DNA of 64,000 nt from Chlorokybus atmophyticus (lineage: Eukaryota; Plantae; Mesostigma and Chlorokybus algae), in NCBI GenBank assembly GCA_009103225.1, contig RHPI01000671.1:65531-129530 (forward strand), read 5' to 3'. Shown one piece after another: positions 1 to 64,000 of this stretch. The notes beneath the pieces were generated by a model. It was not told the origin of the DNA. It worked only from the letters and a program-made list of their open reading frames with translations, and ran no database searches. Within the stretch, counting starts at the first letter, position 1. The number at the start of each line of letters is the position of its first letter. The translations under genes were made by a program, and so were the position numbers.

Positions 1-418
1 CAGTGCATATATCTGATGAACTGCGGCATACATGCGTCTCACATTATGCCACGTACACATGGCAGCATATTGCAGTCCCACCCACAGTCCCACCCACCCA
101 CCCACCCACCCAGAGCTTTGTTCGCCAAAGTGCATTGCACAGCGCGTTGAACTATATACACCAATCAGCACGCACCTCAGGCAAGAAGGCGCGACGTTTA
201 ATAACAGGTGGCAACATGCACCATTCACTGCTATGCAAAACAGTATGCACCGCACTCGGTGCCAACATGCAACCTGCGAGCCAGATAACAATACCAATAG
301 CTTCACCCCATAGCAAAAAGCTCCGGTTCAAAACCTGTACATACAGCGTGCAATGATGCCTGCCACATCACTATCAGACTGTCGTCTGCTCAACCGAAAA
401 AGAGGGGCCGCGACCACT

Positions 419-3400
419 TCAAGTCCTGTCCAACCCACCAAGAGCAAGGTACTTCAACTGCAATCAGACAAAACTTCGTTAGCAAACATACCATGACAAG
501 TACAACTACATGCGTGTCGTGACCAGCATTTCATTATCAGGCGCACACACTCGTTACCAACACCACTGCATCACCACTGCTCAAGCCAGCTGTACAGCTG
601 TGGACATATTCGCATTGATGCAAGCTGTTTGTCACGAGATCAGGTACTTGGTAGCAGCAGACAAAGACATGCGACTTGCAAGAAAAAAGTGCTTGACTTG
701 CAGGTGCTGAAGTCTCTCACCTCTAAGTACTCATCCAAGCCATATCTCGATCCCTCGCGACCCAAGCCCGACTCCTTGATCCCACCGAACGGGGCATTCG
801 CTGTCGATATCGCGGTTTCATTCAGTCCCACCATACCGTATTCTAACGATTCCGCCACTCGCCAGGCACGTGCGATGTTGCGTGTGTAGAAGTACGCAGC
901 CAGCCCGAACTCTGTATCATTCGCAAGGTGCACAGCCTCTTCTTCAGTCTGAAACTTGAACACCGGCGACACGGGGCCGAACACTTCTTCCTTGAACATG
1001 CGCATCTGTGTGGTCATGTTCTTTATGACTGTCGGGCTGTAAAACTGACCACCCAACTCGTGCCGCTCGCCACCCGTGACAACTTCAGCACCCTGATGGA
1101 AATGGCAAAAGGTCACAGCCAGCTCTCATAAGCGAGGAGGTGTTGCATGAGTACTACTAGATTACCTTTTCAACGGCGTCCTTGACAAAGCCTTCAACCT
1201 TGTTGACAGCCCGTTCATTGATCAGTGGGCCAACGAGCACATCCTGCTGAGTTCCTTCCCCAACCTTCAACTTGGAGACTCGCTCAGACAGCATACGCGT
1301 GAACTCATCATATACCCCTTCCGATTGCAAGCACGACATGAGAACGTTATCAGGCTGCCATATTTTCGTCCAATGTGATCAGCGCGCATACCTTCTTGAA
1401 CAAACATGCGGTTGATGGACACGCAAGTCTGTCCCGCATTACGGTACTTCGACGCAATGGCCCCCGTCACAGCTGCGTCCAGGTCGGCATCGTCAAACAC
1501 AATAAGAGGCGCATTGCCCCCCAGCTCCAAAGACACCTGACAACAGAAACAGGATGGTGTTACAGGCGCGCGAGTAAACGTTCCTTTTGCTAACTCATAG
1601 GCGTGGTGATGTTCTCCGTAAGGGGAGTTTACCTTCTTGACAGTACTGGCAGCACCAGCCATCAACTGCTTGCCGATCGCAGTAGAGCCTGTAAATGTAA
1701 TCTTGCGCACCTAAATAAGAGGACTTGGTGAGCTGAGTAGATACCGCTTCGCAATCATGCAAACAAGCATGCGTAAGCACACAGCATGTTAAGTAGCGAC
1801 AACAACCTTACCAATTCGCTGGAGATAAGCGTGTCGCCGATGGCCTTTGCTTCACCCACCACAACATTTAACACCCCCTGCACGCATACCCCATACATCA
1901 ACCACGCCATCAGTGCTGAACGCACTGCTCTTTGAAGCACAAAGAGGTGCCTTGCTGCTTACGGGAGGGATGCCGACGCGATCCGCCAGCTCCGCGCATG
2001 CCAGCGCTGTGAATGGCGTCTGCTCTGAAGGTTTCACCACAATTGTACACCCTGCAGCTAAGGCTGGCGCAACCTGAGCAACACAACATGGTATGATAAG
2101 CAGGATTGGCAACGAATCAATCACGAGCCCAAAACTTAACGCAACTCACGCATAGCTCACACGTCTAGCTTCAAGCACACAGCAATAATGCTAATTGATG
2201 CGCGCACGTACCTTCCGAGTGATCATCGCAATAGGGAAGTTCCATGGCGTGATGGCACCCACAACTCCAATAGGCTGCATACCAATGCAACAAATCATTC
2301 GAACTGATGCTCAATGCAGCCGCAAACAAACACTGCTGGCTGTGCCATTAAACAGCGCACCTGTTTGAGCACAAACACTTTGCGGTTCTTCACGTGCGGC
2401 TCTAAGATGTCCCCATATATGCGTTTGGCCTCTTCCGCATACCACTCGATGAAAGCAGCACCATATTCTACCTGCATGTCACGTGATGTTGTTGAGTCAA
2501 TGCCAATCACCATTCGCGCATAGACCAAACTCACCTCTCCTTTTGCTTCTGACAAGGGCTTGCCGCCTTCTTTTGTGATGATCAGGCCAATGTCATCCTT
2601 TGCATCCATCACGGCATCGTACCTGTAAAAGCGGTTAACTATTGCGGTGTCAGCACGCAAACAGCAGCATCACAACCATAAGCATGTGCATGTGAGTACG
2701 ACAAAACAACAACACATCCCAGTTAGCTGTGCTTACCATTTGCGCAGCAATCCTCCACGCTGGGCAGCAGTTAGCTCACGCCAGCCTGTCCATACATGCA
2801 ACAGTCAATCGGTGAATCCATCAGTACTGGTCGTGCACTTGACACCAACACTGTCATGCTGCAGAGAAATGGAGCATGCAAGCATGCTGCTTTCTATGAT
2901 GAACAAACCTGGCAAAGCGCGGTGGGCTGCTTCAATGGCTTTGTTTGTGTCCTCAGCGTTCATGCGCGGGACGTGCCCGACGACACTACCGTCTGCTGGG
3001 TTATGCACCTGTGACCACAGCACACATGCAAAGGTTTGCTTGCTGCTTGCTGACCTGTGTGCATGCTGGGAAATGCACCAAGTAATGTACGCATCTGCTC
3101 TCTTACCTCGTGGGTCTCTCCTGAAGAAGCAGGGACCCACTTTCCGTCAACGTAGCACAGCTCCTTGAACAAGCCGGGATCTTTGAGGCCCAGAGGGTTC
3201 GATGAAGCTGCTGCCGACGACCCCATTCGCGCCTGTGTTAGGCATATCAGCCCTACAATGGTGGTGGTTACATATGGGCATATGTGCTTGCAACATGCAA
3301 AGCACAGAACTCTAAAGCCTCAATCTGTACTGAAAGACAGGCAGTAACAATGCACAACGGTGCTGACTGGCCGTGCACAAATGCCAGACCTTTGAATTGA

Positions 3401-3818
3401 ATGTGAAACGGAATATGTAGTCAACTGCTCAACAAACAACAGACACAGAAGGAAACATTTGAAGCAGCGCATATGAGCAAGCAGGCTGGACTGGACTAAG
3501 CATACACGCGCTACAAGCATGCCTACCATGCTCTCACGTTGTGTGTTACAGTCGCAGTTGTTCACTGCAACATGCGGTGCACCCCAATCAACACATGCGT
3601 AACAGAGGCGAACCACTCACCAAAGCAAGGGCACAACGTAATCAAAAACTTCACGCAACACCCCAAAGTCAAGCTCGCAAGCTCATGCATGCACGCACCC
3701 TCACCCCGCCGTTGCTATGCTGCATGCCTCCTCCAGAGCGCGCTGCCCCCGGCGCCGCCGCAGCCTGCCACCAAGAAGCACGCACCACGACCCGGAAAGC
3801 ACCAGCAACCAACCTCAT
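419..3818 (-). CDS. SSADH: Succinate-semialdehyde dehydrogenase (ALDH5 family), probably mitochondrial, multi-exon
   Basis: Exons encode [51 protein letters not shown] (catalytic Glu), RNAGQTCV (catalytic Cys), EEVFGPV and [15 protein letters not shown]. The last exon (457-419) reads [12 protein letters not shown]-stop. ATG 3818 opens an Arg/Ala-rich presequence exon that joins exon 2 (3232) in phase. Confidence 0.95.
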
Positions 3819-4010
3819 GGCAACCACCATCCTCCACCTCCACCTCCTTCTCCGCCACGATGGGCAGGCGCAGACGCTGCTGGGATCTAACAGTGCTGAC
3901 GTTTACATGCAGATTGGCTCAGCTTCGGTTTCAGGATGCCTTTCATTTCAATTGCAAGCCCTAATTCAATGCAGCAGTGGTGGTGGTAGAGGTGTTGGTG
4001 GGCGTCGTGG

Positions 4011-5301
4011 ATGGCGGGTGCTGGGGCACTGTGGTGGTGCGGAGCGTTGAGGGTTGCTTCTAGCTGCCAGTTGCTCAAAGCTGCCTTGGTGCCGCGTGCG
4101 GCGTGTGGTGCAGGCAGCCAAGGGTTAAGTGGACGTGTGACAGCCGCTGCTAGCAGTAGTAGTTGCATTGGTGGGTTAGTCTCCTTGCCGCCCAGGTTAA
4201 GACCATGGTTTACATCGCCGCCGCCGCAGCAGACCAGCAGCAGGCCAATCAGCAGCAGGCCGCTTAGTACCAGGGCTCCCCTGCCCTCGCGAGCTGGTAA
4301 GTTGGGCGCTGTTGACGACGACGACGACGAGGACGATGATGACGGCGCTGCTGCTTATGACAAATTTACTCAGCCGCCTATTCCCCAAGTGCGAGAAGGT
4401 GTGCATTGCCAGTCAGTTGCACTTTCAATCAACTGATCAGATGATTTGAGACATTGTGATCCTACTCTGTGCGTTGGCGTGTGCGATGGTGCAAAAGCAA
4501 GTGCATGTCTAGGCAACTTACTTCTGTGGAAATTTTTGTCTGTTCATAACTGGTCCTCGTTTCATGGGTTGTAATTGTTAAGAAGGCATTTTGTCATTGT
4601 TGCTCATTCAGCACGCATTGATAGTGAGCTCTGCTGATGCAACAGACTATCTGACTATAAAATACGCGCGCAGTGGCGGTCCTGGCGGCCAGAACGTCAA
4701 CAAGGGTGAGTAGCCCAAGACTACACAAACTAGACTTAGGATGCCTTGGAGAGTACATCATAGGTGCTGACTGTTTTCTTGATGAAACAGTGAACACCAA
4801 AGTGGACATGCGGTTCAACGTGTTCGATGCGAACTGGTTGTCGGATGAAGTGAAGGAGAAGCTGCTGGAGCAAGAAAAGAACAGGATCAACTCTGAGGGA
4901 GAGATCGTCGTCACTTCAGAGCGCAACCGAACACAGAAAGCCAACCTTGAAGATGCGCTGGAAAAGTTGCAGGTGCTTTTGATTGCTGCGTGTGTGCCAT
5001 TAATATCATGAGTGTATACCTCGCAAACTAAACATGCATGTTCATGCAGGCCATGATTGACAAGGCTGCGTATGTCGCTCCACCTCCTCGGCCAGAGAAA
5101 GTGAAGCGCGTAAAGCAGCTGTACGTACACATTGATTGACACAGCATGTTGTTGGCTAAGTGTGAGTTGCAAACATAGCCACCTTGCAGATGGTGACGTT
5201 ACTGGCTTTGCAGGAAAAAAAAAGCAAACGAGAACAGGTTGGGACAGAAAAAGCAACATGCAGATAAGAAGAAAGAGCGGCGGGCAAAAATTGAGTGGTG
5301 A
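4011..5301 (+). CDS. ICT1: ICT1/ArfB-like peptidyl-tRNA hydrolase (GGQ ribosome-rescue factor), organelle-targeted
   Basis: Spliced YARSGGPGGQNVNKVNTKVDMRF...INSEGEIVVTSERNRTQKANLEDALEKLQ, a basic C-terminal tail (KKQHADKKKERRAKIEW-stop at 5299-5301) and an N-terminal transit-like peptide. Confidence 0.9.
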
Positions 5302-6038
5302 CAGGGTTCTGAAAAAGTCGCGCCAGCGATAGTTACCTCGTCTCATGCTGCAAGGCAACACGCACTTGTGCACAATCAATCAGCTTAGTCATAGGTAATC
5401 TGATAACTTCAGTTGTGCTATCGTAGACCATACCAAATTGTATCGCACTCAGTACAGGGGAGAAAGGGAGAGGGACAGGTCATTGCATTCCGATAACAAT
5501 ATGCTACCTCTTATTCCCAGTTCATGGCATTCATGCCTCAAATCATTGCAGTAGAGTTTCCAATAATGTCTTTGCCTCCATGTGAATATATGCAGCCTAA
5601 TGTGCAGGCTTGAGACTCACCCGCCTCATGCCATGCAGGTACCAGGTAATCTGACTCATGCATGACTGATGGGGTGGGCAGTAGAGTTGTTAGCGTGCAT
5701 TAGCTGATAGCCCGACGCTGGCATTCTTTTGGCACATAATGATGAGTGTATAGTGTGCAGAAGCATGTGGTATTGGGTATAAACTCTGTCCTTATGCACT
5801 ACCACTCATCAGCTTGATATGCACAAGCAGTAAAATGTACAGTTCATGACTGATGTCTCATAAGATCTAAAAAGTTTCAACCTGAATGGGCCACCTTAGG
5901 TGCGCCAAAAGCCCCCTGAGACTACATCTGCTTACTTTGCAGAACAGCGCTGTTGCTAGTGAAAGTGACGCTGGTATCTACTTTGCCGCAATGCACAGAA
6001 CAGCCCTGACATAGCTGATAAGAGAGTCACTTGGCGAG

Positions 6039-8036
6039 TCATATGTCTGTCATTAAGTGCCGAACAAGCTTCTCCGGCGAGTTGACATGCGGATACGGCC
6101 TCACGTTCTCCTTGTGGAAGCCGTGAGAGATGGCGAACCTGTACCCTTCCGCGCGCCTCAGCATCAACTCCACACCTTCCACCATCGAGCAGAGCCCGTC
6201 AGCCTGCCACAGCACCCAAAGTTAGCGAGTTGACTATCGCAAGGAGATGAGACACTCAGACAGTCAACAACAGATTGCGCATTGTTTGCAAACTCGCGCG
6301 AAGTGCCTGCGTCTTGCAAAGGTATGGTACTTGCCTTGAGGGTGAAATCGCGCTCGGCAGCGGCATAGTGTTCCCGCACGCTAGGCGGTGTCCAGTTGTG
6401 GTCGTGCGGTTTGGACGCTGGAGGAGAGGGTGACACATTGGCAGGGAGAAGCTCGCTTGCACTCGCCAGCCGCGCCTCGCACTCCGCTATCACTTTATCC
6501 CAGCTGCGCTCCTCCTCAACAAGCCTGTATAGCATTGTTTATTTTGACTGCGTGTGGCCTTCAATGTGATGTCAAAACACATAAATGATATGATGTATCG
6601 TCTTGCCTGTCACGAAGCTCGCGCAAATCCGACTTCTTTCGCTCCAGCTCAGGGTTACATTGCGCTGGCTCGCAGGACTCTGCTGGCTTCACTGCCTGCT
6701 GCTGCTGCTGCTGCTGCTGTTGTTTGCTCAGCGCTTCAGCCTTGCGCTTCTTATCCGCCTGAAAACAATGTGATGTTTCGCGACCGCTGACTTGCGCACA
6801 ACATAGGGCATAAGTCTCTGCTTGAGTTTCTTCAACATGCAGCAACGCGTGTGCATCTCACATAACAGTTCAGACTTCAAACCTTGGGTGCTGGAGTTTT
6901 AGCCAGCTGCTTCTTAGTCGTCAAGTCATCTATCTCTTGCATGAACCTCTGCAGCATATCCGCAGCTGCCACGTACAACACGTGTCAAATACACTGTCCA
7001 CGTCAGATTGATATCAACACCCACACCGAACGGTACCTGCGCTGGCAATTAAGGCATCCTCGTCGACAAACACACCCCGCACGGCCTGGATCTCCGCATT
7101 GCACACAAGCTTGCATAGCTGCGCAAGCCTGCATTGCACACATGTGTAACTTTCCATGTGATACTATCAGACTCACACACACGCGCGCACATACATACAA
7201 TAATTGCTTCCTGCCTGCGTGATTCGGCCACGTCTTGTCCCGAAGGCAGGCTCTCGTGGAACTCGAAGCTCTGAGCGTCGTTGGCAGTCAACTTGTAGTA
7301 CTCGAGAAAGGCAGGCATCTCTCTCGTTCTGCTGCTGCTGTGGTGCTGCTTGCGGGGACGGGAGCGGCCCTCTTGCGGCTGCAGACAAAGCATTGCAATG
7401 GTTTGTGAGACAGAAAAGTGTCATGATTACAAAGCACACTTGTGATAACACTGTTTGCCTGCCTTGTTATGTTATGGTGGTGATGATGTTGTGTGATGAC
7501 TACAGCATGACTGCATACTGCATTCTGTGTGCTGGCAGGCAAAGGGTAGGTCACAATCTGCTTCTCTTCTTGGAACAAGACTCAAGCGAAGGGCGGCACA
7601 CATAACACTAAAGACAAGGCAAGGGTTTTGAGCCGCACCTCATTGCCGCGCAGAGTGCCCGCCCAGTCTTTGGTGGTGGCGGACTTGCGCCGCTTGCGCC
7701 CTGTGCCAGACGTACACGTGCAAGTGAACGTGTGAATGAGAGTAAAAATGATCATGTGCGTGTCTCTTAAAACGTTTGGTGTGTTTACCATAATTCAGAC
7801 AGACGGACGCAAGCGCAAGCGGCATGTGATTCAACTGCTGCTGCTGCCCTGTGCACAAGCAGTGCAGAGAGTCTCTTACAGCAACCTACCACGTGCTGTT
7901 GGCAACGACCACCGTACATGCATGCTTGCACCAACCAGGACAAAAGGTAGGCAGCAAAATTGATCAACAGATAATCAATTCATAGTCCAAGACTACGCAC
8001 CGGGCCAGGCATACCTTGCGTGCCAGGCGTTCCCAT
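6039..8036 (-). CDS. DSN1: Probable kinetochore MIS12-complex subunit DSN1/Mis13-like protein
   Basis: N-terminal RKRRKS motif, coiled-coil NPELERKKSDLREL...RLVEEERSWDKVI, then FTLK|ADGLCSMVEGVELML and C-terminal SPEKLVRHL. This order resembles Dsn1/Mis13 family features. Recognised from memory of the family; no search was run. Confidence 0.55.
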
Positions 8037-8217
8037 GGCCAGGCGCCTGAAGGATTCCCCGCTTCGGCAAGCGGTGCCGGTTCTTTAACACTAACACAAA
8101 AACCCAACAGTCTTCTCCGCTTGAGCAGCAAGACTCTCCCCGCACCTACCAGCTGCCACGCGTCACGCGCTCGCCGCCGCCGCCGCCGCCGCCGGCTTAG
8201 AGCTGACTACAGAAGCC

Positions 8218-8246
8218 AACCGTTGAATCAGATTGAACTGTTTGAA
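8218..8246. promoter_or_regulatory. MSA-core (AACGG) and CHR-like (TTTGAA) motifs in the shared DSN1/NDUFAF7 promoter
   Basis: AACCGTTG at 8218-8225 (CAACGGTT on the DSN1 strand) and TTTGAA at 8241-8246. Such short motifs also occur by chance. Confidence 0.3.
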
Positions 8247-8365
8247 TCACGGTGAAATCCACACTAGTCTCGATGGCGAGTACTATCGGAGATATCTGCT
8301 CTGGCTAGGATATCTGTTCTGGCTTGCACTTGTGCGGGGCATTGGCGCTGTCACCAGCGTCGGAG

Positions 8366-11094
<2,729 letters not shown>

Positions 11095-12204
11095 GAGGTA
11101 GTGTTGTACAGCACATGTGGGTGGATGCGTGTGCGTTTTGTGATGTTGGTGCGAGGTGGTCGCTAGCTTATGTAGTGTAGTGGGGCTTTCTATGACGCAA
11201 ATTGAACCAAGTGCCAAATGTGCTCTAGTCAACCAGACTTTGTGTCATTGTTGCAGCCCTGTAGACAATTAGTCCACTCGATAATTGGCATGCTTATAAA
11301 AGTAGGTGCCAAATGGAAGAACGCCGCCTCTGCTGGGTGTCATGCCTAATATAAACTCACTGCCTCCATGTTGAGAAAGGTATTTTGACAATGACACGAG
11401 CAAGCACAAATGCACGAGTCCCAATGGTGGTGCACACAGGGTCTACCAAAGTACAAAAGGAGTATGCTGCCCACTTCGGCAAGGTTCTGATTGTGGCGCT
11501 GCTTTGGCAGGTGGGGCGCTTGTCTTGTCTTGCTCTGACCCTCCTAGTTGGGCGTGCTGCTGTTGGGCCCCAGTAACACGCCATTGTGGTTATTACCTTT
11601 GTTGTTCTTGCTGCCTGCTTGCTGCTACCAACGACTAACACTGCAAGTGGTGGTGGATAAGCAAATCCTACCGCTGTTGCTGCTAGTTGCACCTGTTGTA
11701 TGTCCACACATGCGTCACATCAGTGTTATTGCATATGCAGCTGTGCCAGCATGCATGGTGTGCCGACAACCAAAATGACATGCACAAACATAAACTCATC
11801 ACTCATTATATACTACGCTCTAGTAATATGTCTGCCTTCTACGCTACTTCTAGCCTGTGTAGCACTGACCTTGAACCATGTACTTGCTACAGACCCAGAT
11901 TCATCCACAGAAGGCAGTGTTGCTGCCGCAAGCCAGGTGATGACTTCACATAATATCACAAGGCAAGGTTATGTGCTGCTACAATTGTTCATAAGCAGCT
12001 GTGCTGCGGTCCAGCAACCACAACTGCTCGAAGTGCGCAAGTCATGCACTCTATGCGCATCAGGCATGAGAGCGTGCTAAATCCAAACCCAACGCGTGCA
12101 CTAATATGGCTGCGCAGTAACCCATGCATTTTGCACACATGTATGTTACAACTGTGGGCGCTCATACAGCATCTAATTGAGACACTGCACCACTTCACGC
12201 TCAG

Positions 12205-14055
12205 CTACCTTGCCTTCTTCTTGTGATGCTTTCGCTTGCGTTTGTGCTCTTGTGGCAACGAGTCCGACAACTTCCCTGCTCCCGTTCCATTCTGCAATGC
12301 TCTTGGCCGTGCTGTTTCCACAGGCTTGCGTATGCCTGCTTCCGGTGACGGTTGCACTGGCGCGTCGGGTTTGCTGGTTTGCAATGTTTGACTTTGGAGT
12401 TTACTTTCCCTAACCACAGCTTCATGCTTTCCCCTTGGCAATGCTTGTGGTGCCGCTCGCACTGGCGAGTTGGGTATGCTGCTTGTCAACTTGTGGTATT
12501 GGAGTTTAGCTGTCCTAAGCACAGTTTCATCCTTTCCCCTCTGTAGCTTCTGCCCTTTGCTATCATGGTTGGGTTTGCTGCTTTTCAGCTTGTGATTTTG
12601 GAAAAGATCTGTTCTGGTCCCAGCTTTGTACCTTTCCCTTGGCAGCTTCTGCGCTTTTCTGTCATGGTTGGTTGGGCTCGACAAGACGCCGTTCTTCTTA
12701 CTTGATCGCGGCGCGCTTGTTGTTGGCATGTCGTCATCTGCACTTGGCTCCTCATCACCCGTGCCCATAAAGAAATCATCCACGTCCTCTATGGCTTCAG
12801 CCACATCCTCGATATCCGGATCTGCGCACAGTTGCCACAGACTTTGAGCGGCAAATCTTGTCAAAGACAATACACTGAACTCAGAGTGAAGGGACACTCA
12901 CCAGCAGCTTTGCCCTCTGCAGCCTCGCGTGCGAGGTTGTCTTTGATGATCTGGCGAAGCTCTTGGCGACGGGCTTGAACGATTGGATCATCCGCACCCA
13001 CAAACAGCGAGACGTACTTCTCGGTCTTTGGAAAATGCTGAGATCGCAAATACGCCATCAGGTAACCGTTCCTTGACAAACATGCATCGATGGTATTTAC
13101 ACTCCATGTACACTGCATACATGTATACGACATTTCTGCTGTGCTATTGTACATAATGTAAGACACATTACCTGCAAATATTGCAAGTCCGCTAGTAGAG
13201 ACTCCAACTCTTGCTGCAGCTTTGCTGTATCATCATCTGAAGCAGGGCCTAAAGCGAGCTGCTTTTGCACCTGCTTAATGCGCCTTTCCAACTTGCGGCG
13301 CTCTGCAAACAGATGCATAACACCACCTCAGCACAATGTATGTAGTGGAAACAAAATGTGTCATCAAGTGGCCATGTGTTGTAAGTTGTAGCCTAAGACA
13401 GCGTACCGAAGAACTTTACTCTGTGGTAGCGGATGGCCATCTTGCGTTCAAGCTCTGATCGTGCATGCGCTGCATGCTCCTTTTTCAGTTGCTCCAGCCG
13501 CGCTTCTGTAGCCTTGCGAGCTGCTGGAGGAAGATCATCCTGCCCCGCAACTATATCGTAAACTAGTGCGGCTTGTATGGTACAATAACAGAGTGTTGCA
13601 AAGATTGACAGGGGTACGACTTGCTTTTAGAATACATAAACAGAAGTAGTCGAGCTGCTGTTACCGACTCATCAACCATGCAGTGGTGCAGTACCTAGTC
13701 ATTTCAACAACGACACCAGCAACGCATGCGCCAAGGAAGGTTGTTACCTTATGCAGCAATCGCTCGCATGATCGTATCTGGTTCTTCAACGACACTGGCT
13801 TCAAAGCTTTCTTTGCATTCTTCTTTATGCCACCCTGCAGCAGTAGGTGATGCTTTACGAGGGAAGCTGGTGTCATGTACTTGCTAGAAACTAACCATAT
13901 GGATTGTGTGTAGCTCTTAATCTGGTGTTGTAATCTCCTGCAATGCACATCCCCATGCCTCAACACCGCACCTTGGCTTGCAGCCTGCCGTCCTCGCCCT
14001 TCGGCTTCTCTCTCTTAGGGCCCCCGAGCAAATGTCTCCGAGCGGGCGGCGCCAT
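12205..14055 (-). CDS. EFG1: rRNA-processing protein Efg1 homologue
   Basis: SLKNQIRSCERLL, KMAIRYHRVKFFERRKLERRI, DLQYLQHFPKTEKYVSLF, DDFF motif and a C-terminal NLS-like KRKRKHHKKKAR. Confidence 0.9.
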
Positions 14056-14182
14056 GCTGTCGAGATGTATGCACCATGTAAGCCAAACAGCCCTACATAA
14101 CAACCCAACCAGGCAGTAAACCACAGCTCCGTCCCCTCCCCTCCCCCTCCCCCTCCCCTTCCCCTCCGCCGCTACCGCCGCC

Positions 14183-14191
14183 AAACCCTAA
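14183..14191 (+). promoter_or_regulatory. Telo-box (AAACCCTAA) in the EFG1/UBP14 shared promoter
   Basis: Exact AAACCCTAA about 130 bp upstream of the EFG1 ATG. Telo-boxes are typical of plant ribosome-biogenesis gene promoters. Confidence 0.55.
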
Positions 14192-14398
14192 TTTGCCTGT
14201 CAATACAATGCACATTGCCAGCGGAAACATAAACGGACTGCGAGAGGCCTAACTGTGGACCCGTTTCTGTGCCGTCAAACGTTCACCGTTAAACAGGCAT
14301 CGGCAGCTAACAGTATAACAGCGGCGCTAATCCGCAGGACAAGGAGGAGGCGGCGTAGGCGCCAGCTACGCCTGTGTTGCTGAGGTGGTCAGTAGGTC

Positions 14399-17300
14399 AT
14401 GGAGGAGCTAAGGGCGGCGCTGGGCCGGGTGAGGATACCCGTCGCCTCGAACAAGGTGTTCAAGGAGGAGTGCTGCCTGTCATTCGACACACCGGTAAGC
14501 ACCAAGTTGGGGGCTGCAGCATTAATGCATTTAATCTCAGCTGTACTACAGCCTCGGTTACATGTGCGAATCGCAAACCAAAATGCTGTTGAGCTATGCT
14601 GGGTTCACATGCCCCCAACCAAAATGATTGCTAGACAGACAGGCATGCATGCAGCATCATCATCAGCTTCAAGGAGGAGTGCTGCACGTAGTCTTCAACT
14701 TGGACACGCTGGTCAGCAGTACGGTTGGGCACCTTTATTGCAGCTGCAATGCAATAGGTCTCAGCTGTACCATCGCGTCAGTTACATATGTTGGAACGCA
14801 TACCAGTGCCACATCACTGAGTTCACTGGCCCCCAACCAGAGTGGTTGCCAGCAACCATGCATGCAGCTTGTGCTAGTCTCACATGCCATTCAGTTCACA
14901 CATGCGTGCTCATCATCGTGCTCACCATGCAAAACTGGCGCACTTCCGTGCTCGTGCTCGTGCTCGTCATTTTGTGCACAATCAGGTGGTGAGCTGCACT
15001 TGTTGCGCTAAGTGGTTGACACCATGCATGTGGTATTCCCAACATGCATGTGAAGCGAAATCACTTCAAACTAGCAGTGAGTGCTCTCACACAAGCTATG
15101 CCAGTAGTACTCAGTCTCACGTTGCCATTCAGAAATCCGATGGCGGCCTGTTTATTGACCTCAACTCGTTTCTCGCGTTCGGCAAAGACTATGTTATGTA
15201 CAACTTCAACAAGACCGGCAATCCAGTGTACTTCAACATAACGAGAACCCGCAAGCCTATTGAAGCCACCAATGATGAGGACCCACCACGCAAAAGGCCA
15301 ACACTGCTTGCCATAGGTGAGAGTCACTGAGTGGTGTTACGTAATTTGTATTGTGACGCGTCAGCTTACATGTACATGTGGCGCACAGGCGTAGATGGCG
15401 GCTTTGAAGCAGGCCCGAAGGATGAGTTCGAAGACACGTATAAGATTGTTGTGCTGCCCAATTTTGTTGAACTGCCCTATCCAAGCGTAGAGCTACCCGA
15501 AAAGGTGTGGTTGCATGCATGCACGCGCGCATGCACACGCACACGCACACGCATGCACACGCGCACGCGCACACATGCAATGTGGTGCTCTGCAGGTGCG
15601 CAGTGCACTACATCGCTGACTGCTGCATGTTGGTGTGCAGTTACTCACCCAGCTTACCCGATGCATGCTCGCAAGTCAACGTGTGAAGTGAGTTGCACTG
15701 TGCTCACGTCAGTTGTTTTCGTTCGCAGGTTAGGCTAAGCGTAGATGGTATTCTGTCGGCGACGGGGGCCGAAAAGCGTGCCGCAGAAGCCGCATGGATA
15801 GCTGAGAAGCGGCAAGTCAGCAAGTTCGCACGCGATCTGCAGCAGCTTAGTTCAGGCGTCGTGGTTCCGGCCCGAGGCTGGAAGTGCCAGGTGTGCGGCA
15901 TCGAGCAGAACCTTTGGCTTAACTTGACAGATGGTGCCATCCTCTGCGGGCGCCGCAACTGGGACGGCACTGGCGGCAACAATCATGCCGTCGAGCATTA
16001 CCAACGCACCAAGTACCCCCTGGCTGTTAAGCTTGGCACCATCACGGCAGACCTGCAATCCGCAGGTACCGTGACTACGTCATGCACTGTATGCTTGTGT
16101 TCGGCGTCTTCTGGCCTGGCTTGAACAGCTTGGTGAGGTCAGTTCTGAACACTCCACTTGCTTGTAAAATTAGTCCAAAGGTGGCCATTGCCATGGTTTG
16201 TGCAGATGTGTACTCTTATGCGGAGGATGATGCCGTGGAAGACCCAAATCTGGACCAACATCTCGCACACTTTGGCATTGACTTTTCCTCGCTGACAAAG
16301 GTGCATTTACAAGACTTGGCTGTGGTTTGCCTTTTAAGTCCTACCTGCCTTCCTTGTTTTCTTGACTGAGGTGCTGCATTGCAGACAGAGCAAACTACAG
16401 CTGAGCTTGAGCTGGATCAGAACCTCAGCTTTGACTTCAGTAGGATACAGGAGTCCGGGAAGACGCTGCAACCAGTGTTCGGCCCCGGTTACACGGGCCT
16501 TGTCAATCTTGGAAACAGGTACACTACTACCCCGGACATGCTTGTTCAGTGTGGGGAGTTCGTTCAACTCACGCTGAACTTTGATTCGCAGCTGCTATAT
16601 GGCATCTGTTGTGCAAGCGGCGTTCAGCATCAAAGAGTTCCAAGACAGGTTGGTCACTAAACTCGCATTGGCGTAACACATTGCTGTCACTGTATGCACA
16701 CATTGTAGTAGTAAGGTCTGACCTTGCGTTGCTGCTGTTTTTCAGATATTGCAGGAGTGCAAGTCTAAGTGACGCTTACCAGACAAGTCCGGCTGACCCT
16801 ACCGTGGATATATACATGCAGTTGTAAGTGGCTTAAGTTCTCAAGTTGATAATGGCAAGCGCAGCTTAAATCGTGCTTCTATCGCCTTTGGCAAGAGGTT
16901 GAGCGCACAGCTGATCAGATTGCATATTGCAGGGTAAAGCTCGCCCATGGTCTGCTTGATGGCAAGTATTCAAAGCCTCCTGAGGTAAACCTCCCTACCT
17001 TTCGTGACAGTTTAAGCTACGCAATTTACAATGCTGTGCAGTATGTTGCGACTGCAGTTACATTGCTTGTTAGGTTGCAATAGCTGCTCATGCAACACCG
17101 TAACACTGCTCCTTGATATGCAACATTGCTTGTGCCCTGCTGAGCCAAGCCTGTTAGCACATGTGGCATTGAAGACTTTTGGCGACTGACAATGACTTGT
17201 ACCAGCCTTCCGGACGAGAAGCACCTGAAGACACAGCAGCGCGGGTATGGAGTTGGTTGTGTTGACATTCAGTATTTACCTTATTGCATATTTCTCCAAG

Positions 17301-19408
17301 AAAAGTCTCACTGTCATGCATGCGCTATGAGCCGGTCCATGCAAGTGCCTTCTGTTGTTCATTACCGCTCTTGCTTCTGTGTCAACCCTGACTGCAATGC
17401 CTTTGCTTTCAGGGTCAAGAAGGCATAGCGCCTCGCATGTTCAAGTCCGTTGTGGGTGCAGGCCATCCAGAGTTCTCTAGCAGTAGACAGCAGGTGCTGC
17501 GACTCTGTCCATCTTTTGTCTTAAGCTCTCACATGCATTTCACCATGCTACATTGATAACGTGATAGTAATCTGTATGTTTGTACAGGACGCTTTGGAGT
17601 TCTTTCAGCACCTATTGGAACTCCTGCACCGGAACAACCATGGGCGTGGGGTTTCCGATGGACCTGAGACACTGTTTTCGTTGAAGTTTGAGGACCGCGT
17701 GCAGTGTCAAGCCTCTGGCAAAGTCCGCTACACTACACGCGCGGATAACACGTTCTCGGTGTCAATCCCACTGGAAGCTGCTGTTAACAAAGGTGTGCCC
17801 CTGCTTCTTGTGTGCCTTGGGTTGGCGTGTGAGCTTTGTGTTCATGCACGCTCTGTTGCTAGAGGAGATGGCATTGTACGAGATCAAGAAGAAAGCAGCA
17901 GATGAAGTTGGACAGAAGCTCGCACCAGAAGAACTCGTGAGGCCGCGTGTTCCGCTTTCTGCCTGCCTTGAGGTGCTTGCGATTGCAATAAGCAATTGAT
18001 CAATTGCATACGGCAGGCATCTGCAGCAAACGTTCTCAGTGCCCGGTTCACAAACAAGCAAATACATATGCCTGCATACATACAGATTAACAGAGTGACA
18101 CATGCAGGCATCAGCAGCTCCGGAGTTGGTCGAGGACTTCTACAGCACGGCTGTCAAGGGCAAGACAACAGCGGTGAAGACAACGCGGCTGGCTACCTTC
18201 CCGGACTATCTGATGCTGCACTTGCGCAAGTTCCGGCTGGACAAAGGCTGGGTGCCCACCAAGCTGGACGTGTTTGTGGATGTCCCGGATGAGATAGACC
18301 TCAGCCCACTGCGCGGGCGGGGGTTGCAACCGGGCGAAGAGCTTCTACCAGAAGAAACAGGTAAGCAATGCACTGGCATATTGGCCCATGGCTGAGCTAC
18401 TTCATGGGTGGTTGGTGGTCCGTGGTTATCCCTGGCGTGGCATGAGACAACATACATAATGTTTGCTCCCGTGTTGCAATATGCAGAAGCGCTAGTACAC
18501 GTAACTTTGGATATCCCTGGTGATGCATTGATATTGTTCTTTTCTCTTGTTTGATTGTGCAGAGCCTTCAGCACGTGATGCGGGCCCCCAAGCGGATGAA
18601 TCGATTGTGTCTCAGTTGATGGACATGGGCTTCCCTCAGCTACGCGCGCAGAAGGCGGCCATCAGCACGGGTAATGCTGGTGCCGAGGAGGCGATGAACT
18701 GGTTGCTGGCGCACATGGAGGACGCGGACATCGATGAACCGCTGCAGACGAGTGGCGGCAACTCTGCTGCGGATGTCACTGTCGACGAAGAAGGCGTGTC
18801 CACGCTCTGCGCGATGGGCTTTGAGCGCCGGCACGCTGTCAAAGCTTTGCAGGTGCACTGTGCACATGGTTCAACAAGCATGGGTATCGCTGCCCAGCAG
18901 CGTTTTATAGTTCAGTCTTGTTTGTAACATAAGTGCTATTATGACTTGGCTTCCTGACTGACCAAGTGTCTCCTGTGTTAGGCTACCGGCAACAACCTTG
19001 AGCGCGCTGCGGACTGGATATTCAGTCATGCATCTGATTTGGACGCGATGGATGTTGACGCAAATGGTGCTGCTTTACCTCAGGCTGATGACGCTGGTAT
19101 AGTGCGCGACGGTGCTGGAAGTAAGCGCAAAATGCTAGAGCAATACCGATGCATGTTGTGCCAAACGGATTGTGGCTGCACCACTTGCAGTTTGCTCAAC
19201 AAGTTGTTGCTCATCGTGTTGATGCGCAGAGTATCGGCTGATGGGCTTCATCAGCCACATGGGCAGCTCCACGCACGCCGGGCACTACGTGTACCATGCG
19301 TTGCGCGACGGCCGCTGGGTGCTCTTCAATGACAACAAGGTGGCCGTCTCCGAAGACCCGCCCAAGGACCTGGGCTACCTGTACCTATTCCAGCGCATTG
19401 CATCGTGA
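14399..19408 (+). CDS. UBP14: Ubiquitin carboxyl-terminal hydrolase 14 (USP5/isopeptidase T orthologue)
   Basis: VFKEECCLSFDTP, ZnF-UBP (CQVCGIEQNLWLNLTDGAILCGRRNWDGTGGNNHA), Cys box GPGYTGLVNLGNSCYMASVVQ, two UBA domains, His box HMGSSTHAGHYV and DLGYLYLFQRI-stop at 19406-19408. Confidence 0.95.
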
Positions 19409-20499
19409 CGACACTGGCATGCAGACCTCACACTCTCTGTCATGCGGTCAACAGCTCAGTTGGCTTAACGCGTATATGGCGGGGTCCTGTGCATGTCCAT
19501 GTACACTGTTCAGTGGAATACAATCAGCAGTTACGTGTTGTTGCTGCTGTGATGCAGCTCAAGTCTGTAGTTGTTGAATGCGGGGGATTGACTAATACAT
19601 GGCTAGCTCGCCTAGTAGCTGTGATCTGCAGATGTTGTCGTGTATGACGCACCTTCATGTCGTGGCATGCAGTCAGGGTGCTGGTGAGTATGGGCACAAA
19701 CCTCGCGGTGCATCAGGTGAGTGTGTCGCTCCACACATGACATGGTTGACATAATGATCATTGCATGGTAGCCCAAGCATGTGTGATTAACGAGAGCGAC
19801 CAGAGCTTATCTGTAAACACCTACAGTCACCAAGAGTGTCTAATCAATATCGCTAGCTACCTGCGTCTTGGAGTGAGTCAAAGCTATTTGAAGGCACTCC
19901 AAGCCGTACCATACCGTAAGTGACCTAGAAATACTTGTAAACACATGAAGCCATCATGAGTGTTCAATCAGTATTTATAGCCTGAAGCAACTCAAAAATA
20001 ACCTAATGCATCTTGAAGGAACTCACATTACTCAAGAGTGTCTTACCGTTGTCTTAAACTACATGAACTAACCTGATACAACATTGAAACTACTATAGCG
20101 ATGTAGGGCTCAGTAGTGTACGTAGTTGGTTAGGCCTAGACATTGCCCCTGCCCAAAGTTGCATATCACAGTTGTCATCATGTTCTGCCTACGGTCCATG
20201 TGTGGCCAGTAGGCATGTTTGCAGCTGGATAAATGGTGTGTGCTATTGGCAAATTGCGTAAATATGTAGCATCAATAGTAAAAAAGCTTTAATTGCCAGT
20301 TCAACAGTTCTTATAGTTTACATGCAACTGTAAATCGTGTACAGTGTGAAATGTGCATCTAGATTACGTGTGCATATCATATTACAAATGATGTCGCATA
20401 CCTTGTTAAGCAAGTGAATATGAATATCAATTCATTGAAATATTAAAAAATGCTCACTCATATATATGTTACAAGAGCACTTAATCTTCCAGCTGGCTT

Positions 20500-23400
20500 G
20501 GAAGCTGCTAAAAGACGAAACACATGTTTTAGTGGGACAAAAAGCCCTTCAGGGCTCGCTCCGCGGACGGCAGCGGCACTGCGTTGACTATAACAACCAA
20601 AGCAGGCTGTACAACATCAAGTCTTGATAATGTAGAGCTCCAGCAGCTTCACAGCGGCGAAGACCCGCTTCAGCCTGTTAACCCTCTTGTTACATAGAGA
20701 GACGTGCAGACTGTGGTTGCCGAAGTTGTTGATGCCATCAACTAAGTTGCTTCAAGATTATGAGCTGCGGATTGCAAGGTTAGTCGTGGAACGTCGCACT
20801 CGATCAATGATTTTCATTGATATAAATGACTTGGGAATGGTGTTACATATAGAGCTTCCGGAAGTTACTGTTGGAATTGGCACATTGCATGTTGTAAAGG
20901 TGACAAATGGTTATCCATTCACTCCATTAATGTCAATGTGTTTATGGTTATGCCTTACCTTTCAAGGAAGCTATGCTTTTCCTTCATTCCATCAAGTATT
21001 AACTTTATGGAAATTTAACACGTATGCATAAGTACATGTCTATGAGATATTCCTAGGCCCGTTGATTGTTGATATGTCTGCTACCATGTGGCTTGAATAA
21101 ACAACCAATGTTGGTCACGGAGTGGCATCAAACTTTCCTTTACATGCAAATGACTAACTTGTTAAATGTGGTACAAGTTTGATTCACACAATTGCCATAG
21201 CTAAACTTGAATGCAGTTTGTAAGCCAATCAAATGAACCGAAAAAACGTCTTAACAAGCGCATAACTTGCCTGCCCATTTGGCTGCAATATATCCACTTG
21301 AAGAATCTACATACGCGAGTCGACAACGAGCCATGTGCACACATTGATTAAAAGACGCTAAGGCGCCGACCTATTTCGCGAAGCGTCTTTAACGAGACTT
21401 ATGTAGTCGCACTTATTTTCGTCATTATTAATTGGCAACACTAACATGGCATAAGCTAGCTTGACCCATTTGGTAATAGGAGTAATGGCGATTGCCGTAA
21501 TTATTACCATATGATCATACATGTGCATGTTGATGTAACATTTCGTCGCTGTAGATTGATTTCTCTTTCTACAGTCTTTTACTAGGTTAGTTTGTGATTG
21601 GGAATTGTACTACGGTAGTAGTTGAGTCAAGAATGTGTTGCAATAAAAACAAACAAATTGTAATAAGCATATCAACCTGACAGTTTATTAACATGCAATT
21701 GTATTACAACATCACAAAACATTTGACATCATATTGCATGGACGCCCAAACTTACACAACGAAATGAGCCAAGTTAGCAGTCGGTAAACCACAACGCTCA
21801 TACTACGGATTGCATTAAAAATTAGGCTTGCCAACAGCTTGAAGTCGAATTGTTGCTAGCCTGCATATCATTCAGATCACGCCTATCAACCTTATAGATT
21901 GTCAGTACAAGCGCGGTATAGATTTATATTATGCATCAACCCTAACAGACCTATGAGCCAAAAACTCTCATCCGTATACATTGCAATAACGCACGCGGAC
22001 ATTGACCGTGTGTCATTTGACGACATTTGCGTCATAAGAAGCATGATGGTGAATGATCCCCACTACCCTTCTACCCAAGGCCTGCATACCCGTTTTTGCT
22101 TGATTTCATTTATATCTGGCTGGGATCTTTTCTACCGCGAGGTAATAGAAACACCATTACCGTTTTGCAAGAGCTAAACGAGCACTAGGGCAGCAGAGGG
22201 GCAACTTACAGGTGCGCAAATGGAATATTGATGGCCTTACAATTGTTGAAGTTGGTGTAAAACCGGTTCGGCTGCAGTTCAATAAGGTTGGTCTGTGTAA
22301 ATGCATGCCCGCAATGCAAGGGTATTAAGCTCAACGCTGCCTCTTAATTTTAAGATGCATGCATTCAGCAAATTGTGTTGGTGTGCTTGATGTACAAAAT
22401 ACGGTTTTAAGAGGTCAACGTGTGCGACATAAGTGCACTGCGATGCGTAAAAGCTGCAACAGATAAAAAAGCTTCACACATGGATTGCAAAAAATGAGGA
22501 AGTGGCGGCACCAGCACGGATCGGATAACGGACATCAAGTCTTTTATGCACGGCACCGATGTCTAAGCTTTGATTAGCTCACTCGTGCTGGTTTTAAGCA
22601 ACCTTCATTGAACCCTACACGTTCTTTGTCAATTCTCAACCCGTGTCATCACTCTGATGCATATGCGCGGCAGGCGTAATTGTTCCATGTGAGTAAAGGA
22701 AATAATAAAGCTTTCATGCAAAACGGTAGTCCATGTAATTGGAACCAATGAGTATTGTATAACAAATACATCATACACACCGAGTCACACAACCACTAGT
22801 TGCGAGCCAAAAGTTGCTAGCACTTACATCCATTTGCCAAGCCGTGAAATGATAAGGACCTTAGCATGGTTCTTGTCATTAAGTAGAATGGCATTTCACT
22901 TAAGCTTCATTTTCTTAATACTTTATACGTTCAGGTCATACTGGTACTATGTACATACGGCCCTTCGGATCAGCTGCAAGACGACACAGCACTAGCATAT
23001 CATAGATATTAGTTAGTTGCTTGTAGCAACAACCTTATAAGGACTTAAGCTACACAAAGCAATGGAGGTTTGTTTCATGCACGTGCAAGACATTGATATG
23101 TCTATGATAACAAGTGAGTCATATGTAAGTTAATTATTTAAAAATTGAATAATACATGTGTACATACTGCAACAAAGTTGCTAAAAGTTTCATTATCGCT
23201 ATTACTGCATGTGTTGCCACTCATCATTATTGTATAAAGAGTCTGATCATATCATTGCGATGCACGAGCATGACATGCTTAGTCGAAGCTTATCATGCTC
23301 GTGCATCGCAATGATATGCTTTATCGTTTATATAAAAGTATATAAATGGACATCAAGAAAAAGAACTATGTATGAAACATTCAATGCAAGAACGCATGTT

Positions 23401-23779
23401 CCGGCCTTTCTTTGTGCAGCTCTTTGCATGCAATGTTAATGCACTGTGCATCGACAACAGATGCAACACAGCAGTGTTACAGCCCAACTTATAGGCCCAA
23501 TGAATTGACAAAGTTACAACACGCGTTGATACACCCATGTATTAGCCTCGTGGTGATACTCCGCTGAAGGAATCAACAACAAAACGTAACGACCTGACGG
23601 CATCGACAGTCCCAGCAGCAGGTGGCAAGCGATTGGCAGGCAAGTACGGTAAACAGAGGCACAACACGTCGGCGTCGTTGACATAGTCGACGTTGGCGTT
23701 GGCGGGGCAAAGGGAGAGCCTCTGTCGGGATTCTATCTATCGCTTGTGTGCGTACCTGGGGGTCTACAACGGCATCCAT
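20500..23779 (-). pseudogene. Possible decayed multi-exon gene in an AT-shifted gene-free interval
   Basis: ATG 23779 starts MDAVVDPQ followed by a GTACGC donor and an exon with loose F-box-like spacing (DADVLCLCLPYLP). Further AG/GT-bounded exon-like pieces lie near 22210-22290 and 20960-21000. No continuous frame could be built. Confidence 0.2.
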
Positions 23780-24063
23780 TGGACGTGCGTCTTCCACAGC
23801 GCAATCAACGGTTCAATACCTGAGACCACTGCTCAACCTCGTCTTGTTTGAGCAGTGAGGTCACCTGCACGGCAGCGTTGTCGGTGACACGTCAAAGTGG
23901 AACGGTTGTTGCTGGTCTCCCTCTCTTATCGGTGACTTTGTAGCTTGTATCCAGTAGCCAGCAAATATAAGCACAAAGGAGAGAAGGAAATCATCTCTCT
24001 CTCGCCCTTCATATACAGACGCAAAAGTCCGCAGCCCTGGCGTGCGCCAGGCGAGCGGCTGCT

Positions 24064-25999
24064 ATGCAGCTGGACGCAGCACGCGTCCAGAAGGTAAGCA
24101 GTCTGCTGTTTTCATACACGCATTAATTTTGTTTTTGCGTCTGTCGGTGTCCCTCACTGCACGAAATGAGATCGGCACAGGGGTTTGTACTCATAATGGT
24201 ATTATTATTGATGTCGGTATGTGTCACGTCATTGCTTTCACGGACGATGCATTAGGCACGTCATCTGCGCAACCTGAGTGCGTGGTTCCAGTCCTCTCAG
24301 GTGTGCTGTGCGCATCGGTGACCTTACATTAAACTCACATGCATCTTACGTGTAAGTTACTTACTACATGCATATACACATGTATTCAAACACACATATA
24401 TAGACACAACTCATACATACATTAGCAAGTCACGCGCCGCACACACATCAACACTCACACACACATGCATACAAGAACGTGCACGGCACATCATACTTTG
24501 TGATGCCAGCCCTCAATCACCAACAACACTCTTGCTTGCTCATTCCGCTCTTCGGTCGCAATAGGAGCTTGCGGAGCTGTCCCGCGACGCTTCCTCCTCC
24601 GGCGTGGGCGTGTCGGACGTATCGTCCCTGACGGACATGACGGCCTACATCGCGGGGCCGAGAGACACACCATACGAGACGGGACACTTCAAGATAGCCA
24701 TACAGCTGCCGGGTGAGGGGGTTGTTGTTGTTGTTGTTGTGGGTGTGGGTGTGCTACGCTGCAGTGCAACGAGTGATAATGAGTCAGACAGTGACGGGGG
24801 GCTGATGAGTCGTGTTGGCTCGTTTCTTATCATCTGCGTGCAGCGGCGTACCCGTTTGAGCCTCCAAAGATGCGCTTCATCAGCAAAGTATGGTGAGACC
24901 GGACCCTCCTCCTCCAGCCGCACACGCACGCACGCATGCATGTGCATGTGTGCGTACATACACACACGCGCGCACCAACACGCACACGTGCATGCACGCA
25001 CACATGCTCGCACGCACCAACACCAAGGGCGGTGTGTCGCAAGTGTGCATAAACCCGTGCTGTTGCTTTCCTGTCAATCAATTGCATGCAACCCAACACA
25101 GCAGTAGCAGAAGTTGTTGCATTGGGGACAGGCTATGACGTGAGTGTTTGGTATGCTAACGCACACGTATATCATGTGTAACGCATCCATCCACGCGCAG
25201 GCATCCCAACATCAGCAGCGCGAACGGTGCGATCTGCCTGGACATCCTCAAAGACGCGTGGTCGCCCGCACTCACGCTACGCGCGGCACTCCTGTCGCTG
25301 CAGGTCCGCACACTCAAACATCTCTCACTCATCTCACGCACTCCCTCGTCCAACACTCGGTCTCACGTAGTCTCACCACCACATGTGCACGCGTGTCTTT
25401 TCAGGCTCTGTTGTCGGCGCCCCAGCCGGACGATCCCCAAGACGCCGTCGTCGCACGCCAGGTACGCACGCTCGTCGTTGGGCAAACCACATCACGGTTG
25501 TTTGGGTGTTTGGTGTCGGGACGGACACGTCGCTGTTATGCGCGTTGCCGCAGTATCTCGACGACCGCGAGACGTTTGAGAACACGGCGAGGTACTGGAC
25601 GCAGGCGTTTGCGAGGAACGCCAGCGAAGACGATAAGGTGGGTTTGTGCGTGTGTGCATACATGTACATGTGGGTCTGGGTTGGAGGATGTGCACGTGCG
25701 CGCGCGCGCTGGGGCGTGGGTGTGCGTGTACATGTGCGTGGGTGTGCATGTAGTGCATCTGATGGGGTTTAAGGATAGCTGTGTGTGTGCATGCGCATGA
25801 GTGTGTGCGTGTATTCGTTCGTGCATACGTGTATGTTACTAATTGCTTGTGAGAAAGAGAGCCTTACTACAACAAGTAACAACCGCATCAGGTCAAGAGC
25901 ATAGCGGAGATGGGTTTCGATGAGGCGCAGGCGCGCGCGGCGTTGGCGCGGCACAACGGCGACGAGAACGCCGCGCTCGAGTCCCTTCTCAATGGATGA
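24064..25999 (+). CDS. UBC27: Ubiquitin-conjugating enzyme E2 with C-terminal UBA domain (UBC27/UBE2K/Ubc1 type)
   Basis: [10 protein letters not shown]|[51 protein letters not shown] (active Cys), [10 protein letters not shown] and [16 protein letters not shown]; stop at 25997-25999. Confidence 0.95.
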
Positions 26000-26284
26000 C
26001 ACACACGCCCGTCGTCAACCATATGTGTGACGCTATCATCATTGTCTGTTCCTTATTGCTCATTCGCGCGTACACGAAACACACAATAAACCTATACAAC
26101 CCAACCAGATTGCGATACCATTGCCTTTGCTAAACGTTCGAATACAATTTTTCCATTGGTAACCAACAAGCTGTACACCACAGGGTAATGTACACACTTG
26201 GTATTTTGCCTGTACATCCTCCCCTTTATTCTTTGAGGACAATTCCTACCACCAGTCCCAGTATGGTCTGTGTGACATTTAGTA

Positions 26285-28283
26285 TCACTGTTTGGTGCTT
26301 TGTTGTTTCAAGGCGTTTTTGTCCAGCCGCAGCAGCGGCGCCCAACGCGAGTCCACGCCACCGCTTGTATCTCCTGCCTCTTTGGCTTCGGCACCGCTGA
26401 GCCCTGATTGAGACAGAGCACATTGTGGATTTGATGGACAAACATACAGTCCTGGGGGTTTCAATTCACATAAAGCGGCTCCTGTAGTCCGTACGCACGC
26501 AACGGCCTTGTTGGCAAGGCACCTTCACGCTGAGTGCGTGTGCGTGTGCGTGTTTGTCAAGGATGCACGTCTTACCCTGCCATTGGGAGCTGACAGCCGC
26601 GGACTTGCACTTGGCCGAACATACCGCCTGCGTGGTTGCACATGTTAGACAACGACAACAACAACAGTAGTAACCATGACAACAACATCAAGCAGCAGCC
26701 ACCTGGAGGGGTTGGCTGAGTATGATGGCGTCGCGCACGACGGCCGTGAGGTCCGCCACTTCCGCGGAGACCGGGAAGTGCACCGCCTGATTGCAAGCAT
26801 GCCAGTCAACTCCGCAACCACAACAAACACACACCACTCTACACAACGTACACACGCACGCACCGCGGGATCATCCAACTCCTCTGCTGTCAGAAACACC
26901 TCGAAGGGGGCGTCCACCTGCGCACAACACATCGCACTGCCACATGACTCCAACTACACAAACCTGTTGCTGTGTGGCCGACTTATATTGTATGCGTACC
27001 GCTGTTGCAAAGTGTGCGAGGCATCTGTCGCAGTTGCGGTGTATGCGCGTCCTCGCGCGCCCCTTCACGTACAACCCACCTACCGCCTGCGTGGCAAAGA
27101 GGAGGAGATGTGAGTGAGATTGGTGGTGCCTTATGCTTCCTACATGCTTGAGCAGCTTACAGGCGAAGGTGGTGCAGCACGCGCACCTTGCTGATGCGCA
27201 TCGCGACGTCCACCTCCCCGTCGTCATCAGAGCCACCCCTTCCTGTGTGTCTGTGTGCGTGAGTGGGTTGGTGGGTGTGCACGCGTATGACAATGCTCTG
27301 ATTGACTCTCTGTCAAAACACTGTTGTTAACCCTTGCAGACTGAGTGCGTGAGTGAGTGAGTGAGTGAGACACAAACACTCCCATCATGCCATGCAAGGG
27401 CGTCTGTTGTGGGGTGATTGGAAATCCACACGCCCACGAGTAGTTACACTTACACGGTATACTTACCAGAGCTCGACGCCCTCTCCTCCTCTTGGTACTC
27501 CTCCATCCCCATCTCCTCCAGCGTGGCGGTCTGCCGGCTCTCCCCGCCGCGCTTCTCAAAGTAGCGCAGGTCGGCGCGGTGGACGGAGATCGCGATCACG
27601 GGGCGCCTGGAAAGTTACAATGCACGCGTGCGCGTGTAGTTACATGCGTGTAACTACACGCGCACGCGCACGCAACAACTCAGGCATGCACGTGTGCTTG
27701 GCATGCCTGCGTGCGTGTGATTACTTGTGCCTGTCGCGTGCTTGTTGTGCGTTGTTCGTGCGCTGCGCTGGCGGGTTCGAACTTGATATCTGCAGGAGGG
27801 AAGGGATAGGTGATACACACATTCGAGGTTGTTCGCTGTGTCAATTGGGATTGCAACACACAAAGATCACAGCGGTGCAACCAACGAAACCAAAGTGCAT
27901 TACAGAACGCTGAACAGAGCGCAGCCCCAAGCTGTGCGGCAAAGGCATGAGCAAAGCGGTTCCATCCCCGACCAACAGCAGACCGCCACACTTCCCTCAC
28001 CTCGTCAGGTGTCTGTCGTCTGCATGCGACCTGGACGCGCCCTCCATCCCTCCCCTGCCACCGCCGCCGCCGCCGCCGCCTGTCTCTGCCAGCCTGCTGC
28101 TCAGCCTCACCTGGCCGGCTGATTGGCCTGGGCCAGGCTACTGCTGCTGCAGTTCAGGGCAGAAGTCAACAAGCAGGAGACGACGCAGAAGTGGACTTGA
28201 CTCAATCAGTCAGTTGCTCACTGACCGTGTGTGGGCGCATGGCTCAACCGCATGCAACCGGCGCTCGCGCATGCCAACAACAT
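26285..28283 (-). CDS. DUF177/YceD family protein (plastid 23S rRNA accumulation factor-like)
   Basis: Spliced LYVKGRARTRIHRNCDRCL, VDAPFEVFL, DLTAVVRDAIILSQPLQAVCSAKCK and the hallmark C-terminal DSRWAPL. The 5-prime exons and start codon are inferred. Confidence 0.85.
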
Positions 28284-28653
28284 GACTGCCACCGCCGCCG
28301 CCGCCGCTGCAGGCAGACTTTTCCAACCACTGATCAGTTTCAGCAAAGGCGTTGTGGCTGCAACGCCGTTAACCGTTCGCCGTTGAATGAGAGACTGAAA
28401 TCTCGCCCAGCTTCGATCGGGACTGGCACGATCACGATCGAGTGTGCACGTGAGTGGGCGTCATTAGAGTGCATCTGGGCGCTATGGCGTCGTTTGCAAT
28501 CTCCCCACACATGCACACACACATACACACAAATACACAAGCAGAGTGCAGCCCCTGGAGCATGCACAGAGAGCGTGTGTGGCGCGCCATTCACACCCTG
28601 AGTGGGGTGAGTGAGTGAGGTCACAAGGCCATGCAAGCAGTGTTGGTGTTGGC

Positions 28654-31096
28654 ATGGAGGCAGAGGTGCAGCGAGTAGCGTTGGGTTGGGTGGGTTGTGG
28701 TGGTGGAGTGGATGCTGGGTTGAGTGGTGGGGTGGATGTTGTGGGGGGGAAGAGGCAACAGCGAGATGAGGAGAGGGTGGGTGAAGGGGAGAGTGGGTGT
28801 GTGAAGGAGGAGGAGGAGGAGGAGGAGGAGGAGGAGGAAGAAGAGGAGGCGCTGAGCTCGCTGAGCGATGGAGCCAGCCTGCAGCTCTCTGCATGGGATG
28901 TGAGCACAGGGTGTACTCCTTGTGCATGTTGGGTTGAGATCACACTCGATTCACTACCGCATGAAGGCATTTGCTGCTGTTGTCAGCCTCTCTCTCACTG
29001 CGGAGACCAATAACACAAATGCGCACATACACAAGTGTGCACTTCCACTCTTACATAGGCGCACGCACACACATATGCACGCGCGCCTTGTCTTGTCTCT
29101 TTCACAACTTCCCTTGAACCATCATTATGTACAGGAACGCCATTGGTCCACCACCTTCTCCAACAATACCGCCTCTTCATCGCACACGCCACCCACAACA
29201 ACGACGCACACTACGCAGATACCCACCCCCACCCCACGCACGCAGCAGCAAGAGCAACAGGTCGAGAGCTACATGGCTCTACTCCTCCGGGACGATGATG
29301 ACATCGACGACATGCTTTTACACGACAACAACAATAACAGCAGTAAGAACAACAACAACAACAAGGATGGGAGCTCCTCAAGGAGGAAAAGCAGCCGCAG
29401 CAAGTCTCTGCTACTGGCGATGGTGATGGCTTCACTGCTGCCCAACGACGGACCAGACAACGACAACAACAACAACAACAACAACAACAACAGCAGCAGC
29501 AACAATAACAACAATGAGAACAATAACGATGGCAACAACAACAACAACAACAATGATGACAGCGTGGACTCGGTCCTTGCGGACTTTCTGCGGCGAATCG
29601 GTGTCAATCAAGCCAGCGCATTGTCGACCGGCGAGGACGGGAGCGATAAACGACACGATGCTGCACGGCAGGGGTGTACGCGCCGAGTGTTGCACATGAA
29701 GGAGGTGTGTGCGTTTGCGTTTGCGTGTGCGTGGGGGGTTGGAGGGGTTTAACCAATCATCTTCATACTGCTTGGCCACTCAGTTGATGCGACTGGGTGA
29801 CAGGCTTATGATGCGGTGATGGAGGCTTGTACCAGGGAAGAGGCGCGCCTCGTTGCATCGGTCGAACGCGTTGACAAGAACAACAATGCCACCACGAAAG
29901 AGAGGGTGAGTGCTGGACCCACTTCAAGATGCGGCGCCTGATGACTTTGTGTCATCACTACCACAACATCGTAACATCACACCAGCGCACACATGTGCGT
30001 GTATGCGTCTGTGTCTGTGTGTGCGCGTGCGTACGCACGTGTGCGTGGCACGTAAACAAAAACAGAAATCATGCACACGTACAGGTAGAGAGTGTGAGGA
30101 GGCGTTTTGAGCGTGTGAGAGAGCGGGCTCGGGAGGAGTTTACAGCTGGGCTTGAGGTGAACTGGAGTATGGTACAACAGGGAAATGAGACTCAAGTTTG
30201 TGACGAGTATGAACATGCACGCCACAATGGAGACGCGCAGGTGAGGTTCTTGATATATTTTGCATGTCCTACCATACCGTATATATGCAGCTATGTGGAG
30301 GTTGACACCCACTCGTGTGTGTGCACACACACGCACGCACACAGAGACCAACATACGCACGTGCGGACAAGCACACACATGTATGATGGTAACATACTTG
30401 GCGTGTGTGCAGGAGTCCACTTCGGAGCTGGGTGGCCACATAACAGACGACAACCCCGGTACACCAGAGCGACATCACCTCGAAGACGATTACAACAACG
30501 CGGGTGTAGCAAGCAGCAGCAACGCGAACGGGAAGACCTTGCCGCCGAGGGCGGTCGAGATCATGCGGGCGTGGTTCCACGAGCACTTCCAGTACCCGTG
30601 AGTGCTGTGTCACTCACTCGTGCCATCTGCTTTTGTCGAGGCGGGACGAGTTGTGTGTGTTGCTGATGTTGGCGTGTGGGTGGGATGTGCGAAAGGTATC
30701 CGACGCTGCTGGAGAAGAAGATGATGGCTGCACAATGCGGATTGCATACCAAACAGGTAGGGCAGTTCACCAACGCAGTAGTAGCGATGGGCACACAACA
30801 GCAGTCCCAGTGATGACATAGTCCATACAACAGTACACACACTCACCGAAATATCCTGCTGAGAGCTGTGCTCCCTACAACCAGCATTCGTTATACACAA
30901 CAGGTCAACGACTGGTTCGTCAACCAGCGCTCGCGAATGTGGAAGCCAACGGTGCGTTATACATAAAGCCTATGAATCATTTGGTGCAGCTTGGGCCCGA
31001 TGGGTTAGCGACCCGAGCTGTCGGTTGCAGGTCAAGGAGTTTCTGGAGAGGCAACAGGCCTTGGATGACGATGAAGATGACGAAGATGCAGGGTAG
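28654..31096 (+). CDS. TALE-class homeodomain transcription factor, BELL-like, with poly-Glu and poly-Asn tracts
   Basis: Four in-phase exons give GKTLPPRAVEIMRAWFHEHFQYPYPTLLEKKMMAAQCGLHTKQVNDWFVNQRSRMWKPTVKEF (PYP loop, WFxNxR helix 3, BELL-type WKP). The N-terminal exon structure is provisional. Confidence 0.85.
28805..28848 (+). repeat. (GAG/GAA)n microsatellite encoding poly-Glu
   Basis: Run of about 14 Glu codons in the first TALE exon. Confidence 0.9.
29457..29556 (+). repeat. (AAC)n microsatellite encoding poly-Asn
   Basis: Interrupted AAC runs inside the TALE gene ORF 28922-29752. Confidence 0.9.
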
Positions 31097-31827
31097 GGTG
31101 TGATAGTGGTATACTTGGTTGCTGAGTCTAATATCTATGGAGTGTTGTGCTGTCAACTTAAGCACTGTGCGCTCAGCGGCAAAAGGCGTTGCTGGGTGCA
31201 TTACATATCCAAGCAGTGAATGGTTGTCGCCGCATGGTCAATGTTACACATTCCAGGTATTGTACGCCTTGTATCAGGGTTTGTCACTTGTTTCGTCATG
31301 CCTCAGTCGTAAGTAGGTCAATCGCAACTGAACTTCATCTGTTGTCTGCAAGCTGTGTCCTCCACTGCCACAAGCTTGACTAGATAATATGAGCAACTTC
31401 CACCTTTGCAACACTGATACTGCTAATACTGCTGGATCTGGCACGCACAGAATTCCTACCATGATCACGCTGACGCCAGCTTAACGGGGCGACAGCCTGC
31501 AGGTGAATGCATCCAGCAGATCCCCCCCCCCTCCCTGCGCATGCACACGTGAACGTGCATGACAGGACACATAGCTTTAAGAGATATGCACTTTGTGAAT
31601 GTAGCCTGCACTTATAACACAATCAAATGAACACAACTAGCATACGACACGCAGTATTAGTGCTTGAACGCACTCGCACACACTACAACACAACAAGCAA
31701 ACTCAGCAACGGGTGATCCACGATACCACAGTCAAGAATGTTGTACAACGGGATGAAGGATGGACAAGTGTACCTCTACCTCAAGCACCCGCCTCACATC
31801 GAACACTTGCAGCACTGCGTGATGCTT

Positions 31828-33790
31828 TTAAGCTGCCGCAGCCAGAATGTGGAGGCCGCGAAGGTACAATGGCGTTGGGGCTGAGGGCTCCCCATCGCCA
31901 CTTGATGGAGAATGAGATGGTGAGAAAGGCCAGTGCTGTCTGAGAGTGGACAAAGCGCACAACACGGTTGTGAGAGCCCATGCAGTGGCGCACGCAATGG
32001 CGCAGACGACAGTTAGGGAGGCCGCGCAGCACATGCCGAGGCCGAATAGGAAGGCCGTCGCGACGCTGAGGGCCACCATGGACATGGCCATCACGGAGAG
32101 CATGGCGGGGCCGGCGAAGACGGTGACGGCGATCACGGCAAGCGTCCACACCAGCTTTGCAAATGACTGACGGGAGTAGTCGCCGCCAAACCCCGATGAA
32201 GCTGCAGGCGGGGGATCCAGGCTGGGAGGCGCGCGCTGCTTGCGACGGAGCAGCAGCGTCACGTACTGCCACGCGGAGTGCAGGCGAGCCAGGCGCGGGT
32301 TGGCGAACAATGCGGCCTTGTCGTGCTCCGCGCACTGTGGGCTTGTCACGTAGCCCGGAGGCAGGACTTGGGCCAGGGCTCTCGGCACCTGCAGATCCAG
32401 CTGCTGCGTACATTCTCCATCAGCAACTGGCCGTATGGAGTCCGAATGGTCTCCATCAGCCAGAGATAGCACCTGCAAAGACAGGTGTATGCATCAGTGC
32501 GGTTGCCCTGCAGTGTGACCATCGCATGTACCGTGTCAACACATGATAATCATGTCGCATGCATCGCAGCTGATGTCTGGGGAAGGAACTTACCGATGCT
32601 GAGGGTGTAATGTCCAAGTAGCTGCCATCCTCGATAGCCATGTCAGGTGAGCTCGCACTTTCCCATTCAACGGAAGAGCTCAATTCGCCATAGCTGTTGG
32701 TAGTGTGCAACGTGCCGTGGTTTGTGTCACCACATTCAGACCGCGTGCATGACTCCATACCAGTAATGGGGACTTCCAGCACGTGCAGATTCACCAACGG
32801 TCGCCCTGCAGATAAGGCGCAGCAGTTAGTCGTTACAAGCATCAGCGCACTGTGACCAGAGTGAAGCAAAGGTAACCATAACAGTAACTGCTGCTTAGTG
32901 TGCACCCGTGCCTGAGCCCCGGAGGTTAACAGGTGAGATGTGCCTGCGGTTGTGGTGAGATTGGTTGTTGGTTGCCTTGGAGCGCTTGGAGTGCTGCTGC
33001 GCTTTGTGTTGGCTGAGCTGCGTAAGGTCCTCGCTGCTGCTGCTCGATGGGCTGCCATCACCAAAGATGGAAAGCATGCCGCCTCGGCGCTGGGTTGCTT
33101 GGGAAGAAGGTGAGATCATGCTGAAGCAACCGTTCCGCCTGATGCAGCATACCAAGTCAGCACTGCTAACAAGTGCATACGTGGTCGGAATGAAGCTGAC
33201 CAACCTGCCCATGTCTCCACCGTAGCTCCAGCTGTCCATGTCTGCAATGGAAACCAGGCTAGTGCCAGCTCGCATTGCAGACAGGCTCGAACCTTCAAGT
33301 TACAACTCTTGCAGACAGCAATGAGGTGTTCTGGAAAGCCCAAGCCAACTCAGTGCGTCACCTTGAGAAAGTTCAACTAACCCATCCACCGTGCAAGCCA
33401 CAACCCAGTGCACAGTAGCCACCGCACGGCCAGCTTTAACCTGCAAGCCACTCAAAGTCACATGCCAACAACAATGCGCACGTGTGCAATGCACTTGGTT
33501 GCTGCTGCGTGTGTCGGTACGCTGGTGATGGCTAAGCACTGATAAAGCAAAACTAGCTGCATGCAAGCTTCCAGGCAAAGTCAGTCGGAGGAAAAAACGG
33601 GTTACGCATGCGCAGCAGAGCAATTTAACATTTGCCACTTAACATCCAAGTACCGTTTAACACGCAACACAACGCTTGATGAGCGCAATGACGTGCTGCT
33701 GGAGCAGCTGACACACTCCGGCGTTCCAATCAAGTTTTCCTCCTACGGAAGACCAACAATACGACAGCACCTACCAGCCAGTCCTAAAGC
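31828..33790 (-). CDS. Hypothetical protein with a very long C-terminal hydrophobic segment
   Basis: Consecutive minus-strand ORFs/exons (32895-33275, about 32590-32810, 31828-32478) with AG/GT boundaries. The last exon has 71 uncharged residues. The start codon was not resolved. Confidence 0.45.
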
Positions 33791-34195
33791 AATCTCAACG
33801 CCATGCAAACGTCAGCCAATCCCGAGGCAAGGCGCACCCACCTAGAACACCCTAGCGGCCGCAGTCCTCACCGGTAGCTGAAGGCGGACGCCCCGAGGCG
33901 GGGAAAACTTCAATGCACCCCAGCAACGTATTTTACCACACCACAACAAAACCCACACGACAAAAACGCCTCCACTCCACCCTAAACGCTCCCCCAACCT
34001 CACCTCCCCCGCCACCTCTAGCTCCCCCGCCGCCGCCGCTCCTCAACACGTGAAGCTCAGGCCTACTCTGCGCTACTCTGCTGTGCTCAGGCGCCAGGTC
34101 GTGCCTATCCTGACACCTGCTGCCTGCCCGTCCCCCCGTGCTGCCTGCTGCCTTGTGCGTCAACCGCACAACAGCGCACAAGCTCGCGCGGCAGC

Positions 34196-34235
34196 TTAGG
34201 GTTTGAATGCGAAGTGGGCAGCGTTGGTTTCCCGC
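34196..34235 (+). promoter_or_regulatory. Telo-box plus E2F site upstream of RPA1
   Basis: TTAGGGTTT (reverse telo-box) at 34196-34204 and a perfect TTTCCCGC(C) E2F consensus at 34228-34235, about 245-285 bp upstream of the RPA1 ATG. This fits an S-phase gene. Confidence 0.6.
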
Positions 34236-34479
34236 CAAGCAGGGCGGTGTGCAGGCGGCGGCGGCCGAGGTGAGGGTGGAGGTGCAGGTGGAGGTGGGAC
34301 TGGAAGCGGAGTGTGATTTTTGGAGGAGAGGCTGTCATAGGTCAAGTTGTGGTGCTGGTGCGAGCTTGCAGTTGGAGTTGGAGAAGCAAGGGGTTGGCGT
34401 TGAGGAGGTGTGAAACGGGCGGCAGCTGGCGGCAGCTGGCGTTACGCCCAACGCTGCTGCCGCCGCAGCACGTCACGGC

Positions 34480-37400
34480 ATGGCCAACGTTGCGTTGACC
34501 CCCAACGCTGTCGCCAGGATCAACGGCGGCGAGGTGGAGTTCAAGCCTTATGTTCAGGTAAGCGCAGGGCTAGGGATGACTGGTTCAACAGCACCATACA
34601 CGTAGTTCTCTTTTTCTGTATGCTACAGTGCTGGTTAATGTACACGGAATCATACAGCAGTCTTGGTGCCTGTCAACCCGTAGTGCGCATACTTGACAAT
34701 GGTGACGGCACAGCGAACCGGTCGCAGCATGGGTCATTACTAGGCTTGAGCAGCAAGGTAGTGACAGAGTTGGAGGCACTGCGCGTTATATTGTGCGTTC
34801 GTTGCATAGCTTTATCACAATCAAGGTATACCTGCATTGTTGTAGTCGTTTAAGTGCATGTTGCAGCAATGGACTGTACTGTACTGTACTCATCGTCAAA
34901 CACAGGGATTCCATTGCGAGTTTTGTTCTTGTCGAGTAAAAACAGGCGCCAGAGTATGTGTAACAGGGGTGTGAGTAAGATAAGTGACCTTACTGCTCTT
35001 GTGCAGGTCATAGACGTGAAGCGGATTGGTGCAGCGGGTGGCGCTGGGAACCCCACGGAGAGGTACAGGTTACAACTGTCGGATGGGCAGTACTCGCAGC
35101 AGGGTATGCTCGCGACGCAGTTGAACCATCACGTTCAGAGCAACGCTGTCAAGCCTGGAACCGTGCTGCAGCTTGACGAGTTCATATGCAACACCGTTCA
35201 GAACCGCAGGTGCGCCTTGCATGTCAGTATTTGCTTTGCTCAAGTCTGGAATACTGTTTTCAACGTGTTTGCGTGCTCACATGGGTTTGTTATATAGCTG
35301 ATGCTTGTTCTTTTTAGGGTCATAATCATCCTCAGCCTAACGGTGGTTGCGGATCTGGAAGGCATCATTGGTAACCCTCAACCTTTATCAAATGACGGCA
35401 CACCAGCAGCGGCGCCGGCTGCGGCACCACCGCGCGCTGCACCTCCACCAGTCATGGAGCAGAAGCCTTTCCCGAATGGGCCTCCCGCAGGGAATGGAGG
35501 CTATGGCGGCGGGTATGCCAGCAGCAATGGGCCGCATGCAAACGGTGCAGCGGGCGGAGGGTATGCAGGCAGCTCATACGGTGGTGGTGCTGGTGCTGGT
35601 TACTCAAACGGCCCTTACGGTGCATCGCCTGCTCAGCCATCCGCTAGTGGTGCATATGGCAGTGCGTATGGCGACTCAACAGTTCCCCCACCGATGTACG
35701 GCCAGAACCGAGCACCTATTGCACGCAATCAAGCGCCAGCTGCCATCACCCCAATAAGAAATCTCAACCCATACCAGAATCGGTGGACAATACAGGTACA
35801 TCACTTCTTGGCTGCCCAACAGTTGGTGTTCCATGCTTCTCACGCAGTTCTCGTCTCCAATTGGTGGATGTTGAAGCATTAGCCGTAACCTCTTCATTGC
35901 AATGCAGGCACGTGTTGCAGCCAAGAGTGACATACGAAGGTATCACAATGCCAAAGGCGAAGGAAAGCTCGCCAGCGTTGACTTTGTAGACTCGGAATCT
36001 TGGGACATGCGAGCCACCATGTTTAATGACGCCGTTGACAAGTACTACGACATGCTAGAAGTGGGACGCATCTACTTCGTGTCCAAAGCCCAGCTAAAAC
36101 CTGCTAAGCGGGAGTTCAGCAACTGCAAAGCAGAGTACGAGATGACTTTCGACAACAACACTATGGTCGAGCCTTGCCCAGACTCAGACGACATCCCAAG
36201 GCAAACTTTCGAGCTGAAACCCATCAGCGTGATTGAGAACGCTGCCGCAGGTGAAATCCTAGATGTTATGGGTGTGGTTACAAGCATCAGCCAGGTGCAG
36301 AGCATACAGCGTAAGAACGGCCAGGAGACAACCAAGCAGACTATGCAGATCCTTGACCAGTCTGCTCGATCTGTTGAGATCTGCTTATGGGGAGACAAGT
36401 GCTTGAAAGACGGCGCCAAGATTGAAGGCATGATGAACGCTGGTGAGCGACCGATTATCGCTGTCAAGGCGGGTCGCATTAGTGACTTCAACGGCAGGTC
36501 TGTGGGCACCATCTCCTCAACGCAGATATCGATCAATCCGGATCTGCCTGCAGCCGCGCAGTTGCGTTCGTGGTATGACAGCAACGGCGCTTCAGCGATC
36601 CAGTCTGCTGTCAACTTGACTCACGTCTCGGGGGGCGGCACGGGAAGTGGAGTGGAGCTGCGCAAGTTTGTTGCACAGATCAAGGCTGAGCTTGGGCAAG
36701 GCGAGAAGCCGGACTGGGTGACGATTGTGGGCACCCTCACCTTTATGAAGGTAGACAGCATGAGCTACCCTGCCTGTCCAGAGAAGATCGGCGACAAGAA
36801 CTGCAATAAGAAGCTGCAAGATCAGGGCAACGGCACCTGGTACTGCGAACGATGCAGCAAGACTGTGACCGAAGCAACCAGACGCTACATCCTGAGCGCG
36901 TCTGTTTCTGATTGCACGGGTGCAGACTGGATCACAGCGTTTGACGAGGCTGGCACAGAAATGTTTGGGGTTGATGCCAACACCATGCACGAATGGAACA
37001 TCAACAAGGATCCGCGCTTTGCCGCTGCGTTGGACGATGTCAACTTCAAGTTGCGGACCTGGAAGCTTAAGGTTAAGCAGGAGACCTACAATGACGAGAC
37101 GCGCATTAAGAACACACTCGTCAAGAGCGAGCTCGTCAAGTTCGCCGCGGAGAGCGAAAGGATGCTGGACAACATTCAGCGCCTGCAAGCCAACCAGCCT
37201 GTCTACCAGAGCGTGAGCACGAGCAACGCTGCAGCAGCACCCGCAGCCTCATACGGCGGGTACAATCAGGACACCTATGGCACCAGCACGGCAACGCCCA
37301 CTGCAGCTTATGCTGGAGCTGGAGGATACGCTGCAAGCGGATATGGTGGTGGCGCCAGCAATGGCCCCGCGTATGGTGGTGGTGGCGGCGGCGCTGCCGG

Positions 37401-37975
37401 CGGTGGCGCTGCCGACGGCGGCAATAAGTGTTACAAATGCCAGCAACCTGGTCATTGGGCCAGAGACTGCCCGAATGCGGGGGGTAGCGGCGCCGGGACT
37501 TCGGGCGGGGGCTATGGTGGCGGAGGCTACAGCGGTGGCGGTGGCGGCGGGTATGGTGGTGGTGGGGGNNNNNNNNNNNNNNNNNNNNNNNNNNNNNNNN
37601 NNNNNNNNNNNNNNNNNNNNNNNNNNNNNNNNNNNNNNNNNNNNNNNNNNNNNNNNNNNNNNNNNNNNNNNNNNNNNNNNNNNNNNNNNNNNNNNNNNNN
37701 NNNNNNNNNNNNNNNNNNNNNNNNNNNNNNNNNNNNNNNNNNNNNNNNNNNNNNNNNNNNNNNNNNNNNNNGGGGGCGGAGGTGGTGGTGGCGGTGGTGG
37801 AGGTGGTGCTGGTGGTGGGAGTTGTTTCAAGTGCGGGGGGACGGGCCACTGGGCAAGGGATTGCCCGCAAGGTGGGGGCGGGGGTGGGGGCGGAAGCAGA
37901 GGGGGCGGGTATGGTGGGGGTGGCTATGGTGGAGGCGGAGGTGGCGGTTACGGCAGCTATGGGAAAGGGTACTGA
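34480..37975 (+). CDS. RPA1: Replication protein A 70-kDa subunit with Gly-rich C-terminal extension carrying CCHC zinc knuckles (RPA1C/E-like)
   Basis: DBD-F (YRLQLSDG), [25 protein letters not shown], Zn-binding DBD-C (YPACP...CNKK...CERC), then [14 protein letters not shown] and [14 protein letters not shown] in GGY repeats. An assembly gap interrupts the tail. Confidence 0.95.
37569..37771. other. Assembly gap (203 N) inside the Gly-rich RPA1 tail
   Basis: N run flanked by GGN repeats. Confidence 0.99.
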
Positions 37976-38993
37976 TTACCGTGCTGCCGTGTTGATTGTA
38001 GTCTTGTACAGAATACTGAAAGTTTGCCATTGTAAGCACCATTTTGCACAACAGTAATCACAGCATGAGCTGCACCACGAGTCGCAGAGAGCTTGACAAG
38101 CAAGAGTGCTTCTTGTTTGCAAATGCATGACTGTCCACGCGCGCAGTTACTTGGCGGCTTCCTACATCGTTTTGCTGTGTTGCCAGCAACCTTTGCACAA
38201 AACCTTTGCATGGACATCAGTTGATGATCTAGTATGGCACAAGACCATCAAGAAACAAATCAGTTCATACTAACTCCTGCCCCATGCCAGATCAGCGACT
38301 CATGCAAGGCAAGCATACTATCGTGCCACAGACTATCCGTCGTTTTATCAAATACCAAGTGGGCAGCAACGAAAATATCAACCCCTATTCGCAACGTGTG
38401 AGTATGGATTTTCCCCCCATTGAAAGCACAAAAAGCCCTAACCGTAACTTAATGAAGTATGGTCGCGGGGGTTCTACCGAAAATTGATAAATAAATCAAA
38501 GATACAAGTGGCGGGTAGTCCCTGGCACTACGGTAGTGCTGTTTGCTGTGTATCTGTCACACAGTACCGCGCATATTCACACAGATTCAACCACAATAGC
38601 ATGGACATGGAGATGAATGTGATGTAAGTTACCTTCGGCAACTGCAGTACTTGTGTGGACAACACCACGTGTGCAGCGCTGTCAACATTACCTAGTGATA
38701 TACCCAACATGTATAGGATATAGTATTGAGACTGCAAGTATGTCAATAAGCACATCACGCATTGGCGGAGCTAATGCAACACTTATCGTACAAATGCAAC
38801 CATGAATACCGCGCTAGAGACAGGCAAGAGTCAGAAGGAAGCTAGATACACCACGACATCTGACAAAACCAAGCTAGCCTAGCTCGTTCTACAAAACGCC
38901 AAGTGAGCAACAACAATGGATATGGACAAACAAATGGCAAGGAATCTACAACACCACAATGGCCGCAATCATTTGCGCCGCTCATCGCAGCAA

Positions 38994-41900
38994 TCACAGG
39001 AACCGCCACAGCGACTCCGGAGGCGTAGTCGCTTTGAATTGTGCGTAGCGGCTACATAGCACGTACTCGATCGGCAGCAGCACAAGGCCCCAAACAGGCA
39101 ACACCCACGGCAGCGCGCCAACGTACGTGTGACCCTGAGAAACCAAAACGACATATGAACACATGCAAAACTGGCATGCAAGCAGTTGATGCAACAGGAC
39201 GAGCACAACGCCAGCGCAAGTGCTGTGCTGGAGCGGTACCAGAATGCGGTAGGAAGCATATGACAGCACGATGATGACATGAAAGTGGGTCAAGTAGAAT
39301 AGCAGAGGTGCGCGTCCAAACTCCAACAGCGGCTTGAACACCACCCGCTCACCCACACCTGGCACAAAAGCCAACATCATGACGCACGCTGCTCCTCACT
39401 CCGTCCATGCTATAACAAAGCACACATGCAGTCCTTGCATGCTATTGAGACCACACCCTTCTACTCACTACCACTTACCAATAGCCCAGAGGATATACAG
39501 TGAGACGAAGCTCTGCCCAAGCGTGAGCATCATGTACGCAATGCTCGGCGGGTACTTGCAGACATTGAGGAACGCGACGAGTGGGTTGACATCGCGTCCT
39601 TCTCCAAGGGGCCACCCGCGCAAGGAGAACGCACGCCCGCCTGCGAGACGCACCGCCGCGAAAGCCGCGAGGAAGACGACGCCCAGCGCGAGACAGCGTG
39701 CGTGGGCGCGACGAGCCGCCTCGGAGGTGGTGGAGGCTCCGGCAAACCAGCCGGACACGGACACGCCAACCAGACAGGCCGGTAGCCATGCCATCACCGG
39801 GTATTCCTGTAGGAAGTGACAAGAGGTTACGTTCAGTTGTGCACAAGTTTGTGCATGAAGCTACTTTGCAATTGAGAAACAATGCACTTGTATAAAAAAG
39901 TATACATTCCATTCCGCTTAAGCATACTTGGCAGGGAGGTAACGCAAGCATAGGACCACACCAACAGCAAGCAAAACAGAACCTGCTGGATGTTAGCTGA
40001 AATGTCCAAGCCCCTGAGTTTGTGCGAAATTCCTAGGCAATTCGTGAGCTGCGATCAGCAAAACCAAGGTGGATCACTGACCCAAGAAGTAGGAATAGGT
40101 CCAAATGTCCCGGGCAGCATGAAGATTCTCTCAATGATTGTTGGTGTTGTGACCGAGTCATCGCAATATCTGAGTCAAAAGATTGAATGCGGGTGAGAGT
40201 CTGGCTTAACTTGGATGTTTTCATGGAGTCAAGGAATGCTTTATTCGCCCATCAAGCTTTTGACCAACTCACATGGAATGCGGTGTGACATCGCAAGCGT
40301 GGACCGGGTCAGGCCCCTGCGCTTGGACGGCAACAACCTGCGTAACAATAGACGCCGCGACTGCGCACAGTGCCGACACCACAGTCGTCGCAGACATCTT
40401 CTCTCCACTGCAAAAAGAAACACAAGATCAACAACAAGTGCATGTGCGAGCGACCTCATATTCTATGCACGCACATGCACAGAACACGCTCGCTATATGC
40501 GCGTGTTTGTGGTATGTCTCCACGGTGGCTCCAACATTGCAGGACAACCAAGACAACATTTACCGCACACGGAGAGATGGAAGCATGTCTGTGACAGCGA
40601 CAAGCAGAGCGGTGGCAATCATTTGCACTCCAAGGGAGACCAGTATCTGCGATGCCAAATGCATTAGCAGCTGCCATGCAGCACACACACATCACACACT
40701 TGGTGTATGATGCTATGCTAACTGTATTGTGAACGCATGCGGTGTAACAACACCTGCTTACCTGCAGGAAGCCCAGATATATTCTCCATAAGGGTTGCGT
40801 CGGATCCATCCAGCCGCTGCCAAATCCCGCCGCAGTGAGTTGAACACACAAAGTTTAACTGCATGAAACACGCGAACACCAAACAGAAGATGCTTACAGC
40901 GGCAGTCTCAGCACCATCGCTGTAAAAAAGAAGCTGTTCGCCACAAGGCCCATGACGATCAACACTGCAACCAACAGTTGTTTGTATCTAATGTACATAC
41001 AACTCGGCGCAATCTCATTGATTGCGTATAACACATGTGCGCTTACACATGCCACGCACGATAAGAAACTGCAGGATGCGACGGTCTGACCAGCCTGCGC
41101 GCTCCCTTGACCTCTGCAAGCCAGACAACCGATGCATCACAACTTCATCGGCTCCCCGCACCATGCATGTGTAGCAAACGCTAGTTTACCACACAAGTAC
41201 TACACCCACCTTCAAAAGCACGATACCCACACCCATCAGCATTGAGAACGCCGTCGCGCATATGTGGCTGCGTGTAGTCAGAGTCAATTGGAGTTCATCA
41301 ACTTCAATGAATATATATAATGATGCTAACTACACGCAAAGTTGTTAATGCCAACTACACGCATCCTGGAGCAAAACACACACACCTCACAAAGCGACTG
41401 AAGAAGTACGGGAACGATCCGTTGAACATCTCCAGAGGGCCTTGCCAGCCTTGGCTGATCGTCAAAGGGTAGACTTCAATCAAGTTGTGTTTGCGTGCTG
41501 TGTGAATGGACTCAACCATGAATTCAACTTACGAGTGGTGTGCGGGAGCTCCGTCAGGTCCCGTGTCGGCCCCCGAGTTGTTGGTGAGTATGTGCGTGCA
41601 GTGGTCCCATGCCATAATGACCACAACAAGACCCCTGCAACGTATCACAGCAAGTCCAACTGAATCACCCCATACTGATCACACATCGCTGACAATACAC
41701 AATTACAAGCTTGCAAAGTCCCCACACTGTGAGTAAGCAACTATTGGCATTAGGGCAACAACATGACGGCACCTCAGTGCGTCCAGTGAAGCGAGCCGCT
41801 GAGACGCTATCTTTCTTGTTGTCGGCAGAAGCAGCGCTTCCTCTGTCCCTGCTTTTATCGATGCATGTGACAACCGTTGCATGCAATCTTAGTTTGATTG

Positions 41901-42255
41901 TGTGCCAGTCATCTGCATGGGCATCAACTGGTGAACAAGAAAAGCAAGTCGCAGTCTCACCTGCGGCGACATCCTCTTTTTCCAGCAGAGGCGCTTGCAG
42001 GTTGGCGTCTGTAGCTGAGTACGAGGAAGATGTTCGTGAGATCGCAGCTATTGTAGACGCCAGCCAGCACACATGCGCATGCATGCAAACAAGGCATTGG
42101 GCAAACTGCAGTTTGAGACACAAGCTTGACATCACCGTTGCTCACGAGCCGCTCGCACCAACCACTTACTCAGTTAGGCCAGAACCAGCATGCGCCCATG
42201 CTGAACTACACACTTTAGCTGGGGGGTGTTTGGCATATATACCTTCCGTGGCCAT
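38994..42255 (-). CDS. DUF1624 / heparan-alpha-glucosaminide N-acetyltransferase-like polytopic membrane protein
   Basis: Spliced RLASLDALRGLVVVIMAWDH, SHICATAFSMLMGVG, FLNVCKYPPSIAYMMLTLG, FGRAPLLFYLTH and C-terminal CSRYAQFKATTPPESLWRFL. Confidence 0.85.
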
Positions 42256-42910
42256 GGCGATTGGCACTGCTTGGACAAAGAGAAAGCACGAGAAGGTTCG
42301 CTCTGACAAGAAGAGGAGCTTGCAAGCAGCGCTCACGGGAGTTGCACGACGCTGACACCGACCCCACCGCTACCCTTGCTCCCAGCTCTGCCGCCGCCGC
42401 CCCCGCCAGGCACTACACAGCTGACGTACTGTCTTTGTAATCTGGACTGGACTGACCGGTTGTTTACGATAGTTTACCCGATCAAAACTAGTCCGTCCGC
42501 AGCAGCCGGATGTCATAACCACAAAATGGGGTCACGCTGACTGGCTTCAGGCTGCACAGTGAGTAACATGACGGGGCTCGGGCCACTGACACTGCTGAGT
42601 GGTACTCATGAACTATGCTTATAACAATCTTGGCTCATGCTCTGTACCGTCAACAGAATCCAGACATCTTACGTGCTGTCTTTGGAATCTCGATTGAGCG
42701 GTGATGCTGATTTGCGCATTGATTGCAATCGATCGTTAGGTCTCAATCTCTGGATTCCAAAGCCCAATCACACCACTTTTCCTTCCAGACAACAAGGCAA
42801 GATAATCGAAAAGAGAAAGAAAAAGAAAAAAGAGCGAAAAAGGCCAAAGCCACAAAAGGGCTCTAGAACACTGCAGGGTAGGGCTTTATGTACCTGTAAG
42901 TAAAGTGGTC

Positions 42911-45613
42911 ATGACGAGGCTGTGCGGTCACAACGAGGTTGAGCTGGCGAAGCAGCTTTGCCAGCCTTTTGAAGCTAGGGTTAGCAGCAGCCCATGCGCA
43001 ACCCCGTCACGCAGTTTACTCAGCGGCGGGCGGCGGCGTTGGTGTGGTTGCTGGTGGTGTAGGTGTTGCGGCGAGCTGATGGTTATGGACTGCGGGGAGG
43101 TTCGAACAGGGGACGTGGATTGCCGGGCTGGCGAGTTGCGGAGGCCTGAGCTTGCGCCCATCCGTGTGCACCCGGTGGCTGACGGGGGCGCCCTGGCGAG
43201 CGGCAGCGGCAGGGGCGCCGTTGTCGGCAACGGCCTCACGCGCACGATCTCTGAGGCTGTGGACAGCCTGATAGGGTACACTGTGGGGGGGTTGCTGTTT
43301 ACAGACGAGGACGAAGGCGACTACGCCGCCGCTCCCGACGGAGAAGACCACCCCAGGAGCCTGCATGCTGTCGCTCTTGACGGCGACGGTGCAGCCGTTC
43401 GCAGCTGCTTGCAAGCTGCGGGAACAAGCTGTGGTGAGCTGTTGGAACAGAGAGACGATCAGGGTCAAACTGCGCTGCATGTTGCTGCCCGCGTGGGCAA
43501 TTCGGTAAGCATCTTGCGCACGGCAAGCCATGCACACGTCTTGTTTCACTCAGCTGGTCGTACGCTTGCAACACGTGTTGTTTGTTTCTGTTATGCTTGA
43601 GAAAGCTGACCGCATCCAGAACGGTCACATTATGCTTGCCCTTACGCATGTTGTAATTGCCTACAAACAGGCCGCACTGGATGCGTTGTTGGCAGCTGGT
43701 GCAAACTCTAGCTCCCGTTCCGCCTTAGAAAGCACTCCTCTGCACGAAGCAGCTCGAGGTGGGCACCTTGCGTGCTGCATGAGGCTGTTACATGCCGGAG
43801 CAGAGCTGCATGCTCGGGTAGGCAGGCGCGTGCTCGGTTGGCTTGCTCTGTGGCTGCATGCTGACTTGAACTGTAATTCCAGGGTGAAAACGGTATGTCA
43901 CCGTTGCACGCCACAGCCTTAGGTGGGCAGCCAAGCACGATGGCGATGCTGCTCGATGCAGGTTTGGATGCGATAGCATCAAGTCAACTTGTTGGCTGCA
44001 AACCAGGATTGGATACTGATCATCCACTGCAGGTGCAAATGTGGACTTACAAGATTATTATGGTAACACCCCGCTACATGCATGTGTGGAGGGCAAAAGC
44101 CAAGATGGTCTTCGTCTGCTCCTGGCTGCTGGTGCCAATGCTTGGTATGCCAAGCAGGCGTGCAATGTTGGTGGAAGGTTGTTGCGGATAGGTAAAGGCA
44201 TTGATTATAATCCGTCTTTGTTGGGCAGTGCACGGGACGAGTATGCTGCAACGCCTCTGCACATAGCAGCTCAGCAGGGGGAGGCTGTCATGGTCTCGGA
44301 TCTGCTGGCTCATGGCGCGGACATTAATGCCAAGGATGAGTCTGAGCATACCCCACTCATGGATGCAGTTGCTTCTGGCAGCATGCCAGGTCAGTGTTTG
44401 CTTGTCAAGCTTGTGCTCTGCGTCGCTACAATACTCAACTGACTTGGCAATTGCGTTGTAGTGGTAGGGCAATTGCTGCAACACTCCATGGTCAATGTAG
44501 AGGCTTTGGACGAGCAACATTTCACAGCTTTGCACAAGGTATGAGCTGATAGGTGCTCTCCGTGTGAAAGCAGTGCAGTTGTAGATTACAGTGCTAATCG
44601 TAGATTACTAACATCAATGGCACGTTGTGCGAGGACTTGTAACCTTCTGCATTGCTGCAGGCTAGTGCCATAGGCCAGTATGAAGTCCTCGAGGCTCTTC
44701 TCCAACGCAATGCTGCAGTCAATGCTTGTGATAAACGCCACCAAACACCCTTGCACTTGGCGTGCGCTGGCGGTCATGCCACTGCCGTGTCCATGCTGCT
44801 GCGCTATGGCGCGGACATGCGAGTTCGCACGCGGTCTGGAGCAGTTGCTCTGCATGCTGCATCATCTTCTGGCCACTTGGTTGTTGTGCGCTTGCTTCTG
44901 GACGCCATCCATTGCATGGTATTTGGTTCTCTCTACCTTGCTGTGTTTGGTGTGTGCGTTGTACTGGTTGTCAGTTGAATTGCATGCTTATCTGCAAATT
45001 GGCAACACTCTGCGTAAAGTGACATGGCAGCGTTGTTGCAGGAAGACATAGAGATCAGAGACTCCGCTGGAGCTTCACCGCTCAAGCTGGCTGCAATCAA
45101 TGGCCATGCAAATGTCGTGCTGTTATTAGTCCATCATGGAGCGCGCATGGATGCCAAGGATACCACCCATCCTGCTTACTTCTGCTCATCTGAGTCCTGG
45201 GGGAGGGTATTGAAGGCACTGGAGGAGCCGCACTGGAGTCTTGAGACCCACCATCTGTATCCAACGCGTTTCAGGGGCGCTGTGCGTACTTTGGTATTGG
45301 CTGCATACAGAGACAGCAAGGTCAGTTGCTGTTACTGACGTTATGTTGTTTGTTTGACAGCTACTTGGCTGAGTGCTTTCATGCCTGTTGTAAGTCATTT
45401 GCAAGGTCATATGATTCATTGCCCTTGCAACAGCATCAGTGATGGGAGCAGAGTTATAATGAATATTTCGTTGCTGTTGCTACGCAGTCTTGGCTGATGT
45501 GCGCTTGTTGACAGATGTGCCTCGGGGGATTGGGGAAGCTGCCAGCCAGTGTGCTGCTCTACATCGTGAGCCTCATGGCATCACCAGATTCTTGGGTTGG
45601 AGCAAGTGCGTGA
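42911..45613 (+). CDS. Ankyrin-repeat protein (about 10 repeats) with a non-ankyrin C-terminal motif
   Basis: GQTALHVAA, STPLHEAARGGH, GMSPLHATA, YGNTPLHAC, ATPLHIAAQQG, HTPLMDAV, QTPLHLACAGGH and GASPLKLAAINGH. The start may be a later Met (about 43079). Confidence 0.85.
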
Positions 45614-47300
45614 TGTGGCATTTGTACGTCTAATCCTTTCTTGTACATCGATCGATGCAGTACCATTGAGTGCTGCACTTCCATCAATCGATGTTCAGAA
45701 AAGTTCTTCTTGTAGCACACAGCCCATGCGCTGTGCATTAGGCATCTGCATAAGCTGTCTGCGCAGCATGCTGAGTAGACTGGCTTGCCATGGCGGACAG
45801 GCATAGGATTGTTACATAACTGTTGGTAGTGGCTGCCACTGCAGTCAACCATCTGATGCGGGAGCAGTTTCAGCAGGACGAGTGTTTCTTCTAGGGTGTT
45901 CATTGTTTTCAGGCGCTAGCTGCTGGTGGGCTCCTCTTTGCTTGCAAAATGTAGGTTGGGACACATGGTGGCTAGTTTGTACATTGTTATTTGGGACATA
46001 AGTTGCTTACGATAATGGAATATAAACTTCTTCGTGAGCAACTTCAGATCAATTTCACTTGGGTTTCGTGTGTTGGATGGATGTGCTGATGTGTAGTGCT
46101 TCCCTTCAACTGTAACAACCTCTTTGCAATGACTTTGGGTTAAAAACTCTGGCAATAAGGACCTCCGCTTGTACAAGTGAGTAGTAATGTAAATCGACAG
46201 GCGGGACTCTTTGTCATGGTGATCAACTTGTAAAATACACAACAAGTATAGGGTTAAACAACCCTAACAATCCTAATCAAGTTGAGCTTGTTGCAACAAC
46301 TTCCAACGAGTTTAAACATCTTTGAAGTGCATCATCGATAGTTTGCATTTCATTTAGACACAAGGCACATAGGCTGATTGGTTATAACACATGCAACTGC
46401 ATGCACTTAAGCTCACACATGCATCATAGCAGCCAAACCAGCACACCAAGGAGCAGACGCGCATGCGCAAGTGACTCAACATGCATGCATGCTGATCTAA
46501 TGGGGGTCAGGGCTGTGGTGAAGCTAGGTAGTGAATTGGTCGTTGACTATGTGTAGCTCGATGGCTACTATCTTAGATGGTGATTGTTGGCATGTGCATT
46601 GCATTGCCACGTGTGCTGCGGATTCCGTATGTCAATACGGTTACATGCACCACATTGCACATCTTCTACACCAAAATGCAAGCAGAAAGTGACGGTAAGT
46701 CGCCGCGAGTGTCTGTCTTTGATTTATTGAATGCCTTTCTCACAATATGAATGATCATGACATGTGATGTATCACCATAATTACCCCGTAAGTCCCTTGA
46801 ATTAGTATTGGTGGGTAGTAGAAGTAGTAGCAGTCTCCTCATCGATTACATCAACGTGGTCTTCATCACAGATGTTATAATTTTCACATCCGGATGCTAT
46901 GACATGCGGCGGTTGCTTTACTTGCGCACGGTATGGTATAATGCAGATTTCACGTAAAACTCTGCTCCAATGCGCTTGTTGAGTGCATCATAAAACCAGC
47001 TGCAACAATTCATGCAACATAATACCAATACTCATAAGTAGCGCGCGCGCGCTACATTAACCCCATCTTATTGCGCTGCACATCACGCTTGATGTTATTA
47101 CTCACAAGTTGTGAGTAATAAAGTACCAATTGAGAGTTGTTGGTCACAACTCTCCTTACATATATATTGGCTAGCACGCATACGCACATAGATAAAAATA
47201 AGTTAATACGGTGGTGAACTTTCTTTTTGTGTGATATGCAGTATTTGCTTTTTTAGAGGGGCAATTTGGGTTTTATGCTATGTATGGGGAGGGGGAGGGA

Positions 47301-47406
47301 NNNNNNNNNNNNNNNNNNNNNNNNNNNNNNNNNNNNNNNNNNNNNNNNNNNNNNNNNNNNNNNNNNNNNNNNNNNNNNNNNNNNNNNNNNNNNNNNNNNN
47401 NNNNNN
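47301..47406. other. Assembly gap (106 N)
   Basis: N run flanked by G-rich sequence. Confidence 0.99.
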
Positions 47407-48587
47407 GGGGGTTCGTACATGCGTGCGAGCGCGTGTTCTCACTTATGTGTAAGTTGAGTTTATATATCACATCCTCATTGTGTCACACATAATGAGGTAT
47501 GTTATGACTCGTATGTACGTAAAGTTAACACCGACAATAATTCCCACATCAGTGATGCATCGATAAATTGGCAAAAGCTTATCGCGTTTAGCCAACACGA
47601 ACACGAACATTGCACAATGTGTATGTATGTACACGCGTTGAAAACAATGTTAATTATCAAAATTTGAGATGCAATTTATGGTGAAACCAATAAATCAAAA
47701 GCTATTTTGTGTGCATTACAATTGCAAAACCGCCCGGTGATAGGCGAATAACCGAAAAAGCCCATCTTTGTCAATTGTTTATTAAAGCGACAGTTTCCCT
47801 TGTTTCTGCAAAGTATATAATGTTATCATAGCGCCAAATAAACTACAACTCTCATTAACTTTTATAAATATTGTTAATATCATAATATATCATAACTACA
47901 TTAACGTTGGTGTTGCTGAGGCTTGTAAAAATCCCTACAAATCACAGCTCACGACACTCCATTACACTTTTGGGTCGTAATGTATATGGCAGTGCAGTAC
48001 TCAAAATCTATACAATAGAAGATTTGAGAGCTTGACAACTTAACCTAATTACCTCTTGAGCCTGTCATTCTACGGCTGAGCAAGCCACATTACATGCTGA
48101 CTTCCTTCCGGATCGAAACACCCGCGCCTGTCCTTGTGCGCACGATCTCGTAACGCTGCTGCGCACGTTGCGTTCCGTAACACAACCGCCGTGCGGCATT
48201 TAGCGGCGCACACTGCGCTCAAACTACAATCTCGCAGGCGGGCATCAGCGTTAGGAGGAGGGTTAGGGCATGCAGCGTGACTCGTGCTTACTGCCCGCTA
48301 GCTAACCTAACAATCAGGCACCACTGCTGCCGGGCTGCGCATTGACACGTGGCGTGGTCGCGGCGGCAGCGGTGGCGGAGGAGGAGGAGGAGGAGGAGGC
48401 TCGGAGTGGAGCCCGTGGACAACTTGCAGAGGCGAGGTGAATTCGTGTGCGGCATGTCAAGACGCTGTCACAGTTTGTGGGTGTAGCACGCCACTGGTGT
48501 AGGGGCAGTGGTTTGGCAGCTTGCTTGCTTGCTTGCCAGCTGGCTGGCTGGCTAGCAAGTAGTAGCTTCATGGTGTGAGGCTCGGGG

Positions 48588-51500
48588 ATGGTGACAACAG
48601 CGGAGGTGGAGCGAGCCACGGCTTTGGAGAAGTCCATCTCCTCGTCCTCCAAGTGCCTGCGCTTCGCCGTGCACTTCGAGACCAAAGGCGATGGCGCCGA
48701 GGCGGCCAACATGTACCAGGCTGCCTTGGGCCCTATGCTACAGGCAAGAAACCAACTTGCGCATGCATGCGACATTACCGCACTCACAGCGCAGCCGCTT
48801 ATGGCTTGCGCAGGTATTGGTTGAACGTCATGCCCCAACCGTCAATAAATACATGCTCTGTGATTGTGACAGTTGCAATTGTGTACTCGAAGCTTGCAAA
48901 CACCAATTGCACACAGCAAGCAGCAGATAAATGAACGAACGTGAGGGAGTGTTTGTGGGTTGAAGTGAGTGACATGGCATCGCTTTCTTGGTACTAATGT
49001 CGTGAAGCTTGCATGCCAATGTTTGACGTGATGGCGGCGTCAACAGGCGCTCAAGCTGTCCAGAGATGAGAGCCAAAAGAGGCAGCTCACCATCCAGATT
49101 CAGGGGTTATACAACAAGATAGAACTGTTGCGAGGAGGCAATTCTATTGGAAACGGGAACGGGAATGGGAATGGTAAGGGTACCGCCATCGTTGCAGAGC
49201 GCCCCTCCACTGTGTCACCTGAGCGCGCACGGTAAGCATGTATGAGACATCATCGCTGTTGTTGTACTGCTTGCGATCGAGTATAAACCGCAGTCTTACT
49301 GATGTAGAACTCAATTATCAAAGCCAAAGGTTGTTCGCACTTTACTGCCTACTGAACTCACAGCGTTCACTGGCAGTTGACACGTACACACACACGCATG
49401 TCTGCTGTTGCAGGTTGAATGTGCTTGCTGCGCGATTGTATGATGACCAGCAAGCACACGCCTCAACCAGCGCTCCATCCAAGCCCTCCTTGCATGTTCA
49501 GGCCAATGAGGCCCTTCATACGAATGGTCATAGCGATCAGAGCATGCGTGTAACCATTCCATCACCTTCAAAGCCCTTGCCTTCACTTCCCACACCAGTC
49601 GCCGCCTCTCCACAGCCTCGCAGCATGCGTTCACCCTCAGAAAACAGCAGGCAACCCTTCCCAGCCAACATCAGCTCATCGAGTACATCTCCCTCCCCAT
49701 CCACATCGGCATCCATATCGATAACAACTCCTCAAGAACGCTATGCTGCTGGCGTAGAGGTGTGTGCAACAATAAACGAGCGGCTTCATCTACTGCATGT
49801 GACCGTGTAAGCAACAACATCATTGGCTCATCAGGGCCTCATTCCTCTGGCGCGCTTGTACGTGAAAGAAGGCGTGCAGTACGATGAGAAGGAGAACTAC
49901 ACAAAAGCTCTGGAGCTGTACCACAAGGCCATTGCATGTTACAGGCTTTATATCCATCACACGGCAGGTGCAAACATGGACCGCATCAAGCCTTCAGCAA
50001 TTAATGGCTTCCGCCAGGCAAGTCCCACTGTGTTGGTTTGACAAGATTACGTGGCATGCATGTGTGGGGCTGAACGCATATGAGCCCATGCAGGTGGTGC
50101 TTCGGGCTGACCTGCTTGATTATCATTTGCGAGACACGCGCGCTTATGTTGCAAACCCTGCAAGCGGGCACCTGCCATATGCCATTCCACTGTCACCAAT
50201 ACAGACTACCATCGCTGCTAGTACTCCTCAAAAACACAAAAAGAGGTCCTTCATCAAGAAGTTGCTGGGCATCAAGCCAAAGCCGGTCGCGGGGCTGCCA
50301 GTTGTCATACAAACAGGTAAACAAAGAAACGCGTTGGTGTGTCATCCGCACATTGTGTGCGAGTTCCTGGTCTCTCATGACTGAACGTGCTCGCAGGCTA
50401 TGCATATGCTCCGCAGACGCCGGTTGCCTATGCAGGTCTGCTGTTGTTGTTGCCAAGACCCTGGTCATGTTCTTGCATGAATGGCATAACCGACACTGCG
50501 TGCAACACCAGGATCCCCAGCCTCAGTGTCCTCTGCAACACCAGTTGGGACGCCAGGACAAAGCCCATTTTCAGCTTACACGGTAATATGTAGAGTGTCG
50601 CACGTTTCATCTGTCTGCACTTGTTGCTCAGTTATGGAAGGATCAGCTCACTAACACTGCTCGGCTGCAGCCTTTTGATGATGCTGCTTTAAAGGTATGC
50701 CAGCTTTAACCAACTGCCGTTTGGCTGCCTTGTGTGGTCATGCTCATCGCGCATGCTATGAATAGGCGGCCACGGAGTTGTTCGAACGGGAAGCGGGCGC
50801 AAACAAGGAGGAGTTGGCGAAGCAGGGGCAGACGCTTGAGGAGATGAAGGCCATGCTCGAGCGCTTGACAAGGGAGGAGGAGCAGGTGTGAGTTGTTGCA
50901 TACTATTGTGCAAAGAGTTGTCGGTCGTTTACTCACCTGCACAGTTGCTTCTTAGCGCCGCCAAAAGACTGTTATGAATGTAGCTGCGGAAAACAACGGG
51001 TTCAAGTTGGCTGCTACAGCTATACTGGAAAAGTTACGGCAGCGCAGAAAGGTGTGCAGTCGTGTTGTGTGAAAGGCATATAGCTTGCATCAGTAGGATC
51101 AGATTGTGTACTCGATGCTCACCTGTGCGGATGCAGCGCGAGGAGAGCCAGCTGTCACCCACAGCTGAAAGTCAGACGAGCAGCACGTTTGAAGATCAGG
51201 CGGACTTTGATGACGAGGACGGCGATGATGATGCCTCCTCCTCGCATGCTGATCTGCCCACTTCAAGGTTTTCGCCAACTGTTGAAGTGGATGAGAGCAA
51301 CTCCCAAGTGTCACCAACTGCTGAATGCTCTCAAGGTAGACATCTGTTACCATGCTGCATTATCGTGTGCAAGCCTTGCTTCATGTAATTGATGGCTGGT
51401 GCAGGTAGCGACAAGCTGCAAGCGCTGTTGTCTGCGGCCACATGCTCTGACGAAGAGCTGGACGGCTCATTTGCGGATTCAGATGGCGGCCTCCTGTATC

Positions 51501-53871
51501 TAACTGAGCCGCAGGATGAGCTGCCGTCCGTACCTTCGGCACCAATGAAGCCCAGGCCTCCTCCGCCTAGCCGACTGCCAAGGTATGTTCGTGGGTGTTG
51601 CAGACTCGATTTTACATGATGCCTTGACACTGAGGTTGTTTGATTGGTGCCCACAGCAAGCGGCGTGAGGAGCAGGAGGCGAGCATGCTCGTGCTGGAAG
51701 AACCGCTGTTATCGGAGGAGGCCCTCAGGGCCAAGCGCAGCGTTGCTCAGGTTGGGACCAATATTGAGGAGCGGCGGCTTGAAATGAACAGCACAGAGTC
51801 TGGCATACAAACTGAGAAGCCGACTGACTACCCAAGCCATCAAGTCCCGCGTAGCGCTCCTGTCCCGCCACCTCCTCCACCACCACCCATGCTGTTGCTA
51901 CCCAAGCTCTCACCAGGAGCTCCTCCTCCCCCGCCACCCCCACCAGCACCGACAATGCTTTCAAAGCCACGACACGCAGCAGGCGTGCCTTCCCCTCCGC
52001 CGCCACCACCTCCCCCACCAGGGTTGCTAAAGCCCATCAGTGGTGCTGTCCCCATGCCACCTCCCCCGCCGCCACCGCCCATGGGAGGGCTACCGCTGCT
52101 CAAGAAGGGCCCTTCAGGTCCTCCTCCTCCCCCTCCTCCGCCTATACCTGCATCACTTGTCAAGAAGAGCGTTGATGATGAGGACTTTGAGTGGGGTAAG
52201 GGTCCACCGGCACCGCCCGCGCCGTCCATGAATGGCAACGCACCTGCAGGAGATGAAGATGACTGGGCCAAGTCGAACATGGTGAGTGTGCCCCTGCATG
52301 CAGTATTGTTGTTAGACTACCTGTGTCACGTGAAGTTTTACTCACCTGCTGCTGCCTTGTGCTGTGAAATGACTTGCGCAGGTGCTGAAGCTCTACAGAG
52401 ACTTGAACAGGCCGATGGGACTGGGACAGGGTGGCGGAGTGATCATCCAGAAGTCTGCGCGGGTGAGTAGTGTGCCCGTTGTGGTTTCACATTGTGGGCT
52501 TGTGCTGTGCTTATTGACAGGCATGAATTTCATTGTCATTTGCAGCCTGAGGACGCTGGAGGCCTAATGGATGAAATGTTGGGCAAGAGCAACTATGCCA
52601 AGGTGCGGGTTGCATTTGAGCAAGTGCGTCATCAGCAACATGGCAAACATTCAAATATTGAATAAGTTAGTCGCATTATCTGAAGCAGATCACTTGGTAA
52701 ATTGATAGTGCATGCTGGAGAGTCAATGTAGGTCATGTAGCTTATACGCCAGCTTCAAATGCAGGCTGTGCAAGAAGATGTGGAGCGGTATGCTGGCATG
52801 ATTGAGAAACTGGCTGTTGAAGTCAAAAAGCTCCGCGCTGCTGATATGAGCGAGGTTTGTTCACTGCTTGCTGCACTGCATCCTGGTGTTGCTTGTGACA
52901 CGCACGAGGACGTGGTCATCGTCTGCTTGTTGAAGGGTGTCAAGTTGCAGAGGCTGATCGTTCTGCTGCCACCAGGCTGAAGCTTTTGTTCAAGAGATGA
53001 ACAAGCGACTGGACAAGCTTACCGATGAAGCTGCCGTTCTCAAACACTTTGAGTGGCCAGAAGCCAAGGTCAATCTTTCATCGTGATGTCAAGACCACCT
53101 AAGTCCTTTTTATTCACGTATAGATGCTTGCTCATCAAGTTACAGGCATTAATGCTCAGTCTACTGACTAAGCTCTATGCTCGTGCAGGCTGACTCCCTG
53201 CGCGAGGCCGTGGCGCTTCACAAGGACCTCACGTCCAAGCGAGAGGCGCTGCTCCAGGTTGGCGGGGTGGGTTCTGCCGCCGTCTCGCGCATCGACGACG
53301 CCCTGACCAGAATCACCAACATTTTTGAGAACGTGCAGAAGAAGGTTGAAACTTTCCAGCGCTCTCAGGTGTGTGTCACCATGCCAGCGTGCGCGAGTGT
53401 GTGTTTGCGGGTGTACGCAAAGGTCTCATCAATGTGAATATTTGTGACTGACTGAAACCTGTGTATATGTACAGGATGCAACAAAGAAGCGGTTCTCCGA
53501 GCACGGCATCCCCTTCGACTTCAACATCGTGAAGAGGTTACAACGCGCATCCTCCAAGGCCGCAGGGGCGTACTTGCGGCGAGTCCTTGATGAAGTTACA
53601 GGTCAGAAAAACCTGCCATCAACTTCACAATGCGGTGTATGTATGCAGTCTGCCGTATTAACAACGTGCGTGTTGCTTCTTTTACTCAGGCGGCAATTGC
53701 AGTCAAGAGAAGGCGTACTCCCTGCTCGTCTCTGCCGTGCGCTTCACGTTCCGAGTGCATCAGTTTGGTGGCGGGCTCGACAAGGCGACGCTCAACGCCT
53801 TTGAAGAAGCCAGCGTGTTGCTGCAGGAGGTGGCCGAGAACACCTCTGAACAGCAGCAGCAGCAGAAATAA
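48588..53871 (+). CDS. CHUP1/IPGA1-family protein with two N-terminal MIT domains, a coiled coil and an FH1-like polyproline tract
   Basis: The C-terminal exons match the CHUP1 C-domain: AVQEDVE...LAVEV, LTDEAAVLKHFEWPEAKADSLREA, HGIPFDF, AYLRRV, LLVSAVRFTFRVHQFGGGLDKATLNAFEE. The N-terminal exons read as two MIT three-helix motifs. The exons I traced from 48588 to the stop at 53869-53871 join in phase. Confidence 0.9.
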
Positions 53872-55339
53872 AGGTCATTGCTTCCAGACTTGACCCGTGC
53901 GTTGCTTGTGTACATGTACTTTATTTGCCACAGTTGGCACCTGTGAGGTTGGTAGTTGTCATCATCAAAGCCCCCAACGCGGGCATGGTATCTAAGTGTC
54001 CGCATGGCATGAATATGAATTACCTTAGTTGCTGGAAAGGTGCATGCCGCTGCTCAAAGCACCTTTTCAAAGCGTATGTGGAGCTCCGATCAGAACCACT
54101 AACTCAGTTGCCAACCCTTGCACTGTGCTTCAGTTGTGATTATGGAGTGGTCATGCTGGCCTGATTGTGTCATGCTTTGCTTGAATTTCAACAGTAGCTG
54201 TGCGGGCTTAAACACAACTGTTCTTGAGCAACAACATCAACACTACCACAGCCAGATACCCACGTGTGGTGACCATGCATGCACTCAAATCAGCAGTACA
54301 CTTGGAGTTACCACTATACCATTGTAAGTTTTCCACACGGCAATGGGATGATGCAACACCATGATGGCGGCGAATGGAGAGGAGAAATGCTATTACTTGT
54401 AGTCGACAAACGTGTAATATATATCAAGGTTGTACTGTCTAGGTTGCAGCTGTGGCACTTTGCTGCGTATGCGTGGCATTGCGCAGCTAGCATGTAGAGG
54501 CAGAGGCACGGACGCTGTGCTGGCGGCTGCGGCGGTGTAGTTGTGTAGGCGTGCTTGCATGCCGCTGGCATGCGTGTGAGTATGCTTGTGCAGTGATAGG
54601 CAGGGATGACAGTACGTAGCTTGGTGTGACGATGTTGACAGAAGGCCCATGTACTGAAGAGTCAGAGGCACTATCACAAACCAAGGTTGATATTGTATCA
54701 ATTGTACTTGCTGATGCAGCATCATCAGTTCCTTGCAGGCAAGCAGTTAATGGATGATTACTATTCCCATGCTGCACTGTTGCACATCACAATGGATGAG
54801 CCGTATGCTCTTTATCGGTTAGCTATATTTACAGCGCGATCGTGATAACAACAGCAGTATTACATAAGCGTGCAAGTCAGCATTCGTCCAAATTTGCATT
54901 GCACGATCGCTTCGGTGATCTTGATACGAGCGTCTTGATATGGTTGAAGTTAATGGTGTCATGCGCGTACGTGTCTGCGGCGCATCGGTTATGAAGGTTT
55001 TTGGGAGTTGTATGGTAGTTGTGGCAGCTCAAATGGTTAAAGCGGTTGAGGCATGGTAGGAGGGTATGTACGTGTTCTTTACTTGTATTGCAGCTAGTTG
55101 AGCGCAAGTCCCTTGCCTTGAGTGCCACAGTGTGCATGTGCTTGGATATGCTTGTGTGAAGTGTATGAGCGTATGCCACACCTTGCAAACGGACTTAGCC
55201 TTATCTCCCCGTGCATTACATGCCAATTGCAAATATAAAAGCATGTGCTTAAGTCTACGTTGGCTAAGCCACGCGCTTGTTACTTGCGCTCAACCCATTG
55301 GCATAAAGGTGTGCGGGTGTTTGTGTTTGTGGATGTGGA

Positions 55340-57790
55340 ATGCCCATGGAAACAAGGTCAGAAGCTGGTCTAAAGGCGCTTAAAGTCCCCTTGAAGGAGA
55401 GAAAAGAGGTGCCCGAGAAGGAGGTGCCTACTTCCCCGAGCGAAGGAGACTTCGAGGACGAGCCAGCTGGTGACAAGGAAGACCACGAGGATGTTGAGGA
55501 GGTTGAGAAGGAGGAGCTAGATATGATGGACACTTTGTCGAAGACGGAGATGGAGGGTGCACGCACGCGTTTCAGCGGTCATTCGGCACAACACATTGGA
55601 GCTACAAGACTTCAATAATAGGCTCGAGTGTCGCATAATCAGCTGGTCGGCACGTGACAAGTCATGGAGTGAGCACAAAGCATTGAAGATGATGCCCGAG
55701 TTCTTGGAGGATGAAGCTTTAGGCACGTGAAGGGAGGTCAAGAGGAAGTTGGAGGCACGAGAGGAGGTGTGTAGAGCTGATCATGCAGCTGAATGTGAGA
55801 AAGAGTGGGCCAAAGTGCAGCCCACGAAGGAGTGCATGGTGGTGTTGACGTATCGTCGATTGCGTATCTGTCGACGTATCCGCAATCGACGCCGGCAAAG
55901 ATGATAGAGCTGATGTACTTCAAGCGCAAGGATGGTGAGACTCCACACATGATGTACACGAGGATGGTGAAGTTGTTGGAGGACACGGAGGATGAGGTTG
56001 TGGCTAACAAGATGGCGGCGGTGCTGTACTTGCGTGCGTTGGAGGATGGCTTGAGGGAGGCGGTGCAGACCGTGTTGCGAGGAGCACATCAAGGCGCAAG
56101 CTACACGCTTCGTGACGTCTTCAGTTGCAGTCGAGAACGCCCAGTGGCGGCAAGAGTATGAGAAGAGCATTGGCTAGATGGCGGAGGGCATGGCGACGCA
56201 GCTGTCGGGAGGTACAAGCGCAACGATGCTGGTCGGCGTGATGGAGGGTGAGCTACAGTCACCAAGTCAGCCCCGGGGAGGAGTGTGGTGGTTGCGAACG
56301 GCGTTGCCATGAGTGCACGGCATAAGGAGCAGCAAACAGGAGTGTGTTGGAGGTGTGGATAGGCCGGACACATAGCCAAGTATTGTGCAAAGAGGCAAGG
56401 CCTTCTGTGTTCGTTGTGGGAAGGCGGGCCATGATGACAATGCGTGTTGGAGCAAGCATCCGCACTTGCGCGCTGAGGTGCTGAGCGGCAAGACGATGAC
56501 CAGGCAAGCACATTCAGCTCAAGCGGGAAGCTCACAAAGCCATGCGGAGCTGGCGCGTGCAAGTGAGGTGTCCGCGCCCGTTGCCGAGGTGGCGGAGTTG
56601 AAGGCGCTGGCGGGGCTGCGCTCGCAGGCGGAAGGCAAGCAAAGGGTGTCCGACAGGAGAAGGATGATGATGATGGAGGTGCCTACGCGTACTTGGCGTA
56701 TAGCGTGGCGTGGTGCAGCCCGATGACGGCTGCGGCAGCTACGGGGACTGCGCGGGCTGCGCCACCACCTACAGCGGCGGTATCGCCCTACATGCAAGGC
56801 AAGGGGTCCCGCGTTGCAGCCTCGAAGGTTTATAAAGTTGCTGGGGGTCATGAGGAAACTGTTTACACCAGCTGGTGCACGTTCACACGCGGTATCGGCA
56901 CCATTGACGGCGACGGCAGGAGGCCATGCACCTGCGCCAGCCATGAAGGTCACCTTCATGGCTGGCGCAGCGCCGACAACGCCGACATGGTGTCGGCGTT
57001 GTCGGCGTCGACATTGCCTTCGATGAGGAGGTTTGTGAGTGTGGAGCAGCATGAAGGCATGCGTATCGATGTGAAGAATGATGTGGATAAGGGCAAGATG
57101 CAGTCCATGAAGGGTTTGGCAAGTTGGTTGGAGACAGCGAGTGCGCATGTTAGCCCAGCATGTGCGCGCGTCATGAAGGTGCCAACGGCGGATGCAAGTG
57201 CAGTCCATGAGCTGGCGGGAACGCTTCGCTATCAGCCATGTTGACGCTGAAGGATGTCGGATGTACTTTGGAGCGTTTGGAGTGCATGTTGGGGCACGCG
57301 ACAGCCGATGCAATTACGCAAGTCACTTCCGATTGCGAGGCAAATGTGAAGAGTGAGAAGGAGTTTGAGGCAGTCATTTATGAGGAAATGGAGCTTCATG
57401 GAGTGACGGATGGTGAGCAAGAGCTGGAGGTGGAGGTGCCGATGGTGGAGGTGACAAACGGCATGCACATGGAGGTGGTGAAAGAGCCGGTGCAGCTGGA
57501 CTTGTCGGCGGCGTTGTCGAGACCAACGGCGAGGCTTCATGTTGTTACAACGGTGGCAGCGGTGGACAACACACATGGTCATGTGCAGCTGATGGGTACA
57601 CACCGGAGTGCGTGCTCGTGGACACATGTGCACAACCGGTGATACTTGAAGAGAAAGCGGCGGCGCGCATGGCGTTGCAGTCAACGGATTGGGGGCCATG
57701 TCCGTGGCATCTCAAGACAACTGGAGGAGGGTTTGAGGCCGTGTTTGTAGTGACATTGAAGCTCGTGCAGATCCAGTTGATGCGCGCTTG
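55340..57790 (+). mobile_element. Decayed LTR-retrotransposon remnant (Ty3/gypsy-like gag plus aspartic protease; no RT or integrase seen)
   Basis: Gag-like FKRKDGETPHMMYTRMVKL, two CCHC knuckles (CWRCG-stop-AGHIAKYC at 56345-56386; CVRCGKAGHDDNAC at 56406-56447), protease-like VLVDTCAQPVIL at about 57612-57650 (DTG mutated to DTC), many stops and frameshifts, and no introns. Confidence 0.75.
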
Positions 57791-58101
57791 TTTGTGAGTT
57801 TCATATCATATGTATGTACGCTTGTGGGGCAGCTTCGGGAGTCTCCTGAGCTAGCATACATGCATGGAGGAAGCTACAACGTGTGAAGATGGAGAAGGTG
57901 CAGCATCATGAGACCATGACGAGCTGGACGACATCCTCCAGCAATGACGGGAGATGGCACGACAATGGCGTAGGGTTTTAACATCACGGCAATTCAATGC
58001 TGAAACGAGCAAGTGTTTATGAAACCTGTATTGCACTGCTTGACCGCGTGATCGATATTAATTACAACTGCCTCACAACTATTGTATGCACCCCCGAAGC
58101 A

Positions 58102-58139
58102 ATTGCGCAAGGAGCGAAACATTGCGCTCCTTGCGCAAT
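58102..58139. repeat. Perfect 15-bp inverted repeat with 8-nt loop
   Basis: ATTGCGCAAGGAGCG-aaacattg-CGCTCCTTGCGCAAT. Confidence 0.95.
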
Positions 58140-58375
58140 ATTTTGATTCACATACGCACGGCGTGTGATTATAAGAGATATCATGTGTTGGAGTGGCAGT
58201 GCTCAAGTAGCGCCTACCACATTGCATGTTGGATGGATATACAGCATGACTTCTGTAGTCCATAATGATGCCTTGCGTTGTGCCAGTAGAGGCGCGTGAA
58301 CTGTTTTGAACGCAACAAGCTCACAGAGTGTAATTTTCGCGTACTATTATATAGGCGTTCCAGTACATTGGTGTG

Positions 58376-58434
58376 AGTGCCGTGTGCCGTGCATGTTTGC
58401 ATCACAAATGCAAACATGGGTGGCACACGGCACT
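58376..58434. repeat. Long hairpin: 13-bp stem, 3x3 internal loop, 11-bp stem, 5-nt loop
   Basis: AGTGCCGTGTGCC-gtg-CATGTTTGCAT-cacaa-ATGCAAACATG-ggt-GGCACACGGCACT. Confidence 0.95.
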
Positions 58435-58440
58435 TATAGC

Positions 58441-58514
58441 ATAATGTATAAACGTTTTATAATATAATATATCGGATATAATGTATAAACGTTTTATAAT
58501 ATAATATATCGGAT
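58441..58514. repeat. Perfect 2 x 37-bp AT-rich tandem repeat
   Basis: Unit ATAATGTATAAACGTTTTATAATATAATATATCGGAT occurs twice. Confidence 0.95.
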
Positions 58515-58619
58515 ATATAATTTGCATCCATGCTTTGCTTGTTATAAATCCAATCAACTAACAACTATCGAATTGTTCATTCGCTGCTGCTCTTACATGT
58601 TGGTTGTATTGTTTCGTAG

Positions 58620-59875
58620 GGATATCATGATCTATAAAACAGTTGACGAATCAAAAGCCTGCGGGGGTGAGTGGGTGTGTCAACCGCACACTGTACTTGT
58701 GCTGCTATGCTTACAGGTTGCACGAACATTATGGTTATTGCGGCCTGCGGTTGACACATGCAGCTCATATAAATACTTCATGTGCAAGAAGATGTAGATT
58801 ATTAAACTGGCCGCCGTAATCAAGAAGCTTAGCGCTGCTGATATAATTGAAGTTTGTACTATTTTTGTACTACACTACTTGGTGCACTCCGTCCCTGTAG
58901 TGCTTGTTGGGTTCGCACCCACCCAACATGAGAGAACGTGGTCCTTGTATTTTGCTTGTTTAAGGGTGACAAGTCGTAGAGGCTCATCATGCTGCCACCA
59001 GGCTAAAGCTCATCCTCAAGAGATGAACAGGCAATTGGACAAGCTCAAAGATGAAGCTGCCGCTCTCAAACAATTTGAACAGCGGCCAAGGTGAGGAGTG
59101 TCTCATGGAGATGCTTGGATTTGAGTACCTCAGGAGTACTCCTAAATGCTTGCCCAACCACCCAACAAGTTACAAGCAGCATTAATTCTGAATGTGTTGA
59201 CGCTTATCGCTTTATTTTCATGCGGGCTGATTTGCTGCGAGAGCTCTCCTCGAGGCCATGGTGCTTCACAAGGATCTCACGTCCAAGCGCGAGGCGCTGC
59301 TCCAGGTTGGTGGTGTGGGTTCCGCACCCGTCTCTGGCATCGATGACGCCTTGGCAAAACTTACAAGTACTTTTGAGACCGTACCGAAGGTGGTGTAGAA
59401 GCTGCAACGCTCTGAGGTGTGTGTCAGATATGCGTGCATGTGTGTGCGAGCTTACGTGTGCGTTCGCGTGTTGTACATGCGCGCATGTGTGTGTAAGTTT
59501 GGAGTTTATGCGCAGGATGCAACCAAGCAGAAATACACTGAGCACGGCATCCCCTTCGACTTTAACATCGAGAAGGTTGTACAACGCACATCCTCCAAAG
59601 CTGCAAAAGCGTACTTGCGGCGGGTCTTTAACGAAGTCACAAGTAATACAAACACACAACTTCACAAAGCATACAACGTATGCAGTCTGTCCCGTATTAA
59701 AACACACGTGTGGCTACCTTTGCTCTCAGCTGGCAAATGCAGTCAAGAGAAGGCCTCCTCCCTGCTTGTCTTTGCCGTGCGCTTTACATTTCAAGTGCAA
59801 CAATTTGCTAGCGGCCTCGACAAGGACACGAACGCTTTCGCAGAAGTCAGCGTGATGCTGGAGGAGGTAGTCTAA
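58620..59875 (+). pseudogene. Pseudogenised tandem duplicate of the CHUP1-domain exons of the 48588-53871 gene
   Basis: Exon and intron homology to about 52380-53871, with a premature TAA at 58803, a TAG at 59396, an 11-nt frameshifting insertion near 59255 and loss of the WPE motif. Flank homology continues to about 60290. Confidence 0.9.
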
Positions 59876-61305
59876 AATGCTTCCAAAGAACATCAGCATA
59901 AGTAATGCAGCTGGTGACTTTCCTGACTTTGACTCACGCGCGTGCTTCGAAGTTGTGTATGGTAGTGTATAGAGGTGTTTATACTATCATTAGTGCCACA
60001 ATTGAGACTTGAAGTGTAATTGGTTCAGTATTGCTGCAAATGCGGTCGTGGCTATCCTAGTTTCCGCACGTTATGTTAATATGTATCACCATAGTTGCTG
60101 CTTGAGTGAGCACCCTGTCGCTCCTCAAAGCACCTGTTTATCAGCTAGCATATGATATGAAAGAGGATGCAGTATGTGGAGCTCCAGTTGGGACTAATGA
60201 TAGTTGCCAACACTTGCACTGTTGTGTGCTGCATTAGCTGCGCAAACGGGAGTGATCACAGCTGCCGGACCACACCCTGCTTTGCTCTGTCTTCTTCCCT
60301 TGCTAAGGTGTGCAGTAGCTCTGACCGGGCGCAAATGTCTCTATCAAGCTACTGACATTTTCAATTGCAAAGTAGTATGTTAGCTTTACCCTGGGCCGTA
60401 TGTCATGTTCGAAGCTGTACAGAAAATGCGTGCCATCTATAGGGTATGCATCGTAGTCATCCCACAAACATGCTCATTTGCACACAAGAACAACTCACCA
60501 ACACCAACACCAACAGAAATATTACAGCCGATGTGTGTGTGCCTCGCGCAGCTAGCCATTGGCCTGAGTTTGCTTGTCAGCAACTTTTATGATGGTTATG
60601 TGGATCTGTTTTAACCGAGCTAACAGTAAATGTATCAGTCAATTAGCAGCAACACACTGTAGCACCGATGTACATTTCCAATGTTACATTCAGCAGCAGG
60701 ATGATGGACGAAGGTGGTGATGGATATATATGATTATATACTACAAGTAGCAGCAGCAGATGTGTTGTGACTATGCCACTGCGGCGACAAAGGTTTCTTT
60801 AAGAAGTTGCCTAGACAACATTATCATTCAAACAGGAGTATTGCCAATGCGTGGTTTGAATATAATCAGCGTACTATGTTGCACTTATCCTCATGCACAC
60901 GATAACATTCACTTTAGAAACAGATATAACCACACTCAGCATGCTCATTTTGGGCAGAATGATTTGTGACAACCTACTTTCTTACCCAGTTGCAAGCGTC
61001 ACTGTTGCATAACTAGCAATATCATCACTCTCACCGCATTGCAAACATCCACAACACGTTCACAAGATATACTGGCACACGTCACAAAATTTGCATTATT
61101 GGCGCACTATGTCGCGACTCTAGCGTACAGCGCTGCCTACCTGCCTGGCTTATGTTGCCACAATCTCTGTCACACACATACTAGCCCTAGAGTTACACAA
61201 TGTGTATCCCCTACCCATACCGCGGCATCCATCCCTTCTCTCACCCCCGCAACTTCCCTATTCCGTTACACTATGCATTACACTTACACGCTCTTCCTAC
61301 CACAC

Positions 61306-62697
61306 CTACACCAATCCAACCCTCCGCACAAACTTATCATCCGCAACGTAGACGAACCTCTCATCCCTGGAAATGTCCAAGTCCCTGATGCTCTGAAACC
61401 TGGCCGCCTTACCTCCACCATCACGGTGACCCGCACTACCATACAATCCCGCCAGGTTGGTGTTGGAGCCTGTGCCCATGTAGAGGACTTGCACAGTCTG
61501 ATAGTTGGCGAAGGTGGTGCCGATGATGGCCTTAGTGCCGCTGCGGGTGAAACGGAGGCAGAAGGGGTACTTGAGGGTGGCGGCGTTGACACCCTCCACC
61601 TCAGCGCAGGCGCCGGTAGAGGCGTCCACGCATGTAAGCTCGTTCATGAACTGGTCGGGAGTGAAGACGTACTTCTCGTCGGGGGACAAGTCCACTTGAC
61701 CCTGCAGTACATTAGAAAAAGGTGAGAGGGAAGTCCCATGCAAGCACAAACTGCATGTACAAACATCCGCAGAGAGAGAGATACAAAGAGAGAGAGAGCA
61801 GTGCAATGCTTACACGTCAATGCATGCACTCATGCAATGACATGCACGCAGATGCCAAAACCATCCTTGCCTGGCAGTCGAAGTCGCTCTGGGTGAGTCG
61901 CACAGCCTTGCCAGTCGCTGGGTACAGCTTCAGCAACGCCTTATCCGCGGTGTACGACACATAGATGATCTTCTCATCCTTGGTCACAGTCAGCGACAAG
62001 AAACCCATAGGTCGTGATGGCCTGTAGACAGTCCTCACGACGCTGCTGGATAGGTCAATCGCCCTCACGGCGTTGTTCACGACGTCAAGGAGGTAGAGTG
62101 TGTACCCGCTGTAGCTCAGAACCAGCTGGGTAGGCAAGTTGAAGCGAGCGGATGAACCCTTGCCGTCAGCGAAACCGGCTTGGTTCGGTGAGCCAGCGAT
62201 GATCCTGGTGAATCCTGTGAGGGGAGGAGTATCAGTAAGCAGGTGGGTGACAGTGAGTGATTGGTTTGAAAAGAGTGAGAGAATGTGTGTACCGTCGGAG
62301 AGACGGATGTATTTGATGCAGTTGAGGTCTGAGACGTAGACGCCAGCGCCGGACTTGTCAGCAGCGACACCGTAGACGCGGCTGAGGCCATACGACTTGA
62401 TGGTGGTCACAATGCCTGAGTGTAATAGTATGGGTGAGAAAAGAAGACAGAAGAGAGCTGAGAACTCAGCTATAGCACACAAGCAGTGCAAGCTCACGCA
62501 CAAGGCATTCATTATTCAATAATGTAGGACGGCGCTCAAGGCAATGCATGCAAGCAGTTGACTTCAACGCAAGACATTGTCACCAGAGAATGTATTTGTG
62601 TGTACAGCATGTGTGTACCAGGGGTGGCGGAGCAGGAGGACGCGAGCAGGAAGAGGGCGGCAGCAAGGACTGGCAGCATGGCGTGGACCCTTGCCAT
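61306..62697 (-). CDS. Secreted NHL-repeat beta-propeller protein
   Basis: Signal peptide MARVHAMLPVLAAALFLLASSCSA; NHL motifs IAGSPNQAGFADGKGSSARFNLPTQL and AGHRDGGGKAARFQSIRDLDIS; four exons; stop at 61306-61308. Confidence 0.9.
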
Positions 62698-64000
62698 TAT
62701 GAGCGAGTGTGTGTGTGTGTTGCAGCAGCTGTGAGAGAGAGTCAAGCAGAGCTGAAGGTCAGTCTCGCTCACTCACACAAATACCGCTTCTACACAACAT
62801 ACACAATGCGCTACCACCGGCGATGCACTGTCAACAGCTTTTGAGTCTATTGTGTCATTCCACACTGTATATATACCACCCCACCCCGCCGGCTGCTACT
62901 GGCGCGCAGGCGTCGGTTGTTGCCAGGAGTGAATTTCCCGCAATTTAAATATCTGATAAATCTCTGTCGCCCTCTTGTTGCTAACTGGCAATGGCGCACT
63001 GCATGACAATGTGTATGTGTACATACAGGCACATGCTGTGGCCATTGATACATGTACGGCAGCAACGGTGTTTGCTCCCCAACACCCCCTGCCGACCCCA
63101 CATCATGTACAGCACGTGCAGCCATCTTGTTGCAAACAATGTTGTGTAGGCCTATTAGTTCAACTTCACATGCCACCAATAGGCCTACAGCATTGTGAGC
63201 CGAGATTTACCATCCGCCGCTTTTACCCAATTATGCATTGTGCCAACTGAGCCCCCAGCTCATCATCAGACACAGGACCACAGCTTTTGGCGACGGCATA
63301 CATGTGGCGTCTTGGCGGAGGTGAGCCACCTCCCTCCTAGGTTGTGCTTGCCTTGAATTCCATTCCATAACGTGATGGATTGTAATATAACTTCTTGCAA
63401 GGCATGCTAGGCTGTGACAGCAAGACAGGCAATGCTGTAGGGCTTGCTCTGACAATCTCTCGTCGGTTGGACGAAGTCTGTCTCCGTCGCTGATCGTCGC
63501 TGATCGTTCCTTGGTGACGAACGGAAAGCGACAAAGAGATGACATCGCCACGTGGCGTTGGGCGTCGCCGTTGTGCCAGCACTTTGTGGCAGCAACGGCG
63601 GTCGGTTACCGGTACTCTGTGAACATACCGGTTGGGTAATTACCTGCTTGTGCATCGTCGGTTAGCGGACTCGTTACAGACAGCTCGTAGTAGAAGTCAT
63701 GACGGGCATGTTGAGCCAAAGCCTAGTTTGGGCCAGCGATTGCAGGCCCCAATGTGGGGCGCAGCTGAAGCCTCACATGGCAGAGGGTTGGAAAGGCAGA
63801 CTTTGTGTCTAGCCTACACTGTACCGGCTAACCTTGTGGGAAAGTGGTTAACCGCTGATTAGCACGCACTGAAACGGCTTCTGCGACGGTTTAAAGTCGC
63901 CGTTGAATTTGCCTCCCAACTAGCGACGTGCGGCTGCCAAGTGGCGGGAACTCCTTCGATGGCGCCAAGTTACGTTCCGCCGTACTAGTTCGGACACAAT

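Follow-up and report, generated by a model that had tools for sequence, protein, structure and literature searches.

Can the actin-assembly module of CHUP1, the protein that moves chloroplasts in plants, be directed to membranes coated by ESCRT-III? A gene of Chlorokybus atmophyticus, an early-diverging streptophyte alga, raises this question, as it seems to join a probable pair of MIT domains to the CHUP1 actin module. The gene lies in a stretch of 64,000 nucleotides, here called the window. The first-pass annotation of this DNA stated that no characterised protein is known to have this architecture, and indeed our search of the literature found no description of a MIT-MIT-CHUP1-C protein.

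Gene structure and public annotation

The gene was modelled by hand. Its 19 exons join in phase into one open reading frame of 1071 codons (3216-nt coding sequence, no in-frame stop), as the first-pass annotation had read it. The strings quoted there were all found in the window, and its exon joins are the two GC-AG junctions of our model. The ATG is preceded by an in-frame TGA at a distance of 12 nt. All acceptors are AG, and the donors comprise 16 GT and two GC, the latter with the sequence CAG/GCAAG (exon/intron) at introns 1 and 4. The GC content is 0.57 in the exons versus 0.48 in the introns.

A HMMER search with exon 19, run exhaustively, retrieved a public model of the same gene, P0001 (1072 aa, eukprot jgi/Chlat1/3076/Chrsp21S03329, Chlorokybus atmophyticus), which could be rebuilt exactly from the window sequence with 20 exons. 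Since P0001 covers a span identical to that of the hand model, an independent annotation likewise calls one gene. Four splice choices differ. Through a GT donor at 48668 the public model loses 25 residues of MIT1, through a GT donor at 50035 it inserts 6 residues within MIT2, it contains an extra exon of 39 nt, and its donor at 52623 lengthens the protein by 7 residues which are present in no homologue. With a donor-flank matrix trained on the gene's other 15 donors, the GC donors score +6.3 (intron 1) and +7.4 (intron 4), and the GT donors of P0001 score -7.0 (MIT1) and -2.3 (MIT2). Judged by these scores, the public model appears to have missed the predicted GC-AG introns, on which both MIT-like units depend, and this would be the reason why P0001 truncates MIT1. 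The features of the gene are collected in Table 1.

Table 1. Features of the Chlorokybus gene in positions of the window
Feature	Position	Strand	Basis or remark
Whole gene	48588..53871	+	19 coding exons, 1071 codons; hand model and public model P0001 over the same span
Exons 1-7	48588-48743, 49047-49231, 49414-49759, 49835-50017, 50094-50316, 50512-50582, 50671-50694	+	
Exons 8-14	50766-50885, 50956-51051, 51137-51335, 51405-51582, 51657-52281, 52382-52462, 52546-52602	+	
Exons 15-19	52765-52854, 52976-53068, 53189-53368, 53475-53601, 53690-53871	+	
Optional extra exon, public model only	50397-50435	+	39 nt
MIT-like unit 1, residues 22-80	48651..49130	+	Split by GC-AG intron 1 (48744-49046); Pfam MIT, PDB, donor flank
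Ser/Pro-rich linker between the MIT-like units, exon 3, residues 114-229, probably disordered	49414..49759	+	Translation
MIT-like unit 2, residues 232-303	49841..50132	+	Split by GC-AG intron 4 (50018-50093); Pfam MIT, PDB, donor flank
Short basic patch, residues 337-354, KHKKRSFIKKLLGIKPKP	50232..50285	+	Sequence reading only
Probable coiled coil, residues 389-468, exons 7-9	50671..51051	+	Sequence reading only: charged, heptad-like stretch
FH1-like proline-rich region, residues 664-756	51865..52143	+	Five runs of 8-9 Pro
Short N-terminal helix of FH2-like module, VLKLYRDLNRP	52382..52423	+	Counterpart of CHUP1 716-755 dimerisation helix
CHUP1-type FH2-like C-domain, residues 836-1052 (217 residues), exons 14-19	52564..53811	+	PDB, Pfam, BLASTP
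Ala897, at Arabidopsis CHUP1 Arg820 position (actin contact)	53030..53032	+	8wag alignment
Phe1032, at CHUP1 Phe958 position (dimerisation), conserved, in RFTFRVHQF	53749..53751	+	8wag alignment

The two N-terminal helical units

Two helical units stand at the N-terminus on either side of the Ser/Pro-rich linker, for which the Pfam scan of P0001 gave no family. MIT is the top Pfam family for each unit, with E-values of at most 1.4e-5 in both, but the scores stay under the gathering score of 30 bits of Pfam MIT (PF04212). Joined over the intron, the first unit reaches 28.1 bits (E = 2.1e-6, profile positions 6-64 of 66); from exon 1 alone the score is 13.6 bits. The second unit scores 27.1 bits (E = 4.5e-6) from exon 4 alone and 25.5 bits when joined. 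Its alignment spans profile positions 7-33 only and leaves the third helix unaligned; this helix ends in LRADLL, which resembles the RAE.L motif of MIT domains. Taken together, the scores of the two units would pass 30 bits for the whole protein.

Searched as single sequences against PDB, the units give weak matches (E = 0.004-0.36) with TPR proteins alongside. The best full-length alignment of MIT1 is to the MIT domain of MITD1 (1wfd) and the best single match of MIT2 is the tandem MIT of calpain-7. A profile built from both units matches solved MIT domains over three helices, namely structures of MITD1, an archaeal Vps4-like MIT, calpain-7 and the MIT of VPS4A/B (E = 5e-4 to 0.014, up to 67 positions). 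The best of these, MITD1 and the archaeal domain (E about 5e-4), align at positions 12-69 and 11-77, whereas TPR structures align over positions 12-39 only, that is, over one hairpin. An AlphaFold2 model of MIT2, computed from the single sequence with the 6-residue insert of P0001, has three helices at a pLDDT of 48 and is unusable.

We also considered a TPR repeat protein, which would have at least three tandem 34-residue repeats, and rejected it. There is one TPR-like hairpin per unit, some 150 residues of disorder lie between the units, and each is isolated with disorder on both sides, unlike the repeats of TPR arrays. To TPR_1/2, MIT2 scores 18 bits only, in one stretch. Judged by sequence, the N-terminal units are probable MIT domains. 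The two MIT domains announced by the first-pass annotation hold as the top family for both units, but the bit scores and the fold model fall short of a firm assignment.

The CHUP1-type C-terminal half

In the middle of the protein the probable coiled coil has a counterpart at the equivalent place in relatives (weak Pfam coiled-coil-type matches). The polyproline runs that had been reported are present, and they sit directly upstream of the C-domain module. In CHUP1 the corresponding polyproline region binds profilin (bioRxiv 10.1101/2020.01.14.905984). In the alignment the short helix VLKLYRDLNRP stands opposite APEVLELYRELNRP in Mesostigma and APELVEFYQSL in Linum CHUP1; the 'RAPE' with which the dimerisation helix starts is absent.

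The C-domain is a complete CHUP1-type domain, again in agreement with the earlier reading. It matches PDB 8wag/8waf (Arabidopsis CHUP1 716-982) with E = 3.2e-34 over positions 45-268 of the 272 of the chain (phmmer), and Linum CHUP1 with E = 6.9e-28. P0001 carries a precomputed Pfam PF26700.1 assignment, and the identity to algal homologues is 36-42% (BLASTP). For CHUP1 numbering we used the 8wag alignment (offset 710), which places R820 and F958 both correctly. At the R820 column we find Arg in six of eight homologues, His in one and Ala in the window protein only, where the context reads DEAAVLKHF versus DERAVLKHF. The C-terminal part of CHUP1 polymerises profilin-actin in vitro, and the R820D mutant is inactive in vitro as well as in planta (bioRxiv 10.1101/2020.01.14.905984). 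Since an arginine essential for the actin activity of CHUP1 is an alanine here, nucleator activity is not to be assumed. In our reading of the alignment Ala897 lowers the confidence in activity, not in the homology to the CHUP1 C-domain.

The N-terminal half of CHUP1 has no detectable counterpart. BLASTP to Linum CHUP1 aligns residues 823-1068 only, and no similarity to its coiled coil and F-actin-binding region was seen. A hydropathy scan found no N-terminal hydrophobic envelope anchor: the maximal Kyte-Doolittle mean over 19 residues is 1.01 and falls outside the N-terminus, compared with 1.7-2.2 at residues 1-19 in Linum CHUP1 and in four CHUP1s from metatranscriptomes, and the in-frame stop lies just upstream of the ATG. 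The protein is therefore of the 'CHUC' type and not CHUP1 proper, which is a protein of the outer envelope of the chloroplast. CHUC proteins, the CHUP1 C-half without the N-half, occur in Coccomyxa, Micromonas, Guillardia and land plants (Kong et al., bioRxiv 10.1101/2020.01.14.905984). Like them, the window protein has the C-half of CHUP1 behind an N-half that is unrelated; no N-terminal domains were described for them by Kong et al., whereas here the N-half would be MIT-MIT. With Arabidopsis CHUP1 (At3g25690) it has in common an upstream coiled coil (probable here), the FH1-like polyproline, the dimerisation helix and the full FH2-like C-domain with F958. It differs by the two MIT-like units in place of envelope anchor and N-half and by the exchange of R820 for Ala. 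The CHUP1-type C-terminal region is also common to IPGA1, IPGAL1 and IPGAL2 of Arabidopsis, which however are land-plant specific and have no reported MIT; IPGA1 is microtubule-associated. The layout further recalls the formins, whose FH1-FH2 arrangement places a profilin-binding proline-rich region before a dimeric helical domain which adds actin at barbed ends, and the CHUP1 C-domain structurally resembles FH2. A formin as such was rejected, as the Pfam scan of P0001 contains no FH2 family and there is no sequence homology.

Relatives, alternative readings and proposed function

In the sister alga Mesostigma and in at least four algal metagenome lineages a VHS-like domain is found upstream of the CHUC module, and in three of these five lineages also UIM-like motifs. 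VHS and UIM form another endosomal-sorting module. For Mesostigma, alone among the five, the VHS fold is backed by a predicted structure (pLDDT 83.5), whose top 22 Foldseek matches are all VHS domains (STAM2, GGA1-3, TOM1, STAM1, Hrs; TM about 0.7). Its UIM is located downstream of the VHS domain (Pfam E = 1.6e-3). The Mesostigma viride protein Mv12749 (P0010/P0017) has a targeting module, coiled coil, polyproline and C-domain in the same order as the Chlorokybus protein; it differs by having VHS and UIM instead of MIT and by retaining R820. An HMM built locally from the VHS-like domain matches L004 and L015 at 5e-10 and 2e-7, but gives no match in the window protein. The latter also has no match to the UIM pattern, and a tblastn search of the whole window for a VHS-like exon gave no match.

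In a tree of seven C-domain sequences the Chlorokybus gene groups with the VHS-UIM form of Mesostigma (93/93). It is therefore most likely that the MIT-MIT pair took the place of a VHS-UIM module or originated next to one; in that case streptophytes would have invented the chloroplast anchor separately. The first-pass annotation had supposed that the envelope anchor was replaced by tandem MITs; the protein has indeed no anchor, but the direction of the change was probably misjudged. Searches of homologues, including algal metagenomes and metatranscriptomes, found no other protein with MIT and CHUP1-C, and MIT-MIT was seen in this gene only, so that selection on the fusion is not demonstrable by conservation.

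As the fusion was found in no second organism, a gene-model artefact has to be considered, in which prediction would have fused two head-to-tail neighbours, a small gene for MIT-MIT made up of exons 1-5 and a CHUC gene of its own that begins near exon 8. Read-through of the exon 5 donor would lead to a stop after 22 codons, and exon 8 offers an in-frame Met. However, exon 5 and exon 6 are separated by 195 nt, the widest non-coding gap 3' of MIT2, and no two exons by more than 303 nt, so that a 3' UTR followed by a promoter and a 5' UTR would not fit in between. The linker exons are all in phase with good splice sites, the JGI model joins the same exons, and in the relatives, too, the coiled coil is preceded by a targeting domain at the N-terminus. 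Thus, in our view two separate genes are very improbable. Less easily dismissed, though still unlikely, is the view that the N-terminal units are generic MIT/TPR-like binding modules with a partner outside ESCRT-III, for example a protein of the plasma membrane or chloroplast envelope. The protein would then act in organelle positioning or on cortical actin as CHUP1 does, recruited via a protein partner and not by a membrane anchor. The sub-threshold MIT scores, the scoring of TPR families and the poor fold model of MIT2 would fit; some MIT domains do bind non-ESCRT partners, and the coiled coil of CHUP1 is thought to bind a plasma-membrane protein. On the other hand, MIT scores above TPR in both units, the three-helix alignments are those to MIT structures, and the VHS-like domains of the relatives, some with UIM, point to the endosomal pathway and not to plastids.

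A different doubt concerns the effector. Because of the exchange of Arg820 for Ala and the altered dimerisation helix, the C-domain might no longer polymerise actin, and the protein could be a dimeric scaffold, a profilin- or actin-binding adaptor, or a microtubule factor like IPGA1. That the Ala is peculiar to this sequence and that R820D abolishes activity speaks for such a loss, but R-to-A is a milder change than the tested R-to-D, and the protein retains F958, the remainder of the domain and five long runs of prolines, which is what one expects of a working FH1/FH2-like pair. A role at microtubules could draw on IPGA1, which has the common C-terminal region and binds microtubules, and on katanin and spastin, which carry MIT domains. 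The MIT domains themselves, however, bind ESCRT-III and not tubulin, and in the IPGA1 literature consulted we found no mapping of its microtubule binding to the common domain. We consider the loss of actin assembly improbable.

We tentatively suggest, as a reading that is quite possible but which we would not yet call probable, that the gene encodes an anchor-less CHUC protein whose two MIT units site CHUP1-type actin assembly at ESCRT-III membranes. From N- to C-terminus there would be a MIT-like unit, a disordered linker, the second MIT-like unit, the coiled coil, an acidic disordered region, the FH1-like polyproline, the dimerisation helix and the FH2-like domain. The two MIT units would set the location, since they would bind the MIM motifs that ESCRT-III subunits carry in their tails. 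The C-terminal half would dimerise, and profilin-actin on the proline runs would feed filament assembly, as in Arabidopsis CHUP1. Filaments would thus be made at ESCRT-III-coated membranes, for example at multivesicular endosomes, and possibly at the division site or at sites of membrane repair. The literature search returned no experiment linking any CHUC protein to ESCRT.

The logic would be that of spastin, whose MIT domain brings a microtubule-severing AAA enzyme to ESCRT-III (CHMP1B/IST1) sites: MIT domains together with an effector that remodels the cytoskeleton. Unlike spastin, which disassembles microtubules, the Chlorokybus protein would assemble actin, and the effector domains are not homologous. 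Two MIT domains within one N-terminus are also known from Vta1/LIP5 and calpain-7, but there they are adjacent and packed together, whereas here some 150 residues lie between them, and the effector differs.

To a coupling with ESCRT, which we infer and consider plausible, the VHS-like and UIM relatives lend independent comparative support. In these sister lineages the same actin module would be aimed one step earlier in the pathway by the VHS-like domain, with the UIM where it is seen, and this step would be the binding of ubiquitinated cargo in the manner of ESCRT-0 or TOM1. The VHS-UIM module in place of the MIT domains in algal relatives suggests that the first workplace of this actin machine may have been at endosomal sorting sites.

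Exon structure of the gene and its surroundings

Three-frame translation of 48400-54100 together with the raw sequence resolves the window gene into exons that join into a single ORF (see table). All acceptors are AG, 16 donors are GT and two are GC; the GC donors belong to introns 1 and 4 and both lie in the context CAG/GCAAG. The introns are 69-303 nt long and have a GC content of 0.48, compared with ~0.57 in the exons. The annotated ATG is probably the true start codon, since an in-frame TGA lies 12 nt 5′ of it with no AG between them. A 28-nt intron after exon 3 was discarded, and the donor GAG/GTGTGT at 49759, the same as in the public model, was preferred. The peptide strings quoted in the first-pass annotation are all found in the gene, and the junctions marked in them are the two GC-AG junctions. 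Each of these two introns interrupts one MIT-like unit, at differing positions within the domain.

With exon 19 as query, HMMER was run exhaustively against 1.84 billion representative proteins. It returned few close relatives and, with 100% identity over the query, the public model of the same gene (P0001, 1072 residues). Its source name, jgi/Chlat1/3076/Chrsp21S03329, leads to Chlorokybus atmophyticus, an early-diverging streptophyte alga. P0001 can be exactly reproduced from the window sequence with 20 exons over the same span as our hand-built model. Thus, an independent annotation likewise calls a single gene. The two models part at four splice choices (see table), where ours is the one backed by homology. 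At donor 52623 the public model is wrong, because its seven-residue insertion is missing from all eight aligned homologues. A donor-flank matrix trained on the other 15 donors of the gene scores the GC sites at +6.3 and +7.4; the GT sites of the annotation reach -7.0 and -2.3. When exon 1 and exon 2 are joined via the GC donor, the Pfam MIT score rises from 13.6 to 28.1 bits and the profile coverage from 5-32 to 6-64; a Pfam scan of P0001 does not detect the first MIT. P0001 is probably mis-spliced at both GC-AG introns. Being restricted to GT donors, it deletes helix 2 of MIT1 and places six additional residues into MIT2 and seven into the FH2-like domain. In practice, automated annotation of domains would miss the probable first MIT because of this likely splice error.

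Positions of the gene, of the splice sites that differ between the two models and of neighbouring features in the window
Feature	Position	Remark
AT-rich stretches	20001-24000 and 46001-48000	GC 0.38-0.44 vs ~0.52 elsewhere
RPA70-type ORF	35902-37995 (+)	697 codons, uninterrupted
Window gene	48588-53871 (+)	19 exons, ORF of 1071 codons
Donor of intron 1	GC 48743; P0001 GT 48668	25 residues lost in P0001
Intron 1 (GC-AG)	48744-49046
(Gly-Asn)n short repeat GNGNGNGNG	49140-49175	immediately 3′ of MIT1
Donor of intron 4	GC 50017; P0001 GT 50035	6 residues gained in P0001, within MIT2
Intron 4 (GC-AG)	50018-50093
Additional exon of P0001	50397-50435	39 nt, in phase, in disordered linker
Donor ahead of FH2-like insertion	52602; P0001 52623	7 residues gained in P0001, within FH2-like domain
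Probable degraded Gag region	~55400-57900 (+)	between gene and tandem copy
Partial diverged tandem copy	58804-59906 (+), also 60039-60138	70% nucleotide identity to 52807-53869 over 1134 nt

The second AT-rich stretch lies just 5′ of the gene, possibly as its intergenic or promoter region. The final five exons of the gene, introns included, are present in the tandem copy, as is part of the 3′ flank. We weighed whether this downstream CHUP1-C-like match (~58.8-59.9 kb) is a further functional paralogue and decided against it; the match looks like a pseudogene remnant, because it carries in-frame stops (e.g., in the equivalents of exons 17 and 19) and frame breaks in the equivalents of exons 15 and 16. 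The region ahead of it shows broken frames, CCHC zinc-knuckle remnants (e.g., CWRCG.AGHIAKYC near 56.3 kb) and a strong G-over-C skew; these are probably the remains of a retroelement Gag region, and the intact ORFs tested there had no Pfam match. The RPA70-type ORF encodes the large subunit of replication protein A, in which OB folds are followed by a CCHC zinc knuckle at the C-terminus (Rep_fac-A_C, E = 2e-41; REPA_OB_2, 2e-25; zf-CCHC, 6e-9).

CHUP1-type module and MIT-like units

The first-pass annotation described polyproline runs followed by a complete CHUP1-type C-domain, and both are borne out. The coiled coil ahead of them is a putative one, recognised by eye. Five runs of 8-9 prolines occupy residues 664-756, at the site of CHUP1's profilin-binding FH1-like region. 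Residues 790-1072 of P0001 match the CHUP1 crystal fragment 716-982 (PDB 8wag) with E = 3.2e-34 over positions 45-268 of the 272-residue chain, and the C-domain of the window gene matches Linum CHUP1 with E = 6.9e-28. In the alignment with homologues the short helix VLKLYRDLNRP is present ahead of the FH2-like domain. Exon 17 by itself did not retrieve CHUP1 in a PDB search.

The polyproline region and C-domain of CHUP1 polymerise profilin-actin, the protein forming a formin-like dimer (Kong et al., bioRxiv 10.1101/2020.01.14.905984). With an offset of 710 both residues mutated in that study map correctly onto the 8wag chain. The dimerisation residue F958 is kept as Phe1032, and the actin contact R820 corresponds to Ala897. 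The mutant R820D of CHUP1 neither polymerises actin in vitro nor moves chloroplasts in planta (Kong et al., bioRxiv 10.1101/2020.01.14.905984). Arg occupies this position in Mesostigma, three algal metagenome sequences and both land-plant sequences; one sequence has His, and only the window gene has Ala. The homology of the C-domain to CHUP1 is secure, its actin activity is not.

The envelope anchor of CHUP1 is missing, as had been claimed: hydropathy over 19 residues reaches at most 1.01, at an internal position, compared with 1.7-2.2 at residues 1-19 of Linum CHUP1 and of four CHUP1-type ORFs from metatranscriptomes. Upstream of residue 803, BLASTP finds no similarity between the window protein and any relative. 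Searches of the word-indexed collection with the N-terminal 360 residues, saturated by low-complexity words, and with MIT2 alone returned only the window protein itself.

For both units of this N-terminal half MIT is the top Pfam family, MIT1 (residues 22-80) with E = 2.1e-6 and 28.1 bits and MIT2 (residues 232-303) with E = 4.5e-6 to 1.4e-5 and 25.5-27.1 bits, against a gathering score of 30 bits. TPR_1/2 reaches 18 bits and on unit 2 only. In single-sequence searches of the PDB, where MIT and TPR matches are mixed, unit 2 matches best the tandem MIT of calpain-7 with a weak E of 0.004, and the joined unit 1 aligns over its full length to the MITD1 MIT with a weak E of 0.36. We then aligned the two units to each other. 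The resulting profile matches MITD1 (5.3e-4, positions 12-69), a Sulfolobus Vps4-like MIT (5.5e-4, positions 11-77), calpain-7 (0.005) and VPS4B/SKD1 and VPS4A (0.007-0.014), and natural MIT domains are matched over most of its length. Designed consensus-TPR proteins outscore the MITs, yet their scores are summed over many repeats and they cover just a hairpin of 20-28 residues (positions 12-39). Unlike TPR arrays, the units are solitary and stand ~150 residues apart in Ser/Pro-rich sequence. We therefore regard both as probable MIT domains, MIT1 more firmly than MIT2. Both scores stay below the 30-bit threshold, and an AlphaFold2 model of MIT2 with the public-model splice (P0001:197-292, single sequence) was discarded at a pLDDT of 48.

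Relatives and their heads

The reach of our family survey is set by word-indexed searches and by the 35-bit threshold applied to a 59-residue query. The C-domain region yielded two plant proteins only, in a search whose 5-mer requirement restricts matches. Full-length among the close relatives are Mv12749 of Mesostigma viride (P0010/P0017), a marine-metagenome cluster (P0008/P0024) and a further cluster with a Prasinoderma singulare transcript (P0047) among its members. Pfam finds no MIT in any of the three. Instead, Pfam matches the N-terminal half of Mesostigma weakly to VHS (E = 3e-4) and to UIM (E = 1.6e-3); in P0047 both matches are weaker still. The N-termini of these three lineages can be aligned with one another. 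A profile of them ranks the VHS domains of STAM2, TOM1 and GGA2 on top in the PDB, with E only 0.1-0.3. A PDB search with the Mesostigma N-half sequence alone found nothing; the VHS assignment required this profile and a structure model. When the Mesostigma domain was modelled with AlphaFold from the three-lineage alignment (pLDDT 83.5, pTM 0.79), the best 22 Foldseek matches of the model were all VHS domains (TM ~0.7, rmsd 2.4-3.2 Å over ~140 residues). UIM-like motifs follow the VHS-like domain in the Mesostigma, P0024 and P0047 lineages. The isoform P0017 (Mv12749-RA.5) differs from P0010 (RA.3) by a 92-residue insertion within the VHS domain, which would break the fold and thus resembles a retained intron or mis-splice in that model.

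Scanning JGI metagenome contigs with the C-domain alignment gave 51 loci, from which 17 match-containing ORFs were taken. A local VHS-like HMM matches two more lineages, L004 (8054-10657; 4.7e-10) and L015 (935-3757; 1.7e-7), in which no UIM-like motifs were seen. These two share with P0024 and P0047 the order VHS-like domain, coiled coil, polyproline, CHUP1-C. In these uncultured algal lineages, which come from marine and other metagenomes, the VHS-like domain is too divergent for detection by Pfam. Prasinoderma is the only taxonomic link of the metagenome lineages. The same fusion elsewhere, a point raised by the first-pass annotation, was not encountered: a local HMM of MIT1 and MIT2 matched solely the window protein among the metagenome ORFs and relatives, Pfam found no MIT in 10 of the metagenome ORFs, and no second species with MIT plus CHUP1-C emerged from either method.

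The heads of the 23 full-length, near-full-length or partial proteins scored fall into four classes. CHUP1 proper has the hydrophobic anchor, five lineages have a VHS-like domain (three of them with UIM-like motifs), the plant CHUC/IPGA-like proteins have the coiled coil only, and MIT-MIT is found in Chlorokybus only. In a maximum-likelihood tree of seven C-domains, too small for rooting or for excluding paralogy, Chlorokybus and Mesostigma form one group (93/93) and the two land-plant sequences another (100/100).

Possible role at ESCRT-III membranes

MIT domains bind MIM motifs in ESCRT-III tails, and ESCRT-0 and TOM1-type proteins bind ubiquitinated cargo through VHS and UIM. We suggest that the CHUP1-family proteins share a common actin module which would be aimed by interchangeable heads. 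Of the three heads that can be recognised, two are those of the ESCRT pathway, and we therefore tentatively take as the most likely reading that the Chlorokybus protein would assemble actin filaments at ESCRT-III-coated membranes. Its nearest functional analogue is spastin, whose MIT domain brings a cytoskeletal enzyme to ESCRT-III.

That two genes were fused in the model is highly improbable. The longest non-coding gap 3′ of MIT2 is 195 nt (80 nt if the additional exon of P0001 is real), and the linker exons are all in phase with good splice sites; a terminator, a promoter and UTRs would thus not fit. The public annotation also joins the same span, and the relatives show the same order of targeting domain, coiled coil, disordered region, polyproline and C-domain. 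The helical units, MIT-like at scores below the Pfam gathering score, could bind a partner outside ESCRT-III, which we consider unlikely. Quite unlikely is a loss of the polymerase activity through Ala897, possibly with a microtubule role like that of IPGA1; the inactivity of R820D in CHUP1 speaks for it.

Actin assembly at ESCRT-III sites would also fit into a wider and rather doubtful scenario. The first role of the CHUP1-type actin-polymerising module might have been that of an endosomal sorting effector of green algae. In most lineages VHS plus UIM would have brought it to ubiquitinated cargo, and in Chlorokybus tandem MIT domains would have placed it directly on ESCRT-III polymers. The chloroplast-moving CHUP1 of land plants would have come later, when this head was exchanged for the envelope anchor.

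The name CHUC for the anchor-less proteins comes from Kong et al., who regard their function as unresolved and do not describe their N-termini (bioRxiv 10.1101/2020.01.14.905984). In full-text literature searches we found no paper that combines CHUP1 with "MIT domain", VHS or Chlorokybus, or Chlorokybus with ESCRT, and no description of an actin nucleator with a MIT domain, in line with the earlier statement that no characterised protein of this architecture is known. The VHS-like/UIM head of the other algae, and the whole architecture of the uncultured lineages, likewise seem to lack an earlier description. The Chlorokybus protein belongs to a known family and bears a new head.

In summary, one actin module is found on three heads, the chloroplast anchor, VHS with UIM motifs and MIT-MIT, two of which are ESCRT-pathway heads. 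If the endosomal origin is true, the Chlorokybus protein would be the first known actin assembly factor that docks on ESCRT-III. If confirmed, one polypeptide would couple membrane remodelling by ESCRT with the local assembly of actin, and domain swapping would be shown as a route to a plant-specific organelle-moving machine.
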